NCBI GenBank assembly: GCA_036557185.1
Contig: DATBHZ010000117.1
Span: 572 to 64,571 of the forward strand
DNA: 64,000 nucleotides
Origin: Acidimicrobiia bacterium
Lineage (GTDB): Bacteria; Actinomycetota; Acidimicrobiia; IMCC26256; JAENVU01
Direction of reading: 5' to 3'
Shown here: in pieces, positions 1 to 64,000 of the stretch
How the letters are laid out: each line of letters begins with the position of its first letter
How positions within the stretch are numbered: position 1 is the first letter of the stretch
Notes under the pieces: generated by a model
The model's database searches: none
The model's input: the letters and a program-made list of their open reading frames with translations, nothing else
What the model was told of the DNA's origin: nothing
Position numbers and translations under genes: made by a program

Positions 1-59
1 CAACGTCGACGAGACGGTCTCGGCGCGTTGTACGAGCGGCGGATAGCCTCGGCCCGTTC

Positions 60-1928
60 ATGGCTTCCCCCGGCATCTTCGCGAATCGGTACGAAGTCGT
101 CCGTGAGATCGCGAGCGGCGGCATGGCCACCGTCTACCTCGCCCGCGATTCGAAGCTGAACCGGCTCGTCGCGCTGAAGGTCCTGTCCGACGCGCTCTCG
201 GCGGACCCGGCCTTCGTCGAGCGCTTCCGCCTCGAGGCGCAGGCCGCCGCCAATCTCAACAACCCCAACATCGTCGCCATCTACGACTGGGGCCAGGAGC
301 ACGGCACCTACTTCATCGTGATGGAGTACGTCGACGGCGAGACGCTGCGCCACAGGCTCGACACGCAGCGGACCATTCCCCCGACCCAGGCCGCCGACAT
401 CGCGGCCGAGGTCGCGGCGGGCCTCGCCTACGCCGACAAGCACGGGGTGGTCCACCGCGACGTGAAGCCCGGCAACGTGCTCATCACACCCGGCGGGCAG
501 GTGAAGGTGACCGACTTCGGCATCGCCCGCGCGCACGGAGCGAGCGACGGCCTCACCAAGACAGGCGCGGTGATGGGCACCGCGACGTACTTCTCACCGG
601 AGCAGGCGCAGGGCCTCCCCGTCGACGGGCGCTCCGACGTCTATTCGCTCGGCGTCGTGCTGTACGAGATGCTGACGGGGACGACACCGTTCAAGGGCGA
701 CGGCCCGGTCGCGGTCGCGTACAAGCACGTGCGCGAGCCCGCCGAGATGCCGACGCAGGTGAACCCGGCCATCCCGCCCCAGCTCGAGCGCATCGTCATG
801 ACGTGCCTCGCGAAGAAGCCCGAGGAGCGCTACCAGTCGGCCGACGAGGTGCGCGCCGATCTGTTGCGCTTCCGGCGCGGCCAGAGCCTCGCCGGCCCGA
901 TGACCGCGCAGGTGGCGTCCGTGGCCGACCCGACCATCGCGATGGCGCCGGCCGCGGCCGGTGGTCTCGCAGCCGACGACGAGATCCCCCAGAAGAAGCG
1001 GAACCCGTGGTTGTGGCTCGTCGCCGGCCTGCTCGCCGCGCTGCTCATCGGTGGGTTGATCCTGCTGCTCACCCAGCTCGGCGGTGGGGGCGGCGGGTCG
1101 ATCGATCCCAAGAACGTGGTGGGGATGCAGGTCGCGGACGCCACGCGCACGCTGGAGGGACAGGGGCTCAAGGTCAAGGTCACGAACAAGCCCAACGCCG
1201 ACAAGCCCGCAGGTGTGGTCGTCAGCCAGGACCCGTCGCACGGGACGAAAGTCGACAAGGGGTCCACGGTCGACCTCGTCGTGAGCGCCGGGGTTGGCAA
1301 CGTCACGATTCCTGACGTCAGCGGTGACGACTTCGCGACAGCGCAGGACACACTCGTCGGCGCGGGCTTCAAAGTGACGCAGCAGACCGAGACGAGCGCG
1401 ACCGTACCGAAGGGCGTGGTGACGCGCACCGCGCCTCCTGCGGGATCGAAGGTGGGGAAGGGATCCGCGGTCACCGTGTTCGTGTCCGGCGGCCCGGCGC
1501 AGGTGACGATCCCCGACGTCACGCGCGTCGACGCGGTGCAGGCGACCCAGATCCTCGTGCAGAAGGGCTTCCAGGTCACCAAGACGACCCAGAACAGCTC
1601 GACGGTGCCTGCCGGTCTCGTGATCTCGACCAACCCGCCCGCCGGCACGAGCGCGGCTCCGGGCAGCACGGTCCAGCTCATCGTGTCGGACGGGCCGGCC
1701 CAGCTCCAGGTGCCGAACGTCGTGGGCATGACGCAAACCGCAGCGACGAACGCGCTCACAAACCTCGGGCTGAACGTCACCGTGGTCCAGGTACCGTCCC
1801 AGCCGCAGAACAACGGGCTCGTGATCTCGCAGAGCCCGACCGGGGGAACCTCGGTGAACAGGGGCGCGACGGTGCAGATCACGGTCGGCACCGGTCAGAG
1901 CTCGACGACCACGTCCAGCACGACGTGA
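60..1928 (+). CDS. pknB: Transmembrane Ser/Thr protein kinase with four extracellular PASTA repeats (PknB-type)
   Basis: Kinase motifs are present (GGMATVY, VALK, HRDVKPGNVL, DFGIA, SPEQ). One TM segment (WLWLVAGLLAALLIGGLILLL) is followed by four repeats of the PASTA pattern (V/IPDV..G....A...L...GF/L.V). Confidence 0.92.
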   Translation: MASPGIFANRYEVVREIASGGMATVYLARDSKLNRLVALKVLSDALSADPAFVERFRLEAQAAANLNNPNIVAIYDWGQEHGTYFIVMEYVDGETLRHRLDTQRTIPPTQAADIAAEVAAGLAYADKHGVVHRDVKPGNVLITPGGQVKVTDFGIARAHGASDGLTKTGAVMGTATYFSPEQAQGLPVDGRSDVYSLGVVLYEMLTGTTPFKGDGPVAVAYKHVREPAEMPTQVNPAIPPQLERIVMTCLAKKPEERYQSADEVRADLLRFRRGQSLAGPMTAQVASVADPTIAMAPAAAGGLAADDEIPQKKRNPWLWLVAGLLAALLIGGLILLLTQLGGGGGGSIDPKNVVGMQVADATRTLEGQGLKVKVTNKPNADKPAGVVVSQDPSHGTKVDKGSTVDLVVSAGVGNVTIPDVSGDDFATAQDTLVGAGFKVTQQTETSATVPKGVVTRTAPPAGSKVGKGSAVTVFVSGGPAQVTIPDVTRVDAVQATQILVQKGFQVTKTTQNSSTVPAGLVISTNPPAGTSAAPGSTVQLIVSDGPAQLQVPNVVGMTQTAATNALTNLGLNVTVVQVPSQPQNNGLVISQSPTGGTSVNRGATVQITVGTGQSSTTTSSTT

Positions 1929-2710
1929 CGCGGGCGGCGTCGCTCGCCGACTGGTACGTGCAGCACGGGCGCCACGAGCTGCCGTGGCGCGCGACGCGCG
2001 ACCGCTGGCCCGTGCTGGTCTCCGAGGTCATGCTCCAGCAGACGCAGGTGAGCCGCGTGCTCGACGCGTGGCCCGGCTTCATCGGGCGCTTCCCGACGGC
2101 CGACTCGATGGCGAGCGAGCCGCCCGGCGCGGTGATCACCGAGTGGGGCCGGCTCGGTTACCCGCGCCGCGCGCGGCGGCTCTGGGAGGCATCGGCGAAG
2201 ATCGCCGACGAAGGCTGGCCCGCGGATCTCGAGGAGCTCCCGGGCGTCGGGCGATACACGGCCCGCGCGCTGCTCGCGCAGTGCGACGACCGCGACGTTC
2301 CGGCCGTCGAGGTCAACGTCCGGCGAGTGCTCCAGCGCGCGGAGGGGTCGGTCCTCACCGAGCGAGCATGCGAGACGGCGATGCGACGCTGGGGCGAGCC
2401 GCTCACCGGTCGAGACAGGCTCCTCGCGCTGATGGACCTCGGCGCGACCGTCTGCACGGCGCGTGACGCCGAGTGCCCGCGCTGCCCGCTCACCGATCGT
2501 TGCGCGACGCGCGGCGTGCTCCCGGGCGAGACACGCGCGAAGCAGGCGCCCTATCGCGGCTCGTTCCGCGAGCGTCGCGGGATCGTGATGCGCCGGCTGC
2601 GGTCGCACCGCAGCGGGATATCCACCGATGACCTCGACGGCATGGCCCTCTCGTCGCTCGTCGAGGACGGGTTGGCCGTCGTCAGCCGCGGGTGGGCGCG
2701 GTTGCCGTGA
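1925..2710 (+). CDS. HhH-GPD base-excision DNA glycosylase, short MutY/EndoIII-like, with 4Fe-4S cluster loop
   Basis: Contains [10 protein letters not shown], the LPGVGRYTA hairpin and C-x6-C-x2-C-x5-C ([17 protein letters not shown]). The GTG start overlaps the pknB stop (GTGA at 1925-1928). There is no C-terminal MutT-like domain. Confidence 0.8.
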
Positions 2711-3278
2711 GACCGAGGAAGTTCTGCAGGAGCTGATGTCCGGCTTCGGTGAGGATCGCCTCCGGGTGGAATTGCACGCCCTCGATCGGTAGCTCCCGGT
2801 GGCGGAGGCCCATCACGACGCCGTCGACGGTCTCTGCGGTCACCTCGAGCACGTCGGGCACGGTGTCGCGATCGACGACAAGGGAGTGGTAGCGCGTCGC
2901 GGTGAGCGGGTTCGGTAGCCCCGCGAACACGCCCGCGCCACTGTGACGGACCTCGGAGGTCTTGCCGTGCATGACACGCGCCGCGCGCACGACCTCGGCG
3001 CCGTACACCTGCCCGATGCACTGGTGGCCGAGGCAGACGCCGAGCACGGGAACGCCGCGCTCGCCGAAGTCGCGGATCGCGGCGTTGGACAGCCCCGCGT
3101 CCTCGGGGCGGCCCGGTCCGGGCGAGACGAGGCCGGCGTCCGGCTCCAGCGCGCGCATCTCGTCGAGGGAGGCCGCGTCGTGCCTCCGAACCGTCGGCTC
3201 CGCGCCCAGCTCACCGAGGTACTGCACGAGGTTGTAGACGAACGAGTCGTAGTTGTCGATCACCAGGACGCGCGTCAC
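2682..3278 (-). CDS. trpG: Glutamine amidotransferase subunit of anthranilate/aminodeoxychorismate synthase
   Basis: Contains [25 protein letters not shown] (catalytic Cys) and GVQFHPE. The start is placed at GTG 3278. The 33 upstream codons of the track ORF are Arg-rich with no family resemblance. Confidence 0.85.
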
Positions 3279-3357
3279 GCCCGGTGAGGCTACGCGCACC
3301 TGCGTGCAGCTGGCCCGGCGTTTCGCCCGGCATCGAACCTCCCGGTACCATCGGACC

Positions 3358-3588
3358 GTGCCCGTCTCCAAGAGCAAGCGGTCGCGCTACACGCCGCCGC
3401 CGCCCAAGAACCGGCCCAAGAGCCCGCTCTGGATGCCGTGCCTGATGTTCGCCCTGCTGGGCATCGGGATCGTGGTCGTGATCCTCGACTACTTCTCGAT
3501 CTTCGGGGGCGGGCAGAACAACTGGCTCCTGCTGGTCGGGCTGTGCGAGATCGGCGGCGGCATCGTCGTGGCGACCGGCATCCGCTGA
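3358..3588 (+). CDS. crgA: Cell division membrane protein CrgA
   Basis: Small two-TM protein with the typical basic N-terminus ([24 protein letters not shown]). It shows the classic actinobacterial synteny next to trpG/pknB. The start is placed at in-frame GTG 3358. Confidence 0.8.
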
Positions 3589-3616
3589 CAGGGCGTCCGA
3601 ATTACACGAATGTCGT

Positions 3617-3648
3617 TTGCCCACAGCCTGTGGACAGGCCTGTGGACG
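3617..3648. promoter_or_regulatory. Cluster of three DnaA-box-like 9-mers, or an imperfect hairpin, between convergent genes
   Basis: TTGCCCACA at 3617-3625. CTGTGGACA at 3628-3636 (reverse complement TGTCCACAG). CTGTGGACG at 3640-3648 (reverse complement CGTCCACAG). The two direct copies are 12 bp apart. Confidence 0.4.
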
Positions 3649-3661
3649 ACCGATTCGGGGC

Positions 3662-3913
3662 TCAGTCCGACAACAGGTGCATCTCCTCGCGGCAGTGGCG
3701 CGGCGCCGCGGGCTCCGCGTCGGGAGAAGCCGTCATCGTGACCTCGGCGCCGCACACCATGCACCGGTACCGGTAGTCGACCGGCTTGAGCTTCGACAGA
3801 TCGGGCTCGTCGGGCGGAGCCGGCGCCATCATCCCGCGGACCAGGCGCACCGCGAGCGTGTACAGCACCAGGAAGGCGGCGACGGCGATGAGGATCTTGA
3901 CGAACAGTGGCAC
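3662..3913 (-). CDS. Small membrane-anchored protein with C-terminal Cys/His zinc-ribbon-like motif (hypothetical)
   Basis: 83 aa. N-terminal TM (ILIAVAAFLVLYTLAV), then YRCMVCGAEV...PRHCREEM (CxxC...HC). Codon third positions are mostly G/C. Confidence 0.6.
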   Translation of the reverse strand: MPLFVKILIAVAAFLVLYTLAVRLVRGMMAPAPPDEPDLSKLKPVDYRYRCMVCGAEVTMTASPDAEPAAPRHCREEMHLLSD

Positions 3914-3952
3914 CGCGTCAGCTCCCGCGTGAGCCGGGCGGGCGTCTCAGTG

Positions 3953-5110
3953 TCAGTCGAGACGCTCGATGATCGTCGCGTTCGCCATGCCGCCACCCTC
4001 GCACATCGTCTGCAACCCGTACCGCCCGCCGGTCCGCTCGAGCTCGTTGAGCAGCGTCGTGAGCAGACGCGCGCCGGAGGCACCGAGGGGATGACCCAGC
4101 GCGATCGCGCCGCCGTTGACGTTGACCTTCGACATGTCCGGGTGGTGCTCCTTCTCCCACGACAGCACGACCGGGGCGAACGCCTCGTTGATCTCCACGA
4201 GGTCCATGTCGTCGAGGCTCATGTGTGCACGCTCGAGCACCTTGCTCGTCGCTGGGATCGGACCCGTCAGCATGAAGACGGGATCCACACCCGCGAGCGC
4301 GAACGCGTGGAACCGGGCGCGTGGCTTCAAGCCCAGCTCGGCAGCCTTCTCCTCACTCATGATCATCACCGCGGCTGCGCCGTCGCTGATCTGCGACGAG
4401 TTGCCGGCCGTGATCACGCCGTCGTCCTTGAAGGCGGGCTTCAGCTTGGCAAGCGTCTCGACCGTGGAGTCCGGGCGGATCCCCTCGTCGGCCGTCATCT
4501 TGTGCTTGCCGTCGTCGGTCGAGACCTCGTAAGGGACGATCTCGGTGTCGAAGCGGCCCTCTTCGCGAGCCCTGGCAGCGCGCTGGTGCGACTGTGCCGA
4601 GAACGCGTCGTTCTCCTCGCGCGAGATGCTCCACTTCTCCGCGATGAGCTCAGCCGAGATTCCCTGGGGCACGAGGTGCGGGTAGCGCTCCAGCATCTTC
4701 GGCCCGAAGGGAACACTGCCGGGAATGATCGACGCGCCCATCGGGACCCGGCTCATGTTCTCGACGCCGGCGGCGATCACGACGTCGTAGGCGCCCGCGA
4801 TCACGCCCTGCGCGGCGAAGTGAGCGGCCTGCTGCGACGACCCGCACTGCCGGTCGACCGACGTGCCGGGCGTGCTCTCGGGCAGCCCCGCCGCGAGCGC
4901 TGCGTTGCGCCCGACGTTCACCGCCTGATCGCCGACCTGCATGACGCAGCCCATGATCACGTCTTCGACGAGCGACGGATCGATCCCCGTGCGCTCCACC
5001 AGCGCCTTCACCGTGTGCGCCGCCATGTCGACCGGGTGGCTGTCCTTCAAGGAGCCGTTTCGCTTGCCGAAGGGTGTCCGAACCGCATCGACGATCACAG
5101 CGCTGGTCAT
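3953..5110 (-). CDS. Acetyl-CoA C-acetyltransferase (thiolase)
   Basis: Full-length thiolase: active-site Cys region VDRQCGSSQQA, NVNGGAIALGHPLGASG, CEGGGMANA. Confidence 0.93.
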   Translation of the reverse strand: MTSAVIVDAVRTPFGKRNGSLKDSHPVDMAAHTVKALVERTGIDPSLVEDVIMGCVMQVGDQAVNVGRNAALAAGLPESTPGTSVDRQCGSSQQAAHFAAQGVIAGAYDVVIAAGVENMSRVPMGASIIPGSVPFGPKMLERYPHLVPQGISAELIAEKWSISREENDAFSAQSHQRAARAREEGRFDTEIVPYEVSTDDGKHKMTADEGIRPDSTVETLAKLKPAFKDDGVITAGNSSQISDGAAAVMIMSEEKAAELGLKPRARFHAFALAGVDPVFMLTGPIPATSKVLERAHMSLDDMDLVEINEAFAPVVLSWEKEHHPDMSKVNVNGGAIALGHPLGASGARLLTTLLNELERTGGRYGLQTMCEGGGMANATIIERLD

Positions 5111-5294
5111 GGGTGGCCTCCGGGAGCTCGCACGCTTCGCCCGGCCAGCTTGACCGGGCGGTCAAGGCTATAGCCGGCACAACGCCACCCGCCCATCGAC
5201 TCTTCCCGTCGACCACCCGCGCGCGTTGCCGCGTGCCGATCGACGAAGCGAATCCCGAGCGGGCGGGAGCGTACGCTCCGCCCTCGTGCGGAAC

Positions 5295-5708
5295 ATGGAC
5301 AAGTCGCTCGGTGACGGGGGGATGCCCTTGCTCGGGCAGCTCGGAGTGCACTTCGCACGCTACGGCGAAGGTTGGGTCGAGGCCGAGTGGCGCCCAACGG
5401 AGAGCGCTTGCAATCCGCTCGGTCCCGTGCACGGAGGCGTTTACGCGGTCGTCCACGACGCGGCGATGAACTTCGCGACGAACAGCGCGCTCGAACGCGG
5501 CGACCGGTGCGCCACCATCTCGATCACGTACTCGACCATGCGGGCCGCGACCAAGGACGACACGCTCCTCGTGCGGGGCGAGGTTGTCCGGTTGACCAAG
5601 CAGATCGCATACCTCGATACGAGCATCACCAACACAGAGAGGGAGCTCGTGTCGAAGGCAACAGGCACGTTCATCCTTCGCCGCCGCCCGCCTGACGAAG
5701 TGAGCTGA
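5295..5708 (+). CDS. PaaI-family hotdog-fold thioesterase
   Basis: Has the NPLGPVHGGVYAVVHDAAM motif typical of PaaI/4HBT thioesterases. The start is placed at internal ATG 5295; the upstream part of the ORF is Arg-rich. Confidence 0.75.
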   Translation: MDKSLGDGGMPLLGQLGVHFARYGEGWVEAEWRPTESACNPLGPVHGGVYAVVHDAAMNFATNSALERGDRCATISITYSTMRAATKDDTLLVRGEVVRLTKQIAYLDTSITNTERELVSKATGTFILRRRPPDEVS

Positions 5709-5713
5709 CACAG

Positions 5714-6541
5714 ATGCAAACGACCGTTGTCGGCGGCGGGATCATGGGCGCGGGGATTGCCTACGAAGCGCGCGTCGCCGGTTTCCCGGTGACGCTCGTC
5801 GAGGCGAAGCCGGAGCTCCTCGATGCAGCGAACGAGCGCGTGTCCCACTACGAGCAGCGCGCACGTTCCAAGGGCGCCGCGCTCGACGGTTTCGGCACGC
5901 TGCACACCACGACGGATCTCGAGGCCGCCGTCGCCGGTGCCGACGTCGTCGTCGAGGCCGTCTCGGAGGATCTCGAGCTGAAACAGTCGATCTTTCGCTC
6001 CGTCGGGCCCGCGGCGCGGGACGACACCGTGCTGGCCTCCAACACGAGCGGCCTGCCGATCGAGGTGCTCGGCGCCGCGAGCGGCCGGCCGAGCCAGGTC
6101 GTCGGCACGCACTTCTTCAACCCGGTGCCGGCGATGCGCCTGGTCGAGGTTGTGCGGTCCGTCGAGACGAGCGACGCGACCGTCGAGCGCGCCATGGCGT
6201 TCTGCCACGCGCTCGGCAAGGAGACGGTCGAGGTACGAGACCTTCCCGGGTTCATCACGACGCGTCTCGGGACGCTGCTGATGTGCGAGGGGATCCGCGC
6301 CTACGAGCAGGGTGTCGCGTCCGCCGAGCATCTCGATCTCGCGATGAAGCTCGGGTACAACCACCCGATGGGGCCGCTCGAGCTCGCGGACCGCGTCGGC
6401 CTCGACACACTCTTGGCGATCCTGGACGACATGCGCAGGTCCTACGGCGACGCGTTCCGCGCGCCGCCGCTGCTGCGCCAGATGGTGACGGCCGGGAAGC
6501 TCGGGCGGAAGTCGGGCCGCGGCTTCTACGACTACGGCTAG
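5714..6541 (+). CDS. 3-hydroxyacyl-/3-hydroxybutyryl-CoA dehydrogenase
   Basis: NAD-binding VVGGGIMGAGIA. Also HFFNPVPAMRLVEV, PGFITTRL and GRKSGRGFYDY. Confidence 0.92.
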   Translation: MQTTVVGGGIMGAGIAYEARVAGFPVTLVEAKPELLDAANERVSHYEQRARSKGAALDGFGTLHTTTDLEAAVAGADVVVEAVSEDLELKQSIFRSVGPAARDDTVLASNTSGLPIEVLGAASGRPSQVVGTHFFNPVPAMRLVEVVRSVETSDATVERAMAFCHALGKETVEVRDLPGFITTRLGTLLMCEGIRAYEQGVASAEHLDLAMKLGYNHPMGPLELADRVGLDTLLAILDDMRRSYGDAFRAPPLLRQMVTAGKLGRKSGRGFYDYG

Positions 6542-6558
6542 TCGCGCCGCGGCTACGG

Positions 6559-8397
6559 CTAGCCCGCGACCTCTTCGCGGTCCGCAGCCACGCCCGCGTC
6601 GCCGGCCGTCTCGGAGGGCTCCGCGGAGGGCGCCGCCACAGGGACGGTGAAGAGGAACGTCGACCCCTCGCCGACCACGCTCTCGACCCAGAGGTCGCCG
6701 CCCTGCAGCTCGACGAAGCTCCGAGCGATCGCCAACCCGATGCCGGTGCCGCGTCTCGGACGGTCTGCGAGATTGCTCTGGTAGAAGCGCTCGAAGATGC
6801 GTTCCAGATCCTCGGCCGCGACCCCGACTCCTTCGTCGCGCACCCAGACCAAGACGTCTTCGCCCTCGCTCGACGCACCGATCTCGAGCCTCGAACGCGG
6901 CTCCGAGAACTTCACGGCGTTCGACACGAGGTTCGTCATCACGTGCTTGAGGCTCTCCGGGTCCGCGAACGCCCACGTCTTCGGCGGGATCATCACGTCG
7001 ACCGAGTGCTCCGCGAGGATCGGCTTGATCTGCTCGAGCCACGCGAGCATGTAGGGCTCCAGCTCCGTCGGCTTCGGTGTGTTGTCGACGTGACCCGCGT
7101 CGATGCGCGTCAGGTCGAGGAGCTGCTCGATCTGCAGCGCGAGCTCATCGGCGTTCGCGGAGGCCCGCTCGAGCATCCGGCGCCGCTGCTGGTCGTCCAG
7201 CCGGTCCCAATAGAGCAGGACGGTGTCGACGAAGCCCTTCGCCGCCGTCAGCGGCGTGCGCAGCTCGTGTGACACCGTGCCGAGGAACTCGGACTTCAGA
7301 CGGTCCGCCTCCTGGAGCTGTGCCGCGGCGTGGTGCTCGCGGTCGTAGGCCTGTGCGCGCGTGATGACGAGCGCCGCCTGGTCGGCATACCCCTCGAGCA
7401 GCGGCAGATCGTCGTCGCCCAGATCGGGCCGCGCGCGGAAGCACCCGACCAGCACACCGAACGTCACGCCGTCCGCACGAAGAGGAAGCGCGACGATCGC
7501 GCCGACACCCGCGTGGGCGAGTGAAGCGCCCCACAGATCCGAGAACCGTGCGTACCGGTCTCCGCGCAGCACATCGTCGACGATGATCGCGTGGCCGGTG
7601 CGCATCACGTCGCGGACGGGGCCTGCGAGCTCGTCGATGCGTTGCGAGTGCGGCCAGATCTCGCGCACCGCCTTCGGTGCAGCCGGGTACAGCGAGTCAC
7701 CGTCTCGCAGCATCACGAAAGCGAACTTCGCATCGGCCGCATCGGTGACGGACTGCACGATGGAATCGAGTGTGGGCACCAGGCCGGGCACCGCGGTGAC
7801 CGATCGGAGGGCGTGCTGCATGCGCTCGAGTCCCAGCGCGAGGCGCCGCTGCTCGCGGGTCACCTTGTCGACGACCAGAGCGGCTGCCAGCGTCAGGATC
7901 CCGAACAGGACCAGCGAGACCACGCTCACTCGATCGTCGACCGGAGCCGACCACTGCGCGACGAGCGCCAGCACGATCGCGAGGCAGGTCGACTCCATGC
8001 CCCCGGCAAGGCCCGCGGCGCACGTGTCGACGACGACCGTCACCAGGAATGCGAGCAGCATCGGAACCAGGAAGTGCGGAAGGATCAGCGTGCACGCAAA
8101 GATCGCGAGCATCCCGAGGAGCAAGACACCACGGCGCGTGTTCAACCCGTGTCTGTCGCCGTAACGCTCGATCACCTCGGCGACGATCAGGTATCCCGAG
8201 AGCATCCCGGCAACCGCAAGGCGCTTCTCCCACATGATCGCCGGGATGCAGAGAAGGACGACGGCAGCAGCGAGCCCCGTGACCAGCCGCACTCGGGCCG
8301 CGGTCGCGGTGATCCTGACCTGCGACTCGCCGAACGGGTCTGCAGGGTCGAGCGCACGGCGCACGCGACGCAGGCTCGGGATCGGCATGGAGGCCAA
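6559..8397 (-). CDS. Membrane sensor histidine kinase with GAF domain (no adjacent response regulator)
   Basis: N-terminal polytopic membrane region and a central GAF-like region. H-box SHELRTPLTAAKGF, N box NLVSNAVKFS and G boxes DEGVGV / GTGIGLAIARSFV. Confidence 0.88.
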   Translation of the reverse strand: MASMPIPSLRRVRRALDPADPFGESQVRITATAARVRLVTGLAAAVVLLCIPAIMWEKRLAVAGMLSGYLIVAEVIERYGDRHGLNTRRGVLLLGMLAIFACTLILPHFLVPMLLAFLVTVVVDTCAAGLAGGMESTCLAIVLALVAQWSAPVDDRVSVVSLVLFGILTLAAALVVDKVTREQRRLALGLERMQHALRSVTAVPGLVPTLDSIVQSVTDAADAKFAFVMLRDGDSLYPAAPKAVREIWPHSQRIDELAGPVRDVMRTGHAIIVDDVLRGDRYARFSDLWGASLAHAGVGAIVALPLRADGVTFGVLVGCFRARPDLGDDDLPLLEGYADQAALVITRAQAYDREHHAAAQLQEADRLKSEFLGTVSHELRTPLTAAKGFVDTVLLYWDRLDDQQRRRMLERASANADELALQIEQLLDLTRIDAGHVDNTPKPTELEPYMLAWLEQIKPILAEHSVDVMIPPKTWAFADPESLKHVMTNLVSNAVKFSEPRSRLEIGASSEGEDVLVWVRDEGVGVAAEDLERIFERFYQSNLADRPRRGTGIGLAIARSFVELQGGDLWVESVVGEGSTFLFTVPVAAPSAEPSETAGDAGVAADREEVAG

Positions 8398-8458
8398 CGG
8401 TAGCGGTCGTCACTTAGGCTCGAAAGCCCATGTCCGACCCGCTTCCGACACCCGAGCG

Positions 8459-9277
8459 ATGACAACGGAAGCAGCGGAGCGACGGGCCGGGCAACCCGTG
8501 CCGTGGACGAAGCCGGTGCGCGGCGGATGGGTCATCGAGGCCGCGCTGGGCGTCGCGATCTTCCTCGTGTACGACCAGGTGCGCGACAAGACGATGGGTA
8601 CTGCGCACCAAGCGGCTATCCACGCTCGTCAGGTCGTGGACGTCGAACGGTTCTTCGGCATCTACCAGGAGCGACACATCCAGCACTGGTTCATCAACTG
8701 GCACTGGTTCCTGTCGTTCTGGAACATCTACTACGGGACAATCCACTTCGTGCTTCCCGTTGTGGCGCTCGTCGTCCTGTACCACAAGACCCCGACGCGC
8801 TACCTGCGCTGGCGCAACACCCTGCTCATCCTGCTCGCGCTCGGCCTCGTCGGCTTCTGGCTCTACCCGTTGACACCGCCGCGACTCATGCCCGCTTCGT
8901 ACGGCTTCGTCGACACGGCGGCGCGGTTCTTCAACTTCGGACCCCAACAGCCGATCCACTACCTCCCGAACGGCGAACCGACTCCGGCATCGATCGCGGC
9001 CTTCGGCAATTTGTATGCAGCGATGCCGAGCCTGCACATGGGATGGTCGACATGGTCGGCGCTCGCGCTGCTGCCGGTGCTCCGGCGTCCCTGGTTGAAG
9101 GTCCTCGTGTGCCTCGACCCGGTGCTGACCTTCTTCGCCATCGTCGTCACGGCGAACCACTGGATCCTGGACGCGATCGGCGGATGGGTCGCATTGGCAA
9201 TCGCGTACGGACTCGCGGTCGTCCTCGAACGTCTCTGCTACGACACCTCGCGCAGACGTCCGGTGTCCACGTCGTAG
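8459..9277 (+). CDS. PAP2-superfamily integral membrane protein (Aur1/Ipt1-like phosphotransferase type)
   Basis: Multi-TM with the PAP2-type motifs MPSLHMGWS and HWILDAIGG. The start is placed at ATG 8459, because the upstream part of the ORF overlaps the kinase gene on the other strand. Confidence 0.7.
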   Translation: MTTEAAERRAGQPVPWTKPVRGGWVIEAALGVAIFLVYDQVRDKTMGTAHQAAIHARQVVDVERFFGIYQERHIQHWFINWHWFLSFWNIYYGTIHFVLPVVALVVLYHKTPTRYLRWRNTLLILLALGLVGFWLYPLTPPRLMPASYGFVDTAARFFNFGPQQPIHYLPNGEPTPASIAAFGNLYAAMPSLHMGWSTWSALALLPVLRRPWLKVLVCLDPVLTFFAIVVTANHWILDAIGGWVALAIAYGLAVVLERLCYDTSRRRPVSTS

Positions 9278-9735
9278 ACGAACCCGCGCACATGGTCGGT
9301 GCACGGGATGAACGGGTTCGCCATGATCGTCGCCATCGACTCGCGGAGGTCCTCCTCGACGTCGCGGAAGGCCTCGAGTTCGAACGGCAGGCGCGCTCCG
9401 GTGTCGTGCTCGATCGCCGCCCTCACCTCTTCGTCGCGGAAAGTCGTCATAGCGCAGTCGGTGTGGTGGATCAGGACGATCTCCTCCGTCCCGAGCAGCC
9501 GCTGCGAGATCACGAGCGAGCGAATCGCATCCTCGGTCGCGACGCCTCCGGCATTGCGGATGACATGTGCATCGCCCTCTCGGAGCCCGAGCACCTGCAC
9601 CGGGTCGAGCCGCGCGTCCATGCACGCGAGCACCGCGACCTTCGGCGCCGGTTTGCGGGAGGCATCCTTCGCGAACGACTCTGCGAAGACCGCGTTGTTC
9701 GCGACGAGGTCGTCGGTTGCCGACATCGATGCCAT
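9238..9735 (-). CDS. Beta-class carbonic anhydrase
   Basis: Zinc ligand motifs CMDARLDP and HHTDCAM. The start is placed at ATG 9735 (MASMSATDDL). Confidence 0.88.
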   Translation of the reverse strand: MASMSATDDLVANNAVFAESFAKDASRKPAPKVAVLACMDARLDPVQVLGLREGDAHVIRNAGGVATEDAIRSLVISQRLLGTEEIVLIHHTDCAMTTFRDEEVRAAIEHDTGARLPFELEAFRDVEEDLRESMATIMANPFIPCTDHVRGFVYDVDTGRLREVS

Positions 9736-9782
9736 CCTTGCACGCGCGCGACGCGGCTCTGCAGCGGTAGTAGAACCGGAGC

Positions 9783-10220
9783 ATGCCACTCGAAGGGACG
9801 TACGAACCCAGCCCCTGGGCGCCGATCGCGGAGCAGGTCACTCTGTTCGAATCGACAGGCGGGCGAGAGGGCGCTGAGCTCCAAGGCAAGCCCTGCGTCA
9901 TCCTCTGGACGAAGGGTCGCCACTCCGGGAAGATCCGCAAGACGCCGTTGATGCGCGTCAACGATGGTGACCGGTACGCGGTCGTGGCCTCGTTGGGCGG
10001 CGCGCCGAAGCACCCGGTGTGGTACCTCAACCTCGTCGAGAATCCGACGGTCAGCCTGCAGGACGGCCCCGACCTCCGGGACTACACGGCACACGTCGCC
10101 ACAGGTGACGAGAAGGTGGAGTGGTGGAGACGCGCGACCGCCGTCTGGCCCGCGTACGACGACTACCAGGCGTCGACCAGCCGCGAGATCCCGCTCGTCA
10201 TCCTCGAGCCTGTGGCCTGA
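9783..10220 (+). CDS. Deazaflavin (F420)-dependent nitroreductase-family protein (DDN-like)
   Basis: About 145 aa with GRHSGKIRKTPLM....YAVVAS.GG.PKHPVWYLNL..NP, characteristic of the DDN family. Confidence 0.8.
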   Translation: MPLEGTYEPSPWAPIAEQVTLFESTGGREGAELQGKPCVILWTKGRHSGKIRKTPLMRVNDGDRYAVVASLGGAPKHPVWYLNLVENPTVSLQDGPDLRDYTAHVATGDEKVEWWRRATAVWPAYDDYQASTSREIPLVILEPVA

Positions 10221-10764
10221 ACGCCTCGGCACCGGCCTTCCAGGTGCGGTCGAGCTTCGAGTCCGGCGGGAACCGGTCGTCGATCTCGAGGATCACCATG
10301 CCGTGGGCGAACGCCCAGAGAGCCTGCGCGGTGTCCTCGTCTGTCGTGACGAGGAAGAACGGCTCGCCGGCCCACTCCTCGAGCTCTGGGGTCATCGCAT
10401 CGCGCCGGAGCGGGCCCGCGGTAGCGAGCCGATAGAGCTCCGGGTGCGCGACGCAGTACACGCGATATGCCTGCAGGACGCGCGCGATCGCGCCACGCGT
10501 GCCGCCGCCTGCGGCCTCGTGGAGCACGACGCCGAGCTCGGCCATCGCGGCCTCGACGAGACCGAGCTCGAGCTCGGCCTTGTTCGGGAAGTGCTTGTAG
10601 ATCGACGGTGCCTGTATCCCGAGCTTCGTCCCGAGCCGCCGCATGGTGAGCGATTCGCTGCCCTCGGTCTCAAGGATCTCCCGCGCGGCGGCGAGCACCT
10701 CCGCCGCGCGAGCCGACCGCTGGCGCATCGGCTCCGGTGCCGGCGCCGGCGCCCGCGAGCTCAT
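10198..10764 (-). CDS. TetR/AcrR-family transcriptional regulator
   Basis: N-terminal HTH LTMRRLGTKLGIQAPSIYKHFPNK. ATG 10764 overlaps the stop of the upstream gene (ATGA). Confidence 0.85.
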   Translation of the reverse strand: MSSRAPAPAPEPMRQRSARAAEVLAAAREILETEGSESLTMRRLGTKLGIQAPSIYKHFPNKAELELGLVEAAMAELGVVLHEAAGGGTRGAIARVLQAYRVYCVAHPELYRLATAGPLRRDAMTPELEEWAGEPFFLVTTDEDTAQALWAFAHGMVILEIDDRFPPDSKLDRTWKAGAEAFRPQARG

Positions 10765-11228
10765 CGCACCTCGGGCTCGAGCCGGAAGACCGGGTGTCGG
10801 GGAGCGATGCGCGCGATCTCGTCGTCGCTCGAATCTGCGGTCGCACCGTCGAAGAACACGCCGCTCTCGGCCCTCCACCGGCGGACGTAGGCACGAAGGA
10901 TCCGAGGCTTCTCCTCGTCGGCCAGCTCGTGCGCGACGTAGTGGTCGCGGCGGCGGCCGAGCAGCAGCACCACTTCGCCTGCTCCACGAGCGTTCCGCAC
11001 CCATTCCGTGTCGCCGCGCGGCGCCACGAGATAGGAGCGCCCCTCGACGGCCAGGAGGTTCACCGGGTTCCGCCGCGGGAGACCGCTGCGGCGCCCGCGC
11101 ACCTCGAGGATCCGGCTCCCCCACACGCTGACACCGAGACGCGTGAGTCCCATCACGCATCGGTTCATGACGTTGCGGGTGAACCAGTCCGGCTCCCGGT
11201 AATGCGTCGGGGTGGGGATTGTGCTCAT
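10761..11228 (-). CDS. Second deazaflavin-dependent nitroreductase-family protein (DDN-like)
   Basis: Only the C-terminal 155 codons of track ORF 10761..12101 look coding (GRRSGLPRRNPVNLL..EGRSYLVAP.G.TEWVRNAR). The start is ATG 11228. Confidence 0.78.
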   Translation of the reverse strand: MSTIPTPTHYREPDWFTRNVMNRCVMGLTRLGVSVWGSRILEVRGRRSGLPRRNPVNLLAVEGRSYLVAPRGDTEWVRNARGAGEVVLLLGRRRDHYVAHELADEEKPRILRAYVRRWRAESGVFFDGATADSSDDEIARIAPRHPVFRLEPEVR

Positions 11229-11262
11229 CGGAGTGCTCGCTCTCTGCTCATCGTGCTCTCGT

Positions 11263-11309
11263 CCATACTGAGCTAACGCTGTTAGCCATACTGGGCTAAC
11301 AGCGTTCAC
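11263..11309. promoter_or_regulatory. Putative TetR operator pair upstream of the DDN-TetR operon
   Basis: 15-bp direct repeat CCATACTG(A/G)GCTAAC at 11263-11277 and 11286-11300. Each copy runs into an inverted repeat: GCTAAC-GCT-GTTAGC at 11272-11286 and GCTAAC-AGC-GTTCAC at 11295-11309. Confidence 0.55.
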
Positions 11310-11465
11310 GCTGTCAAGAGGGGCTCGCCGGTGCTCGGCGAAGGGGGCGCAGCGGGACGGATCTGTTACCGTCACCGGCCGCGTCTGCGCGGGACGGGGA
11401 GCGATGGACGACGAAGGCACTCGGACCAGGCGGTGGGCAGGGAAGCCGCGAAGGGCCTGCCTCCG

Positions 11466-12305
11466 ATGATGCACGTCGTCACCGTCCACTTCATGGACGA
11501 CCGCTGGATCGGCCCGCAGCTGCGCTTCATGAAGCGCCACCTGCCTGCGGAGCACCGTGTCTACGGCTGCCTGAACGGGATCGATCCCGCCTGGCGTGAC
11601 GTCTTCCACGCGACGTTCGATCTCGAAGGGAAGCACGCCGACAAGCTCAACGAGCTCGCAGGCATCGTGACGCGGTCGGGCGCGGCTCCGGAGGATCTCC
11701 TGCTGTTCATCGACGGCGACGCCTTCCCGATCGCGCCGGTCGACCGGGAGCTGCTCGGCGGCACACCGCTCGCGGCCGTTCGTCAGGACGAGTGCAACGG
11801 CGACAAGCAGCCGCACCCTTCCTTCTGCCTCACCACCGTCGGGTTCTGGAACGAGATCGGCGGGGACTGGCGCCAGGGATACCAGTGGGAGGTCGAGATG
11901 GGCGGCACCATGACCGACGTCGGCGGCAACCTGCTCGGCCTCCTGGAGCGCAACAACATCACGTGGCGGCCGCTCTTGAGGAGCAACCCGCTCCCGCCCG
12001 AGGATCCGATGCTGTTCGGAATCTACGCGGACGTCGTGTACCACCACGGAGCCGGGTTCAGGGTCCCCAAGTCGCGGCAGATGATCATGCAGAGCCGTCA
12101 AGGGGTGCTGCGCGCCTCATCCGATGCTCGCACACCCGCGTGGGTGCCGGTGGTGGGGCGCCTCGAGCGCTCGGCGCGCTACCGGCTCGCCGACTACCGG
12201 CACCGCAAGCAGCTCTCGGAACTCGCCGGCAAGGCGACCACGTCGAGCGACGAGGTGTTCCGCAAGATCCTCACCGACGACGAGTTCTACAAGGAGCTTC
12301 GCTGA
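11466..12305 (+). CDS. Hypothetical protein with DxD motif (possible GT-A-like nucleotide-sugar transferase)
   Basis: 280 aa from ATG 11466 (MMHVVTVHF). Has an LLLFIDGDAFPI DxD-like motif. I do not recognise a family. Confidence 0.6.
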   Translation: MMHVVTVHFMDDRWIGPQLRFMKRHLPAEHRVYGCLNGIDPAWRDVFHATFDLEGKHADKLNELAGIVTRSGAAPEDLLLFIDGDAFPIAPVDRELLGGTPLAAVRQDECNGDKQPHPSFCLTTVGFWNEIGGDWRQGYQWEVEMGGTMTDVGGNLLGLLERNNITWRPLLRSNPLPPEDPMLFGIYADVVYHHGAGFRVPKSRQMIMQSRQGVLRASSDARTPAWVPVVGRLERSARYRLADYRHRKQLSELAGKATTSSDEVFRKILTDDEFYKELR

Positions 12306-12317
12306 GAAGACCGTTGC

Positions 12318-13676
12318 TCAGGCAACGGCGAGCAAGCCGCTGCGCGCTGCGTCGGTGAGCTCCGCGTGATCGCGCTCCGTCTGGTCGGCATACGCCTCGG
12401 CGAAGCGGTGGAAGCCGCGGGCCAGCCGGGCGCCGCCGCCGCAGTAGCCGGCGAGCAATGAAGGGTTCACGGATCGAGCGTGCGCTCGGGCGAGCGCGGC
12501 GGCACACAGCTCCGAGTACACGACGAGCGACCTCGGGGTCGTCCGCTCGACGCGTATCGAGCCCTTCATGTCCCAGAGCTGGCGCACGTAGTAGTCGCGG
12601 CCTCCCGGACCGGCGCTCCAACCCAGCAGCGGGTCACCGGCCGCCTGCATAATCGTCTGGCCCTCGACGACGCGGCGCCCGTGATGCGTGTAGATACTCC
12701 GGCCGACGTGGGGCTCGAGCACCGACGCTTCGGCCTCTTTCACCTGGAGCACCAGCGGGTCATCGTCGGTGGTCCCGACTCCGATCGCGATCGCGCACCG
12801 CGTCCCCACGCTCCCGACGCCCACGACCTTGCGCGCGGCGTCGACAGGCGTGAACTGGTCGAGCAGGTGCGCACGGTCCGCCGAGAGCGTGGACCGATAG
12901 CCCTCGAGGAACGCGAGCACATGCTCGATGTCGAAGTCGTCCGTGTGCTCGGTCCATGGCGGATCGTCGATGATCGTGCGCCTGCCGTCACGGACAATCG
13001 TGAGCTTCTCGAACGCGCGTCGCGCGTCCTTCGTCCGTGCCTTCGCCACGAGCCGGCGCGCCGCCTTCCGATCCGCCCGTGATTCGAGGCCTTCGAGCAC
13101 TTCGTCGGCCGTGACATCGGCGTACCAGACGCCGAGCGTCGTGAGCTTCGCCAGCTGCGCGAGCGTGCGCGCGTACGTCACGACACACGCTTCGGTTGCA
13201 GCTTGCGCGTCGGTGGTCGTGAATCCCCGCGACCTCGCTGCCAGCACGACGCTCGCGGCGAGCCGTGCGAGGTCCCACTCCCACGGGCCGGGATGCGTCT
13301 CGTCGAAGTCGTTCACGTCGAAGACGATCCGGCGCTCGGCCGTCGCGAACACCCCGAAGTTCAAGAGGTGCGCGTCGCCACATGCCTGCACCCGGATGCC
13401 GGTCGCCGGGTGTCCCGCCAGGTCGCAGGCCATCACAGCCGCCGCACCGCGGAAGAACGCGAACGGCGACTCCAGCATACGACCGTACCGGAGTGGAACG
13501 AGCTCGGGTATGCGCGTCGCGGCTTGGCGCTCGAGGATCGCCAGAGGATCGCGGTGCTCCGAAGGCCGCCAGTCACCGAACGAGTCGCGCTCGAAGGACT
13601 CGCGCACGGCACGCCCGGCCGCGCGCAGCTCGTCGCGCCCTCGCTCCACCGGTTCCGTGATCTTCGAGGCTCGCAC
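12318..13676 (-). CDS. DUF2252-family protein
   Basis: RIPELVPLRYGRMLESPFAFFRGAAAVMACDL and the overall length match the DUF2252 family as I remember it. Confidence 0.75.
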   Translation of the reverse strand: MRASKITEPVERGRDELRAAGRAVRESFERDSFGDWRPSEHRDPLAILERQAATRIPELVPLRYGRMLESPFAFFRGAAAVMACDLAGHPATGIRVQACGDAHLLNFGVFATAERRIVFDVNDFDETHPGPWEWDLARLAASVVLAARSRGFTTTDAQAATEACVVTYARTLAQLAKLTTLGVWYADVTADEVLEGLESRADRKAARRLVAKARTKDARRAFEKLTIVRDGRRTIIDDPPWTEHTDDFDIEHVLAFLEGYRSTLSADRAHLLDQFTPVDAARKVVGVGSVGTRCAIAIGVGTTDDDPLVLQVKEAEASVLEPHVGRSIYTHHGRRVVEGQTIMQAAGDPLLGWSAGPGGRDYYVRQLWDMKGSIRVERTTPRSLVVYSELCAAALARAHARSVNPSLLAGYCGGGARLARGFHRFAEAYADQTERDHAELTDAARSGLLAVA

Positions 13677-13797
13677 GAAGCTCCGTCTCCCGCCGCCCGG
13701 TGCCCGCCGGGAACGCTAACGCCTGCCGACGGCTCGGCGGTCTCGAGCAGACAAGACGTGGCGCGTCGCACGCGCGCCGACCTCGTAGCGTGACGGC

Positions 13798-15222
13798 GTG
13801 GCGCGGGAGTACGACGCCGTTGTCGTCGGATCTGGTCCGAACGGCCTGGTGGCGGCGGTCACGCTCGCGCGCGCTGGATGGAAGGTCCTCGTCCTCGAAG
13901 CCGCAGACCGGCCTGGGGGCGGCACCCGCTCCGAGGAGCTGACCCTGCCCGGGCTGACACACGACGTCTGCTCTGCGATACATCCGCTCGCCGTCGGCTC
14001 GCCGGCGTTCCGTGCTCTGCCGCTGCACGAGCACGGCCTCACCTGGGTGCATCCCGACGTGCCGCTCGTGCACCCTCTCGACGGTGGCGACGCGGTCGTC
14101 CTCGATCGTTCCGTGGATGTCACCGCGCAAGGGCTCGGCGCGGACGGCGACGCGTACCGTCGCCTCTTCGAGCCGTTGGTGAGCGCCGGTATGGGCCTCG
14201 TCGACGACTTGCTCTCGCCGTTGCGCATCCCACCGCGGCATCCGCTGGCAGTCGCTCGATACGGCCTCGACGGAATCCGCTCCACCGTCGCCGTCGCCCG
14301 CTCACGTTTCGAGACCGAGGAGGCGCGCGCGCTGTTCGCGGGGCTCTCCGGTCACTCCATGCTCTCGCTGCGCGCACCCATGACGGCCGGGTTCGGAATG
14401 GTCCTCGCGGCCCTCGGGCATCTGGTGGGCTGGCCGATGCCACGCGGCGGGTCGCAAAGCATCGCCTCGGCACTCGTCTCGCTCCTCGAGGCGCACGACG
14501 GCGAGGTCGTAACCGGCCGGCGCGTCACGAGCTTGCACGACCTCCCCGACGCCCGCGCAACGATGCTCGACGTCACGCCGCGCCAAGTACTGCACCTGTT
14601 CGGTTACCAGCTGCCGCCACGCTACGCGCGCCGGTTGGCGCGATACCGCCACGGTGTGGGCGTGTGGAAGGTCGATTGGGCGCTCGACGCGCCGATCCCC
14701 TGGTCGGCGCCCGAGTGCCGGCGCGCGGCCACCGTCCACCTCGGTGCGACACTTCCCGAGATCGCCGCGGCAGAGGACGAGGTCCAGGCGGGCCGGCATC
14801 CCCGTCGTCCACTCGTCCTGCTCGTGCAACCGACCTTGTTCGACGACACTCGGGCGCCGGCGGGCATGCACACAGCCTGGGCGTACTGCCACGTCCCGAA
14901 CGGATCAACCGTCGACATGACGGCACACATCGAGGACCAGGTCGAGCGGTTCGCGCCCGGCTTCCGCACGACCATCCTTGCGCGGCACGTGATGAGCCCG
15001 TCAGGGCTCGAAGCGCACGACGCGAACTACGTCGGCGGCGACATCAACGGTGGCGTGGCCGACATCCGCCAATTCGCGGCGAGGCCCGTCGCGTCACTGC
15101 ACCCGTGGCGGCTCCCGGTCAAAGGCATGTACCTGTGCTCCGCATCGACACCGCCGGGCGGTGGCGTGCACGGGATGTGCGGGTGGCAGGCAGCGCGCGA
15201 AGCGCTCCGGCGCGAACGCTGA
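13798..15222 (+). CDS. FAD-dependent oxidoreductase, phytoene-desaturase (CrtI)-like family
   Basis: N-terminal dinucleotide fold YDAVVVGSGPNGLVAAVTLARAGWKVLVLEA. About 470 aa. C-terminal GGGVHGMCG. Confidence 0.8.
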   Translation: MAREYDAVVVGSGPNGLVAAVTLARAGWKVLVLEAADRPGGGTRSEELTLPGLTHDVCSAIHPLAVGSPAFRALPLHEHGLTWVHPDVPLVHPLDGGDAVVLDRSVDVTAQGLGADGDAYRRLFEPLVSAGMGLVDDLLSPLRIPPRHPLAVARYGLDGIRSTVAVARSRFETEEARALFAGLSGHSMLSLRAPMTAGFGMVLAALGHLVGWPMPRGGSQSIASALVSLLEAHDGEVVTGRRVTSLHDLPDARATMLDVTPRQVLHLFGYQLPPRYARRLARYRHGVGVWKVDWALDAPIPWSAPECRRAATVHLGATLPEIAAAEDEVQAGRHPRRPLVLLVQPTLFDDTRAPAGMHTAWAYCHVPNGSTVDMTAHIEDQVERFAPGFRTTILARHVMSPSGLEAHDANYVGGDINGGVADIRQFAARPVASLHPWRLPVKGMYLCSASTPPGGGVHGMCGWQAAREALRRER

Positions 15223-15227
15223 CCCAC

Positions 15228-16709
15228 CTAGTGCGCCGCGAGCACCTTCTGGAGGAACGGCAGGAGGCCCGCGAAGAACGCGTTGGTCGGGTACGCGCCG
15301 GACGGGTCGTTGTGCGCGTACGTGCTCTGCCGGTTCACGCCCGTGACGTTGCTCGACGGGATCCCTGACTGCGCGGCGAGCGCCTGCGCGCCCTGGACGA
15401 CGCGGGCGCCACCGAGCGCCGCGCCGAACGCGTAGATGAGCAGCGTCTTCGGGAGCTCGCGGCCCATCGTGGAGTGGACGTCGGACACCGACTGCGCAGG
15501 CGTCGCGTTGCCGTTGTTCACCACGGCCGTGTCGTCGGTGAGCCGCTGCGGGAAGTACCACTCGGTGCCGTCGACGTTGTTGATGCCCGCACCGGAGAAC
15601 ATGGTGGCGAAGCGGTCGATCGGCGTGAGCGCGCCGGCACCGTTCCAGCCGTGCACCGGACCGGAGACCGTGAGTCCGGCGCCCAGGTGCGCCTGGGCCG
15701 CGGCGAGATTCTTGGGCGACGTCTTCGTATTGAGCGCGTAGCCGTACTGACCGACGTTGCTGACTCGAACGGGCGGGACGATGCTCGCCGGCAGGAGGCC
15801 CGACGACTGCCCAAGCGACGGAGTGTTGGGATCGAGCAGCGCGGCCAACGAACCTGTCGAGCTGAAGATGCCGGCGAACGGTGCCGTGATTCCCCCGAAC
15901 GCGAGCCATGGAGAGGCGCTGGGAGCGTTGAGCATCTGCAGACGCTGGTTGACTTCCGCTGTTGTCATCGTGGTCGGGCCGCTCCCACCGTCGATGTAGA
16001 CGAGGCCCGCGAGATCAGCAGCGCCGGGATGGCCGCCGAAGTCCCACGTCGCATACGCGGTCACGACCGACCCTCCGAGCGAGTGGCCGCCCAGCACGAC
16101 CTTGCCGCCCTCTCCCTTCGCCGCCTCGATCACCTGATGCAGGTCTTGCACGGCGACGTTCATGCCCCACTGCTTCGCGAACGCGACCGTCGCGCTCGGG
16201 ATCATCTGGAAGTGCGGCGTGATACTCGGGTTCTTCAGGTATCCGAGGTAGTAGTTGTAGACCTGCGTCGAGGTCGTCTTGCCGCTCTTGAACGAGTTCA
16301 GTTGCGACTGGTCCTCGAACAGGTTCTCACGACGCTCGATGGACCAGACCTGCCAGCCGCTCGCCGACGACACGATCCACTTGGCGAGCGGCACGAAGTA
16401 CGCGCTTCCGGCTGAGGTTCCGGGCTCCAGCACGAGGACGTTCTTGGCATCGGTCGGCCCCACCTTGATGACGCCGACCTTGTTGTACTGCGCGGGCGTC
16501 CCGGGAGCGGAGAAGCCCTGCATCCAGGTCACCTCCAGCGGCTGGCTGGTACCGGTCCGACCCGATGCGTTCGTCGGAGAGCTCGACGGGCGCGTCGTCG
16601 ACGTCGACTTCTTGGAGCTCCCGGAGGAGCAGGCACCGAGCAAGGCGATGCACGCAACGACGCCGACGACAACTCGTGCGCGAGAGACTCGAAACGCGGG
16701 CATCCGCAC
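15228..16709 (-). CDS. Secreted alpha/beta-hydrolase (lipase/esterase-like) lipoprotein
   Basis: Signal peptide with lipobox (VVACIALLGAC) and nucleophile elbow GGHSLGG. Confidence 0.75.
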   Translation of the reverse strand: MRMPAFRVSRARVVVGVVACIALLGACSSGSSKKSTSTTRPSSSPTNASGRTGTSQPLEVTWMQGFSAPGTPAQYNKVGVIKVGPTDAKNVLVLEPGTSAGSAYFVPLAKWIVSSASGWQVWSIERRENLFEDQSQLNSFKSGKTTSTQVYNYYLGYLKNPSITPHFQMIPSATVAFAKQWGMNVAVQDLHQVIEAAKGEGGKVVLGGHSLGGSVVTAYATWDFGGHPGAADLAGLVYIDGGSGPTTMTTAEVNQRLQMLNAPSASPWLAFGGITAPFAGIFSSTGSLAALLDPNTPSLGQSSGLLPASIVPPVRVSNVGQYGYALNTKTSPKNLAAAQAHLGAGLTVSGPVHGWNGAGALTPIDRFATMFSGAGINNVDGTEWYFPQRLTDDTAVVNNGNATPAQSVSDVHSTMGRELPKTLLIYAFGAALGGARVVQGAQALAAQSGIPSSNVTGVNRQSTYAHNDPSGAYPTNAFFAGLLPFLQKVLAAH

Positions 16710-16830
16710 CCCTTCAGGTCGTACCGACTCGAGCGAAAGTCAGCGTAATGCGGCCGCAGAGGTGACGGTCTTGCACGCGACGACGCCGGAGCAAATCACG
16801 CGCGTGGTGCGGTCGCTGGTTGGAACTGCG

Positions 16831-17793
16831 TCACCCTGCGTGTCCGCGAGCGGAAGCAGAGTTGCCCTTCGCGTTCCCGTTACCACCGCCCTTGCCATTG
16901 CCCTTGCCATTGCCCTTGCCGTTCCCGCCGCCGTTCCCGTTCCCGCCGCCGTTCCCGTTCCCGTGCCCGTTCCCGTTCCCACCGCCCGTCGCGCCGCCTG
17001 TGCTTCCTGGCGGCACAGCCGGAGTGGAGACCGCCGGCGGTGCGGTGTCCTGTGAGCCGCCGCCAACCTGAACACCGCCGGGCGCGGGCGGTGCGGACAC
17101 TTGCGGCGTTCCGCCGCTCGCGAAGGGCGCGCTGCCGGGCGGTGCAGCGTGCAGCAGCGCGCAATACTGCGCGGCGCTCACGCCTGCGCTCGTCGCCGCA
17201 CGCGTGATCAGCTTCGTTGCTTGCGTGCTCGGTGCTCGCCCACTCGCGAGCCATGCGCTGCAGGCGTTGACCACACCCGTTGCGGGTGAGCCAGATCCGT
17301 GTGCTCCGACGGCGTTCTTCCCGTTCGTCGAGGAGCTACCCGGGCCTGTTTCGTGTGACCGTCCACCGCTGCCCGACGGACCGGGGACGCCGAGACTCGA
17401 GAACGCGGTGTGCGCCACCTCCTGGAGCGGACCCGGGAGAGCGCCGGTGGCAGCGGCAGCCGCGGTCGCGAGGAGTAGCGGGACGGCCGCGACGCCCACG
17501 GCGGTCCGGAGTGACGCTCGGCGCAAGAGACTGACCCGGGACGCGATCGCGGGCTCGGAGGCTGTGGCTCGGATCGTCTCGGTGATCTGGGCGATGCGCT
17601 CGGCATCGCGTTCCGACTCGGGCGTTCCCGATCGCATCGACGACACGAGGCGATCGACGCGGTCCCCGCCTGCGGCAAGGTCGTCCGGCGCCGGCTCGCC
17701 GGAGAGGACCCGATCGGCGCGATCCGTGGGCTCGGAGTCAGACGGCCACCCGGAACCGGGCAGCAGGTCGTCGTCGTAGCCCGAGCCGCTCAT
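16831..17793 (-). CDS. Single-pass membrane protein with C-terminal Gly/Asn repeat tail (possible anti-sigma-like partner of the divergent ECF sigma)
   Basis: Acidic cytoplasmic N-terminus, one TM (VGVAAVPLLLATAAAAATGAL), an extracytoplasmic Pro/Gly/Ser-rich region, then GGGNGNGHGNGNGGGNGNGGGNGKGNGKGNGKGGGNGNAKGN. The functional call is inference from topology and position only. Confidence 0.6.
   Translation of the reverse strand: MSGSGYDDDLLPGSGWPSDSEPTDRADRVLSGEPAPDDLAAGGDRVDRLVSSMRSGTPESERDAERIAQITETIRATASEPAIASRVSLLRRASLRTAVGVAAVPLLLATAAAAATGALPGPLQEVAHTAFSSLGVPGPSGSGGRSHETGPGSSSTNGKNAVGAHGSGSPATGVVNACSAWLASGRAPSTQATKLITRAATSAGVSAAQYCALLHAAPPGSAPFASGGTPQVSAPPAPGGVQVGGGSQDTAPPAVSTPAVPPGSTGGATGGGNGNGHGNGNGGGNGNGGGNGKGNGKGNGKGGGNGNAKGNSASARGHAG
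16860..16990. repeat. In-frame short tandem repeats encoding the Gly/Asn tail
   Basis: CCCTTGCCATTG is reiterated about 3 times. The TTCCCGCCGCCGTTCCCG unit is reiterated on the plus strand. Confidence 0.85.
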
Positions 17794-17992
17794 CGCGCCG
17801 GGACTCCTGGCGCCCCGATGGCGCCGCAGTACATGGTGCCCACCGAGTTGCTCCTGCCGCTTCTGCCGCCGTGGCGGCTCTGGTAGTCAAACTTCGCGTA
17901 TCGGAGCGTGACCCTATCGAGCCGGATCCCCGCAACCGTGGATGTCACCATCCTCCGCTCCGCCCGCCTTGTAAAGCGATGCGACGGAGAAA

Positions 17993-18019
17993 ACCCGGAT
18001 GGGCGCAGTCCATCCGGGT
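17993..18019. other. Perfect 10-bp stem / 7-nt loop hairpin in the sigma-factor upstream region
   Basis: ACCCGGATGG-gcgcagt-CCATCCGGGT. Confidence 0.5.
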
Positions 18020-18111
18020 CCTCCTACCTACGACAACCGAAATGATGCGCACCGGCACTTTGCCGGTCCTTTGCCAGGGGAGCGCAGGTTCAGTTTCGGA
18101 CCCCGATTTAG

Positions 18112-18789
18112 GTGTCGTGGCCCATGTCGTCGGCCTTCTCGGTGGGGAGATCGTCCCACCAAGAGCGCGCGTTACGGGTCGGAGCGATCGAGGGCTCAGG
18201 TTCACGGGGAATCTGCCGAAAACCCCTCGTGATCCTGGGGGAGTGGGACTTCGCGGAGCTGCTGTCCGCGGCCCAGAACGGGGCCGAATGGGCGGTGTCG
18301 CTGTTGTACCGCGACCTTCATCCGCGCCTCGCGAAGTACCTCGGCGCGAGGGAGCCCGGCGCCGCAGAGGACATCGAATCCGAGGTCTGGCTCGCGATTG
18401 CACAACGCGTCGGCGACTTCGTCGGCGACGAGCAGGCCTTCCGTGCGTGGGCGTTCTCGATCGCACGCCGGCGACTCATGGACTTCCGCCGCACGGCCGT
18501 GCGACGTGCAACCACTCCTACGCCGGTCGAGTACCTCGACGGTCCCGACCGCGTCGACGTCGAAGACACTGTGCTCGACGCGCTCTCCGCAGAAGAGGCG
18601 GCTTCGTTCGTCGTTTCCACGCTCACGGACGATCAAGCCGAGGTCGTGCTCCTCAGGGTCCTGGGCGATCTCGACGTCACCCAGGTCTCCGAGCTTCTCC
18701 ACAAGAGCCCGGGTGCGATTCGGGTGCTCCAGCACCGCGCCCTGCGCCACCTCGAGCGCGCGCTCACCGAGGAACGAGTAACGCAATAG
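18112..18789 (+). CDS. ECF-type RNA polymerase sigma-70 family factor
   Basis: Region 2 (LLYRDLHPRLAKYL..EDIESEVWLAIA....F) and region 4 HTH (LTDDQAEVVLLRVLGDLDVTQVSELLHKSPGAIRVLQHRALRHL). The start is uncertain; an alternative GTG lies at 18229. Confidence 0.85.
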   Translation: MSWPMSSAFSVGRSSHQERALRVGAIEGSGSRGICRKPLVILGEWDFAELLSAAQNGAEWAVSLLYRDLHPRLAKYLGAREPGAAEDIESEVWLAIAQRVGDFVGDEQAFRAWAFSIARRRLMDFRRTAVRRATTPTPVEYLDGPDRVDVEDTVLDALSAEEAASFVVSTLTDDQAEVVLLRVLGDLDVTQVSELLHKSPGAIRVLQHRALRHLERALTEERVTQ

Positions 18790-18813
18790 CGGCCTCGAGC
18801 GATACAAGCGGCG

Positions 18814-19206
18814 ATGTCGCTCTCGCTCGCCCACACAGAAGCCGCGCTTCGGACACCAAGAGCTTCCGCTGAGGAGCTCGGCCCGGTCGGCAGGCTCATC
18901 GACGCACTCCGCGCGCCCGCATCTCGGAGCACCGGGGTCGAGCGCTCGGAGGTCTTGGCGCAGGTAATACGCGAGCGCAAGGACGAGGGGATCGCGCCCG
19001 GGGCGAGCGGCCATCGCGAGACGGTCGAGTGCAGAGAACATGCACGAGCTCGACGGGTACGCACGGACGGGCGAGCGGTGCGCGTGTTCTCGGCGCCACC
19101 GTTGTCGCGAGAGTGGGGCACCGCTCGACCCGTCCGGCGCGAGCGCCGCTGCCGAGAGCAATGGACTCCGCCTCGGCTCGAGGGTTCGCAAGGCAGCCTC
19201 TCGTGA
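18814..19206 (+). CDS. Hypothetical ORF between the sigma factor and the first pilin gene (coding status uncertain)
   Basis: The first ~70 codons have ordinary amino-acid composition, and by hand count about three quarters end in G/C. The stop overlaps the GTG of the next gene (GTGA at 19203-19206). The C-terminal half is Arg-rich and looks less convincing. There is no TM and no recognisable motif. Confidence 0.35.
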   Translation: MSLSLAHTEAALRTPRASAEELGPVGRLIDALRAPASRSTGVERSEVLAQVIRERKDEGIAPGASGHRETVECREHARARRVRTDGRAVRVFSAPPLSREWGTARPVRRERRCREQWTPPRLEGSQGSLS

Positions 19207-20462
19207 GGAGCTTCGTGCGCTCCGTTCGCCGGCGTCTCGACGCTCGGGGGAGTCGGTCGTCCCAGGCCGGGATGACGCTCATCGAGCTCATCGTCGCGAT
19301 CACGTTGATGTCGGTCGTGATCGTGGGCCTCGCCACCACCATCGGCGCGTCGGACAAGGTGATCCAGCTCACGCGTGCACGCCAGGTGGCCGAGGCTGCG
19401 GCGAACAAGCGAATCGAAGAGCTCCGCGACATCGACTACGACAACCTCGCGCTCGACTCCCAACCGACCCACAGCACCGATCCGAACAACCCCGACTTCT
19501 ACGTCTCGGCCGACGGGACTCAGTACAACTACACGGGCGCGACACCGGCGAACAACGAGGACCTGATCGTCGACACGACGCCACCCCTGGGCCAGGTCAA
19601 GCACATCGAGACGCCCGTCACGGTCGGGACCACCGTGGTCGACGTCTATCAGTACGTGACGTGGGTGGACGACCCGACCATCGCGGGGACCCAGAACCTC
19701 AAGCGAATCACCGTGGTCGTGCACTACCACACGGTCGCGGTTCCGGGCACCGACGCGACGCTGCGCGAGTCGGTGCTCTTCACCCCGGGCACGGTCACGA
19801 TCAACCCCGACGATTCCGAATCCGACCCGACGACCACCACTACGTCGACATCGACATCGACCACGACGCTCCCATCGGCGTGTGGCTCCTTCTCGATGGC
19901 AGGCAGCGGCGGGGCGCAGGTCGGCTACACGGCGACGACCACGATCACGATCACGCTCAACCTGGACGCGTGCGGCGTCGACTACGTCGACGTCTCGAAC
20001 GACGGCTCGACCTGGACGAGCAACCTTCCCTACGACAGCACGGACCCAACGCTCGCGTGGACGCTCACCGGGGGCGATGGCGAGAAGACGGTCTCGGTGC
20101 AGGCGCACAACGGCATCGCGGGGGTGCCGTTCAGCGTGGGGGCACAGAACATCATCCTCGACACGATCAAGCCGACGACGCCCACCAACCTGACCGGGAG
20201 CGCGTCGTGCCAGGGCTCGAACCGCACCGTCGTCATGTCGTGGGACACGTCCACCGACGACAACTTCGTCGGTTACCACGTGTACCGCAGCACCGACGGT
20301 GTGACCTGGCAGCTGGTGACCTCGGTGGTGGGAACCAGCGCGTCCGACACGAGCTCCAAGGGCCTCTCTTCGACTCGTTACTACGTGGCCGCATACGACA
20401 AGGCCGGAAACGAATCCAATGCGAGCAACACGATTCTTTACTCGAAGAACCAGTGCAGCTGA
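19203..20462 (+). CDS. Prepilin-type protein, PilV-like minor pilin with Ser/Thr linker, Ig-like module and C-terminal fibronectin type III domain
   Basis: Basic leader then QAG|MTLIELIVAITLMSVVIVGL (Gly -1, Glu +5). PilV-like AEAAANKRIEELR. TTTTTSTSTSTTT linker. FN3 signature SWDTSTDDNFVGYHVYRS...YYVAAYDKAGNES. The start could also be ATG 19161 or GTG 19215. Confidence 0.85.
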   Translation: MRSFVRSVRRRLDARGSRSSQAGMTLIELIVAITLMSVVIVGLATTIGASDKVIQLTRARQVAEAAANKRIEELRDIDYDNLALDSQPTHSTDPNNPDFYVSADGTQYNYTGATPANNEDLIVDTTPPLGQVKHIETPVTVGTTVVDVYQYVTWVDDPTIAGTQNLKRITVVVHYHTVAVPGTDATLRESVLFTPGTVTINPDDSESDPTTTTTSTSTSTTTLPSACGSFSMAGSGGAQVGYTATTTITITLNLDACGVDYVDVSNDGSTWTSNLPYDSTDPTLAWTLTGGDGEKTVSVQAHNGIAGVPFSVGAQNIILDTIKPTTPTNLTGSASCQGSNRTVVMSWDTSTDDNFVGYHVYRSTDGVTWQLVTSVVGTSASDTSSKGLSSTRYYVAAYDKAGNESNASNTILYSKNQCS

Positions 20463-20982
20463 GCGCGGCGTAGGGCAGGCGGGCTTCACGCTCGTCGAGC
20501 TCATGATCACCGTCGCGCTCCTCGCGGTGGTGCTCGGCGTCGTGTTCGACTCGTTGATCCAGATGCAGTCGTCCGAGTCGTTCCAGCAGGACCGGTCGAC
20601 CTCGCTCGACACGATGCGTCTCACGCTCAACCAGATGACGCGCAACCTGCGGCAAGCAGCGACGATCAACGAGGCAACCGCGACCTCGAGCCACCTCGAA
20701 TTCACGACGTACAAGCTGAACGAGGCGACTCCGACGACCGAGGACGTCACGTATGACGCGACGGGTACGACGCTCACGCGCAAGGTCGACAGCGGCTCGG
20801 CTGTGCCGGTCGTGACCAACCTGCAGAGCACGAACCTGTTCACCTACACGCCGGCGCCCAACACCACCGGCGTCCAGTGGGTCGCGATCAACCTCGCCAT
20901 CGTGCCCAAGAACGCTCCGAGCACCGTGCTCGTCCTCGACGGACAGGTCAACCTCCGGAACAGAACGGCGGCACAGCTATGA
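20419..20982 (+). CDS. Prepilin-type protein, PilW/GspJ-like minor pilin
   Basis: Leader then QAG|FTLVELMITVALLAVVLGVVF (Gly -1, Phe +1, Glu +5). ATG 20419 is the only in-frame canonical start and overlaps the previous gene by 44 nt. Confidence 0.8.
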   Translation: MRATRFFTRRTSAAERGVGQAGFTLVELMITVALLAVVLGVVFDSLIQMQSSESFQQDRSTSLDTMRLTLNQMTRNLRQAATINEATATSSHLEFTTYKLNEATPTTEDVTYDATGTTLTRKVDSGSAVPVVTNLQSTNLFTYTPAPNTTGVQWVAINLAIVPKNAPSTVLVLDGQVNLRNRTAAQL

Positions 20983-22472
20983 CCAGGCTCCTGACGCACC
21001 GCGACTCCCGGGAAGACGGATTCGCGCTGATCGCCACCATGCTGGCGATCTTCATCGCGACGCTGATCGCGACGAGCATGATGTACCTGAGCTTCCACGA
21101 CTCGACAGCCGGCGCGCGCAACCGCTCGTGGGGGCAGGCGATTCACGTGGCCGAGTCCGGCATGCACGAGGCGATCGCCTACCTCCAGGCGAACAACGGC
21201 GCGGTCCCGCCCAGCACCATCACGGGGACGACGGCCGACGGCACCTACCAGTACAAGGTCACCGCGCTGCCCAGGAACCGCTACCAGATCGACAGCATCG
21301 GCAGCGTCGGCAACGTCGTGTCGCTCAGCGCGGCGCGGCGCATCCGTGTGACGCTCGCTCCGCCGCACTCGTTCAAGTACGCGCTCTTCTCGCTGAGCGA
21401 CGTCACGACGAAGAACAACAACCTCGTATGCGGTGACATCTGGGCGAACACCGACGTCACGGTCTTCCAGAACGACCAGGTGGTGGCGGGAACCGACCCG
21501 CAGTGCCCCTCCGGCTCGATCGGGAGCGGATCGGCAACAGCCGCGGGTGGGACGATCACGCTCCAGCACAACTCGGTCGTCGAGGGCGACGCTTGGTCAG
21601 GGAACTTCGATTCGTCCGGCGACGGGATCTCGCTCGCCGGCGGCGCGCGCATCGGTGGCTTCGCCAAGGCATCGTCGGCTACCCCCGCTTGCGCCGACGA
21701 TCCCGGCCACGACGGCTACGCGATCGACAACGGAGGGACAATCGCCGGGCCCGCGACTGCCTGGGGGACGATCGGCGGCGGCGGGTCGTTCAGCACGCAG
21801 TCGCCGATGACGTGCACACCTGCAGCCGCGACCAAGACGATCCCGACGTTCAACTACAGCGCGGCGAACTACCCGGGCCCGAGCTTGCACGAGTACACCT
21901 TCCCCGCGGACTACGCGGCGTTCAACGCGTACATCGCGGCAAACCAGAACAACCTCGAGGGTACGTTCCACATCATCGGCGGCGACGCGAGCACACCGGT
22001 GAACTTGACAGGAGTCCAGATCGCGGGTGACACCACGATCATCGCGGACTCGGCACCGATCGACGCTTCGGGGGGGATCGGAGCGGCGAACAACGACGAC
22101 AAGCTGCTCGTGCTCGCATCGTTCTATGCGCCGTCCGGAGGACCCACGGACTCTGGCTGCACGACGAACGGCGGCAACCCCGGCGACTGCGCCATCGGGT
22201 TCAAGAACAATTTCCAGCCGGCCTCCGGAGACTTGACCGGCGGCAACAACACCGCCGTTCTTCTCTACGCGCCGAACGGGCCTGTAGCGTTCAAGAACAA
22301 CGCGCAGTTCCAGGGTGCGGTCTACGCGAGCAACATCCAACTGAAGAACAACATGAACGTGGTCTACGACACCCGCGTCGACCAGATCGTGGGCTTCGGG
22401 CCCGAGACGCTCGTCGTCGATCAGTGGCTGGAGTGCAGCAGCTCCGGGAGCCTCACCACCACCGACTGCTGA
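20979..22472 (+). CDS. PilX/GspK-like large pilus-tip protein with PilX-type N-terminus and beta-helix-like Gly/Asn/Asp-rich body
   Basis: ATG 20979 overlaps the upstream stop (ATGA). The N-terminus is REDG|FALIATMLAIFIATLIATSMMYL with no Glu at +5. The remainder is about 480 aa with repeated short G/N/D-rich segments and paired Cys. Confidence 0.75.
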   Translation: MTRLLTHRDSREDGFALIATMLAIFIATLIATSMMYLSFHDSTAGARNRSWGQAIHVAESGMHEAIAYLQANNGAVPPSTITGTTADGTYQYKVTALPRNRYQIDSIGSVGNVVSLSAARRIRVTLAPPHSFKYALFSLSDVTTKNNNLVCGDIWANTDVTVFQNDQVVAGTDPQCPSGSIGSGSATAAGGTITLQHNSVVEGDAWSGNFDSSGDGISLAGGARIGGFAKASSATPACADDPGHDGYAIDNGGTIAGPATAWGTIGGGGSFSTQSPMTCTPAAATKTIPTFNYSAANYPGPSLHEYTFPADYAAFNAYIAANQNNLEGTFHIIGGDASTPVNLTGVQIAGDTTIIADSAPIDASGGIGAANNDDKLLVLASFYAPSGGPTDSGCTTNGGNPGDCAIGFKNNFQPASGDLTGGNNTAVLLYAPNGPVAFKNNAQFQGAVYASNIQLKNNMNVVYDTRVDQIVGFGPETLVVDQWLECSSSGSLTTTDC

Positions 22473-22591
22473 TCAGCGTGCGGCGGTGACGAGCGCGACT
22501 CAGTCCGTCAGCGACCCGTCGTCGGGGAGATACGCGAACAGCTCCCGGTCGCCCTCCAACCCCTTGAGCTTTCGAAGCAGCACGGAACGGG

Positions 22592-22665
22592 TGGAGACGA
22601 TGGGACTCGAACCCACGACCCCCTGCTTGCAAAGCAGGTGCTCTAGCCAGCTGAGCTACGTCCCC
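22592..22665 (-). tRNA. tRNA-Ala (anticodon UGC)
   Basis: Reverse complement GGGGACGTAGCTCAGCTGGCTAGAGCACCTGCTTTGCAAGCAGGGGGTCGTGGGTTCGAGTCCCATCGTCTCCA. Has the G3:U70 identity pair and anticodon loop cTTTGCAAg. CCA is not encoded. Confidence 0.93.
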
Positions 22666-22747
22666 GCGAGATCGTGCAGACCGCCGACATGCGCTCTTCG
22701 ATCTCCGCGATCGAAGCTACCAGTGGAGCGCTCCGCGCCACGCTGCC

Positions 22748-24115
22748 TCATCGCGACCGGCGGGCCGGGCCGTTCGAGCCCGCCGGGTACTCCTCGAGCG
22801 GAACGAGGCCGCGCGACCAGGCCGACAGCACCGGCATCACGACGCGCCAGGACTCCTCGGCCTCGTCTCCACGGACCGACAGGGCAGGGTCGCCGGTGAG
22901 CACGTCGAGCAGGAGCCGGCCGTAGGGAGGTAGGTCGGGCGGAGCCATCGCCGAGGTCAGCTCGAGAGGAGCGAGCGTCCGAGCTCCGGAGCCCGTGCCC
23001 ATCAGGTCGAGCGTCAGCCCTTCCGGGTCGAGCCCGAAACGGAGCACGTTGGGCAGGACGTCCGCGTCGCTGCCGAACGGCATGTGCGGCACGGGCCGGA
23101 AGCGCACGGCGACCCCTTTGCGGTCCCGACCCAGCGCCTTGCCACTGCGGAGCCGGAAGGTCGTTCCCGACCACCGCCAGCTCTCGAGCTCCAGCTCGAC
23201 CTCGGCGAAGGTCTCCGTGCTCCGGTCGGGTTCGACGCCGGGCTCGTCGACGTAGGCAGGAACCTCGTGATCACCGATCCGCCCCGCGACGTATCGCGCG
23301 CGGCGCGTGCGGCGAACGATGTCGTCGTCGGTGAGCGGCCGCACCGAGCGCAGCACGTCGACCTTCCGGTCGCGCAAGTCGCGCTCGCCGAGGCTGATCG
23401 GCGGCTCCATCGCCACCAGGCACAGCACCTGCAACAAGTGGTTCTGCACCATGTCCTTCAGCGCGCCTGCGCTGTCGTAGTACCCGGCGCGATCCTCCAG
23501 CGTCAGCACTTCGTCCCAGACGATCTCCACCTCGGCGATGTGTGAGCTGTTCCAGAGCGGCTCGAGCACGCGGTTTGCGAGCCGGCTGCCGAGCACGTTC
23601 TCCACCGTGGTCATCGCCAGGAAGTGGTCGACGCGGAACACCGCCTCCTCGGGCACGAGATGCTCGAGCAGTCGATTCAGCGCCTCGGCGCCGGCGAGGT
23701 CTTCACCGAACGGCTTCTCGAGCACGATCCGGCTCCCCGGCGGCAGGCCGGCGCGATCGAGTGACGACACCGCTGCAGAGAAGAGCGCCGGGGGAAGCGC
23801 GAGGTACACGGCGACGGGAGCGTCGCCCTCGATCGCCGACGCCACTCCGGCGGGGTCGGTGACGTCGGCTCGTGTGAAGCGCGCCGCCTCGACGATCGCG
23901 CGTCGCGCGTCGGCCGGGAGGTCGCCGGCATGGCGCTCGAGCTGCTCCGCCGCCCACGCTCGGAACTGCTCGTCGTCCCACTCGCTGCGATCCGCGCCTG
24001 TCAGCTCGAACCGATCGCTGAGCTGCCCTGCGGCGCGCAACGCGACGAGCCCGGGCAGCAGGTATCGCGCGCAGAGGTCACCCGAGGCGCCGAACACGGT
24101 GAGTCGATCGATCAC
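22748..24115 (-). CDS. zwf: Glucose-6-phosphate 1-dehydrogenase
   Basis: Contains FGASGDLCARYLLPGL, RVDHFLAMTTVENVL and EKPFG. GTG 24115 overlaps the stop of the upstream GH15 gene (GTGA). The 74 upstream codons of the track ORF are rejected. Confidence 0.9.
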   Translation of the reverse strand: MIDRLTVFGASGDLCARYLLPGLVALRAAGQLSDRFELTGADRSEWDDEQFRAWAAEQLERHAGDLPADARRAIVEAARFTRADVTDPAGVASAIEGDAPVAVYLALPPALFSAAVSSLDRAGLPPGSRIVLEKPFGEDLAGAEALNRLLEHLVPEEAVFRVDHFLAMTTVENVLGSRLANRVLEPLWNSSHIAEVEIVWDEVLTLEDRAGYYDSAGALKDMVQNHLLQVLCLVAMEPPISLGERDLRDRKVDVLRSVRPLTDDDIVRRTRRARYVAGRIGDHEVPAYVDEPGVEPDRSTETFAEVELELESWRWSGTTFRLRSGKALGRDRKGVAVRFRPVPHMPFGSDADVLPNVLRFGLDPEGLTLDLMGTGSGARTLAPLELTSAMAPPDLPPYGRLLLDVLTGDPALSVRGDEAEESWRVVMPVLSAWSRGLVPLEEYPAGSNGPARRSR

Positions 24116-25938
24116 CGCGGCACCGCTTTCGCGCGCGCGAGGTTCACACCGCCGGCGATGACGCCGAGGTGGCTGAACGCTTGCGGGAAGTTGCCCATGA
24201 GCGCGCCGCTCGTAGGCTCGATCTGCTCCGAGAGCAGCCCGAGCGGGCTTGCGCGAGCGCAGAGCGACGCATAGAGCTGCTCGGCTTCTTCGATCCGTCC
24301 CTGGAGCGCGAGGTTCTCGACCAGCCAGAAGCCGCACAACAAGAACGCGCCTTCGTCACCCGGGAGGCCGTCGGTCGACTCGTCGTGCAGATAGCGGTAC
24401 AGCAGGCCGCCCCCGGCCGAGAGCCGCTCCGCGATGGCGGCCGTCGTGGCCACCATGCGCGGGTGATCGACCGGCACGACCTGGCGCAGCGGAAGCGCGA
24501 GCAGGCTGGCGTCGAGGCCGCCGCCGCCGTCGAGATGCTCGCGGAAGGACTTGGCGTCCTCGTCCCACGAGTCCTCGAGGATGCGCTGCCGCAAGCGGTC
24601 GCCCGCCGCGCGCCACTCCGTGACCGGCCCCGGCAGAGCATGGCGCTCGCCGATGCTCGCAGCCCGGTCGAGAGCCATCTGGCACATCCCCGCGGAGTAC
24701 GTGAACACCCTCCCGGGGCTGCGCACCTCCCAGATGCCCTGGTCCGGCTGCTGCCAAGCTGTGCCGGCCATCTGCGCGAGCTCGGAGAGACCCGCCCACA
24801 GCGCGGGCTGGAGCTCGCCGCCGGCGCGGAGCCACTGGTCGGCGCAATCCAGCACCTCGCCGTAGACGTCGTGCTGGAGCTGGTCAGCGGCACCGTTGCC
24901 CCAACGCACCGGGGCCGACCGTCGATAGCCCTCCAAACCGGTGTCCTCGACCTCGTCGGGCACGGGACCGCCGTCGAGGTCGTACATGATCCGCGGCACC
25001 CGGCTCTGCTCGAACGCGTCGAGGACCCAACCGAGGAACGCGTCCGCCTCGTCGACGAAGCCGATGCGGCGCATCGCGAACACCGTGAACGCGGCATCCC
25101 GGATCCAGGTGTAGCGGTAGTCCCAGTTGCGGACGCCGCCGACAGGAGCGGGCAACGAAGACGTGGGCGCCGCGACGACCGAGCCGTTCACCCAGTGATC
25201 GCACAGCTTCAGTGTGATCGCGGCACGTCGGACCAGCGACTGCTCGGGGCCGTCGTAGTTGCAGTGCGCCATCCAACGGCGCCACGCGTCCACCGTGTCG
25301 CGCACCATGGCCTCGACGTCGAAGCGGTGGTGGCGACGGAATCGGCCCCACGACAGCACCAGGTCGAGGCGCTCACCTTGGTGCAGCTCGACCGCGCTGC
25401 TCAGAGCCGACAATGGGTGGTTACAACGAAGGTGCAGGCGGAGGTCCGGCCGTCCGGGCAGAACCAGCTCCACCCCACCGAACAAGCTCCGGATCTGCGC
25501 GCCGCCGCGAGGCCGAACGTCGATCCGAAGGCGGACGTCACCGGAGGTGCAGACGGCGGAGCGCACGAGCTCTCCCCGCTGGGCCGGGGCGTCGTCGGTG
25601 ATGTCGGCGCCCGAACGCAGGGCCAGCGCATCCGTGATCCGGACCCGACCGGTGCCACTGGCCATCTCGGTGAGCAGCACCGCGGTGTCGGGCTCGTAGC
25701 GCTGACGCGCCTCTACGAGATCGTCGGGTGCGACGGTGAAATGCCCGCCTCGGTCGTGATCGAGCAAGCCGCAGAAGACCGGGTCGGAGTCGAAACGAGG
25801 TAAGCACAGCCACGGGATGGAACCATCGATGCCGGCGAGCGCCACCGTCGTTCCGTCGCCGATGAGACCGAGATCCTCGAGCGCCAAATACCCCTCATGC
25901 CGCCGAACCGGCCGGAATGGTGGATCGGGATCGAGCAC
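24112..25938 (-). CDS. Glycoside hydrolase family 15 protein (glucoamylase/trehalase-like)
   Basis: About 600 aa with NWDYRYTWIRDAAFTVFAM and C-terminal FPQAFSHLGVI, as in actinobacterial GH15 enzymes. Confidence 0.85.
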   Translation of the reverse strand: MLDPDPPFRPVRRHEGYLALEDLGLIGDGTTVALAGIDGSIPWLCLPRFDSDPVFCGLLDHDRGGHFTVAPDDLVEARQRYEPDTAVLLTEMASGTGRVRITDALALRSGADITDDAPAQRGELVRSAVCTSGDVRLRIDVRPRGGAQIRSLFGGVELVLPGRPDLRLHLRCNHPLSALSSAVELHQGERLDLVLSWGRFRRHHRFDVEAMVRDTVDAWRRWMAHCNYDGPEQSLVRRAAITLKLCDHWVNGSVVAAPTSSLPAPVGGVRNWDYRYTWIRDAAFTVFAMRRIGFVDEADAFLGWVLDAFEQSRVPRIMYDLDGGPVPDEVEDTGLEGYRRSAPVRWGNGAADQLQHDVYGEVLDCADQWLRAGGELQPALWAGLSELAQMAGTAWQQPDQGIWEVRSPGRVFTYSAGMCQMALDRAASIGERHALPGPVTEWRAAGDRLRQRILEDSWDEDAKSFREHLDGGGGLDASLLALPLRQVVPVDHPRMVATTAAIAERLSAGGGLLYRYLHDESTDGLPGDEGAFLLCGFWLVENLALQGRIEEAEQLYASLCARASPLGLLSEQIEPTSGALMGNFPQAFSHLGVIAGGVNLARAKAVPR

Positions 25939-25940
25939 CG

Positions 25941-26363
25941 CTACTGGTAGCCCTGCATGATGTGCTCAACCCACCACTCGGGCGCCGCGCTCATGAGGGT
26001 CTGCATGTCCCAGTAGTCCCACCAACGCACGAGCTTCCCGGCGCGCACCTCCATCACCGACACGAAGGGCAACACCACGCTCTCGCCCGTGCCCCAATAC
26101 CACTCCTCGGCATGCTCGGTGACGACCATGTCGCGGTCGGCCACGATCGGACCGTCGCGCAGCACGTAGCGCTCGAGCGGGCCCAGTCCGAGCCGGAGCC
26201 GGGCCGCGATCGCTGCGGGCCCTCGAGCTCCCTCCTCGGGAGCAGGCACATCGGTGTAGTGCCCGTCGTCGGTGAAGAAGGCCCCGCAGGCGTCGAAATC
26301 CCGCCGACCGAGCGTCTCCCAGAACCTCTCGACCAGTGCACGGTTCGCACTCTCGTCGGCCAT
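25941..26363 (-). CDS. SnoaL/NTF2-like protein (limonene-1,2-epoxide hydrolase-like)
   Basis: 140 aa starting ALVERFWETLGRRDFDACGAFFTDDGHYTDVP. Size and pattern fit the NTF2-like fold. Confidence 0.65.
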   Translation of the reverse strand: MADESANRALVERFWETLGRRDFDACGAFFTDDGHYTDVPAPEEGARGPAAIAARLRLGLGPLERYVLRDGPIVADRDMVVTEHAEEWYWGTGESVVLPFVSVMEVRAGKLVRWWDYWDMQTLMSAAPEWWVEHIMQGYQ

Positions 26364-26499
26364 GCCACGCAGGCTATCGAGGCCCGAAACGCCCGGATGC
26401 GGTCAAGCCCCGGTGCCCATCGGTCGACAACCATGCGTGGTCATCCCGGCCCAGTCTCACGACGCGCCCGCACGCGCTCCGCGCCCCGAGTCGAGCGCC

Positions 26500-27432
26500 G
26501 TGCTGCAAGCCCAGCAGCTCGCGCAACGGCTCCGCGCCGCGCTCGCGCAGGTCCTGCGCGGCAAGCCCGCAGCCGTCCAGCACGCGCTGGTCGCGCTCCT
26601 CTCCGGAGGCCACCTCCTCATCGACGACGTGCCAGGCGTCGGCAAGACATTGCTCGCGAAGTCGATCGCACGATCCCTGGGCGGCTCCTTCCACCGCGTA
26701 CAGAGCACGCCCGACCTGCTGCCGACGGAACTCACCGGCGTCTCCGTGTTCGACATCTCGCGCAGCGAATGGACGTTCCGGCCGGGACCCCTCTTCGCGA
26801 ACGTCGTCCTGGTTGACGAGCTGAACCGCGCGACTCCCCGGACACAGGCCGCGCTGCTTGAAGCGATGGAAGAGCGCCAGGTCACGACCGACGGATCGAC
26901 GCGTCCATTGCCGCAGCCGTTCTTCCTCGTGGCGACGCAGAACCCACACGAGACGGCCGGAACGTTTCCGCTCGTCGAGGGTCAGCTCGACCGGTTCGCC
27001 CTCGTCACCGAGATCGGGGTGCCGGACGCGCGTACCGAGCGTGAGCTCCTCCTCGGCACGGGTGGAGAGCCGGCGCTCGCGCACCTCGAGGTCGTCGCCG
27101 AGACCCACGAGCTCGCCGCCGCGATCCGAGCAGTGGGATCCGTGCACGTCGCCGACGCGCTCGCGGACTACGTCGTCGCTGTCGCATCGGCGACGCGCAA
27201 CCAGCCGGACATCGCGATCGGCGCCAGCCCGAGGGCCAGCATCTCGTGGCTGCGCGGAGCGCAGGCCCTCGCGGTGCTCGACGGGCGTGACTACGTCGTG
27301 CCGGACGACCTCCAGCAGCTCGCGGTCCCGTGCCTCGCGCACCGGCTGGTTCTGCACGACGTCACGAGGCTCGACGACGCGCGTGCCATCGTGACCGCGT
27401 TGCTCGACTCCGTGCCCGTGCCCCGGCCGTGA
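26500..27432 (+). CDS. MoxR-family AAA+ ATPase
   Basis: Walker A DDVPGVGKT, Walker B/sensor VLVDELNRATPRTQAALLEAMEERQVT, and ATQNPHE. The start is placed at GTG 26500 and is uncertain. Confidence 0.88.
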   Translation: MLQAQQLAQRLRAALAQVLRGKPAAVQHALVALLSGGHLLIDDVPGVGKTLLAKSIARSLGGSFHRVQSTPDLLPTELTGVSVFDISRSEWTFRPGPLFANVVLVDELNRATPRTQAALLEAMEERQVTTDGSTRPLPQPFFLVATQNPHETAGTFPLVEGQLDRFALVTEIGVPDARTERELLLGTGGEPALAHLEVVAETHELAAAIRAVGSVHVADALADYVVAVASATRNQPDIAIGASPRASISWLRGAQALAVLDGRDYVVPDDLQQLAVPCLAHRLVLHDVTRLDDARAIVTALLDSVPVPRP

Positions 27433-28364
27433 GCCGGTCGTCCTTCCCGACCCCTGTCGCTCTTCGCAAGCTCGGCCTCGCGTTCGCCGTGTTGGCCGTC
27501 GCGTTGCTCCTGGTCGGCCGCACGACGGGTGCGGGATGGAACGTGGTGATCCTGTGCGTGCTCGCGGCGATCCTCGCGATCGGTGCGCTCACGCCGATCG
27601 CCGGGTTGCTCCGCGTGCGGATCCGGGCGGGTGCCCCGAGGGACGCCGTCGCCGGCAGACCGTTCGAGCTCACGATCACCGCGAGCGGCCGAGCCCGAAC
27701 GTTGCGGCTCCGCACGCTGGATCCGGAGAGCTCGTGGACCTTGGTCGACGCGCCGTGCACAGGAGCACTCACCGTGCTTCGGAACCGCCGAGGCGTGCTC
27801 GACACCGTGCTCGTCGAGCTGCGGTCGGCACATGCACTCGGGCTCGTCGACTGGCGGCGAAGGGTGCGCATGCAGCTCCCGGCACCCATCGAGGTCGGGC
27901 CGCGACCGGAGCGCGTGCCGTTCCGCGCGCATCGCAGCAGCGCGCGCACGACGGCGGATGCGCTCACAGCGGCTCGTTCCGGAGCGGAGCTCACGCGGGG
28001 AGTGCGGGAGTACACGCCCGGGGACCCGGTGCGCCTGCTGCACTGGCCCGCCACCGCGCGAGCCGGCACCCCGATGGTGCGTGAGCTGGACGGTCCGCAG
28101 CGACCCCGGCTGATCGTCGTCGCGGACCTGCGGACCTTCGACCCGGAGCGCACGGCGGCGCTCGCGGCCGGTGCAGCAATCGACGCGCTCGCACACGGGG
28201 CGCGCGTGGACCTTGCAACCGCCGAGGCGTCCGGGCCGCGGTTCGGCCGGGTGACAACCCCTATCGACGTCGGTCGGCGGCTCGCGCGCGCCGTCGAGGG
28301 ACCGCCGCCCGAGGGCCCGTTCGACCCCGACTGCCAGGTTCTCAGGCCGACTGGCCACCGATGA
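27429..28364 (+). CDS. DUF58-domain protein (MoxR partner)
   Basis: GVREYTPGDPVRLLHWPATARAGTPMVRELD. The GTG start overlaps the MoxR stop (GTGA). Confidence 0.85.
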   Translation: MSRSSFPTPVALRKLGLAFAVLAVALLLVGRTTGAGWNVVILCVLAAILAIGALTPIAGLLRVRIRAGAPRDAVAGRPFELTITASGRARTLRLRTLDPESSWTLVDAPCTGALTVLRNRRGVLDTVLVELRSAHALGLVDWRRRVRMQLPAPIEVGPRPERVPFRAHRSSARTTADALTAARSGAELTRGVREYTPGDPVRLLHWPATARAGTPMVRELDGPQRPRLIVVADLRTFDPERTAALAAGAAIDALAHGARVDLATAEASGPRFGRVTTPIDVGRRLARAVEGPPPEGPFDPDCQVLRPTGHR

Positions 28365-30499
28365 GCCTCCGCCGGAACGAGGCGCCAGCCACCCGCGAGA
28401 CGGAGCCGTCGCTCGAGCTGCGGGTCGCCGTGCTGGCAACGATGATCAGTGCCTCCGTGGGCTTGTTGCGCGAGGGCGTCGGGACGTCCGCGCTGTGGCT
28501 CGCCGTGCTCGCCGGCTTCCCCCTGGCGGCCTTCGTGCAACATCGGGCGAGCGCGAAGCGGCGTGCCGTCCTGCACGTTGTAGCGACGGCGGCCGGGCTC
28601 GCCGTTGTCGTGCACGTGATCTCCACGGTCGCTTCCCAAGCACAGAGCGGTGCCGCGGCGCTGCAAGTGCCGCTGGCGCAAGCGTTCCTCTGGCTGCTGC
28701 TGTGCCAGGCGGTGGACACCTCCAATCGCCGGAGTCTGCTCGTGCTGCTCATCGCGTCGCCGGTGATCGTCGGGACTGCCGGGGTTCTCTCGATCGACAT
28801 GGCGCTCGCGGTTTGGATCGCGCTTTGGGCCGTGAGCCTGCTGGTCGCGATCGTGCTGTCGCACCGCGACGAGATGGCATCCCTGCCTCGGCTCGGTGCG
28901 ATCCGCCCGAAGCGAAGCGAGATTTCCTCGGCGATCGGAACGTCGCTCGCCGGCGGGCTCGCGGTGGTGCTGATCGGCGCAGCCATCTTCATGGTGGCGC
29001 CCGTCGCGGGTACCAGCCGCAGCCTGACGTTTCCGGCGTCGCTCGGACCGCGCGATCCGGTCGCGCTGCCCGGCGAGCTCTCCAATCCCACGCTCGGCTC
29101 CGGCGACCCGGCCAACGGCTCGGGAGGCTCGAGCTCGGGAAGCCGGGCCTCCTTCGGCTACTTCGGCTTCTCCAAGACGCTCGACACCTCGCTGCGCGGC
29201 CGGCCGGACAACACGGTCGTCATGCGCGTCCGCGCGTCGTCGGGTGACTTCTGGCAGGCCCAGACGTTCGACCGTTGGGACGGACGCGTCTGGACCGTGT
29301 CGGACGATCGGCCGACGCCGCTGCGAGGTGGCACCTCGATACCCATTCCGGGCGTCGACGCCGATGGTGTGCGCTTCCCCGACGTACCCACTGACGAGCT
29401 CGTCCAGACGTACTACCTGGATCGTGACGCGCCGAACATGATCTTCGGGGCCGAGAGTCCTGTGCGCCTCTACTTCCCCGAGCACATCGTGTTCCAGGTT
29501 CCCGACGGATCGGTGCGCGCCGGCGTGAACCTGTACAACGGCGCCGTCTACACGGTGGTGAGCCGCAGGGCGCTCACGACCCCCACGGTGCTCCGAGCGG
29601 CCAACGACCGTCTCGAGATCCCGCCGAGCATCCTCGAACAGTACGCGGCCGCGCCGGTCACGACATCACGAGTCCGCGCGCTCGCCGCGAGGATCACGGC
29701 CGCGGCCCCGACGACGTACGACAAGGTCCGGGCGCTCGAGGCGTGGATGTCGGCGCACACCAAGTACACGATCGACATCCCGCCGCTGCCCAAGGGTGCC
29801 GACGCCGTCGACCAATTCCTGTTCGTGGACCGCCGCGGGTTCTGCGAGCAGATCGGCACGAGCCTCGTAGTGATGCTGCGGTCGCTCGGGATCCCGGCTC
29901 GTTTGGCCGTGGGCTACGCCCAGGGCGAGCGCAACCCGTTCACCGGGCTCTACGAGGTGCGCGCCAGCGACGCGCACGCCTGGGCCCAGGTGTACTTCCC
30001 CGGCGTCGGCTGGCAGAGCTTCGATCCGACCGCGTCGGTGCCGCTCGCGGGCGACTCCGCGATCAACGGCGCCGGGTCCGGTGCATGGGCGTACCTCACG
30101 GCCCATCTGTCGATCCCCCGCTGGCTCGCACCCGCGGGTTCCGCGCTCGTCGTGCTGATCGTCGTGGCCGCGCTCGGCGTCGGCATACGGCGCCGTCGGC
30201 GCAGCGGGCGTTCCGTCGCCGTCCCGTCCTGGGCGTCGCAGCGCCTCGGCGAGCTCGAGACCTGGGGTGCAACGCACGGGCGCGCACGCGCGCCTTCCGA
30301 ATCGACGCGGAGGTATACGGCTGCGCTCGCCTCGCTCGACGACCACCGCGCGGCGCGGATCCAGATCGCGGGACGCGTCCTCGACGCGGCGATGTTCTCG
30401 TCGCACGAGATCCCGCCAGGCGCGCGCGCAGAGGTCGAGCACCTGCTCGCCGAGCTCGCCGAGGCCGGCGAGGCCTCGACACCGGTCGCTCGCGTCTAG
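28361..30499 (+). CDS. Transglutaminase-domain membrane protein (TgpA-like)
   Basis: N-terminal multi-TM region. Transglutaminase core RGFCEQIGTSLVVMLRSLGIPARLAVGY ... HAWAQVYFPGVGWQSFDPT. ATGA overlap with the DUF58 gene. Confidence 0.88.
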   Translation: MSLRRNEAPATRETEPSLELRVAVLATMISASVGLLREGVGTSALWLAVLAGFPLAAFVQHRASAKRRAVLHVVATAAGLAVVVHVISTVASQAQSGAAALQVPLAQAFLWLLLCQAVDTSNRRSLLVLLIASPVIVGTAGVLSIDMALAVWIALWAVSLLVAIVLSHRDEMASLPRLGAIRPKRSEISSAIGTSLAGGLAVVLIGAAIFMVAPVAGTSRSLTFPASLGPRDPVALPGELSNPTLGSGDPANGSGGSSSGSRASFGYFGFSKTLDTSLRGRPDNTVVMRVRASSGDFWQAQTFDRWDGRVWTVSDDRPTPLRGGTSIPIPGVDADGVRFPDVPTDELVQTYYLDRDAPNMIFGAESPVRLYFPEHIVFQVPDGSVRAGVNLYNGAVYTVVSRRALTTPTVLRAANDRLEIPPSILEQYAAAPVTTSRVRALAARITAAAPTTYDKVRALEAWMSAHTKYTIDIPPLPKGADAVDQFLFVDRRGFCEQIGTSLVVMLRSLGIPARLAVGYAQGERNPFTGLYEVRASDAHAWAQVYFPGVGWQSFDPTASVPLAGDSAINGAGSGAWAYLTAHLSIPRWLAPAGSALVVLIVVAALGVGIRRRRRSGRSVAVPSWASQRLGELETWGATHGRARAPSESTRRYTAALASLDDHRAARIQIAGRVLDAAMFSSHEIPPGARAEVEHLLAELAEAGEASTPVARV

Positions 30500-31503
30500 G
30501 CGACCGGGACGCCCTCGAAGACCGCCGCGCGCACACCCCTGCGCGCCAGCTCCTCGAGGAAGGCGCGCGGCGCCGCGATCTGACCGAGCCCGCGCACGCC
30601 CGGCTCCGCCCTGACGAGGCTCGGGAGCGCGCCGGCCAACGCCGCCACCGTCACCGCCAACACGGTCCCGGTCGCGATCGCTGTCCGCTCGACGGCTCCG
30701 TACACGAGTGGCTCCCTCCCGGGCCCGCGACGTCCCCAGGTCTCGACGCGCAACGCGCCCCACGAGCCTTCCGGGTCGTTGCGGCCCGGCAGTGCGATCC
30801 GGGGCCGTCGGTCCGGCTCCGCTTGGCGCACTGCGACTCGTTGCGCGTCGGGGAACGCCCGCAGCAACAGATCGACGGCAGTGCCCACGACCTCGCACTC
30901 GTGCGCGCCGACCGGATCGGGGAACCAGATCAGCTCACGGGCACCTCGGCGCCTCGCCTCCGTGCGCCGCCCGTCGCGAACCTCGACGGGCCGTTCGCGC
31001 AACGCGCGTCGCACTGTCGAATGCGACGCATCGCCGGCCGCACCGTAGCGAGCCACGTTGATCTCGTCGACGACGTCGAAGGAGTCCGCTGCGTGACGCG
31101 CCAGCACGTCCGCGAGTCCCGGCGCGAGACCGCACCCGGCGGCGAGTGTCACCCCGGCGTCGCGCGCCATCGCTTCGAACGAGAGCATGCCCTGGATGCC
31201 CAGGACGTCGTCGCCCGCAGACGCGAGCGGGACGCGCGCCGCCATCGCAGCACGTGCGACACCGATGTCCGCGCCGGCGGGAACGGCCGACGCGATCGCG
31301 TCGACGCCGTCGGGAAGCTCCGGTATCCCGTCCCTGGCCCATGCGATCGGTTCGGCTTTGTCCCCCATCACGCCGGCGACGGCCTCGGCCCGCTCTGCAG
31401 AGCGGTCGGCGATCAGCACGTGATCGATGGAGGGTGTCTCGACGAGCTGGCGCGCGGCGCGCGCGCCGACGGCACCCGCACCCTGCAGCAGAACCGTTGT
31501 CAC
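30496..31503 (-). CDS. Saccharopine dehydrogenase-like NAD(P)-binding protein
   Basis: N-terminal Rossmann motif VLLQGAGAVGARAARQL, about 335 aa. GTG start at 31503. Confidence 0.65.
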   Translation of the reverse strand: MTTVLLQGAGAVGARAARQLVETPSIDHVLIADRSAERAEAVAGVMGDKAEPIAWARDGIPELPDGVDAIASAVPAGADIGVARAAMAARVPLASAGDDVLGIQGMLSFEAMARDAGVTLAAGCGLAPGLADVLARHAADSFDVVDEINVARYGAAGDASHSTVRRALRERPVEVRDGRRTEARRRGARELIWFPDPVGAHECEVVGTAVDLLLRAFPDAQRVAVRQAEPDRRPRIALPGRNDPEGSWGALRVETWGRRGPGREPLVYGAVERTAIATGTVLAVTVAALAGALPSLVRAEPGVRGLGQIAAPRAFLEELARRGVRAAVFEGVPVA

Positions 31504-31637
31504 CGGAAGTCTGGTCCGCGCAGCTCCCGCCAGCCGCCGTTAGTGGGCGGAACCCCGCCCTTGCCCCGCAGCTTCATGATCCCGCCTGCCAGCGCAGCGA
31601 CCAGCACAACGAGCAGGCCTCGCCGAAATGCACGCAC
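31500..31637 (-). CDS. Candidate 45-aa small membrane protein (below the ORF-track size cut-off)
   Basis: Hand translation gives VRAFRRGLLVVLVAALAGGIMKLRGKGGVPPTNGGWRELRGPDFR. It has one TM helix. Its TGA overlaps the GTG of the downstream gene (GTGA at 31500-31503). Position just after tRNA-Ile resembles that of small actinobacterial DLW-39-type proteins. Confidence 0.4.
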   Translation of the reverse strand: MRAFRRGLLVVLVAALAGGIMKLRGKGGVPPTNGGWRELRGPDFR

Positions 31638-31696
31638 GCGGCGAGTGTATCGACGCGGTGCGGAGGGGGCACCAGGCGGATTCGGGAGGGGTCGAG

Positions 31697-31770
31697 TGGG
31701 GCTAGCTGGAATCGAACCAGCGACCTCATCCTTATCAGGGATGCGCTCTAACCGACTGAGCTATAGCCCC
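31697..31770 (-). tRNA. tRNA-Ile (anticodon GAU)
   Basis: Reverse complement GGGGCTATAGCTCAGTCGGTTAGAGCGCATCCCTGATAAGGATGAGGTCGCTGGTTCGATTCCAGCTAGCCCCA. Anticodon loop cCTGATAAg. Confidence 0.93.
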
Positions 31771-31842
31771 CGAAGGCGAACGCGCAGAGTACCAGGGCGC
31801 GTCTTGCGAACTCCGGCGAACATTGCGACGGAACGCGTCGCG

Positions 31843-32298
31843 CTAGTGCTTGTCCGACTCCACGAATCGAACCTCCACGCCGCCGATGACCTCGGCGAAG
31901 AGGTTGTAGGTCGCCGCGGCGAGGATCGTCAGCAGCGTCATGAGCGCGACCAGGACCAGGCCGACGAGGATCGCTCCCTCGAGGATCTCGAACGAGACGA
32001 GGTGGTAGTTCTTCGAGCTGAGGATCTTCCCCATGAAGGACTCGAGGTTGGCGATCACACCGAACGCGTCGGCAAGCAGCCAGAGCACGATGCCGGCGAC
32101 CAGCACGAGCGCGAACGCCGCGAGGTAGAAGCACAGCGAGACCTTGAGCACGGACCAGAGGTCGACGCGGCTGATCTCGGCATCCGAGCGGCGCGGGGCC
32201 GGACGGGCCTGGGCAGCGACCGCGAAGCCGTCGGGATCGCTCTTGCGCTTGCGGCGGCCCTTCTTCTCTGTTGCTGCTACTACGGCTCGATACTCCAC
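31843..32298 (-). CDS. DUF3566-type membrane protein (conserved gyrA-downstream gene, Rv0007-like)
   Basis: Basic N-terminus, then ISRVDLWSVLKVSLCFYLAAFALVLVAGIVLW and a second TM, with C-terminal GGVEVRF. GTG 32298 lies just after the gyrA stop. Confidence 0.8.
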   Translation of the reverse strand: MEYRAVVAATEKKGRRKRKSDPDGFAVAAQARPAPRRSDAEISRVDLWSVLKVSLCFYLAAFALVLVAGIVLWLLADAFGVIANLESFMGKILSSKNYHLVSFEILEGAILVGLVLVALMTLLTILAAATYNLFAEVIGGVEVRFVESDKH

Positions 32299-32302
32299 GC
32301 CT

Positions 32303-34765
32303 TCAGGAGTCCTCTCCCTCTTCGGCTTCGAGAACCGGAGCAACTGCAACGACGGTGTCGCCCTCGCGCAGGGATGCGACCTTGACACCGGTCGCATCCC
32401 GACCCTGGGCTGAAATGTCCTTTACCCCGGTCCGAATGATATTGCCCGCCGAGGAGAACACGAGCACTTCGTCATCGGGCTGCACGGTGAAGGCAGATAT
32501 CACGCCCACACGGCTCGCGGTGACCTTCATGCCACGGACTCCCTGGCCGCCACGGCCCTGCACGTTGAACCGATCGAGCCGGGTGCGCTTGCCGTGCCCA
32601 CTGGCGCTGACGAAGAGCATGACGGAATCGTCACGGGCCACGTCACAGGCAACGACAGCATCGTCCGCATTCTTGAGCTTCATTCCGCGAACTCCGGCCG
32701 CGGCCCGGCCCATAGGGCGCACATCGCTCTCGTTGAACCGGATCGTCATGCCGTTCCGCGACACCATGAAGATGTCCGCCTCGCCATTTGTCTGGATGAC
32801 GCGCACCAGCTCGTCGTTGTCCTTCAGGTTGATCGCGATCAAGCCGGTGCGCAGCGACGAGTCGTACTCGCTCATCTTGGTCTTCTTCACCTGGCCATTG
32901 CGCGTCGCGAAGAACAGGTACGCACCATCCTCATAGGTGCGCGTGTCGATCACGGCCTCGATGTGCTCTTCACCCGCGAGCGCGACGAGGTTCACCAGCG
33001 CCGTACCGCGGGCCGTGCGCTCCTTCATCGGGATCTCGTGCGCGCGCAACCTGTACACACGGCCGCGGTTCGAGAAGAAAAACAGGTACGAGTGCGCGGT
33101 CGTCGTGAGGAGATGCTCGACGTAGTCCTCGTCCTTCAGGCTCGACCCGCGCACGCCCTTGCCGCCGCGGCCCTGCTTGCGGAAGCTGTCCGCGGCCACC
33201 GTCTTGATGTACCCCTTCTTCGAGAGGACGACGACAACCTCCTCGTCCTCGATCAGATCGAGGTCGTCGATCTCGCCTGAGTCGAAGGTGATCTTGGTCT
33301 TCCGCTCCGTGGCGAACTTGTCGCGGATCTCGCCGATCTCGTCCTTGATCACCGTGCGCAGCTTCTTGTCGCTCTTGAGGATCGCCTCGAGCTCCGCGAT
33401 CGTGGCTCGCAGCTCCTCGAACTCGTCGCGGAGCTTCTGGTGCTCCAGCTGAGCGAGGCGACGAAGCTGCATGTCCAGGATGTGGTTCGCCTGGATCTCG
33501 CTGAACTCGTATGGCTTGGCCATGAGCGCGGTACGCGCCGCGTCGGCGCTCTCGGACCCGCGGATCAGGGCGATGATCTCGTCGATGTGGTCGAGGGCCC
33601 GGAGCAGCCCCTCCACGATGTGCGCTCGGTCGCGCGCCTTCTCGAGACGGAAATTCGTCCGTCGCGTGATGACGTCGATCTGGTGTGCGACGTACTCCTC
33701 GAGCACCTCCTTGAGGTTGAGCACCTTCGGTGCCCCGTCGACGAGCGCGAGCATGATCACGCCGAAGTTGGACTGCATCGACGTGTGCTTGAAGAGCTGA
33801 TTGAGCACGACCTGCGCGTTCGCATCTCGCTTGAGGTCGATAACGAGCCGGTACTCGCCGCGCGAGGTCTCGTTCCGGACGTCGCGAATCCCTTCGATCT
33901 TTCGGTCGCCGACCAGCTCGGCGATCTTCGTGCCGATCGCCTCCACCGAGGTCTGGTAGGGCACGTCGGTGACGACGATGCGCTGGCCGCCCTTGAACTC
34001 CTCGACCTCGGTGACGGCGCGCATCTTGATGGAGCCGCGACCGCTTCTGTACATGTCGTGGATCCCGCCGCGTCCGAGGATCAGCGCACCTGTCGGGAAG
34101 TCGGGTCCCTGCACGATCTTCATCAGATCCTCGACAGCCGCGTCCGGATGGTCGATCAGGTGGACGGTCGCGTCGATGACCTCACCGAGGTTGTGCGGTG
34201 GGATGTTCGTCGCCATGCCGACAGCGATCCCGCCACCCCCATTGACAAGGAGGTTCGGGAATCGCGAAGGGAGGACGTCCGGCTCCTGGGTCTTCGCGTC
34301 GTAGGTGTCGGTGAACTGAACCGTGTTCTCGTCGATGCCTTCGAGCAGCTGCATGGCGATCGGAGCGAGACGGCACTCCGTGTACCGCATGGCGCCAGGG
34401 CGATCGTTGGGGTCGGGTGATCCGAAATTGCCCTTGCCGTCGACGAGCGGGTGGCGCAGTGAGAAGTCCTGTGCCATCCGCGCGAGCGCGTCGTAGATCG
34501 CCTGGTCGCCGTGAGGGTGGAAGTTGCCCATCACATGACCCACGACCTGTGCCGACTTCGAGCGCGTGCGGTCCGGGCGAAGGCCACGGTCGTACATGCC
34601 GTAGATGATTCGACGGTGGACCGGCTTCAGCCCGTCCCGCGCGCTCGGTAGCGCCCGGGACACGATGACCGACATCGCATAGTCGAGGAAGGAGCGCTCG
34701 ACCTCTTCCTGGATCTCGATGGGTTCGACGTTGGGCTCGAGCGTCGGCTGGTCGCCGTTCGGCAC
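32303..34765 (-). CDS. gyrA: DNA gyrase subunit A
   Basis: Full length. DGLKPVHRRI, AMRYTE (catalytic Tyr region) and C-terminal beta-pinwheel repeats. Confidence 0.97.
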   Translation of the reverse strand: MPNGDQPTLEPNVEPIEIQEEVERSFLDYAMSVIVSRALPSARDGLKPVHRRIIYGMYDRGLRPDRTRSKSAQVVGHVMGNFHPHGDQAIYDALARMAQDFSLRHPLVDGKGNFGSPDPNDRPGAMRYTECRLAPIAMQLLEGIDENTVQFTDTYDAKTQEPDVLPSRFPNLLVNGGGGIAVGMATNIPPHNLGEVIDATVHLIDHPDAAVEDLMKIVQGPDFPTGALILGRGGIHDMYRSGRGSIKMRAVTEVEEFKGGQRIVVTDVPYQTSVEAIGTKIAELVGDRKIEGIRDVRNETSRGEYRLVIDLKRDANAQVVLNQLFKHTSMQSNFGVIMLALVDGAPKVLNLKEVLEEYVAHQIDVITRRTNFRLEKARDRAHIVEGLLRALDHIDEIIALIRGSESADAARTALMAKPYEFSEIQANHILDMQLRRLAQLEHQKLRDEFEELRATIAELEAILKSDKKLRTVIKDEIGEIRDKFATERKTKITFDSGEIDDLDLIEDEEVVVVLSKKGYIKTVAADSFRKQGRGGKGVRGSSLKDEDYVEHLLTTTAHSYLFFFSNRGRVYRLRAHEIPMKERTARGTALVNLVALAGEEHIEAVIDTRTYEDGAYLFFATRNGQVKKTKMSEYDSSLRTGLIAINLKDNDELVRVIQTNGEADIFMVSRNGMTIRFNESDVRPMGRAAAGVRGMKLKNADDAVVACDVARDDSVMLFVSASGHGKRTRLDRFNVQGRGGQGVRGMKVTASRVGVISAFTVQPDDEVLVFSSAGNIIRTGVKDISAQGRDATGVKVASLREGDTVVAVAPVLEAEEGEDS

Positions 34766-34795
34766 GCAGCACCTCCGGTGACTGTCGGTGACTTG

Positions 34796-36715
<1,920 letters not shown>

Positions 36716-36888
36716 TCATCTCGGGAGCGTGTCGGAGACCCTGTTCGGGACCTCGATCCGGGATTCGGCCGGTCCCGGAACCGGTCGCTCCGGGTACGTC
36801 ACGAGCGCTTGCCCGGCACTCGGTCCCCGGGGCGTTCCAACCGCTCCAAAACTACGCGAAACCCCAGGTCAGAGGGCCAATTCCCACG

Positions 36889-37257
36889 TCACTCAGTGTA
36901 CCAGAACGGGGGTGGCTCCGGACCGATCTCGCGGTCCGGCGCAGGCTTCGCGAAGCCGCCTTCGCGCGCCACGGACACGTGCATGTCGGTGACGCCCAAC
37001 TCGGGTCGCTCGCCGCGGAGTCGGTCGAGCACCGACTGGTGGAGGAAGCGCAGCTGACCGGCCCAAGCCGGCGCGTCGACACGCACACGGAGCACGCCGG
37101 CGACGACCGCGACCGGCTCCGAGTGCGCGGCGAGCACCTCGCCCACCAGGGTCTCCCACTCCTCGGCCAGTCCCTCCAGTGCCGCGGGCTCAGGCGCAGC
37201 GAGGTCCCGGCGCACGGCGGCGAGGGCATCGCCGACCGGCCGGGGATCGTCAGCCAT
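36889..37257 (-). CDS. DUF721/DciA-like protein (Rv0004-type, between recF and gyrB)
   Basis: About 120 aa with GVLRVRVDAPAWAGQLRFL. The synteny fits. It overlaps the recF stop by 8 nt. Confidence 0.8.
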   Translation of the reverse strand: MADDPRPVGDALAAVRRDLAAPEPAALEGLAEEWETLVGEVLAAHSEPVAVVAGVLRVRVDAPAWAGQLRFLHQSVLDRLRGERPELGVTDMHVSVAREGGFAKPAPDREIGPEPPPFWYTE

Positions 37258-38353
37258 CGCTGCTCACCACCCCGCGGGCGACCTCCAAGCGGCGTGTCAC
37301 ATCCACGCCCGGAGGGATGACATTGGCGGTTGTCAGAATGGTCTGCGTGTCGGGCAAACACTCGACCAGGGCCGCGCAACGCTCGGGATCGAGCTCGCTG
37401 AACACGTCGTCCAGCAGCAACAGCGGCTCCGCGTCGACCGCGTCGGCCACGACTCGGTGCGCGGCGAGCCGCAACGCCAAGGCGAGCGTCCTCTGCTCAC
37501 CCTGTGAGGCGTGGTGTCGAGTCTCCAGGTCGTGGAGGAGCAACATCCAGTCGTCCCGGTGCGGGCCGACGAGGGTGAGGCCGCGGTCGAGCTCACGGCA
37601 GCGCAGGCGGTCGATCGCCCCTCTGAGCTGCTCCTCGAGGCCGTGCGGATCGCACGCTTCGTCGGACCAGCCCGGCCGGTACAGGCTCGCGAACCCCGGT
37701 GCCGTGCCCGCGAGCGCTGCATACGCTCGCTCGACGGCGGGACCGAGGGCCGTGAGCAGCTCCAGGCGGTGGGCGATCAGCGCTGCTCCGCTCACCACGA
37801 GCTTGTCGTCGAGCACCTCGAGGGTGGTGCGCTCTTCCGGGCCATGTACACCGAGACGCAACCGCGCGTTTCGTTGCTTGAGCACGCGCTCGTAGTCGGA
37901 GCGCGCCGCGGCAAAGGCCGGTGTGCAGGTCTCGAGCAAGTCGTCGAGGTACGCGCGCCGCGCGGACGGTCCCCCTTTGACGAGCTCGAGATCGTCGGGA
38001 GCGAAGACCGTGACGCGCAACGCCTCACCCAGACCGCTGCGCTTCGACAGAGCTTGCTTGTTGACGAGCACGCGGTTTCGCCCCACCGCGCGGATCGCTG
38101 CTTCGACGAGCACGGTTCTCGCGTCGTGCGCGATCTCGGAGCGCACGATGGCCTCGTCGCGACCCGACCGAACCAGTGCGGCATCCTGCACACCGCGGAA
38201 GGACCGCGCGGTCGCGACCCATCCGATCGCCTCGAGCAGGCTGGTCTTGCCCTGGCCGTTCGCACCGGTCACGACCGTGCAACCGTCGGACAGCTCGAGG
38301 TCGACCTCCTCGTAGCAGCGGAAGTCCTTGAGCCAGAGCCGCCGAAGTCGCAT
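37250..38353 (-). CDS. recF: DNA replication and repair protein RecF
   Basis: Walker A GANGQGKTSLLEA. Signature SQGEQRTLALALRLA. Walker B LLLDDVFSELD. Confidence 0.95.
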   Translation of the reverse strand: MRLRRLWLKDFRCYEEVDLELSDGCTVVTGANGQGKTSLLEAIGWVATARSFRGVQDAALVRSGRDEAIVRSEIAHDARTVLVEAAIRAVGRNRVLVNKQALSKRSGLGEALRVTVFAPDDLELVKGGPSARRAYLDDLLETCTPAFAAARSDYERVLKQRNARLRLGVHGPEERTTLEVLDDKLVVSGAALIAHRLELLTALGPAVERAYAALAGTAPGFASLYRPGWSDEACDPHGLEEQLRGAIDRLRCRELDRGLTLVGPHRDDWMLLLHDLETRHHASQGEQRTLALALRLAAHRVVADAVDAEPLLLLDDVFSELDPERCAALVECLPDTQTILTTANVIPPGVDVTRRLEVARGVVSSDG

Positions 38354-38377
38354 GACCCGAGCGTCGCGCCGGCGCGC

Positions 38378-39475
38378 TCAGGAGATGCGTACGGGCATCA
38401 GCAAGTACAGGAAGCTCGGCTTGTCGGTGCCGCGCAACGTGGCCGGCTTCAACGCATCGAGCGTCTCCAACACGGCCTCCTCGCCCTCGATGACCAAGAG
38501 GCCGTCGAGCAGGAACTGCGGGTTGAACGCCACGGCGAGGTCGGTCCCCTCGAACTTGGCGTCGAGCGCCTCGGTCGCATCGGCGCGCTCCTGGGCAGTG
38601 GCGGAGAGCTCCAGCCCCTCGCCGCTCATGGACAGCCGGACGGGTGTTCCCTCCCGTCCTTCACCGACGATCTGCATCAGCCGAACCGCTTCCTCGAGCG
38701 TCGCTCGTGGCACCGTGAGCTTGTTCGGATACCCGGACGGGATGAGCTGCTCGTAGTTCGGGAACTCGCCCTCGATCAAGCGCGCAGTGATCGAGCGGTC
38801 GTCGGACGCGAACTCCACCTCGCGCTCGCCGAGCGTCACGCGCAGCTCGCCGCTCGAGAACACACGCTGCACCTCTTGCAACGCACGCGCGCCGACCAGG
38901 ACGCGCTGGCCCGAGCTCAAGATCCCGACACCCGAGAGATCACGCACGGCGAGCCGGTACGAGTCCGTCGCGACGAGACGCAGCCCGTCCTCGGTCGCCG
39001 TCAACAGGACGCCGGTCAGGATCGGCCGCGCGTCATCGCGTGACGCTGCGGGGATCACCTGCCGGAGCGCCTCGGCGAACGGCCCGGCGTCGAGCGTCAC
39101 CGTGGCGCCGTCCGGGTTGCTCACCTGAGGGAACTCGTCGGCAGGCAGCAGCCGAACGCTCGCTCGCGCCGCGCCCGCGGAGAGCTTGGCGTCGTCACCC
39201 TCGACCTCGAAGTTCACGGATCCGGGCTTGAGCCGCGTCGTCAGCCCGTCGAAGAGCTTCGCGGGAACCACCGTCTGGCCCGGCTCGTCGACCTGCGCCG
39301 GCACACGGACACGAATCGTCAGGTCGAGGTCGCTCCCCACCAGCTCGATGTGATCGTCGGCTGCGGTCACCTGAACGCCCGACAGGACGGGCAGCGCACC
39401 GCTTCGGACGGCAATGGCTCGCTGTGCGGTACCGATGGCCTCGGCGAGCGTGTCTCGCTCGCAGCGGAACTTCAC
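38378..39475 (-). CDS. dnaN: DNA polymerase III beta sliding clamp
   Basis: MKFRCERDTLAEAI start, three-domain length (365 aa), with synteny dnaA-dnaN-recF. GTG start. Confidence 0.95.
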   Translation of the reverse strand: MKFRCERDTLAEAIGTAQRAIAVRSGALPVLSGVQVTAADDHIELVGSDLDLTIRVRVPAQVDEPGQTVVPAKLFDGLTTRLKPGSVNFEVEGDDAKLSAGAARASVRLLPADEFPQVSNPDGATVTLDAGPFAEALRQVIPAASRDDARPILTGVLLTATEDGLRLVATDSYRLAVRDLSGVGILSSGQRVLVGARALQEVQRVFSSGELRVTLGEREVEFASDDRSITARLIEGEFPNYEQLIPSGYPNKLTVPRATLEEAVRLMQIVGEGREGTPVRLSMSGEGLELSATAQERADATEALDAKFEGTDLAVAFNPQFLLDGLLVIEGEEAVLETLDALKPATLRGTDKPSFLYLLMPVRIS

Positions 39476-39691
39476 GATCCACCTCCGGGATACGTAGGAA
39501 GAGAGTTTTGATAGCAGCAGTAGTAGGGCCTGGGGATTGTGGACAAAGGAGCATCGGGCCTGCTCGGAGCGGAGATGACCGTCCCCAGCTCGTCCACCAC
39601 CGTCCCCAGGTTCTCACGCCCCGACGGGCTTGTCTGCGGTTTCCCCACCGCTGGAGGGGGATATCCCCAGACGTCCACAGGGTTATCCACC
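39476..39691. other. Probable oriC segment (dnaA-dnaN intergenic DnaA-box cluster plus AT-rich stretch)
   Basis: Perfect TTGTCCACA (as TGTGGACAA, 39538-39546). TCGTCCACC at 39590-39598. ACGTCCACA at 39671-39679. TTATCCACC at 39683-39691, overlapping the dnaA TAA stop. Locally AT-rich GAGAGTTTTGATAGCAGCAGTAGTAG at about 39501-39526. Confidence 0.7.
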
Positions 39692-41089
39692 GGTCCCGAG
39701 TCGGATGCGGCTCATCAGCTCGTTGACCTGGTCGAACACGCTGTGGCGCTCGGTGATCAGGGACTTCACCTTCTCGACCGCGTGCATGACGGTCGTGTGG
39801 TCCCGGCCACCGAATTCCTCGGCGATCTTGGGATACGAGAAGTCGGTGAGCTCGCGGAAGACGTACATCCCGATCTGCCGCGCGAGCACCAGGGGCCGTC
39901 GACGGCTCTTCCCCGTGAGGTCATCGACGGTGAAGCCGAACATCTTGGCCGTCTCCTCGAGGATCAGCTGCGGGGTGATGACCCGGTCGGTCGTCGTGGG
40001 GAGGAGATCCGCGAGGACCTTCTGTGCGACCTCCTCGGAAAGCGGGGCCCGGTTGAGGCTCGAGTAGGCGGCGACGCGGATGAGCGCCCCCTCGAGCTCG
40101 CGGACGTTGTCGCTGATGTTGCTGGCGATGAAGTTCAGGACGTCGTCCGGGATCCCGCCGAGATGCTCGGTCTCGGCCTTCGTGCGGAGGATCGCCAGCC
40201 GAGTCTCGAACTCGGGGGGCTGGACGTCGGTGGTGAGGCCCCATTCCAGGCGGGTGCGGAGCCGGTCCTCGAGCCTCGGGATCTGGCGTGGAGGGCGGTC
40301 CGACGACAGCACGATCTGGTTGCCGGCCCCGTGCAGTGAGTTGAACGTATGGAAGAACTCCTCCTGGAGCTGCTGGCTGCGCTCGAGGAACTGAATGTCG
40401 TCGACGAGCAGCACGTCGACCTCGCGGTAGCGCCTCCGGAACGCGTTGCCGGCGTTGTTTCGGATCGCGTCCACGAACTCGTTCATGAGCGTCTCGGTGG
40501 AGACGTACCGCACACGTCGCAGCTTGTGGACGTCGCGCACGTAGTTCCCGATGGCATGGAGGAGATGCGTCTTGCCGAGCCCGGCGGGTCCGTAGATGAA
40601 CAACGGGTTGTACGAGCGCGCAGGGTTCTCGGCGACCTGCAGCGAGGCCGCGTGGGCGAACCGATTGGAGGCCCCGATCACGAATTGGTCGAACGTGTAG
40701 CGCGCGTTGAGCGCGGTCCATGGAGCGGCGGCATCCTCCCGGTTCATGGGAGGTGCGGCCGTGTCAAGAGGGGGCGTCACGCCAGCGGGGAGTAACGGGG
40801 CAACAACGATGGGCTCCTCGGCGCGAGGCGACGATTCGACGACGAGGTCCACGTCGATCGGCGCGCCCGTCGCGTCGTGCAGCAGGTCGACGAGCAGACC
40901 GCGGAAGCTCGAGCGGATGCGCTCACATGCCACAGAGCTCGGGATGCCGAGCACCAGTGTGCTGCCGTCGAAATCCAACGGGCGCACATCGCGGAACCAC
41001 GTGTTCCAGGTGCCTTCCGTGAGCTGCGCGCGCAGGGCTGTGCTGCCGACGTCCCAGAGCTGCGCGGGAGACGTCGACACCGTGTCCAT
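39683..41089 (-). CDS. dnaA: Chromosomal replication initiator protein DnaA
   Basis: AAA+ core [25 protein letters not shown] and C-terminal DNA-binding domain [12 protein letters not shown]. The start is placed at ATG 41089 ([12 protein letters not shown]). The 260 upstream codons of the track ORF are rejected. Confidence 0.95.
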
Positions 41090-41090
41090 G

Positions 41091-41122
41091 TTTTCCACAG
41101 GCGTGTCCACAGGTGTGGAGAA
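41091..41122. promoter_or_regulatory. Three DnaA-box-like 9-mers abutting the dnaA start codon
   Basis: TTTTCCACA at 41091-41099. GTGTCCACA at 41103-41111. TGTGGAGAA at 41114-41122 (reverse complement TTCTCCACA). Confidence 0.65.
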
Positions 41123-41538
41123 TCCGGACGTCACAGCGCGCCTTTGCGCACCCTTCCGCCCGATCCCGAGGTGGCGGCCTGCCATGGGCACGAGGCCCCT
41201 CGGGGAAGTTTCGTCCCACCGAGGCCGAGGCGGTGGTACGAAGGCGGCGAACGTACCAAACGCGCGCTCACGCGACAAGGGAGAGATCCGCAACGACTCT
41301 CGCCGGAAAACGCCATCCGATGGGGACTTCCGCAGCGCTCGCGCGTCCTCGCGCGGCTCGTGGGGAGGCTTCCCCGAATCGCGCGCATCGTGGCGCAGAG
41401 CCGGCCGCGTCGCCGCGCGTTGCGGCTTCGGCCAACCCCGCCGTACAATCAACGGTCCTTCGCGTTCTTCTGCCGGCCCATCCCATCCTCCGGGCCGCAG
41501 CCCGCCCAGACCCCGGCGCACGTTCTCTCGAGGAGGCC

Positions 41539-42003
41539 ATGCGTGAAGCGGACCTTCCAGCCCAACAATCGGAAGCGCAAGAAGAAGCACGGCTTCCGCA
41601 CCCGAATGAGGACACGCGCAGGTCGCGCGGTCCTCAAGTCGCGCCGTCGGCGCGGTCGGGCCCGTCTGTCGGCCTGACCTGGCGCGTTCGAGGTCATCGT
41701 GCCTTCGGGGAGCTCGCCCGAGCTGCGCCGCGTCGTGCAGGCGCGCTGTCCCTCCGGTACCGCGCGGGTTCCGACGCGGACGAGCCACCGCGGATCGCGT
41801 TCGCGATCGCGCGGAACGTGGGGTCGGCACCGGTGAGGAACCGCCTGCGCCGCCGCCTCCGATCGGCAATGCGGTCGCTCGACCTCCGGCCGGGCAGCTC
41901 GTATCTCGTGGGCGCGGGGAGCGCCGCGGTGTCGAACACCTACGGCGAGCTTGTCTCGACGCTCGAAGACCTCGTGGCTTCCGCGCACGGAGACGCGCGG
42001 TGA
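41539..42003 (+). CDS. rnpA: Ribonuclease P protein component; proposed start at ATG 41539 so that rpmH is nested out of frame
   Basis: Conserved core ...[25 protein letters not shown]... There is no ATG/GTG/TTG in frame between the rpmH stop and the conserved core. The only SD-associated in-frame start is ATG 41539. The alternative is a CTG at 41674. Confidence 0.6.
41543..41677 (+). CDS. rpmH: 50S ribosomal protein L34
   Basis: [47 protein letters not shown] start 6 nt after AGGAGG (41531-41536). Confidence 0.95.
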
Positions 42004-42266
42004 GCGCCGACCCGCGCCCGACTCCTGCCGCGCGCGCGGCGATGACGGCAATCCGTGGCTACCAGCATCTGGCCTCCTGGACCCCCTCGCGGTGCCGCTT
42101 CTACCCCACCTGCTCGCAGTACGCGATCGAGGCGATCGCCGCGCACGGCGTCGTGCACGGTACCGGGCTCGGTCTCCGTCGGATCGGACGCTGCCACCCG
42201 TGGCACGCTGGTGGGTTCGACCCCGTTCCCGAGCCCCCTCGGTCTCCCCTCCCTCGAGCTAGGTAG
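42000..42266 (+). CDS. yidD: Membrane protein insertion efficiency factor YidD
   Basis: [34 protein letters not shown]. The GTG start overlaps the rnpA stop (GTGA). Confidence 0.92.
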
Positions 42267-42271
42267 TCAGC

Positions 42272-43402
42272 ATGGGTTTCCTCGATCCGCTCAACAACGC
42301 ACTCGGGTGGCTGCTCGCGTTCTTCTACAGCATCATCCCGAACACCGGGGTCGCGATCATCCTGCTGACCGTCGCGGTGCGCCTCGTTCTCTTCCCGCTG
42401 ACCGCGAAGCAGGCGAAGTCGATGATCGCCATGCAACGCGTGCAGCCCGAGCTGAAGAAGCTTCAGGCGAAGTACAAGAACGACCGCCAGAAGCTCAGCG
42501 AAGAGACGATGAAGTTCTACAAGGAGAACCAGATCAACCCGCTGTCGGGTTGTCTGCCGCTCATCTTGCAGATGCCGATCTGGTTCTCGTTGGTCGAGAC
42601 GCTGCGCCGCATCCAGGAGTTCATCCCGAAGAGCTCGCAGATGTACCAGAGCGTCTGCGGCGGCCACGGGGCCTGCAAGAGCCCGAACCTGCAGTTCCTG
42701 GGCATGGACCTCACCAAGAGCGCGGCGCACGCCGGCGGGATGCCGGGCGCGACCCCCTACTACATCCTCGTGGTCCTGCTCGTGGTCACGATGTTCCTCC
42801 AGCAGCGCCAGATGATGCGTTTCCAGACGCAGGTCAACCCACAGATGCAGATGATGTCGAGGGTGATGCCCGCCGTGTTCGGCGCCCTGTCGTTCATCTA
42901 CCCCGCGGGTGTGGCGCTCTACTTCCTGGTCAGCACGGTCTGGCAGATCGGCCAGCAGGAGCTGGTGATTCGCACCATGGACAACGCGCCCGCTCCGGGA
43001 AAGGTGAAAGCCGTCGAAGCCGCGAGCGTGGTCGAGGGAGACGAGAGCAAGCCGAAACCCGCCGCCGGGCTCAAGGGCATGTTCGGCAACCTTCGAGCCC
43101 AACCGCAGCTCTCGAACGGCGGCGAATCGCAGAACGGCGCCTCGGGCGACGAAGCGGCCGCCGAAGGCGGGAAGGCGACGCAGTCGGCGAAGGCGTCCGG
43201 CGGGTCCTCGTCCGGTGCAGCGAAATCGGGTGGCGCCTCGCGTGGCGGCTCCGGGTCCGGCGCAGCGAAGACCGGCCCGAAGACCGGAGGCGCTGCCAAG
43301 TCGGGCGGAGCCAAGTCGGGCGGTGCCAAGTCCGGAGGCGGTCAGCGGTCCGGCGGAGGCCAGAGCAACCGTCGGCGGAACAACCGAAAGCGGAAGCGGT
43401 AG
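42272..43402 (+). CDS. yidC: Membrane protein insertase YidC with Gly/Ser/Lys-rich basic C-terminal tail
   Basis: LFPLTAKQAKSMIAMQRVQPELKKLQAKYKND and NPLSGCLPLILQMPIWF. The tail contains AKSGG repeated 3 times and ends NRRRNNRKRKR. Confidence 0.93.
   Translation: MGFLDPLNNALGWLLAFFYSIIPNTGVAIILLTVAVRLVLFPLTAKQAKSMIAMQRVQPELKKLQAKYKNDRQKLSEETMKFYKENQINPLSGCLPLILQMPIWFSLVETLRRIQEFIPKSSQMYQSVCGGHGACKSPNLQFLGMDLTKSAAHAGGMPGATPYYILVVLLVVTMFLQQRQMMRFQTQVNPQMQMMSRVMPAVFGALSFIYPAGVALYFLVSTVWQIGQQELVIRTMDNAPAPGKVKAVEAASVVEGDESKPKPAAGLKGMFGNLRAQPQLSNGGESQNGASGDEAAAEGGKATQSAKASGGSSSGAAKSGGASRGGSGSGAAKTGPKTGGAAKSGGAKSGGAKSGGGQRSGGGQSNRRRNNRKRKR
43295..43339. repeat. Three tandem 15-bp units (GCCAAGTCGGGCGGN) encoding AKSGG in the YidC tail
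   Basis: Read directly from the sequence. The units are in frame with yidC. Confidence 0.8.
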
Positions 43403-44239
43403 ATGGAGTGGGTCGAGACCACGGGGAAGTCGATCGAGGCAGCGCTGGATGCGGCGCTCGACGAGCTCGGTGTCCATGAGGACGATGTCGAGTACGAGGT
43501 CATCGAGGAGCCGCGGAGCGGATTTCTCGGCCGGCTGGGCGGCGCCGAGGCCCGGATCCGGGTGCGCATCCGGCCGGTGTCGCGCGAGAAGCCGGCGGAT
43601 CGGCGGCGCCGGAGGGGCTCGGGCGGGTCACGCGGTGGTCGTGACATGCAGCGGCCGCGCAGCCGGTCGGGCGCAGGATCCAGTGGAGGAAACGGCGCGC
43701 AGGGCTCGAAGAGCTCCCGGGGCCGAGGAGGACGCGGGGTGGAGTCGGGTGCGGAGGGCGACATGAGCGAGGTCATCGACATTCCGATCGAGCGCCAGGC
43801 GGCGTCGGTCACCGAGTTCGCGCGTGGGCTGGTCGACGCCTTCGGGTTCGACGCGGACATCTCCGAGGAGATCGAGGACGACACGATCACCCTTCGGATC
43901 GATGGCCCCGAGCTGGGTCTGCTCGTCGGCCCGAAGGGGGCGACCCTGTCCGCGATCGAGGAGCTCGCTCGTGCGGTGCTCCAGAAGGAGACCGGTGGGC
44001 ACGGCGCCCGCCTGCGGGTCGACGTCGCGGGCTATCGGGCCAAGCGACGCGCCGCCCTCGAGGAGTTCGTGGAGGGTCTGGTCGAGAAGGTGCGAGCCAG
44101 CGGCAGCGAGCTGGCGCTGGAGCCCATGAGCTCCTCGGATCGCAAGGTCGTGCACGACACGGTGGCCGAGCTCGACGGCGTGGAGACCACGTCCGAGGGC
44201 GAGGAGCCACGGCGGCGAGTCGTCATTCGACCCGTGTAG
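43403..44239 (+). CDS. jag: Jag/KhpB-type RNA-binding protein (Jag_N, KH, R3H) with Arg/Gly/Ser-rich insert
   Basis: N-terminal VETTGKSIEAALDAALDELG, KH-like LLVGPKGATLSAIEEL and R3H-like LEPMSSSDRKVVHDTV. The start directly follows the yidC stop. Confidence 0.88.
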   Translation: MEWVETTGKSIEAALDAALDELGVHEDDVEYEVIEEPRSGFLGRLGGAEARIRVRIRPVSREKPADRRRRRGSGGSRGGRDMQRPRSRSGAGSSGGNGAQGSKSSRGRGGRGVESGAEGDMSEVIDIPIERQAASVTEFARGLVDAFGFDADISEEIEDDTITLRIDGPELGLLVGPKGATLSAIEELARAVLQKETGGHGARLRVDVAGYRAKRRAALEEFVEGLVEKVRASGSELALEPMSSSDRKVVHDTVAELDGVETTSEGEEPRRRVVIRPV

Positions 44240-44863
44240 ATGGACCGGGCGCCGCGCGCCGCGCTGGAGGCGCTGCTCACGGACGCCCGGACCCGGGGCT
44301 TCGTCGGGCCGGGGCCCATCGGTGCGCACATCACCCATGCCGAGGCGTGGGCGGCGATCCTCGCGGGTGAGCCGGGCCCGTTCCTCGATCTCGGGAGCGG
44401 CGCCGGCCTGCCGGGCTTGGTGCTCGCCCTCGAGCGGGCGCAGGACCACGCCACCCTGCTCGACGCCAGCGACCGCCGCGCTGCGTGGCTCGCCCACGCC
44501 GTCGACGAGCTGGACCTGTCCGGTCGAGTCGAGGTGCGCCGAGGGCGGGCCGAGACGGTCGGTCGGGAGCACGGGCTCCGGGAGGGCTATGCCCTGGTCG
44601 TGGCGCGCAGCTTCGGCTCCGCGGCGGAGACCGCTGAGTGTGCCACCGCGTTCGCGCGCCTCGGAGGGGCCGTGAGCGTGAGCGAGCCGCCGGCGGCCGA
44701 CCCGACCCGTTGGCCCGCGGACGAGGTCTGGCGGCTCGGCCTGGTCCTCGAACGGACAGTCGTGCATGACGGCGCCACGTTCGTTATCCTGCGGAAGCGA
44801 GGAACCTTGGGCGACCAGTTTCCTCGCCGCGACGGGCTGCCACATCATCGCCCACTGTGGTGA
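44240..44863 (+). CDS. rsmG: 16S rRNA (guanine527-N7)-methyltransferase RsmG
   Basis: SAM motif LDLGSGAGLPGLVLA. Synteny jag-rsmG-parA. Confidence 0.9.
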   Translation: MDRAPRAALEALLTDARTRGFVGPGPIGAHITHAEAWAAILAGEPGPFLDLGSGAGLPGLVLALERAQDHATLLDASDRRAAWLAHAVDELDLSGRVEVRRGRAETVGREHGLREGYALVVARSFGSAAETAECATAFARLGGAVSVSEPPAADPTRWPADEVWRLGLVLERTVVHDGATFVILRKRGTLGDQFPRRDGLPHHRPLW

Positions 44864-44867
44864 CGAC

Positions 44868-44881
44868 GTTCCACGTGGAAC
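44868..44881. other. parS-like palindrome 1
   Basis: GTTCCACGTGGAAC, compared with the canonical GTTTCACGTGAAAC. It is a perfect 14-bp palindrome. Confidence 0.75.
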
Positions 44882-44931
44882 ATGTCGTCGCCGGGCCCCT
44901 ACCGAGAGAGGAACCGTCGTGTCGACCGGAG

Positions 44932-44945
44932 GTTCCACGTGGAAC
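44932..44945. other. parS-like palindrome 2
   Basis: Identical GTTCCACGTGGAAC, 64 bp downstream of copy 1 and upstream of the likely parA start. Confidence 0.75.
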
Positions 44946-45028
44946 CTCTCGGTCCGAAAGTCTCGACCAGGGGAAGAGGATGCTCGGGAGGCTCCGCCTC
45001 GCGCCCGGCATCAGAGGGGACGTCGGTG

Positions 45029-46405
45029 ATGGCAAGTGAGGGGAACGACCTGAGGCGCCGCGGGCGGCGTCTCTTCGCTTCGCTCAGGAAGCAGGAAGAT
45101 CCGCTCCAGCGACCCGACCAAGATGCGGGGGAGGTCGCGCCCCTCGGCCCGGACGCCACGCCACCCGAGATCGCGGACGACACCATCGACCTGACGGTCG
45201 ACCGCCCGGAGCCTGCCGCCGGCATCGCGGACGATGCCTCGGGCGCGGGAAGCTTCGAGCCGGCGAGCGGACCCAGCGGTCGGTCACTGGCGCCATCAGC
45301 GCCGCAGCCCGACTCGGCTCCGGCCGCAGCGCCGAGGGGCGGCCCGTACGAGAACGTCGCGACCATCGCCCCCGACTCGGCGGCCCCGGCGAGCGCGGCT
45401 GCGCCACCGGACCCCGCGGCGCCGCAGCCGGTCGCCCGGCCGGATGCCGAGCCCGCGGCCCCGAGCACCCCGGAGCCGGCCACCGCGGCCGAGCGTGAGC
45501 CGGTGCCCGACACCCCCTCCCCGGCAACGACCGCTCCGCACGCTGCCGAACCCGTCGGCGTCCCGTCCGACACCACGGCCGGGCGCGTGGGCGAGTCCGC
45601 CGAGGACCAGGAGTCGCTGCAATACGAGCTCCCGAGGATCATGGCGGTGGCGAACCAGAAGGGCGGCGTCGGCAAGACGACGACCACGGTGAGCCTCGGC
45701 GCCTCGCTCGCCGAGCTCGGGTTCCGCGTGCTGATCGTCGACCTCGACCCGCAGGGGAACGCCACGACCGGGCTCGGCATCAATGCAAGAAACCTGCAAG
45801 CTTCGGTCTACGACGTCATCATGAACGACGCCGCGGTGGAGGACTGCGTCGAGCCGACCAGCCTCAAGAACCTGTTCCTCGCTCCCGCGACGATCGATCT
45901 CGCGGGTGCCGAGATCGAGCTGGTGCCCGCATTCAGCCGTGAGTTGAAGCTCCGCCGGGCGCTGCACGAGGTCCTGGACGAGTACGACTACATCATCATC
46001 GACTGCCCGCCGTCGCTCGGGCTGCTCACCGTGAACGGGCTCGCCGCGGCGGACGACGTGATCGTGCCGATCCAGTGCGAGTACTACGCACTCGAGGGGC
46101 TGAGCCAGCTCGTCCGCAACGTGACGCTCGTGCGGACGAACCTCAACCCGACCCTCGACGTCCGCGGGATCGTCCTCACGATGTACGACGCCCGCACGAA
46201 GCTGGCCGACCAGGTGGAGCAGGAGGTGCGCGAGCACTTCGGCCCCACCGTGTACAAGACAGTCATCCCCCGGACGGTGCGGCTCTCGGAGGCGCCTTCG
46301 TTCGGGCAGCCGATCACTGTGTTCGATCCGACGTCCCGGGGGGCCATCGCCTATCGGGACCTTGCGAAAGAGGTGAGCAGTGGCGCGACGCGGCGGGCTG
46401 GGTAA
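45029..46405 (+). CDS. parA: Chromosome partitioning ATPase ParA/Soj with about 200-aa Pro/Ala-rich N-terminal extension
   Basis: Deviant Walker A NQKGGVGKTTTTVSLG. Also IIIDCPPSLG and PRTVRLSEAPSFGQP. The start is placed at ATG 45029, after both parS sites, with AGAGGGGA upstream. Confidence 0.88.
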   Translation: MASEGNDLRRRGRRLFASLRKQEDPLQRPDQDAGEVAPLGPDATPPEIADDTIDLTVDRPEPAAGIADDASGAGSFEPASGPSGRSLAPSAPQPDSAPAAAPRGGPYENVATIAPDSAAPASAAAPPDPAAPQPVARPDAEPAAPSTPEPATAAEREPVPDTPSPATTAPHAAEPVGVPSDTTAGRVGESAEDQESLQYELPRIMAVANQKGGVGKTTTTVSLGASLAELGFRVLIVDLDPQGNATTGLGINARNLQASVYDVIMNDAAVEDCVEPTSLKNLFLAPATIDLAGAEIELVPAFSRELKLRRALHEVLDEYDYIIIDCPPSLGLLTVNGLAAADDVIVPIQCEYYALEGLSQLVRNVTLVRTNLNPTLDVRGIVLTMYDARTKLADQVEQEVREHFGPTVYKTVIPRTVRLSEAPSFGQPITVFDPTSRGAIAYRDLAKEVSSGATRRAG

Positions 46406-47243
46406 AGGCCTGGGAGCACTGATACCGGCAGGCACCCCCGAGGGCTTCGGGGGTCTCGAGGAGATCCCGGTCGCGGCGATCCGACCGAACCAGTATCAGC
46501 CGCGCCAGCACTTCGACGAGGAGGAGCTCGCTGCCCTCGCGGAGTCGGTGCGGGAGGTCGGCATCCTCCAGCCGGTGCTCGTGCGCGCCGGCGGCGACGG
46601 CTACGAGCTGATCGCGGGAGAGCGGCGCTGGCGCGCCGCGCGCCGCGTCGGTCTCCAGCACATCCCCGCGCTCGTCCGGGACACCGACGACGCGTCGGCG
46701 TTGGAACAGGCCCTCATCGAGAACGTGCACCGGACGGACCTCAACGCGCTCGAGGAAGCGGCTGCCTACCAGCAGCTGATCGAGGACTTCGACCTGACGC
46801 ACGAGGAGGTCGCGACCCGGGTCGGGCGCAGCCGCGCGTCCGTGTCCAACACGCTCCGCCTCCTCCAGCTCCCGCCGTCGGTGCAACGGCTCGTGCGCGA
46901 CCGCGCCCTCTCGATGGGCCACGCCAGGGCCCTCCTCGGTACTCCGGACCGAGCGATGCAGGAGACCCTCGCCAAGCGCGCCGTCTCCGAGGACCTCTCC
47001 GTACGCGCGCTCGAGGAAGCGATCCGACGCGGAGTGGACGGAGCAAGCGCGCCTGCCTCGCGCACCGGCTCACAGCCGACGGTCCTGCGGCCGCCAGGTC
47101 TGCTCGAGCTCGAGCAACTGCTGAGCGATCACCTGAACACGCGCGTGCACATCGAGATGGGCACGAAGCGCGGCCGGGTGGAGATCGAGTTCTCGACGCT
47201 CGAAGACCTCGAACGGATCTACAAGGAGATCACCGGCGGCTGA
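46380..47243 (+). CDS. parB: Chromosome partitioning protein ParB
   Basis: GLGKGLGALIP, IRPNQYQPRQHFDEEEL, GERRWRAA (arginine patch) and an HTH region. Confidence 0.93.
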   Translation: MARRGGLGKGLGALIPAGTPEGFGGLEEIPVAAIRPNQYQPRQHFDEEELAALAESVREVGILQPVLVRAGGDGYELIAGERRWRAARRVGLQHIPALVRDTDDASALEQALIENVHRTDLNALEEAAAYQQLIEDFDLTHEEVATRVGRSRASVSNTLRLLQLPPSVQRLVRDRALSMGHARALLGTPDRAMQETLAKRAVSEDLSVRALEEAIRRGVDGASAPASRTGSQPTVLRPPGLLELEQLLSDHLNTRVHIEMGTKRGRVEIEFSTLEDLERIYKEITGG

Positions 47244-47266
47244 GGAGGCGACGCCCGCCCGGCCGC

Positions 47267-48295
47267 TCACGGCACGGTGACCGGGGCCTCCTCGTCGGGA
47301 GCCTCTTCCACGCCGCGGCGGATGCCCGCCACGAGCGCCGCGCCGAGCCTGTCGGCGGTGCTCCCGAGCACCGCCATGCCGTCGGCGTCGTCCTCTCCGA
47401 CGAGTGCGCACACGACCGCCGCCATGCGCGTCTCGCGCAGCACCGTGTACGCGCGCCCGCAGACCTCCCGCGCGGTGCTGGCGAGCAGCACGGCGCCGAG
47501 CTCGGCATCGATCGCGCGCGCGGTGCGATAGCCGGCCTCGGACCGATAGCTACCCGACTCGTAGTAGAGGCAGCGAACGCCGCGACGGTCGCCCGCGCGT
47601 ACCGCGACGAACAGGTCCGCGTGCCATTCGTTCGCTCGCGCGGCGAGCGTCTCGTCCTCCTCACCCGAGCTGTCAATGAGCATTGACGCCCCTGCGGCGT
47701 CGAGGCCGCGTGCGGTGAGGGTCCCGAGTTGTTCGAAGCCCGGGGCGATCGCGAGGAAGACGCGGTGCCCGGTGAACCGCCGCGGCCGGCGAAGCATCTC
47801 GCGTTCGCGCACGCCGGCGACGCCGCCGCTCGCCATCGCCCGGTAGCGCAGGAGCGTGGTGACCGTGGCCGGCCCCGCCACCCCGTCCACGGCGAGCCCC
47901 GCGTTGCGCTGGAACTCCCGCACGGCGGCGGCGGTCTCGGGCCCGAGGATGCCGTCTTCGCGGCCGGCGTCGAACCCGAGAGCGTTCAACCTTCGCTGGA
48001 GGTCGAGCACGTCGTCGCCGCGTTGGTTGGGGGAGCGGTGGTACAGCATCCGGTCCGCGAGGGCATAGCCGCTCTCGATCAGCGCGGTCCACGTCTCGTG
48101 TCCGCAGATCCCGTCGACCCGGATGCCCCGCTGCTCCTGGAAGCCGCGTACCGCCAGCTCGGTCCCGGCACCGAAGGTACCCGCCTGGTCGTCGCCGGTG
48201 GGATTGCCGCTGTCGGTCAGCCGGTGCTGGAGGTCGCGAACAGCGTCACCGGTGGCGCCGATTCGCAGGATCGTGCTGCGGCGAGGCGCCGGCAC
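47267..48295 (-). CDS. cwlM: N-acetylmuramoyl-L-alanine amidase-like protein with two peptidoglycan-binding repeats (CwlM-type)
   Basis: Two PG-binding repeats (GDAVRDLQHRL...; DDVLDLQRRLNALGF...GILGPETAAAVREFQ) plus an amidase_3-like C-terminus. Synteny trxB-trxA-cwlM-parB fits. The start is placed at GTG 48295 to avoid overlapping trxA. Confidence 0.82.
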   Translation of the reverse strand: MPAPRRSTILRIGATGDAVRDLQHRLTDSGNPTGDDQAGTFGAGTELAVRGFQEQRGIRVDGICGHETWTALIESGYALADRMLYHRSPNQRGDDVLDLQRRLNALGFDAGREDGILGPETAAAVREFQRNAGLAVDGVAGPATVTTLLRYRAMASGGVAGVREREMLRRPRRFTGHRVFLAIAPGFEQLGTLTARGLDAAGASMLIDSSGEEDETLAARANEWHADLFVAVRAGDRRGVRCLYYESGSYRSEAGYRTARAIDAELGAVLLASTAREVCGRAYTVLRETRMAAVVCALVGEDDADGMAVLGSTADRLGAALVAGIRRGVEEAPDEEAPVTVP

Positions 48296-48317
48296 CCGTC
48301 GCGCCTCCGCCCGTGCC

Positions 48318-48647
48318 TCAGCCGATGAACTCGGAGAGGTCCTGGAGGAGTTGCCCCTTGCCCTTCGCGCCCACGAGCCGCTTGACGGGTGCACCGTCGT
48401 TGAACACGAGCAGCGTCGGGATGCTCATCACGTCGTACCGGCGCGCCGTCTCGGGGTTGTCGTCGACGTTGAGCTTCGCGATCTGCACGCGGCCCTCGTG
48501 CTCGCTGGCGATCTCTTCGAGCGCCGGGGCGATCATCTTGCACGGGCCGCACCACTCCGCCCAGAAGTCGACCACGACCGGAGTGCTCGCGCCCTTGACG
48601 GCTTCTTCGAAGGTGGAGTCGGAGACGGTCACGATCTTGTCAGACAC
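48318..48647 (-). CDS. trxA: Thioredoxin
   Basis: WAEWCGPCK active site, 109 aa. Confidence 0.95.
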
Positions 48648-48787
48648 GATGGTCCTTTCCGGAGAGCGCCGACGAGACGCTCGACGCTCGGCCGGACGCT
48701 GTTACGGGCGCTCGGCAACCGATGGAGTGTAGCGATCCGTACAACGCGCGACGGGACCCGAAGCTTCCCGGCGGCGCGGGTCGCGCG

Positions 48788-49738
48788 TCACGATTTCGTG
48801 GCGGCCGCGTGCCGCTGCGCCTCGATCCAACGCTCGGCCTCGATCGCTGCCATGCAGCCCGAGCCCGCGGCTGTGACCGCCTGCCGGAACACGTGGTCCT
48901 GGACGTCTCCCGCCGCGAACACCCCGTCGACGGAGGTCCTCGTGGAGTCGGGTGCGGTGAGGATGTAGCCGTTCTCGTCGAGGTCCAGCTTGCCGGCGAA
49001 CAGCCCCGTCGTGGGCGTGTGACCGATGGCGACGAACACGCCGGAGACCTTCAGCTCCGACTGTTCACCTGTCTTGACATCCGAGAGCTGTACCGCCTCG
49101 ACCTTCGAGTCGCCGGAGACGTCGTCGACGATCGAGTTCCAGCGGAACTCGATCTTGTCGTTGGCGAATGCGCGCTCCTGCATGATCTTCGACGCGCGCA
49201 GCTCGTCGCGGCGGTGGATCACGGTCACCTTCGAAGCGAATTTGGTGAGGAAGAGAGCTTCCTCGACTGCCGAGTCGCCGCCCCCCACCACGGCGATCTC
49301 CTGATCGCGGAAGAAGAACCCGTCGCACGTCGCGCACGTCGAGAGGCCGTGACCCAGCAGGCGCGCCTCGTTGGGGAGGCCGAGCATCCGCGCGGTGGCA
49401 CCGGTCGAGATGATGATCGCCTCGGCGAGGTACACCTGGGCACCGACGGTGACCCGGAAGGGACGACGGTCGAGCTCGACGTCGTCGGCGTCCGCCGTGA
49501 CGAACTCCGTTCCGAACCGCAGCGCCTGCTCGCGGAAGCGACCCATGAGGTCGGGTCCCAGGATGCCCTCCGGGAATCCCGGATAGTTCTCGACGTCTGT
49601 CGTCAACATCAGTTGTCCACCGGCGCCCAGGCCCTCGACCATGACAGGTCGCAGGTTCGCACGGGCCGCGTACACGGCCGCGGTCAGCCCTGCGGGGCCG
49701 GACCCGACGATGACGACTTCGCGATGTGACTCAGGCAC
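48788..49738 (-). CDS. trxB: Thioredoxin-disulfide reductase
   Basis: [19 protein letters not shown], redox CATCDG, and [11 protein letters not shown] 49738 overlaps the upstream gene end by 8 nt. Confidence 0.93.
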
Positions 49739-50108
49739 TTCGTTCCTTCTCTTTCGCGCCGGCAGGCCCAACAGCGCCGCTCGAGGCGTTGTTCCCCGCG
49801 GCGCCCCTGGGCGTCCGGAAGATGAAGGCCACTGCGCCACCGGCCAGGAAGATCACGCCGAGCACCAGCCAGGCGGCCCAGTCGGGCAGGAAGAGGTTGA
49901 GAAGACGAAGGAGCAGGACGGAGAAGAGGACGAACGCGGTGATCGCGAGGATCGCGACGAGGACGCCGTAGACGATGAGCTTGACGATCTGCTGCGCCGG
50001 GCCGACCGTCCGGTCGCGGATCGCTCCGACCCCGCGCTCAACCCAATCGGTAGCTTGTGTCGCCCAGTCATCCATGGGTGTCACCTCGTCCGGGAGCGGA
50101 GTCCGCAT
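49731..50108 (-). CDS. Small two-TM membrane protein (hypothetical)
   Basis: Hydrophobic stretches [27 protein letters not shown] and [20 protein letters not shown]. The start is ATG 50108 or 50075. Confidence 0.6.
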
Positions 50109-50134
50109 CGTACCCAGGGAGCACTGCCCACCGA

Positions 50135-50698
50135 TCAGTGCGAGATGGACAGCAGGATCTGCTGACAGTTCTCGAGCGAGGTGACGAACGCCAGCGTCCG
50201 GCCGTGGTTGCGCACGGCGACGACCGCGACGGGGCGTGCCCGGTAGGTGCCGTAGCCGGTGAACACCACGGTCTGCTGTGCCCCCAGCGTCGAGGCGCAA
50301 CGCTGCACGGCCGCGCTCCCCTGGGCAGCTGACGGTGTGACGCCCGCCGCCGTTGTCGTTGCGCTCGTCCCGGCTCGTCGCAACTCCTCTTGCGCCTTCT
50401 TCACCTGCTCCTGCGCCGCTCGGTCACCCAGCAACGCGCGCACCCGCGTCTCGGACACCGGACCGAGCGCGCCGAGCGCGCCGTGAGCCGGTGTCCCGAC
50501 GCCCGAGGTCCCCGAGCTCTTGGAGCCGGAGCCGCGGCCGGCGATCAGTGCGGCACCGATCCCCAGGCACGCGACGATGCCCACCACGGCGGCGATGGTC
50601 GTCCAACGACGCGTCGACCTGTCGGCCCGCGGGGTTGCATCGGCGTGCGTCTCGACGACGGGTTCGTCCGTGCGCTGACTGAGCGGTCGCATGCTCAT
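50135..50698 (-). CDS. Single-pass membrane-anchored protein with extracytoplasmic two-Cys domain (hypothetical)
   Basis: Starts at ATG 50698 (MSMRPL). TM TTIAAVVGIVACLGIGAALIAG, then a domain of about 130 aa. I do not recognise a family. Confidence 0.6.
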   Translation of the reverse strand: MSMRPLSQRTDEPVVETHADATPRADRSTRRWTTIAAVVGIVACLGIGAALIAGRGSGSKSSGTSGVGTPAHGALGALGPVSETRVRALLGDRAAQEQVKKAQEELRRAGTSATTTAAGVTPSAAQGSAAVQRCASTLGAQQTVVFTGYGTYRARPVAVVAVRNHGRTLAFVTSLENCQQILLSISH

Positions 50699-50753
50699 TG
50701 AGTCGGTCCTCGCGGTGCTTCGGCTGAATGGAAAGAGTGCGACGTGCTTTGGC

Positions 50754-52259
50754 TCAGGTGCCCAGGACGCGGATCTCGGCCACGGACAGGCGGTACGGCG
50801 GGCCGGTCGCGGGCAGCTGGTCGAACCATGCGAGCACGTAGCGTGCGGTCGTCGGTGTGACCGGCATCCTCGCATTCTGCGGGAGGTTGTCGCCTCGGGC
50901 GAGGACCCTGCCCCAGCCCGCGAGGTCGGGCGGCACGACGCCGGTGATCCCGTAGATCGCTGCGCCCCATCCCGTGTCGGCGGTGTCGATCTGCACCTGA
51001 CGGACGGATCTCGGCGCGCCCAGGTCGATGATCAGGCCGACGCCGGGCTTCCGTCCGCCGAAATCGCGTTGGAAGTAGCTCTCCGTCTGCCACGTCGTCG
51101 CCGGATTGCCGTCGATCACGTTCCGCGCTCCCGCAGGATCCTCGGACCCGTCGCCTCCGTTGGCACGGGGGTCGTAGTCGGTGACGGCGACGGGGCGCAG
51201 CGTGGTGGAGACGGCGGTTGCGGACGCCTTCGGGCCCGAATCGTCCGTCTTGGCAGCGTGATAGATGGCGTAGCCGGCCGTCACACCGACCACGAACGCC
51301 GCCAGCCAGAGGAAGACGCGTCCCGCTCGAGACCGGCGACGCGTGGTGACGACCTGGGTGGTCGCGGGCACGGAGCGTGGTGTGAGGGCCACGGGAGCGG
51401 TCGGCTCGGCGATGCGGGCGGCCCCGGTGCGAAACGAGGCGAGCGCGTCGCGCATCGCTGCCGCGTTCTGCCAACGCTCGTCGGGGGCTCGGCACAGCGC
51501 ACGTGAGGCGATGTGCTCCAGTCCCGACGGCACGTCCGGCCGATCGAGCGCGATCGGCCTCGGCGGGCTGGTGAGACGCGCGACGGCAGTGCCGATGTCG
51601 CTGTCTCCGGGGAAGGGCGGGGACCCGGTCAGCATCTCGGAGAGCACGAGGCCGAGCGAGTAGATGTCGGTGCGCGCGTCGACGTTGCCTCCGTCCACCT
51701 GCTCTGGGGCCAAGTAGCGCGCCGTGCCGACGACGGTTCCGTGGCGCGTCAGCTCGTCGTCGGCACCATCGGTCGCCTTGGCGATCCCGAAGTCGGTCAC
51801 CTTGACGCGTCCGTCCGCCTGCACGAGGACGTTGCCCGGCTTGATGTCGCGGTGGATCAAGCCGCGTGCGTGCGCGACCGAGAGCGCGTCCGCCACTTGA
51901 TACGCGATGTCGGCGGCCCGGGCGATGGGCAGCGGGCCCATCGCGTCGATCACCTGGCGGAGCGTCCGGCCTTCGACGAGCTCCATGACGATGAATGCGT
52001 CGTCGGCGTCCTGTCCGGTGTCGTAGGTGGCGACGATGTTCGGGTGCGCGACGGCTGCTGCGGCGATCGCCTCGCGGCGGAACCGCGCACGAGTCTGCTC
52101 GTCACGGCCGAGGACCGGGTCGAGGGTCTTGAGAGCGACCTCCCGGGCGAGCAGCGGATCCTCGGCGCGCCAGACCGTGCCCATGCCGCCTCGGGCGATC
52201 TCGGACTCCAGCCTGTAGCGGCCCGCCAGGACCCTTCCCGGTTCGAGCAGCTCTGCCAC
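50754..52259 (-). CDS. Transmembrane Ser/Thr protein kinase with extracytoplasmic discoidin/CBM-like domain
   Basis: All catalytic motifs are present ([31 protein letters not shown]). [21 protein letters not shown]. The C-terminus [16 protein letters not shown]...YVLAWF...VAEIRVLG resembles an F5/8 type C fold signature. Confidence 0.85.
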
Positions 52260-52303
52260 GCCGGTTCACGCTAGTGGCCGCATGCGCGCAGTCCCGCGTG
52301 CGG

Positions 52304-53146
52304 TCACTCCGTGCTGTCGACCCAGCCGACCCCGATGGTCCGGGGCCCGCAGTGGGTCCCGATCACGGGTCCGATTGCTCCCACCTCGATCGCATCGCGC
52401 GGGTAGATGGGGGCGAGGCGGTCGAGCAACTCGTCGATGTCGGGTGCCTGCGCGTGGAAGACGTACACCGTGTCGGGCGCGTGCGCCTCGGCGACGCGGT
52501 CGACGAGGTACTGGAAGCTCTTCGAGCGCGTGCGCACCTTCGCCGCTTCGGCGACCACGCCTTCGCGCACCTCGATGACCGGCTTGATCGAGAGCACTCC
52601 ACCGAGCAGCGCCCGGGCGGCCCCCACTCTGCCCCCGCGCTTGAGGTGCTCGAGCGTGTCGAGGGTGGCGTAGAGGCGCATGCGGCGCGCGTGGTCCTCG
52701 GCGGCCGCGACGATCGTGTCGAGATCAGCGCCCTGCGCCGCCATGCGTGCGGCCAGCAGCGCCTGGTGGCCGAGGCCCATCGAGACGCTGCAGGAGTCGA
52801 TCACGGCGACGGGGCAGACGCCCTCGAGCATCTTCGTGGCGAGCTGTGCAGCCTGCATGGTCGCCGAGAGGGCGGACGACAGGTTCAGGCAGACGATGCC
52901 GTCGGCACCCTCGTCGCTCAGGCGTTGGAAGACCTCCTCGAAGGCGCCCGGCGACGGAGCTGCCGTCTCGGGCAGGAGGTCGGTGGCGCCCACCTTCTCC
53001 CAGAAGTCCTCGTTCGAGAGCTCGACGCGGTCGATGTACTCCCGGTCGCCGAAGCGGATCGTGAGGGGGACGATCTCGATGCCGAGCTCCTTCGCCCGGG
53101 CATCGTCGAGGTCACAGGCGCTGTCGGTCACGATGCGTACGGCCAC
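52304..53146 (-). CDS. DegV-family fatty-acid-binding protein
   Basis: VRIVTDSACDL, ETAAPSPGAF and the typical length of 280 aa. Confidence 0.88.
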   Translation of the reverse strand: MAVRIVTDSACDLDDARAKELGIEIVPLTIRFGDREYIDRVELSNEDFWEKVGATDLLPETAAPSPGAFEEVFQRLSDEGADGIVCLNLSSALSATMQAAQLATKMLEGVCPVAVIDSCSVSMGLGHQALLAARMAAQGADLDTIVAAAEDHARRMRLYATLDTLEHLKRGGRVGAARALLGGVLSIKPVIEVREGVVAEAAKVRTRSKSFQYLVDRVAEAHAPDTVYVFHAQAPDIDELLDRLAPIYPRDAIEVGAIGPVIGTHCGPRTIGVGWVDSTE

Positions 53147-53211
53147 GGGGCTCCTCCGGCTCGCGAAAAGGCTGAGACCTCGGCCCGACCGAGTTGGTTA
53201 CATCGGTGCTC

Positions 53212-54885
53212 TCAGAGCCCGGGTGCGGCCGGGTCGAGCTGGCGAGCGGACGGTCGCAATGCGTCCCGGAGCATCGTCAGCTCCTTGACGCGGAACAACC
53301 AGGCTGCGCCGAGGAAGACGACGCCGCCGGCGACCACCGCCACGATCATGGCGAGCAGGGCCGACCCGGTCGAGTCGTAGCCGATCGCCGACTCGGCCGC
53401 GTACGCCACGATCCCCATCACCGCGCTCGCGCCGGCGACCCGCAGTGCGGAGTCCACCATCCGCCGTCCCTCGAGACGTCCCAGTCTCCGTCGCATCGCG
53501 TACAGCGTGACCACGCCCGCTCCGATGTACGCGAGCGACCACGAGAGCGCGAGGCCGCGAACGCCAATCCATGCGTAGAGCGCGAACGCCAACGCGATGT
53601 TCAGACCGTTCTCGAGGCAGTTGAGCCAGAACGGGGTGCGCGTGTCCTGGAGCGCGTAGAAGCCTCGGAGCATGAAGAGGTATGTCGAGTACGCGAGCAG
53701 CCCGACCATGAACGCCACGAGCACGTCTGCCGTCGTCGCCGGATGTGTCGGGACGGACTTGCTCGCGAGTAGTGGCAGCACGCCGTTCGTCATCGGGCGC
53801 GCGACGACCGCCAGGATGACCGAGGAGGGCAGGACCACGAGCGCCATCAGACGGAACCCGTTCCCGAGCTGCTCGCGGAGGCTCGCGATGTCGCCGCGTT
53901 GGGCGGCCGCCGCGAGCTCCGGTGCCAGTGCCGTCATGATCGACACCGCGAAGAGCCCATGGGGAAGCTGGAAGACGGCGAACGCGAACGCGTACAGCGA
54001 CAAGTCCCCGGCGTGTCGGTAGGCGAGCGCCATCGTGATCGCGAGCGCCACCTGGTTCGCGATCACGTAGCCCAAGGTCCACGACGACAAGCGGGCGAGC
54101 TGCCGAACCGCAGGGTGTCTCCATTCCCACGTCCAGCGGAACCGCGCTTGGCAGGAGCGCAGCGCGGGCAGGAGCACGAGCGCCATCGCGACCACCCCTG
54201 CGGTGGTGCCCAGCCCGAGCAGGAGGACGAGTCCCGGGTCGTCGAGGACGCTGTGCACGGTCGGAGCCTCGTGCGCGGCGCGGGGGAGCGCGAGGAGCAC
54301 CGCGATCACGATCACGTTGTTCAGGATGGGCGCGAACGCTGCGGCAGCGAACCGACGCCGCGCGTTCAGCATGGCCGAGGCGAGCTCTGTGACGCCGTAG
54401 AAGAACACCTGCGGCATGAACCACCGCAACAGGTCGGTGGCAAGCTGCTGTTGCTGCTGGTTGCCGGCTCCACTGGGCTTGAGCGACGCGTAGAGACGGA
54501 TCAGCCACGGCGCGATGAGAACGCCGAGCACGGAGATCGCGAGCAGCACGACGATCGACACGGTGTTGATCGCGTCGCTCGCGCGCTGGTCGTCGCGCTT
54601 GAGGTACTCGACGTAGAGCGGGACGATCGTCGCGGTGAGGATGCCGCCGAGCACCAGCTCGTAGATGATGTTCGGCGTGTTGTTCGCCAGGTTGTAGGCG
54701 TCGGTCAAACCGGTGAAGCCGATGCCCGCCAGCGCGAGGACGCGCACGAGCCCGGTGACCCGCGAGAGCGCTGTGCCGAGACCGACGACGGTGCTCGACC
54801 GGACGAGGTGACGTTCCCCCTCGTCGCCGGGCTCGGCCACGACCCCGGCCTCGGGGTCCGCGGCGGCGCTGTTCACGTCCGTCAC
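53212..54885 (-). CDS. murJ: Lipid II flippase MurJ (MviN)
   Basis: Polytopic; VGLGTALSRVTGLVRVLALAGIGFTGLTDAYNLANNTPNIIYELVLGG is the classical MurJ N-terminus. GTG 54885 overlaps the upstream stop (GTGA). There is no C-terminal kinase-like extension. Confidence 0.9.
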   Translation of the reverse strand: MTDVNSAAADPEAGVVAEPGDEGERHLVRSSTVVGLGTALSRVTGLVRVLALAGIGFTGLTDAYNLANNTPNIIYELVLGGILTATIVPLYVEYLKRDDQRASDAINTVSIVVLLAISVLGVLIAPWLIRLYASLKPSGAGNQQQQQLATDLLRWFMPQVFFYGVTELASAMLNARRRFAAAAFAPILNNVIVIAVLLALPRAAHEAPTVHSVLDDPGLVLLLGLGTTAGVVAMALVLLPALRSCQARFRWTWEWRHPAVRQLARLSSWTLGYVIANQVALAITMALAYRHAGDLSLYAFAFAVFQLPHGLFAVSIMTALAPELAAAAQRGDIASLREQLGNGFRLMALVVLPSSVILAVVARPMTNGVLPLLASKSVPTHPATTADVLVAFMVGLLAYSTYLFMLRGFYALQDTRTPFWLNCLENGLNIALAFALYAWIGVRGLALSWSLAYIGAGVVTLYAMRRRLGRLEGRRMVDSALRVAGASAVMGIVAYAAESAIGYDSTGSALLAMIVAVVAGGVVFLGAAWLFRVKELTMLRDALRPSARQLDPAAPGL

Positions 54886-56891
54886 GTTGCCAGAGCGGGT
54901 GTCGCGCGTCGGCGACTCTTGCGCCAGTGGGTGATCCACCATGCCGCGAGGAAGAGGGCGGCTCCGATCGTCAGGAAGAGCCCGACGCCGCTGACGAAGG
55001 TGGATCGCACCGTGTATCGGGCTTGCTGCAGGCGCACGGCGCCGTCGGCCGTGGCGATCGAGATGTGCAGGGGGAAGGTCCCCGAGGCGCGCGCCTTCAC
55101 GGTGAACTGCTGTGTGAGGTTCCGGCCGGGCGGGAGCCGCACCACTTTCTCCGAGCCACTGGGGAACTGGAGCTTGGCGCTGTCGATGCTGACCAGGACC
55201 GTCAGCGGGACAGCAGTGTTGTTCTGCAGGCTGACGGGGATCTTGGCGCTCTTCGAGGTCAGCGTCACGGTGCGTGTCGTCGGCGCGTGGATTCCCGATG
55301 CCACTGCGCGCACCGACGCGCTGATCGCTGCGAGCTGCGCGTCGGCTTGGGCGCGCGTGTTGGAAGAGCTGAGCGAGCTGAGCAACGCGCGCTCACCGTT
55401 CGCCGCGATCGGGCTGCCCGCCGGCAGCGTGCTCTCGAGCCCGTCGAGCTGACGGCGCGCGCTCACGTAGTCGTTCGCGCGCACGGGAGCCGCCGCCGGG
55501 TTGATCGGCGCGAGGTCACGTGTCTCCGGTTGACCGTTCGATTTCGCCACCGGGACGTCGAAGAAGGTGTCGAGCGACGCGGGAGCCAGCAGGGGGTTGC
55601 CGCGCAGCCCGGTGAGGACGGCGGAGAGCACTCCGGCGGTCGGGTTCCATTCGAGCGGTCCGCTGACCACCACTCCCCGGGCGAGGTTGGGCTGCTCGAG
55701 AGCGACAACCGACAGCGCCGAGAGGAAGCGCTCGGCGCGCAGCGCGTCGGTCCCCGTGCCCGACGTGAGCAGCGCCTCGAGGCCCGGGTCGGTCTGGCCG
55801 GCGGTGAAGGACGAGCCGCCCGTCTGGAGCTCGAACGGGCGAGCCGGTGTGAACTGGTCCTGTGATCCGGCGGTGAATGCCGACGGGTCCGTGACGATGT
55901 GGTCGACCAGCGCGGTGCTCAGTCGGGCCAGGTACGCGCTGTCGAGAGGGGATGCGGAGGTGACGTGCGCGTCGGCCTGCGTGTCGAGGACGTCGTCGAG
56001 GACCTGGTTGCCCTGCGACAGCTCGTGCGAGCTCGCGTCGCCGAGGCCAGCGGCCTCGAGGCTCGGTCCGTCGATCGGTACGAACGGTGCGGTCATCACC
56101 TCGTGGCTGCGCGCCGTCGCGCGGATCGCGTCGAGCCCGGGGAGAGCCGCGCGATGTGCGCTCGCGAACGTCGCCCATGCCTGCATGGTCTCGGGGCCGG
56201 GCGCGAGCGTGACGGGCACGTTCCTCGCGGACAGGAGCGAGCGGGCGATCGTGTCGAGGCGACCGCCCGGGGACACCGCTGCGCTGAAGGTGTCGGTGAC
56301 CGCCCCGCTGGGCCGCATGGCAGGCGGCGTCGCGATGCGCCAGATCCAGGCGACGGCCAGCCGGCTCCCGATCGGCTGTGGGGTGTGGGGGGCGACACCG
56401 GCGAGATACGTGACGAAGCTCGCCACCCGGTTGCCCGAATCCGGGTCGCGCAGCTCGAACTCGACGGGGTACACCGCGGCGCCCTGACCCTCGGGTAGTG
56501 GGACGGACAAGCGCCCGGGGAGCTGGTTGTCCGGATCGGCGAGGTGCATCGTGAAGACGCGTCCGCCGGCCGGAGCCTGTGGGAGCAGGCCGACCGGAAC
56601 CTGCGCGCTGTCGAGCACGGTTCCCAGACGCCCGCCGGTGAGCGTCCGCTCGAACGCGATCCGGCTCCCGACGTGCTGGTGGATCGTCGCGCGCACCTCG
56701 AGGCCGGGCGGCGCGTTCGAGAGCAGCAGTCGGATGGGGACGTCGCTCCCCAGCGTCGACCAGCCAGGTTGCTGGAGCAGGCCGAATTGGATCGCCGGCG
56801 CCGCGGGGGGCTGAGCGCCCCCGGCGCCCGAGGAGAGCGGTAGGAGCAGGGCGAACAGCGCGATGCAGGCGGCTGACGCTGCGCGTCTCAC
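54882..56891 (-). CDS. Conserved secreted/membrane-anchored MurJ-neighbour protein (Rv3909-like, DUF6049-type)
   Basis: N-terminal signal peptide, a large extracytoplasmic body and a C-terminal TM (GVGLFLTIGAALFLAAWWI). It sits upstream of murJ as in other Actinobacteria. Confidence 0.75.
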   Translation of the reverse strand: MRRAASAACIALFALLLPLSSGAGGAQPPAAPAIQFGLLQQPGWSTLGSDVPIRLLLSNAPPGLEVRATIHQHVGSRIAFERTLTGGRLGTVLDSAQVPVGLLPQAPAGGRVFTMHLADPDNQLPGRLSVPLPEGQGAAVYPVEFELRDPDSGNRVASFVTYLAGVAPHTPQPIGSRLAVAWIWRIATPPAMRPSGAVTDTFSAAVSPGGRLDTIARSLLSARNVPVTLAPGPETMQAWATFASAHRAALPGLDAIRATARSHEVMTAPFVPIDGPSLEAAGLGDASSHELSQGNQVLDDVLDTQADAHVTSASPLDSAYLARLSTALVDHIVTDPSAFTAGSQDQFTPARPFELQTGGSSFTAGQTDPGLEALLTSGTGTDALRAERFLSALSVVALEQPNLARGVVVSGPLEWNPTAGVLSAVLTGLRGNPLLAPASLDTFFDVPVAKSNGQPETRDLAPINPAAAPVRANDYVSARRQLDGLESTLPAGSPIAANGERALLSSLSSSNTRAQADAQLAAISASVRAVASGIHAPTTRTVTLTSKSAKIPVSLQNNTAVPLTVLVSIDSAKLQFPSGSEKVVRLPPGRNLTQQFTVKARASGTFPLHISIATADGAVRLQQARYTVRSTFVSGVGLFLTIGAALFLAAWWITHWRKSRRRATPALAT

Positions 56892-57577
56892 AAGTCGCGG
56901 CCCATGACGCAGAGACCCGTGGGCATGTCGCGGAATCCGCAGCTCTTGTACAACGCGACCGCCGCCTCGTTGTCGAGGGGAGTGTTCACGAGCGTCTGCA
57001 CCGAGCGATGCCGACGCAGCCAGTGCAGCGCGTCTGCGACCACTGCACGGCCCAGACCCTCGCGACGAGCGTCCGGGTGCACGGCGATGCGTTGCAAGTA
57101 CCCGCGTCGCTCCGCGCGCCCGGTGATCGCGTAGGCGCGCAGGCGGCGCGCGTCGATCACACGGAACCGGTAGGAGGGTGTGGCCTTGATGGCGTCGAGG
57201 AGCCCCGCTTCGTCGAGACGCCAGAAGTCGTCGAAGGCAACACGATCGAGCTCCAGCACGCGACGACGGTCCGACCTGCGGGCGCGGCGGGTCGGACGGG
57301 AGGTCGGCGGCAGATCATGCATGTCGTGCACGAGCAGGTGGAGACGCTCGCGCACCGAGAAGCCGGCGTCGATGAACGGCAACGTGTCCGCCGGTGGGAG
57401 CGCGCTCGTCACTACCGCCCCGAAACCTTGGCGCCGGAGCGCGCCCAGGCATCGGTCGACGATCTCCACCGTGGGGGGACGCACGGCTCCGACCGACAGG
57501 TACGCGACGTCGTCGTGGCCTCGCCAGCTGCTGAGCCGTGCCCAACCGCCGCGCCACCGCAGCGTCTCCTCGCTCAT
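56888..57577 (-). CDS. GNAT-family N-acetyltransferase
   Basis: Only the last 229 codons of track ORF 56888..58585 look coding. Acetyl-CoA motif LQRIAVHPDARREGLGRAVV. The stop overlaps the next gene start by 4 nt. Confidence 0.8.
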   Translation of the reverse strand: MSEETLRWRGGWARLSSWRGHDDVAYLSVGAVRPPTVEIVDRCLGALRRQGFGAVVTSALPPADTLPFIDAGFSVRERLHLLVHDMHDLPPTSRPTRRARRSDRRRVLELDRVAFDDFWRLDEAGLLDAIKATPSYRFRVIDARRLRAYAITGRAERRGYLQRIAVHPDARREGLGRAVVADALHWLRRHRSVQTLVNTPLDNEAAVALYKSCGFRDMPTGLCVMGRDL

Positions 57578-57618
57578 GTTGCCCGCTCTCGCGCCTTCGG
57601 CGCGGGCCGCTCGGGCCA

Positions 57619-57698
57619 CGCTCGCTGCTCGCCGGGGTACCCGGCTCGCGGCCTCGATGGCTGCGCTCGCTGCGGCCCGGGATACCCGTGCCGCGGGC
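57619..57698. repeat. Imperfect tandem duplication of about 45 bp in the GNAT/deacetylase divergent intergenic region
   Basis: CGCTCGCTGCtcgccGGGgTACCCGgctCGCGGcC at 57619-57653. CGCTCGCTGCggcccGGGaTACCCGtgcCGCGGgC at 57664-57698. Confidence 0.6.
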
Positions 57699-57721
57699 GC
57701 TCGCTCCGCGGTCGCTCGCTC

Positions 57722-58786
57722 ATGACGGATCCAAGCGTAGAGGGAAGGTGTGGGAACGAGGGCTGCACTACGGTCCGGAGGGTGCTGATCGTCGCGGACG
57801 ATCCGATCTTCCTGCTCCACGACACGGGCCGCGGTCACCCAGAGCGTCCTCAGCGGCTGGGGGCAGTGCACGAAGGCATCGTCCACTCGGGTCTGCTGGA
57901 CGCGCTCGTGCACGTCGATCCCCGCCCGGCCACCATCGACGAGCTGGCCGAGGTGCATCCAGAGGGCTACATCGAGGGGCTCGAGTCGCGCATCGCGCAA
58001 GGTCCGGGCTTCCTCGACGCGGATACGCGGGTCTCCGCGCAGTCGTGGGACGTGGCCCGCGCGGCTGCCGGGAGCGGAATCGACGCCCTGGAGCTGCTGG
58101 CCGCAGGTCGCGGTGCAGCAGCGTTCCTGGCGGTGCGTCCACCGGGCCACCACGCCCGTCCGTCGCAGGCGATGGGCTTCTGCCTGCTCAACAACGTCGC
58201 AGTGGCCGCTGCATCGCGGGTTCGGCTCGGCGAGCGCGTCGCGATCATCGACGTCGATGCGCATCACGGCAACGGGACGCAGGACGCGTTCTACGCAGAT
58301 CCGCGCGTGCTGTACGTCTCGCTCCACCAATGGCCCCTGTATCCCGGTACCGGCCGGCCGGAGGAGCAGGGGGCGGGCGCGGGGCTCGGCACCACGTGCA
58401 ACATCCCCGTACCCGCCGGCACGACGGGCGACGTGTACCTGCGTGCGCTCGACGAGGTGGTCGAGCCGCTCGTGGAGGGTTTCGCCCCGGACTGGCTGCT
58501 GGTGTCCGTGGGCTTCGACGCGCACAGGGCCGATCCGCTGACGGGTCTCGGCCTGTCGGCAGGAGACTACGCAGCCGTCCTGCACCGCCTCTCCGGCTGG
58601 GCCCGCCCGGGGCGCCTGGCCGCCTTTCTCGAGGGTGGGTACGACCTCGACGCCGTGAGTGCCTCGGTAGCCGCCGGCATCCCCGAGCTCCTCGGCGACC
58701 GCGGCCCGATCGCCGCCGAGGAGCGTGCGACGGCAGACGGTCCGGGGCTGGCGGCGATCGAGGTGGCCGCCGCCCTGTGGAGCTGA
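57722..58786 (+). CDS. Histone deacetylase-family (AcuC/HDAC-like) deacetylase
   Basis: HPERPQRL, AVRPPGHHA, DVDAHHGNGTQ and GGY. The start is ATG 57722 or GTG 57782. Confidence 0.88.
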   Translation: MTDPSVEGRCGNEGCTTVRRVLIVADDPIFLLHDTGRGHPERPQRLGAVHEGIVHSGLLDALVHVDPRPATIDELAEVHPEGYIEGLESRIAQGPGFLDADTRVSAQSWDVARAAAGSGIDALELLAAGRGAAAFLAVRPPGHHARPSQAMGFCLLNNVAVAAASRVRLGERVAIIDVDAHHGNGTQDAFYADPRVLYVSLHQWPLYPGTGRPEEQGAGAGLGTTCNIPVPAGTTGDVYLRALDEVVEPLVEGFAPDWLLVSVGFDAHRADPLTGLGLSAGDYAAVLHRLSGWARPGRLAAFLEGGYDLDAVSASVAAGIPELLGDRGPIAAEERATADGPGLAAIEVAAALWS

Positions 58787-58917
58787 TCGCCGGGTGAGAT
58801 CAGCCCTTCAGGGCACCTCGGGACCCGTCGATAACTCCCTCTGGTTGCCTCGCTGCCGCGTGAGGTGCGGCACGGCCGCGAGGAGGCAGGGAAGCCACCG
58901 GGGTGGAGGGGATAGCC

Positions 58918-60039
58918 GTGCTCGATCTGGACCAGCTCCTGCGTGACGCAGTGCAGCGTGCTGCGTCGGACGTCCACATCAAGGTGGGCTCGCCCCCGTT
59001 CGTCCGCGTCGACGGTGAGCTCATCCCCGCGCAGACGGAGCCCGTGACACAAGCGGACACCGAGCGCATCGCGTTCACGATCATGCCGAAGGTGCGCGCC
59101 GAGGAGTTCATCGAGCACCACGAGGCCGACTTCGCGTACTCGCTCGCGGGGGTCGGCCGCTTCCGCGTCAACGTGATGAGCCAGCGCGGGTCCGTGGGAA
59201 TCGTGCTCCGGCGCGTCCTCGCGGGGATCCCGTCGATCGAGGAGCTCGGTCTTCCTCCGGTTGTGCGCCGCCTGGCCGAGGAGCCGCGCGGCCTCGTGCT
59301 CGTGACCGGCCCGACCGGCTCGGGAAAGACGACGAGCCTCGCGGCGATGATCGACCACATCAACGAGATCGAGTCGCGCCACATCGTGACGATCGAGGAC
59401 CCGATCGAGATCCTGCACACCGACAAGAAGTCGCTCGTGAACCAGCGCGAGATCGGCACCGACACCGACGACTTCCACGTCGCGCTCAAGCGCGTGCTGC
59501 GGCAGGACCCGGACGTGATCCTGATCGGGGAGATGCGCGACCCCGAGACGGTCTGGGCGGCGCTGGCCGCCGCTGAGACCGGCCACCTCGTGTTCTCGAC
59601 GCTGCACACGATGGGTGCGACCGAGACGATCAACAGGGTGATCGACTTCTTCCCGCCGTTCCAGCAACAGCAGGTGCGGATGTCGCTGGCCGGCGCGCTC
59701 AAGGGCATCATCTCGCAGCGCCTGGTGCAGTGCTCCGACGGCCGCGGTCGCGTGCCGGCCATGGAGGTGCTCGTCGCCACCGGTCGTGTGTTCGACAAGA
59801 TCGTCGACTCGGCGCAGACGCACGAGCTCGAGGAGCTGATCGCCGACGGCGAGTACTACGGCATGCAGACCTTCGACCAGAGCCTGCTCGGGCTGTACGC
59901 GACCGGTGTGATCACACGCCGCGACGCGCTCACCGCGTCGACCAAGACCCACGACCTGCGGCTCAAGCTCGACCAGTACGACCTGTCGCGCGCGCAGGAG
60001 GACTTCGAGGCCCAGCCCGCGGCGGCGACCCCCGCATAG
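58918..60039 (+). CDS. pilT: Type IV pilus retraction ATPase PilT (twitching motility protein)
   Basis: ASDVHIKVGSPPFVRVDG, Walker A GPTGSGKTT, Walker B ILIGEMRD and His box GHLVFSTLHT. The start is placed at GTG 58918 (GGAGGGG 7 nt upstream). Confidence 0.9.
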   Translation: MLDLDQLLRDAVQRAASDVHIKVGSPPFVRVDGELIPAQTEPVTQADTERIAFTIMPKVRAEEFIEHHEADFAYSLAGVGRFRVNVMSQRGSVGIVLRRVLAGIPSIEELGLPPVVRRLAEEPRGLVLVTGPTGSGKTTSLAAMIDHINEIESRHIVTIEDPIEILHTDKKSLVNQREIGTDTDDFHVALKRVLRQDPDVILIGEMRDPETVWAALAAAETGHLVFSTLHTMGATETINRVIDFFPPFQQQQVRMSLAGALKGIISQRLVQCSDGRGRVPAMEVLVATGRVFDKIVDSAQTHELEELIADGEYYGMQTFDQSLLGLYATGVITRRDALTASTKTHDLRLKLDQYDLSRAQEDFEAQPAAATPA

Positions 60040-60077
60040 CTCGGGGCCGGCGAACCGGTACAGGTCACAATGGGGGC

Positions 60078-61472
60078 GTGAACAGCCTCCCCGAGCGCGT
60101 GACCACGCTCCTTGCCCCCGGCGCGCCCGTGCAGCGCGTGGCGCGCGCCCTCGACGACGCCGGCTTCCAGTGCTATCTGGTCGGCGGCAGCGTGCGCGAT
60201 GCGATCGTCGGCTCGCGGCCGGAGGAGTTCGACTTCGCGTCCGACGCCCCGACGGCCGACATCCGGCGTGTCCTCGGCCCCATCGCCGAGCAGCTGTGGG
60301 TCCAGGGAGAGAAGTTCGGGACCGTGGGCGCACGCATCGACGGGACCCCCTGCGAGGTCACGACCTTCCGTTCCGACGTGTATCACGCCGACAGCCGTAA
60401 GCCCGAGGTCGTCTTCGGGGACGACATCGAGACGGATCTCGGCCGGCGCGATTTCACCGTGAATGCCATGGCCTTGCGCCTGCCGGACCCGCTGCTCCTC
60501 GATCCGTACGACGGGATGCTCGACCTCGCGCAGCATCGCCTCCGTACGCCGCTCGATCCGAGCGTCTCGTTCGGCGACGATCCGCTGCGCATGATGCGCG
60601 CAGCTCGCTTCATCGCGCGGTTCGGGCTCGAGCCCGTCCCCGAGGTGCTGACCGCGGTCGAGCAGTACCGGACGCGGCTCGGTGCGATCGTGAGCATGGA
60701 GCGCATCCGGGACGAGCTGTCGAAGCTGCTCGTGCTGGACGACCCCTCGGCCGGCCTGTGGTTCCTGTCGCGGACGCGGCTGTCGGACGAGTTCTTCCCC
60801 GAGCTCAACGCGATGCAGCTCGAGCAGGATCCGATCCACCGGCACAAGGACGTGCTGGCGCACACCATCGCCGTCGTCGCCAAGACCTCGCCCGATCTCG
60901 TGCTGCGGCTCGCCGCGCTTTTCCACGACATCGGCAAGCCGAAGACGCGATCCTTCGAACGCGGGCGCGCGTCGTTCCACCACCACGAGGTCGTCGGCGC
61001 GCGTATGACGCGCGAACGCCTCACGGCTCTGCGCTTTCCGGGAGCGGTGGTCGACGACGTGAGCCGGCTCGTCTACCTCCACCTGCGGATCCACACCTAC
61101 TCGATGGGCTGGACCGACAGCGCCGTTCGCAGGTACGTGCGCGACGCCGGGGATCTCCTCGAGGCGCTCAACGAGCTCCAGCGGTGCGATTGCACCACGC
61201 GCGACGCGCGCAAGGCTCGCGCTCTCGAGGCGCGCATGGCGGAGCTCGAGGCGCGCATCGAGTCGCTCGCTGCCGAGGAGGAGCTGCGGGCGATCCGCCC
61301 GCCGCTCGACGGCCGCCAGGTGATGGAGTTCCTGGGTATCCCGCCAGGACGCGAGGTGGGCGAGGCCCTCGACTTCCTCCTCGAAGCGCGCTTGGAGGAA
61401 GGACCGATCAGCGACGCTGACGCGTACGAGCGTCTCGCGCGCTGGCGCGAGGAACGCGACCGTCAACCCTGA
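60078..61472 (+). CDS. cca: CCA-adding tRNA nucleotidyltransferase with HD domain
   Basis: YLVGGSVRD, RRDFTVNAM and HD region HRHKDVLAHT...FHDIGKP. GTG start at 60078. Confidence 0.9.
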   Translation: MNSLPERVTTLLAPGAPVQRVARALDDAGFQCYLVGGSVRDAIVGSRPEEFDFASDAPTADIRRVLGPIAEQLWVQGEKFGTVGARIDGTPCEVTTFRSDVYHADSRKPEVVFGDDIETDLGRRDFTVNAMALRLPDPLLLDPYDGMLDLAQHRLRTPLDPSVSFGDDPLRMMRAARFIARFGLEPVPEVLTAVEQYRTRLGAIVSMERIRDELSKLLVLDDPSAGLWFLSRTRLSDEFFPELNAMQLEQDPIHRHKDVLAHTIAVVAKTSPDLVLRLAALFHDIGKPKTRSFERGRASFHHHEVVGARMTRERLTALRFPGAVVDDVSRLVYLHLRIHTYSMGWTDSAVRRYVRDAGDLLEALNELQRCDCTTRDARKARALEARMAELEARIESLAAEEELRAIRPPLDGRQVMEFLGIPPGREVGEALDFLLEARLEEGPISDADAYERLARWREERDRQP

Positions 61473-61497
61473 CTGACGCCGGTCGTGCCGAGCGCGC

Positions 61498-62118
61498 TCA
61501 GACTCCTTCTTTGCGCCCCCGCCAGATCACGACCGTCGGCACCACCGGCCGCTGACTCTCCTCGGGAGCGAGCTCGACGAGCGCGTCGATCCGGAACCCG
61601 GCGCGCCCGAGGCCGGCGAACACACCACCCATCGTGTGGGGGTGGATGTTGCCGACCGGCTCGGGGTCGAAATAGGAGCGCGTGAGGTATGGACGGGCCA
61701 GCGGGAGCGCACCCTCCGGCTCGGCGTCGATGGCGACGCAGAGGCCCACCGGATGGGGAAGCGCGAGCGTGAACCATGCACCGGGGCGCAGCACCCGGTG
61801 CGTCTGGCGGAACACGCGGTCGATGTCCTCGAGCGTTGCGAGGGAGAAGTCGCTGTACGCGATGTCGACCGAGTCGGCGCGCATGAACGCCAGATCCGCG
61901 AGGTTGCTGACGCGCAGGTCGATCCGGACGTCCGCCTCCGTGGCCGCGGCGCGTGCCGCGTCGATGGCCTCCACAGACGGATCGACCGCGACCACCGTCG
62001 CACCTCGTTGTGCGAGCCGGATCGCGGTCGTTCCGTCGCCACAGCCGATCTCGAGGACCCGTTTCCCGGTGACGTCGCCGAGCAGCTTCTCGAGCGTCTC
62101 CTGGTGGTCGACCTTCAT
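61498..62118 (-). CDS. Class I SAM-dependent methyltransferase
   Basis: Motif I VLEIGCGDGTTA, 206 aa. Confidence 0.8.
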   Translation of the reverse strand: MKVDHQETLEKLLGDVTGKRVLEIGCGDGTTAIRLAQRGATVVAVDPSVEAIDAARAAATEADVRIDLRVSNLADLAFMRADSVDIAYSDFSLATLEDIDRVFRQTHRVLRPGAWFTLALPHPVGLCVAIDAEPEGALPLARPYLTRSYFDPEPVGNIHPHTMGGVFAGLGRAGFRIDALVELAPEESQRPVVPTVVIWRGRKEGV

Positions 62119-62149
62119 GCGCCGAACGTATTACGGAATCATCCGGTGA

Positions 62150-63238
62150 CTACGTTCCCGCGGCGAACTCCTCGACCATCGCGTGCGCCACGTCGTCGTG
62201 GTACTGCACGGGCGGCGACTTCATGAAGTACGCCGATGGACCGAGCAGCGGACCGCCGATCCCCCGGTCCTTGGCGAGCTTGGCGCAACGCAAGGCGTCG
62301 ATGATGACGCCCGCGGAGTTCGGCGAGTCCCAGACCTCGAGCTTCATCTCGACGTTCAGCGGCACGTCACCGAAGTTGCGGCCCTCCAGTCGGATGTACG
62401 CCCACTTGCGATCCTCGAGCCACGCCACATGGTCGGACGGACCGATGTGGACATCGTCCGCCTCGATCCCGTGGTCGATCTGGCTGGTCACGGCCTGCGT
62501 CTTCGAGATCTTCTTCGACTCGAGGCGCTCGCGCTCGAGCATGTTCTTGAAGTCCATGTTGCCGCCGACGTTGAGCTGGTACGTGCGGTCGAGCACCATG
62601 CCCCGGTCCTCGAACAGCCGGGCGAGGATGCGGTGGACGATGGTGGCGCCGACCTGGCTCTTGATGTCGTCGCCGACGATCGGGACTCCTGCGTCGCTGA
62701 ACTTCTTCGCCCAGACCGGATCGGACGCGATGAAGACCGGGATGGCGTTGACGAACGCGACCCGGGCATCGAGGCAGGCCTGCGCGTAGTGCTTCTGCGC
62801 CTCTTCGGAGCCGACCGGGAGGTAGCTGACGAGCACGTCGGCGCGGGAGTCACGCAGCACGGCCGCGACGTCCACGGCGGGTGCCGGGCTCTCCTCGATC
62901 GTTTGCTTGTAGTACTTGCCGAGCCCGTCGAGGGTGGGGCCCTTCTGGACCAGCACTCCGGTCTCGGGGACGTTCGAGAACCGGATGGTGTTGTTCTGGC
63001 CCGAGAACACGGCCTTGCCGAGATCCAGGCCGACCTTCGCGGCGTCCACGTCGAACGCAGCGACGAACTCGACGTCGCCAACGTGGTAACCGCCGAGCTC
63101 GACGTGCATCAGGCCGGGCACGGACTCGTTCGGGTCCGCGTGGCGGTAGTACTCGACGCCCTGCAGCAAGCTGCTCGCGCAGTTGCCGACACCGGCGATC
63201 GCCACTCGGATCTTGGCTCGGGGGGCGGTGGCGCTCAT
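62150..63238 (-). CDS. ino1: myo-Inositol-3-phosphate synthase
   Basis: [32 protein letters not shown] and about 360 aa, as in actinobacterial Ino1. Confidence 0.93.
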
Positions 63239-63864
63239 GCGGTTGCTCCTTGTGTGCGGGGTTGCCCGGAGTGCGGCGCACGCTGTGCGCGCTCACCCCG
63301 GATGAGGTCGTCGATCCATTCGAGGTCGCGCTCGGTTGAGCGGGTTCGGTGCTCCACGAGGGAGCTCGCGTACCGGTCGAGCGCGGTACCGGTCGTGCGG
63401 CGGGCGCGGGCGAGCCTGTCGGCGAGCTCGGCACGGCGACGCTCGAGCAGCGCGATGCGCGCATCCGGGTCGAGGTGGCGGCCGAACGCCAGCCGCACCG
63501 TGAACGCACGCTCGTCGTCACCCTCGTCGTCCAGCAGGAGCTTGCGGAACTGCTCCCTGCCGGCATCGGTGATGCGGTACGCCTTGCGCTTGCGACGCGA
63601 CGGCTTCGCCACGGTGCCGCGCACCCGCGCGGCCGCCGCCTCGCCCTTGAGCGAACCGGTCGCAGGGATGCTCGCCCGCACGGTCGGCGCGTCCGCTCCG
63701 ACCTCCACGACGGCGCCGGACCGCTCGAGCCGGCGCAGCGCGGGGTAGAGCGAGCCGAACGACACGCCCCAGAAAGGCCCCAGCGTGTCGCCGAGGCGCT
63801 TCTTGAGCTCATAGCCGTGAAGCGGCTGGTCCTGGAGCAGTCCGAGGATCGCGAGATCGAGCAT
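63235..63864 (-). CDS. PadR-family transcriptional regulator
   Basis: [21 protein letters not shown]....[18 protein letters not shown]. The stop overlaps the ino1 ATG (ATGA). Confidence 0.9.
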
Positions 63865-63916
63865 CTACCGCCGGTTCCCTACGAGTTTCCGGTACGTTCG
63901 CTGTTCTTTGCTGGTC

Positions 63917-63939
63917 CGATATATCGAATCGATATATCG
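63917..63939. promoter_or_regulatory. Two tandem AT-rich 10-bp palindromes upstream of the PadR-ino1 operon (candidate operator)
   Basis: CGATATATCG at 63917-63926 and again at 63930-63939, separated by AAT. The element lies about 55-75 bp upstream of the PadR start and is strikingly AT-rich for this DNA. Confidence 0.55.
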
Positions 63940-64000
63940 AGGAACACAGTATCACACCCCGGTGGGATGTCCACGTGCAGGCTGGAGAGCCCTCTTTCCG

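Follow-up and report, generated by a model that had tools for sequence, protein, structure and literature searches.

Organization of the locus

Three genes for pilin-like proteins, here called g1, g2 and g3, follow one another on the forward strand of a 64,000-nucleotide stretch of DNA from an Acidimicrobiia bacterium (the window), the G+C content of which is about 0.69 (Table 1). The preliminary description of this DNA had reported three overlapping reading frames with class III signal features, close to a tRNA-Ala gene and about 17 kb from dnaA, and on all these points it holds. The ATG of g2 at 20419 lies ahead of the TGA of g1 at 20460-20462, which makes an overlap of 44 nt, and g2 and g3 overlap by ATGA at 20979-20982; both junctions were read directly in the sequence and indicate that translation of the trio is coupled. 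For g1, a GTG at 19215, behind GAGGAG at 19205-19210, is as possible a start as the GTG at 19203. A further junction, GTGA, had been described at 19203. Its letters are there (19203-19206), but the upstream open reading frame (ORF) that provides the overlap is probably spurious, judging from its low GC3, the lack of a family match and its being left uncalled in the metagenome annotation.

Directly upstream of the trio and co-directional with it lies a gene for a sigma-70 factor of the ECF type (Pfam Sigma70_r2 and r4_2; NCBIfam sigma70-ECF, 69.1 bits, cut-off 42.9). The same order of sigma factor and trio recurs in a relative with a g1 that is 87% identical, and is absent from the other lineages examined. 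The factor is a possible lineage-specific regulator of the trio operon, a link that is proposed tentatively.

Table 1. Features of the window discussed in the text.
Feature	Position	Strand	Remarks
ECF-type sigma-70 factor, BldN/ShbA-like	18229-18789	+	Frame open from 18112
ORF overlapping g1 via GTGA, probably spurious	18814-19206		GC3 0.73, against about 0.85 in real genes
g1, modular type IV pilin-like	19203-20462	+	419 aa from GTG 19203; frame open from 18873
g2, small canonical type IV pilin-like	20419-20982	+	187 aa, about 165 aa mature
g3, large pilin-like, without Glu+5	20979-22472	+	497 aa; ATG 20979
tRNA-Ala	22590-22665	-	
dnaA ORF	start 39686		Followed by dnaN, recF, dciA, gyrB and gyrA
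PilT/PilU-family type IVa pilus retraction ATPase	58864-60039	+	36 kb from the trio

Signals, family matches and predicted folds

Both g1 and g2 bear complete class III signals, the only canonical ones found in the 64 kb by a six-frame motif scan, and g3 has a leader, a Gly at position -1 and a hydrophobic stretch without Glu at +5. The cleavage contexts given in the preliminary description are present letter for letter. In g1, a leader of about 19-23 aa ends in RSSQAG/MTLIELIVA (Gly-1 codon 19269-19271), so that the mature N-terminus would be MTLIELIVA; in g2, a leader of 22 aa ends in GVGQAG/FTLVELMITV (codon 20482-20484), with a predicted mature N-terminus FTLVELMITV; and g3 combines the charged leader MTRLLTHRDSREDG with REDG/FALIATML (codon 21018-21020), in which Ala occupies position +5. 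Among 49 homologues of g1, the Gly (G23) is invariant and the Glu at +5 (E28) is found in at least 90%, and both residues are invariant in 25 homologues of g2. The corresponding Gly of g3 (G14) is kept in at least 90% of 47 homologues, and Glu at +5 occurs in none of all the homologue N-termini read. Such an absence of Glu+5 has been described for K-type subunits and for PilA of Streptococcus sanguinis (PMC9934059).

Profile searches bear out the pilin-level part of the earlier proposal and not the named subfamilies. The Pfam model N_methyl (PF07963, cut-off 21.2 bits) recognizes g1 and g2 with 28.3 and 28.9 bits, and both also pass TIGR02532. A correspondence of g1, g2 and g3 to PilV, PilW/GspJ and PilX/GspK, respectively, had been proposed. 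It is not supported, as all three proteins stay below the equivalog cut-offs of the named minor pilins. With the NCBIfam models, g1 scores 21.4 bits for GspI (cut-off 44.35) and 19.4 for PilV (52.2), and g2 scores 23.6 for GspJ (64.85) and 22.3 for PilV (52.2), the matches covering mainly the N-terminal helix in each case. Assignment of g2 to ComGF falls short likewise (NF041002, 25.7 bits against 80; PF15980, 21.6-22 bits against 27). No NCBIfam model matches g3, which is equally missed by the pilin-signal models of Pfam and NCBIfam, and no GspK-like fold was retrieved with it by Foldseek against the PDB, which speaks against a GspK/PilX equivalog.

Structure prediction, in keeping with the earlier expectation of a pilin-type N-terminus, yielded AF2 models of g1 and g3 in which an N-terminal helix of 50-60 residues is followed by a β sheet and then by further modules. 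In the g1 model (pLDDT 86), the helix spans residues 26-75 and the strands lie between 107 and 193, the pilin module with its sheet extending to about residue 195. This module is followed by a Thr-rich linker (198-224), an Ig-like domain (229-319) and an FN3 domain (about 328-418); Foldseek returned tandem Ig/FN3 matches, and the FN3 domain matches that of chitinase A1 (E 7.6e-9). The similarity of g2 to solved pilins is at the level of the helix only. Class III signals, the conservation of Gly-1 and Glu+5 and the predicted helix-and-sheet models together support the view that g1, g2 and g3 are type IV pilin-like proteins.

In the model of g3 (pLDDT 87.5, pTM 0.82), the N-terminal helix (12-71) and a four-stranded sheet (81-127) precede a β solenoid that runs from about residue 136 to the C-terminal end, over some 360 residues, and contains conserved cysteines. 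Searched against the PDB with Foldseek, the model found nothing at E ≤0.001 and no GspK entry; its best matches were ice-binding β solenoids (E 0.09), followed by weak ones to EpsI and PilA, and PDB sequences searched with a profile yielded 0 matches. Because no structure in the PDB matches significantly, an adhesin role for g3 is suggested by its fold class only. At the level of families, g3 scores 26.3 bits with DUF7305 (PF23981), 0.7 bits under the gathering cut-off of 27, and has no match to PilX_N (PF14341) at E values up to 1. Most of the g3 homologues that the first protein search listed are annotated with a precomputed DUF7305 match, and one that is 57% identical to g3 (P0077) has a precomputed match to PF14341. 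Among 45 remote relatives, 10 match PilX_N (best E 8.5e-7), 13 DUF7305 and 10 Bactofilin. We know of no member of PilX_N or DUF7305 whose function has been tested.

Conservation and genomic context of the trio

A check for conservation of the block in related genomes had been suggested. The order g1-g2-g3 is kept at 33 of 40 Acidimicrobiia loci, which are all those with sufficient upstream sequence, the remaining seven ending at a contig edge just upstream of g3. The trio moves as one block from one genomic context to another, and in several lineages it is duplicated in tandem as a whole. In none of the 40 loci do genes for PilB, PilC, PilD, PilMNO or a major pilin occur within 10 kb of it. 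The records that carry the trio include CP011489.1 and the 3.83-Mb contig CAWDDH010000003.1, and in a relative the trio and PilT share one 3.83-Mb contig.

Links to pilus genes appear in more distant relatives, where homology to the trio was checked by BLASTP (E 3e-13 for g1, 1e-7 to 1e-11 for g2 and 6e-34 for g3). At one of these loci (L056), the homologous trio is followed by genes for a prepilin peptidase (Peptidase_A24) and PilM; at another (L058), it is preceded by genes for an N_methyl pilin and a Wzy_C protein. On a further contig (P0448), a relative of g3 and two small genes upstream of it lie downstream of genes for PilC (T2SSF) and an N_methyl pilin. The N_methyl pilins that adjoin the trio in distant relatives are 181-216 aa long.

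Pilus machinery in the window

The preliminary description had presented the module as standing alone in 64 kb that lack a major pilin, PilY1, prepilin peptidase, assembly ATPase and platform protein. Taken strictly, this agrees with the scan as far as the major pilin, prepilin peptidase, assembly ATPase and platform protein are concerned: the scanned ORFs of coding-type composition, all but a few short ones, include no PilB, PilC, PilD, PilM or major pilin. In substance it is contradicted by a PilT/PilU-family retraction ATPase in the same window, and a stand-alone module is not supported. With 462.8 bits, the PilT ORF clears the TIGR01420 cut-off of 319.1 and spans the model in full length (positions 2-343 of 343). 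It also matches Pfam T2SSE (E 3.8e-51), and its orthologues in Acidimicrobiia, 68-99% identical, are named PilT in their records. Its location beside the gene for the CCA-adding enzyme is conserved. Among the ORFs scanned, it is the sole pilus-machinery gene of the window.

Nor is the arrangement undescribed, as had been supposed. Type IVa pilus genes are commonly dispersed across several loci (PMC6668835), and a separate minor-pilin operon is therefore normal. Genes of this kind have been reported in Acidimicrobiia, in the order UBA5794 (PMC12008989), and public records already annotate homologues of the trio as proteins of the prepilin type, PilX or DUF7305.

A putative tip complex of a type IVa pilus

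The preliminary description suggested a tip or priming complex, and this is retained as the best reading of the set. Quite probably, the trio is one operon for three minor pilins from which a type IVa pilus builds its tip or initiation complex, the other pilus genes being scattered in the chromosome. The rest of the machinery (PilB, PilC, PilD, PilMNO and a major pilin) is assumed to be present in this genome. It is established for other systems that operon-encoded minor pilins, one of them devoid of Glu5, cap type IV filaments, and that modular pilins bear adhesive modules (PMC9934059, PMC6916266). The earlier suggestion that the large, Glu5-less third protein fits a capping subunit agrees with this.

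We infer that each protein would be inserted in the membrane by its N-terminal hydrophobic helix and cleaved after the conserved Gly by a prepilin peptidase encoded elsewhere. Without Glu+5, g3 would be unable to neutralize the N-terminus of any overlying subunit and should therefore occupy the topmost position, with its β solenoid facing outside. The g2 protein and g1, the latter with its Ig/FN3 domains on the Thr-rich linker, might dock under g3 through their helices. The resulting complex would prime polymerization of a major pilin and then stay at the tip, where it would serve as an adhesive head, and the fiber might be retracted by the PilT encoded 36 kb away.

The size of g2, which with its canonical signal has the dimensions of a major pilin, could also point to a self-contained short pseudopilus, with g2 as main subunit and g1 and g3 as terminal ones, serving as a device for surface display or secretion. 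The lack of a separate major pilin near the trio at any Acidimicrobiia locus examined agrees with such an organization, as does the relocation and tandem duplication of the trio as one unit. We nevertheless regard it as unlikely, given that the stop/start overlaps on both sides of g2 would imply near-equal synthesis of the three proteins, unlike that of a bulk subunit, that a separate N_methyl pilin adjoins the trio in distant relatives, and that the best family matches of g2, all under threshold, are to the minor pilins ComGF, GspJ and PilV. Assignment of the trio to a Com-type DNA-uptake pilus, or to another type IV filament outside the type IVa class, seems quite unlikely: the weak similarity of g2 to ComGF and ComGE and the naming of one homologue as ComGC in a metagenome annotation are set against a ComGF score of 25.7 bits where 80 are needed, an ATPase in the window that is PilT, specific to type IVa pili, and the presence, as in type IVa clusters, of PilM and a T2SSF platform protein among the linked genes in relatives; ComEA and ComEC were not found among the scanned ORFs of the window. 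Very unlikely, in our view, is a minimal filament specific to Acidimicrobiia, which would do without canonical PilB, PilC and PilD or a separate major pilin and would have a body of g2, a β-solenoid pilin as cap, an unrecognized or reduced apparatus, an orphan PilT fixed in the origin-proximal block and, here, an ECF sigma factor as switch. Lastly, the failure of every pilin-signal model used to recognize g3, and the occurrence of Ig, FN3 and β-solenoid modules in non-pilin adhesins, might suggest ordinary surface proteins on an uncleaved N-terminal helix that resembles a prepilin signal by chance, a highly improbable case, as the retention of Gly-1 and Glu+5 in g1 and g2 across 33-60% identity can hardly be accounted for unless a peptidase recognizes these residues and they take part in filament packing, and as a homologous trio is linked to prepilin peptidase and PilM genes.

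Acidimicrobiia are an abundant class in soil, freshwater and the sea. To our knowledge, very few studies have dealt with type IV pili of Actinomycetota other than those of the Tad/Flp type, and there have been no experimental tests in Acidimicrobiia. As part of a tip complex, the trio would provide a well-conserved and easily spotted marker of the type IVa pilus of this class, and it offers concrete targets in a cultured carrier, IMCC26256. It is most likely a real component of an ordinary type IV pilus and no new kind of system: it is new as an uncharacterized example, the minor-pilin set of a dispersed type IVa pilus being already known, and it leaves the current picture of type IV filament construction unchanged.

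Comparison with known systems

The HIJK-type sets, FimU-PilV-PilW-PilX of Pseudomonas aeruginosa and GspH-I-J-K of type II secretion, are likewise operon-encoded minor pilins or pseudopilins in which a large, last-encoded, Glu5-less subunit caps the complex, and in type IVa pili their genes lie away from those of the ATPase and the platform protein (PMC9934059). The succession of small or medium proteins and a large one in the trio resembles I-J-K. The trio differs in having three genes instead of four and no PilY1 gene, and its g1 carries Ig and FN3 modules that PilV and GspI lack.

In Myxococcus xanthus, minor pilins and PilY1 are reportedly encoded by several paralogous clusters away from the main pil locus (Treuner-Lange et al., cited in PMC9934059). 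The trio is similarly encoded apart, and a second, tandem copy of the whole is present in several lineages. Whereas M. xanthus combines four minor pilins with the non-pilin adhesin PilY1, the pilins of the trio carry the adhesin-like modules as fused parts. The trio may thus represent a natural example of modular pilins, in which adhesive parts (Ig/FN3, β solenoid) are joined to pilins with no PilY1-type supplier.

The closest analogue in this comparison is the PilABC tip complex of S. sanguinis, where three pilins, one of them Glu5-less, are also co-encoded in a monoderm (PMC9934059, PMC8179133, PMC6916266). In both cases, one operon encodes three pilins, two of which are modular, with bulky C-terminal modules grafted on the pilin moiety, and the role proposed for PilABC, to start assembly and to present adhesive modules at the tip, is the one suggested here for the trio. 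The two sets have no detectable sequence homology, and the N-terminal domain of g3 matches the fold of PilA (7o5y) weakly and non-significantly (probability 0.33-0.38). The Glu5-less subunit is the largest and a β-solenoid protein in the trio, whereas PilA is small; Ig/FN3 and β-solenoid modules stand in place of vWA and lectin modules; and the S. sanguinis genes are located inside the pil cluster, whereas the trio is apart from the machinery. With these differences, the trio would extend the idea that a Glu5-less cap and two partners constitute a minimal tip complex in monoderms.

A three-gene module with prepilin signals

The preliminary description of three overlapping pilin-like genes, g1, g2 and g3, proved largely correct, and the open reading frames, their overlaps and the signals of the first two proteins were found where it had placed them. 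The genes g1 and g2 overlap by 44 nt and g2 and g3 are joined by an ATGA junction, as read directly in the sequence. Such translational coupling suggests that the three proteins are made in equal amounts, a ratio that would suit partners in a complex more than a subunit needed in bulk. The signals of g1 (RSSQAG|MTLIELIVA) and g2 (GVGQAG|FTLVELMITV) have Gly before the cleavage site and Glu at mature position 5, and a six-frame motif scan of the whole 64 kb revealed no other canonical class III signal. The N-terminus of g3 reads REDG|FALIATML, with Ala at position +5. Profile searches, which had been proposed as a check, recognized g1 and g2 as prepilins, with scores of 28.3 and 28.9 bits for Pfam N_methyl (gathering cut-off 21.2) and scores above the TIGR02532 cut-off as well. 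For g3 they gave no NCBIfam match and a single near-threshold one, to DUF7305, at 26.3 bits against a cut-off of 27.

Features of the window (positions in window coordinates)
Feature	Position	Strand	Remarks
pknB	left end
g1	19203-20462	+	GTG start at 19203, or GTG at 19215, preceded by GAGGAG; direct reading
g2	20419-20982	+	direct reading
g3	20979-22472	+	direct reading
tRNA-Ala	22590-22665	-	118 nt downstream of g3
dnaA, dnaN, recF, dciA, gyrB, gyrA	32-42 kb	-
yidC, jag, gidB, parA, parB	42-47 kb
trxA/trxB, murJ, CCA-adding enzyme	further right
PilT/PilU-family type IVa pilus ATPase	58864-60039	+	TIGR01420, 462.8 vs 319.1 bits, full length; Pfam T2SSE

Structure models and family assignment

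In the AlphaFold model of g1 (pLDDT 86), a 50-residue helix and a sheet are joined through a disordered Thr-rich linker to an Ig-like sandwich and then an FN3 domain. The FN3 assignment is confirmed by a profile match to the FN3 domain of chitinase A1 (E 7.6e-9) and by the tandem Ig/FN3 proteins that Foldseek retrieved. The model of g3, which is confident (pLDDT 87.5, pTM 0.82), starts with a 60-residue helix and a four-stranded sheet, followed by a long β solenoid. The anticipated pilin-type N-terminal helix is thus present in both models. A profile search of PDB sequences with g3 gave no match, and a fold search of the PDB gave no significant one, the best being ice-binding-type solenoids (E 0.09). 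Its N-terminal domain showed weak fold matches to EpsI and to PilA of S. sanguinis, and the expected resemblance to GspK or to the Thermus protein ComZ was not seen in that search. Because the models add extra modules to a pilin-type helix and sheet, g1 and g3 are ‘modular pilins’ in the sense in which the term is used for PilB and PilC of S. sanguinis (PMC8179133, PMC9934059).

The C-terminal modules of g1 differ by lineage, with PKD domains in some homologues (among P0204, P0208, P0209, P0214 and P0218), and a distant homologue (L055, 1294-1815) consists of a 173-aa pilin module alone. Adhesive modules thus seem to be exchanged on a constant pilin base.

The initial assignment of the proteins to PilV, PilW/GspJ and PilX/GspK did not hold. 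The trio does not belong to the PilV, GspI, GspJ or ComGF families: the equivalog scores of g1 and g2 all lie far below the curated cut-offs and stem mainly from the N-terminal helix, and g3 has neither an NCBIfam match nor a GspK-like fold. The possibility of a Tad/Flp pilus was rejected in view of the G|FTLxE signal, which is of the T4a/T2SS type, and of the genes linked to the module in relatives, which encode PilM and a T2SSF platform protein.

Genomic setting

The window corresponds to the origin region of a chromosome that is high in G+C and of actinomycete type, and the origin-proximal location beside tRNA-Ala given in the preliminary description is borne out by the dnaA-to-parB block, the tRNA and the other genes placed in it. 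Rfam detected two tRNAs and nothing else in the whole window. Over window positions 10502-22603, a metagenome contig (L001) shows 99.5-99.8% identity. The two sequences part within the 3' end of tRNA-Ala, after 14 nt, and the contig continues (L001, 12186-13479) with an rve/HTH integrase or transposase gene. A strain-variable mobile element is located at tRNA-Ala, directly beside the pilin operon.

The context of an ECF sigma factor gene and tRNA-Ala is found only in the window's own lineage. Comparison of the sequences preceding the sigma gene and g1 revealed no convincing common ECF-type promoter or bipartite motif, and a scan for sigma-70 promoters and terminators stayed at background level. 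An ORF of 130 aa (18814-19206, plus strand; GC3 0.73) supplies the GTGA overlap with g1. It was rejected as an anti-sigma gene on account of its weak coding statistics, its lack of a family match and its absence from the gene calls of the metagenome annotation; it is probably non-coding, which would leave an untranslated gap of 414 nt between the sigma gene and g1. Divergent from the sigma gene, positions 16831-17793 (minus strand) encode a 320-aa protein for which a single membrane helix is predicted and whose C-terminus carries a Gly/Asn repeat (GNGNGHGNGNGGGNGNGGGNGKGNGKGNGKGGGNGN). It has no family match; an anti-sigma factor and a surface protein are two possibilities.

Conservation in Acidimicrobiia

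Homologues of g1 and g3 are numerous, and nearly all named ones come from Acidimicrobiia MAGs, some already annotated as ‘prepilin-type N-terminal cleavage/methylation domain-containing protein’, ‘DUF7305 domain-containing protein’ or ‘Tfp pilus assembly protein PilX’. Species-representative genomes were scanned and yielded 40 Acidimicrobiia-type loci, one of them in the complete genome of isolate IMCC26256 (CP011489.1), where the trio lies at about 353-355 kb. The block is conserved among them, with the order g1-g2-g3 complete in 33 of the 40 and the contig ending just upstream of g3 in the other seven. Gly-1 is invariant in g1 (49 sequences) and g2 (25 sequences); Glu+5 is invariant in g2 and present in at least 90% of g1 sequences. 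In g3 homologues, a charged leader with a final Gly is retained, as is a hydrophobic stretch, and Glu never occurs at +5. Such a pattern, maintained over 33-60% identity, is to be expected if the proteins are under selection to be recognized by a prepilin peptidase and to pack into a filament.

The conserved neighbours of the trio are metabolic or housekeeping genes: luciferase-like (Bac_luciferase), FAD_binding_2 and amidohydrolase genes in most Acidimicrobiia loci, and, in a deeper clade, secD-secF-apt-relA on one side and hisS-aspS on the other, with the trio often present twice between them. A second, diverged pilin module lies in tandem upstream of the first in L008, L012, L022, L039 and L044, and downstream in L031, L034 and L045; the gene maps show g1- and g3-like genes, and for L045 the complete set of three was confirmed. 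These copies suggest alternative tip complexes. In two relatives, genes for three secreted proteins follow the trio (L004, 11798-13995; L006, 11667-13822). The proteins measure 166, 106-184 and about 343 aa, the last with an fn3 match; their alanine-rich N-termini ending in AWTVGGGGTG are reminiscent of SipW/TasA-type signals.

Linkage to pilus machinery

The preliminary description had presented the trio as an undescribed arrangement free of pilus machinery in the 64 kb, a claim that is not supported. It had missed the PilT/PilU-family ATPase gene. This pilT is an orphan: the origin-proximal block around it is conserved and consists of housekeeping genes, and the nearest 10 kb contain no further pilus gene. 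It occupies the same site in distant Acidimicrobiia (L053, L054), between GNAT and deacetylase genes on one side and the CCA-adding enzyme gene on the other. On one 3.83-Mb contig (CAWDDH010000003.1), the trio, at about 1.38 Mb, and PilT, at about 1.03 Mb, are 354 kb apart. Among the ORFs of the window that were scanned, none encodes PilB, PilC, PilD, PilM or another pilin. UBA5794, an order of Acidimicrobiia, has been reported to carry type IVa pilus genes (PMC12008989). A literature search returned nothing on DUF7305, nor on Acidimicrobi* in combination with pilB and pilT.

Within Acidimicrobiia, the trio always lies away from machinery genes, in a neighbourhood that varies. When the related loci were searched by tBLASTn with the window's PilT, none showed a T2SSE-type ATPase in the 10 kb around the trio. 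Linkage is seen among the more distant relatives in the g3 family. With an E-value limit of 0.001, this family comprises 4030 cluster representatives; of 45 that were sampled, 10 matched PilX_N, 13 DUF7305 and 10 Bactofilin. In L056, a homologous trio is directly followed by a Peptidase_A24 gene and PilM; in L058, one is preceded by an N_methyl pilin gene and a Wzy_C gene; and on the P0448 contig, PilC (T2SSF) and an N_methyl pilin are encoded upstream of a g3 relative that is itself preceded by two small genes. BLASTP comparisons of the L055 and L056 trios with the window proteins gave E values of 6e-34 for g3, 1e-7 to 1e-11 for g2 and 3e-13 for g1.

In these distant relatives, a Wzy_C (O-antigen ligase-like) gene separates the trio from the pilin gene (L058, 809-2518, minus strand; P0448 contig), a hint at pilin glycosylation. 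The window has no such gene near the trio.

A putative tip complex and its known counterparts

The trio is best read as a set of minor pilins that would form the tip or initiation complex of a type IVa pilus, and the function first proposed, a tip or priming complex, is supported by the pilin signals, the folds and the machinery linkage in relatives. Given its lack of Glu5 and its bulky solenoid, g3 would cap the complex, with g2 and g1 docking beneath it; the assembly would serve to prime the major pilin and to display adhesive modules, and PilT would retract the fiber. We infer that the prepilins are cleaved, that the proteins form a complex, that it sits at the tip and that it serves adhesion. 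The trio itself is new, uncharacterized and lineage-wide, and the kind of system is already known. In function and architecture it resembles PilABC of S. sanguinis, three operon-encoded pilins of which one lacks Glu5 and two are modular (PMC9934059), and the HIJK or GspIJK complex, with its large, Glu5-less cap.

Follow-up and report, generated by a model that had tools for sequence, protein, structure and literature searches.

A modular type IV pilin carrying a Thr-rich linker and an Ig-like and FN3 tandem in soil Acidimicrobiia and related Actinomycetota

Background

Hardly any work has been done on the type IV pili of Actinomycetota, least of all on those of the uncultured Acidimicrobiia of soil and freshwater. 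In the 64,000-nucleotide stretch of Acidimicrobiia DNA analyzed here (the window), the initial annotation described a minor pilin whose PilV-like body is followed by a Ser/Thr linker, an Ig-like module and a C-terminal fibronectin type III (FN3) domain, and proposed that it could be a built-in adhesin in place of a PilY1-type one. This protein raises the question of whether it is encoded by one intact gene, whether the added parts are the domains that they appear to be, and what a pilus would do with them.

Results

The modular prepilin is encoded by a single intact gene

On translation, the segment 19809-20462 of the plus strand gave amino acids 217-433 of a single ORF, and the strings previously quoted for it were all reproduced (DDSESDPTTTTTSTSTSTTTLPSACGSF...VSNDGSTW...WTLTGGDGEKTVSVQ...ILDTIKPTTPTNLTG...VVMSWDTSTDDNFVGYHVYRS...YYVAAYDKAGNES...KNQCS and stop). 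The whole gene occupies 19161..20462 (+) and encodes 433 aa plus the stop, as delimited by the ORF list, a GC3 frame plot and full-length homologues. Its frame is open from 19029, and the coding signal and the homologues make the ATG at 19161 the realistic start.

Runs of Thr codons can in principle lead to assembly slips, and the ORF might be an artefact of a frameshift, of a chimeric assembly or of a sequencing error fusing two genes. The initial annotation had itself named a C-terminal part belonging to a separate gene as one result that would overturn its reading. GC3 remains at 0.8-1.0 throughout ~19180 to ~20400 in one frame only, and this frame is unbroken across the gene. Unitigs and contigs from three independent soil metagenome runs extend without gaps or joints through the head, the linker and the modules, bridging the junctions between them; contigs X1, X2 and X3 span 19272-20600, 19551-20510 and 19724-20600, respectively. 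Furthermore, over 100 full-length homologues (390-425 aa, 45-99% identity) have the same architecture; nearly all of them are in Acidimicrobiia or other Actinomycetota, and one is from the complete genome CP011489. The continuous frame, the gap-free unitigs and the homologues consequently exclude a frameshift, a misassembly or a gene fusion, and the chance that the ORF is an artefact is negligible.

A prepilin N-terminus and a lollipop-shaped pilin

Prepilins are recognized by a leader ending in Gly or Ala, after which comes a hydrophobic stretch of some 21 residues that has Glu at mature position 5. The window protein starts with a basic leader of 37 aa (19161..19271, +) ending in SSQAG, identified by PF07963, TIGR02532 and the conserved Gly at -1, and after it the mature N-terminus MTLIELIVAITLMSVVIVGLA (MTLIE, Glu5) begins; a short hydrophilic leader ending in Gly, a hydrophobic tract and Glu5 together form a class III signal peptide. 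The Pfam N_methyl model PF07963 matches aa 32-57 of the 433-aa protein with 28.2 bits (cut-off 21.2), and the NCBIfam model TIGR02532 matches the 477-aa version of the ORF with 20.7 (cut-off 16.3). With both scores above threshold, the identification as a type IV (minor) pilin is upheld. Prepilin-peptidase cleavage is predicted after Gly37, a residue kept in those homologues whose sequence includes the leader.

The α1 helix of the mature pilin (19272..19424, +), starting with MTLIELIVAITLMSVVIVGLA and its Glu5, is the membrane anchor and filament-core helix. AlphaFold places it at residues 40-88 (about 50 residues, pLDDT 82-93), and its C-terminal half is the most conserved region of the family (mean pairwise identity 0.75). 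The globular head (aa 89-210; 19425..19790, +) is a β-sheet structure without cysteine, with strands at 121-207 and pLDDT 86-96. In the model the two form the 'lollipop' fold of pilins, with the helix at 40-88 and the sheet extending up to residue 207 (pLDDT 82-96). No PDB sequence match was found for the pilin outside its N-terminal helix. The curated models for PilV (TIGR02523, 19 bits, cut-off 52.2) and GspI (TIGR01707, 21.2, cut-off 44.35) cover only about the first 55 mature residues and do not assign the protein to either equivalog. The earlier description of a PilV-like body is thus not borne out by these models, and what stands of it is an I/V-like position, supported by gene order alone. 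The AlphaFold2 model of the whole protein has a mean pLDDT of 84, low confidence being confined to the leader and linker residues 211-232, and a pTM of 0.46, as expected for tethered domains.

A disordered Thr/Ser-rich linker

Head and modules are joined by a flexible Thr/Ser-rich linker (aa 211-237, ...NPDDSESDPTTTTTSTSTSTTTLPS; 19791..19871, +), delimited by pLDDT and composition. Residues 211-232 have pLDDT below 50, and the composition is kept across the family (S+T about 0.66) at lengths of 26-37 aa, with about 25 residues in the window protein; one outlier homologue has a 100-aa linker with a PKD insert. Both the disorder and the conserved composition confirm the flexible linker first noticed after the pilin head. 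Judging from this composition, the linker is probably O-glycosylated and extended. Some relatives have glycosyltransferase and Wzm/Wzt genes directly upstream, a circumstantial observation with respect to O-glycosylation of the linker.

Two β-sandwich modules below the detection limit of Pfam

The initial annotation had proposed HMM annotation and structure prediction as checks on its two modules, and these gave different answers. The Pfam fn3 and Ig models were applied to the full protein, to the modules separately and to the 52 family members, and all stayed below threshold: fn3 (PF00041 / IPR003961) found nothing in the window protein at E<=10 and matched none of the 52 members at E<=0.1, and module 1 scored 18.1 bits against Big_7 (PF17957), under the gathering score of 24.1 (E=0.004). 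The AlphaFold2 model, in turn, contains confident β-sandwich modules beyond the disordered linker. Pfam HMM annotation on its own would have wrongly refuted both.

Module 2 (aa 338-433; 20172..20459, +) is assigned to the FN3 fold because of profile-to-PDB matches and structure prediction, and not because of Pfam. The family profile matches the FnIII domain of chitinase A1 (1k85) with E=4e-9 to 7e-9 and also 6bt9, 5z06, 8pn5, neogenin and FN3con, with other FN3 domains of carbohydrate enzymes among its relatives. Seven strands are predicted between residues 345 and 428 with pLDDT 90-96, and a Foldseek search with the model retrieved tandem FN3/Ig arrays, including the FnIII tandems of titin, DCC and contactin (for 4plo_B, rmsd 4.5 and TMt 0.58). 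The FN3 signature once called clear is therefore visible to profiles of solved FN3 domains and to structure prediction, but not to Pfam fn3. Module 2 also has an invariant cysteine pair, C350/C432; to judge from this invariance, a disulfide between the two would hold the KNQCS tail at the C-terminus against the first strand.

Module 1 (aa 238-337; 19872..20171, +), delimited by profile and AlphaFold, contains an Asp-box-like hairpin, VSNDGSTW, and a conserved pair, C241/C271. Among the 52 aligned homologues C241, like C350 and C432, never varies, and at least 90% of them have C271. Folded alone, module 1 reached pLDDT 82 and pTM 0.72; the best Foldseek match of this model was the PKD domain 4xed (TM 0.63, rmsd 3.5), with no match at E<=0.001. 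The module 1 profile retrieved 4,355 protein clusters, and its top matches contained many matched stretches each, up to 41 in a protein of 4,464 aa. When eight of these top matches were scanned with Pfam, Big_7 and/or Big_13 (PF19077) were above threshold in seven, six of which also contained DUF7743, and the eighth (P0203) contained DUF7743 only. These sequence relationships place module 1 among the bacterial Ig-like repeats, as a divergent β-sandwich of the Big_7/Big_13 type that is homologous to the repeats of giant surface proteins. The proposed Ig-like module thus holds in its fold (4xed) and in its profile relatives, but not at the thresholds of the Pfam Ig HMMs.

Two other readings of the modules were rejected. 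Against PDB sequences, the module 1 profile found nothing beyond matches to the Asp-box-like SxDxGxTW motif of sialidases at E of about 0.03, which we read as a hairpin motif and not as sialidase kinship. A profile-profile comparison of modules 1 and 2 gave no similarity, and the tandem is therefore not a recent duplication. The RGI_lyase β-sheet domain also appeared in the Pfam searches, with a sub-threshold score.

Conservation of the family

The whole architecture is kept in the 52 aligned homologues (46-87% identity) and is present in most of 49 genome loci. The FN3 module and the pilin head have mean pairwise identities of 0.61 and 0.60, respectively. Relatives swap or insert modules, having a PKD insert or none, and a Thr linker or none. 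The modular pilin is a real and conserved feature of soil actinobacteria, predicted to be a type IV pilus subunit.

A three-gene cassette within a type IV pilus context

The modular pilin gene is the first of three. The second (20419..20982, +), recognized by N_methyl, sequence and synteny, encodes a small minor pilin with the motif G|FTLVEL and Glu5, and its ATG overlaps the end of the modular pilin gene by 44 nt. It is syntenic in nearly all related loci; N_methyl scores 28.9 bits, with the ComGF, GspJ and PilV models below their cut-offs, and by sequence its product is weakly assigned as a GspJ/PilW/ComGF-like pilin. The third gene (20979..22472, +), whose start overlaps the stop of the second (ATGA), encodes a large pilin-like protein of about 497 aa. 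As in GspK/PilX, Glu5 is absent from its N-terminal hydrophobic segment (G|FALIA), and its C-terminal region resembles DUF7305 (25.9 bits, cut-off 27), with GspK at E=0.05; no sequence relatives of this protein were found in the PDB at E<=10. It is the most conserved of the trio, with about 60% identity. Synteny of the cassette holds in at least 40 of the 49 genome loci, and a fourth (GspH/FimU-like) pilin was not found there.

Directly upstream of the cassette lies a gene for an ECF-type sigma factor (18112..18789, +), with matches to Sigma70_r2 and r4_2 and to TIGR02937 above its cut-off, which may regulate the cassette. The arrangement recurs in one metagenomic locus (L003), and tblastn at E<=1e-8 found no relatives of the sigma factor in any of the 49 genome loci; it was accordingly rejected as a conserved partner of the cassette. 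Promoter and terminator scans of 17700-22800 gave nothing above shuffled expectation. A 95-aa pilin suggested by a prepilin regular expression directly upstream in six related loci was also discarded, being the C-terminus of a GT4 glycosyltransferase according to Pfam.

The pilus machinery itself is represented in the window by a PilT-like type IV pilus ATPase (58864..60039, +; T2SSE, E=3.8e-51), located 38 kb from the cassette and the only pilus machinery gene recognized among the scanned window genes. No major pilin and no PilB-, PilC- or PilD-type gene was recognized among the window genes scanned, a set outside which some ORFs lie. The PilT-like protein is 49% identical to the product of the gene at the PilT position in the complete pilus operon of a related locus (L042). 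In distant relatives the order is pilB-pilT-pilC-major pilin-[modular pilin]-pilin 2-DUF7305 protein-pilD, where PilB has an MshEN domain, PilT is a retraction ATPase and the major pilin is PilA-like; this is a type IVa pilus layout.

That layout bears on whether the cassette could instead serve a type IV filament without an adhesive role, such as a pseudopilus of the competence (Com-like) or secretion type, in which the protein would be a pseudopilin and its extra domains would handle DNA or cargo. Source databases do name the homologues 'type II secretory pathway pseudopilin PulG', ComGF and GspJ match gene 2 weakly, as GspI does gene 1, and neither a major pilin nor assembly machinery adjoins the cassette in the window. 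However, all those matches are below curated cut-offs and reflect mainly the shared N-terminal helix, the cassette of the relatives sits inside an operon with PilB, PilT, PilC, PilA-like pilin and PilD, and the window has its own PilT-like gene. We therefore consider a pseudopilus improbable.

Discussion

The reading that we favor, with a probability of about 0.6, is that the window protein is a modular type IV minor pilin and a member of a tip complex, presenting its Ig-like and FN3 tandem as a binding or adhesion element. By analogy with other pilins, a tip-adhesin role is likely; tip location, ligand and binding activity are all inferred. Prepilin peptidase would cut the precursor after Gly37, and the hydrophobic α1 helix with Glu5 would anchor the pilin in the membrane and later pack into the pilus core. 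Most likely the mature pilin would then join the products of gene 2 (GspJ/PilW-like) and gene 3 (GspK/PilX-like, without Glu5) in a minor-pilin complex that would prime assembly and end up at the pilus tip. The tandem, each module with its Cys pair, would hang from the head on the Thr-rich linker of about 25 residues and would be displayed at the far end of the fibre, in the manner of other modular pilins and, in function, of PilY1.

Ig-like and FN3 domains are frequently passive spacers, and the modules could be purely structural. They would then form a spacer or stalk, or would serve as a scaffold for docking to the gene 3 protein, to some other conserved partner or to the cell wall, and ligands would be bound by a different element, perhaps in the DUF7305-like protein. 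By sequence, the FN3 module is closest to the linker-type FN3 domains found in chitinases and other glycoside hydrolases, and module 1 to the repeat units of giant multi-repeat proteins, which are stalk builders. The FN3 module (0.61 pairwise) and gene 3 (about 60%) are best conserved, which suggests a conserved protein-protein interface, and the C-terminal β domain of CofB from ETEC is an adapter for a secreted partner (PMC8179133). On the other hand, a flexible Thr-rich tether is an odd holder for a rigid structural element, and the swapping and insertion of modules among relatives (PKD, Thr linker) is typical of displayed effector modules. A structural role appears unlikely, although less so than a pseudopilus.

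Other observations also stand against an adhesin. In degree of conservation the FN3 module is close to the head, which would be expected of a conserved partner more than of a diversifying adhesin, and no lectin, vWA or other binding domain is recognizable in the modular pilin. The gene 3 protein, with about 440 extracellular residues, is just as good a candidate for the adhesin, and may be the actual one.

A bolder version of the favored adhesin reading is possible but doubtful. The pilin at the GspI/PilV position may itself have become the pilus adhesin in Acidimicrobiia and related Actinomycetota, its glycosylated tether and tandem binding an environmental ligand (polysaccharide, soil particle or cell surface, as examples) and replacing PilY1 class-wide, and in this genome the adjacent ECF sigma factor may switch it on.

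The analysis delineates for Acidimicrobiia and other Actinomycetota a conserved minor-pilin cassette of three genes, ties it in relatives to a complete pilus operon, and provides in the modular pilin a concrete candidate for surface or substrate attachment by abundant soil bacteria. The current picture of pilus biology is unchanged; that pilins can carry grafted modules is an established idea, into which the protein fits.

Comparison with known systems

With the PilY1/PilC tip adhesins of diderm type IVa pili the window pilin shares at most a functional analogy, that of an effector displayed by a minor-pilin tip complex. PilY1/PilC is not a pilin, and no element resembling its C-terminal β-propeller (IPR008707) was seen in the window pilin.

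The likeness to the conserved minor-pilin tip complex (GspH-I-J-K; FimU-PilV-PilW-PilX) lies in the order of the genes, the window pilin being the first of a trio that continues with a J/W-like and a K/X-like member without Glu5. In relatives the modular pilin gene directly follows the major pilin gene. It differs from GspI/PilV in being about three times larger and in scoring far below the cut-offs of their models, with the helix only.

The best solved relatives of module 2 are the FnIII domain of Bacillus circulans chitinase A1 and other FN3 domains of carbohydrate-active enzymes, and the motifs that it shares with them include aPtaPtnL, lsWtaStDn, vtGY.VY and kA.DaAGN.S. Those domains link catalytic and binding domains of secreted enzymes, whereas module 2 forms the C-terminal end of a pilin and has the extra invariant cysteine pair.

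TcpB of Vibrio cholerae, a type IVb minor pilin with a predicted tip location and an adapter role towards a partner protein, has a pilin domain, a flexible linker and two β-rich domains. CofB itself has this same order of parts and a predicted tip location (PMC8179133). The window pilin resembles both in having a pilin domain followed by a flexible linker and two β-rich domains. However, CofB and TcpB belong to type IVb systems, show no sequence relationship to it, and have a β-repeat and a lectin-like sandwich in place of the Big_7-like and FN3 domains; furthermore, they form homotrimers, whereas the partner genes found here suggest a heteromeric complex of the GspI/J/K kind.

In the monoderm type IV pili of Streptococcus sanguinis, PilB (vWA) and PilC (lectin) are likewise small pilin modules carrying a functional module; they are modelled in a tip-located complex, bind ligands and mediate adhesion, and there is no PilY1 among the five described subunits (PMC8179133; PMC9934059). 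Their modules, a vWA domain with a MIDAS site and a ConA-like lectin, are unrelated to the Ig-like and FN3 tandem, and their linkers are short loops in place of a Thr-rich tether. Ligand binding is a property of PilB and PilC, while for the window pilin it is putative.

Finally, a pilin decorated with modules is less exceptional than it was at first taken to be. Raynaud et al. (2021) catalogued upwards of 1,200 modular pilins, which fall into 264 architectures; FN3 (IPR003961) ranks among the 15 commonest grafted modules, with 'no clear function', and the authors regard their catalogue as an underestimate (PMC8179133). A modular pilin is defined there as an N-terminal pilin module with at least one domain not specific to type IV pilus biology (PMC8179133). 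With its two confidently predicted extra β-sandwich domains beyond a disordered linker, the window protein belongs to this described class, and the catalogued pilins that combine IPR012902 (the prepilin motif) with IPR003961 likewise carry grafted non-pilus domains on an N-terminal pilin. We found no literature on this family or on FN3-bearing pilins in Actinobacteria beyond the general modular-pilin papers. Because neither the fn3 nor the Big_7 model of Pfam recognizes the family, it has probably escaped the catalogue and is an addition that domain-based catalogues of modular pilins probably miss. It is set apart from the catalogued modular pilins by its two modules, a Big_7/Big_13-like Ig domain and an FN3 domain, by its long Thr-rich linker and by its restriction to Acidimicrobiia and other Actinomycetota.

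Gene structure and integrity of the modular pilin

The reading frame that holds the Ig-like/FN3 pilin is open from 19029 to 20462 on the plus strand of the window (G+C approximately 69%). From ~19180 to ~20400 a single frame shows, without interruption, the GC bias at third codon positions that coding frames of this genome typically have, so that the likely start is the ATG at 19161, giving a protein of 433 amino acids. Translation of 19809-20462 reproduced every string quoted in the initial annotation. The protein has a class III signal peptide at its N-terminus: a basic 37-residue leader ends in Gly and is followed by MTLIELIVAITLMSVVIVGLA, in which Glu is residue 5 of the mature protein. 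The Pfam N_methyl and TIGR02532 models each match above their cut-offs.

A frameshift or gene fusion, which would assign the C-terminal part to a separate gene, is excluded. The locus was found in six soil metagenome runs, and unitigs from three of the six span the head-linker-module junctions without a gap, joint or indel, in agreement with the continuous frame. Of the 192 relatives retrieved by a protein search, more than 100 are full length (390-425 aa, identity 45-99%); they come from Acidimicrobiia MAGs and, where the source gives a name, are labelled prepilin or "PulG pseudopilin". An alignment of 52 sequences shows the whole architecture conserved, with head, Thr-rich linker, both modules and the C-terminal KNQCS all kept; C241, C350 and C432 do not vary, and at least 90% of members have C271.

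Identity of the two C-terminal modules

Curated HMMs failed to recover the FN3 and Ig-like domains proposed from the bare sequence: Pfam fn3 gave no match to the window pilin even at E<=10 and none to the 52 family members (0/52) at E<=0.1, and the only Pfam matches were sub-threshold ones to Big_7 and RGI_lyase beta-sheet (E=0.004 each). The proposed reading is nevertheless supported by AlphaFold2, Foldseek and the family profile. The AlphaFold2 model, built on the family alignment, is confident (mean pLDDT 84) and comprises a helix at residues 40-88, a beta-sheet head from there to residue 207, a disordered stretch at 211-232 (pLDDT <50) and two beta-sandwiches at ~238-337 and 340-433 (pLDDT ~90-96); its low pTM of 0.46 is the value expected for tethered domains. 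Foldseek against the PDB matched tandem Ig/FN3 arrays, namely SiiE BIg domains, titin FnIII tandems, DCC FN4-5 (rmsd 4.5, TMt 0.58) and contactin FN1-3.

For module 2 (residues 338-433), the family profile matched the solved FnIII domain of Bacillus circulans chitinase A1 (1k85) at E=4e-9 to 7e-9, as well as FN3 domains from other carbohydrate-active enzymes, from neogenin and from FN3con, a consensus design, and the classic FN3 motifs line up between the profile and the solved domains. The predicted structure, the Foldseek tandems and these profile matches together identify module 2 as a bacterial FN3 domain of the type that carbohydrate-active enzymes carry.

Module 1 (residues 238-337) has no detectable similarity to module 2 and no relative among PDB sequences, where its sole match was an Asp-box-like hairpin resembling sialidase BNR motifs (family consensus FSNDGGTTW, window sequence VSNDGSTW). 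This SxDxGxTW hairpin lies within the Ig-like sandwich (19872-20171) and gives weak sialidase BNR repeat matches; it may also be the source of the weak reelin-subrepeat and F5/8-type-C matches in several family members. Modelled alone (pLDDT 82, pTM 0.72), module 1 was structurally closest to the PKD domain 4xed (TM 0.63, rmsd 3.5), the remaining matches being generic Ig-like sandwiches; no match, 4xed included, reached E<=0.001. When its profile was compared with 1.84 billion representative proteins, 4,355 clusters contained the module, and the best matches were giant multi-stretch proteins, with a maximum of 41 matched stretches in a 4,464-aa protein. Eight of the best matches were scanned with Pfam: Big_7 and/or Big_13 scored above threshold in seven, six of which also had DUF7743, while the eighth (P0203) had DUF7743 only. 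Module 1 is therefore a bacterial Ig-like repeat, a divergent one, of the type from which large surface proteins are built.

The three-gene cassette and its surroundings

The modular pilin is the first gene of a tight three-gene cassette, syntenic in at least 40 of the 49 related genome loci. Gene 2 (20419-20982, +), whose ATG lies 44 nt within gene 1, codes for a small, weakly GspJ/PilW/ComGF-like prepilin (G|FTLVEL). Gene 3 (20979-22472, +), overlapping the gene 2 stop in an ATGA, codes for a protein with a pilin-like hydrophobic N-terminus and a sub-threshold DUF7305 match; it is the best conserved of the trio (~60% identity), and its N-terminus lacks Glu5 (G|FALIA), a GspK/PilX hallmark.

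No major pilin and no PilB-, PilC- or PilD-type gene was found among the window genes scanned. A PilT-like ATPase (58864-60039, +; T2SSE E=3.8e-51) stands isolated 38 kb from the cassette, its scanned neighbours being a DUF6049 protein upstream and a methyltransferase and inositol-1-phosphate synthase downstream, not pilus genes. Directly upstream of the cassette is an ECF sigma factor (18112-18789, +). A divergently oriented gene (16831-17793, -) specifies a protein that has a single hydrophobic segment and a repeat tail rich in Gly, Asn and Lys (GNGNGHGNGNGGGNG...). Judged by eye, this protein resembles a 255-aa one encoded after the ECF sigma gene of a metagenomic locus, L003; neither has a Pfam match, and the window protein may be an anti-sigma factor. 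The next gene after the cassette is tRNA-Ala (22590-22665, -).

The window belongs to the part of an actinobacterial chromosome around the replication origin. The origin region itself (32303-47243) carries gyrA, gyrB, a DciA-domain gene (36889-37263), recF, dnaN and dnaA (39683-41869) on the minus strand and yidC, jag, rsmG, parA and parB on the plus strand, placing the cassette ~20 kb from dnaA. The window also holds two Ser/Thr protein kinases (50754-52265, -; 3-1928, +), one with a C-terminal F5/8 type C (discoidin-like) domain and the other PknB-like with four PASTA repeats.

Relatives in a type IV pilus operon

Distant relatives in other Actinomycetota (30-35% identity, ~480 aa) retain head, module 1 and FN3, and there the gene is part of a complete type IV pilus operon. 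At one such locus, L042, the order is PilB (T2SSE + MshEN), PilT, PilC (T2SSF), a PilA-like major pilin, the modular pilin, pilin 2, a DUF7305 protein and PilD (peptidase A24); the PilT-position gene is 49% identical to the PilT-like ATPase of the window. This context is the strongest evidence for reading the family as a minor pilin of type IV pili, and the place of the modular pilin in the gene order matches that of GspI/PilV in the conserved tip-complex set. The copy at a further related locus, L041, has in-frame stops and is a pseudogene or a sequencing error.

The distant relatives at L040-L047 have a PKD domain where the Thr-rich linker would be. An extra PKD domain is also present in the homologues P0084 (aligned and examined), P0088, P0089, P0095 and P0100 and in locus L025 (6589-8019); in P0084 and similar 464-aa proteins it lies between head and linker. 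Such insertions and replacements show that modules have been shuffled within the family.

In several related genomes a second large prepilin (~419 aa), an unrelated one, lies ~2-4 kb from the cassette, upstream in L016 (6236), L018 (6338), L019 (6289), L025 (2914) and L038 (6249) and downstream in L034 (13231). With a weak, below-threshold CarboxypepD_reg-like domain (E=4e-5), it is another modular pilin family of the same loci, not seen in the window. Two loci, L001 (13563-15760) and L002 (13365-15520), have three further small genes downstream of the cassette that are absent from the window. Their products are 166 aa, 106 or 184 aa, and ~343 aa long; the second has a C-terminal hydrophobic segment with basic residues after it, and the third has a weak fn3 match. 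These may be a separate surface-protein set.

Discussion

The prepilin motif, three-domain architecture, conservation, cassette and pilus-operon context of the relatives are directly established, and knowledge of type IV filaments suggests how such a protein would act. The modular pilin would be cut after Gly37, its alpha helix would pack into the filament, and with its J/W-like and K/X-like partners it would form a priming complex whose final place is the tip. The Ig-like/FN3 tandem would then be held at the distal end of the pilus by a flexible tether. In secreted proteins of actinobacteria, Thr-rich linkers commonly carry O-mannose, and the tether is therefore probably glycosylated. In L020 (4288-9837; CP011489, IMCC26256) the cassette comes directly after two GT4 glycosyltransferase genes, and further upstream are a GT2 gene and a Wzm/Wzt ABC exporter pair; the same motif match lies immediately upstream in L004, L006, L010, L014 and L021 and is taken as the same GT4 gene (the Pfam scan covered L020 only). 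As a hint of linker glycosylation these genes are circumstantial, and they may just as well form an unrelated cluster for cell-wall glycan.

By analogy with the modular pilins that have been characterised, our best guess for the tandem is a role in binding or adhesion. A serious rival is that both modules serve as scaffold or docking site and that the real effector is the large gene 3 product. Unlike a fast-evolving adhesin, the FN3 module is conserved about as strongly as the pilin head (pairwise identity 0.61 and 0.60, with module 1 at 0.52), and modules of both kinds frequently serve as spacers. The functional claims of the initial annotation, a built-in adhesin that could replace PilY1, are plausible hypotheses.

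Most pilins do stop at the globular head, as the initial annotation stated, but the exception is documented: Raynaud et al. (2021) defined "modular pilins" and counted over 1,200 proteins, spread across 264 architectures, a number that the authors consider underestimated since many modules escape signatures, and FN3 (IPR003961) is among the 15 most frequent grafted modules, described as without clear function (PMC8179133). The initial observation is confirmed and its interpretation partly supported: the proposed architecture holds, and its unusualness was overstated. CofB, in which the pilin is followed by a flexible linker and beta domains (PMC8179133), is a precedent for the present layout. 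The characterised modular pilins of a monoderm, PilB (vWA) and PilC (lectin) of S. sanguinis, have been modelled in a tip-located complex and mediate adhesion (PMC9934059), a role that would extend to the present protein by analogy. The protein is a new, uncharacterised family within the already known modular pilins and introduces no new principle.
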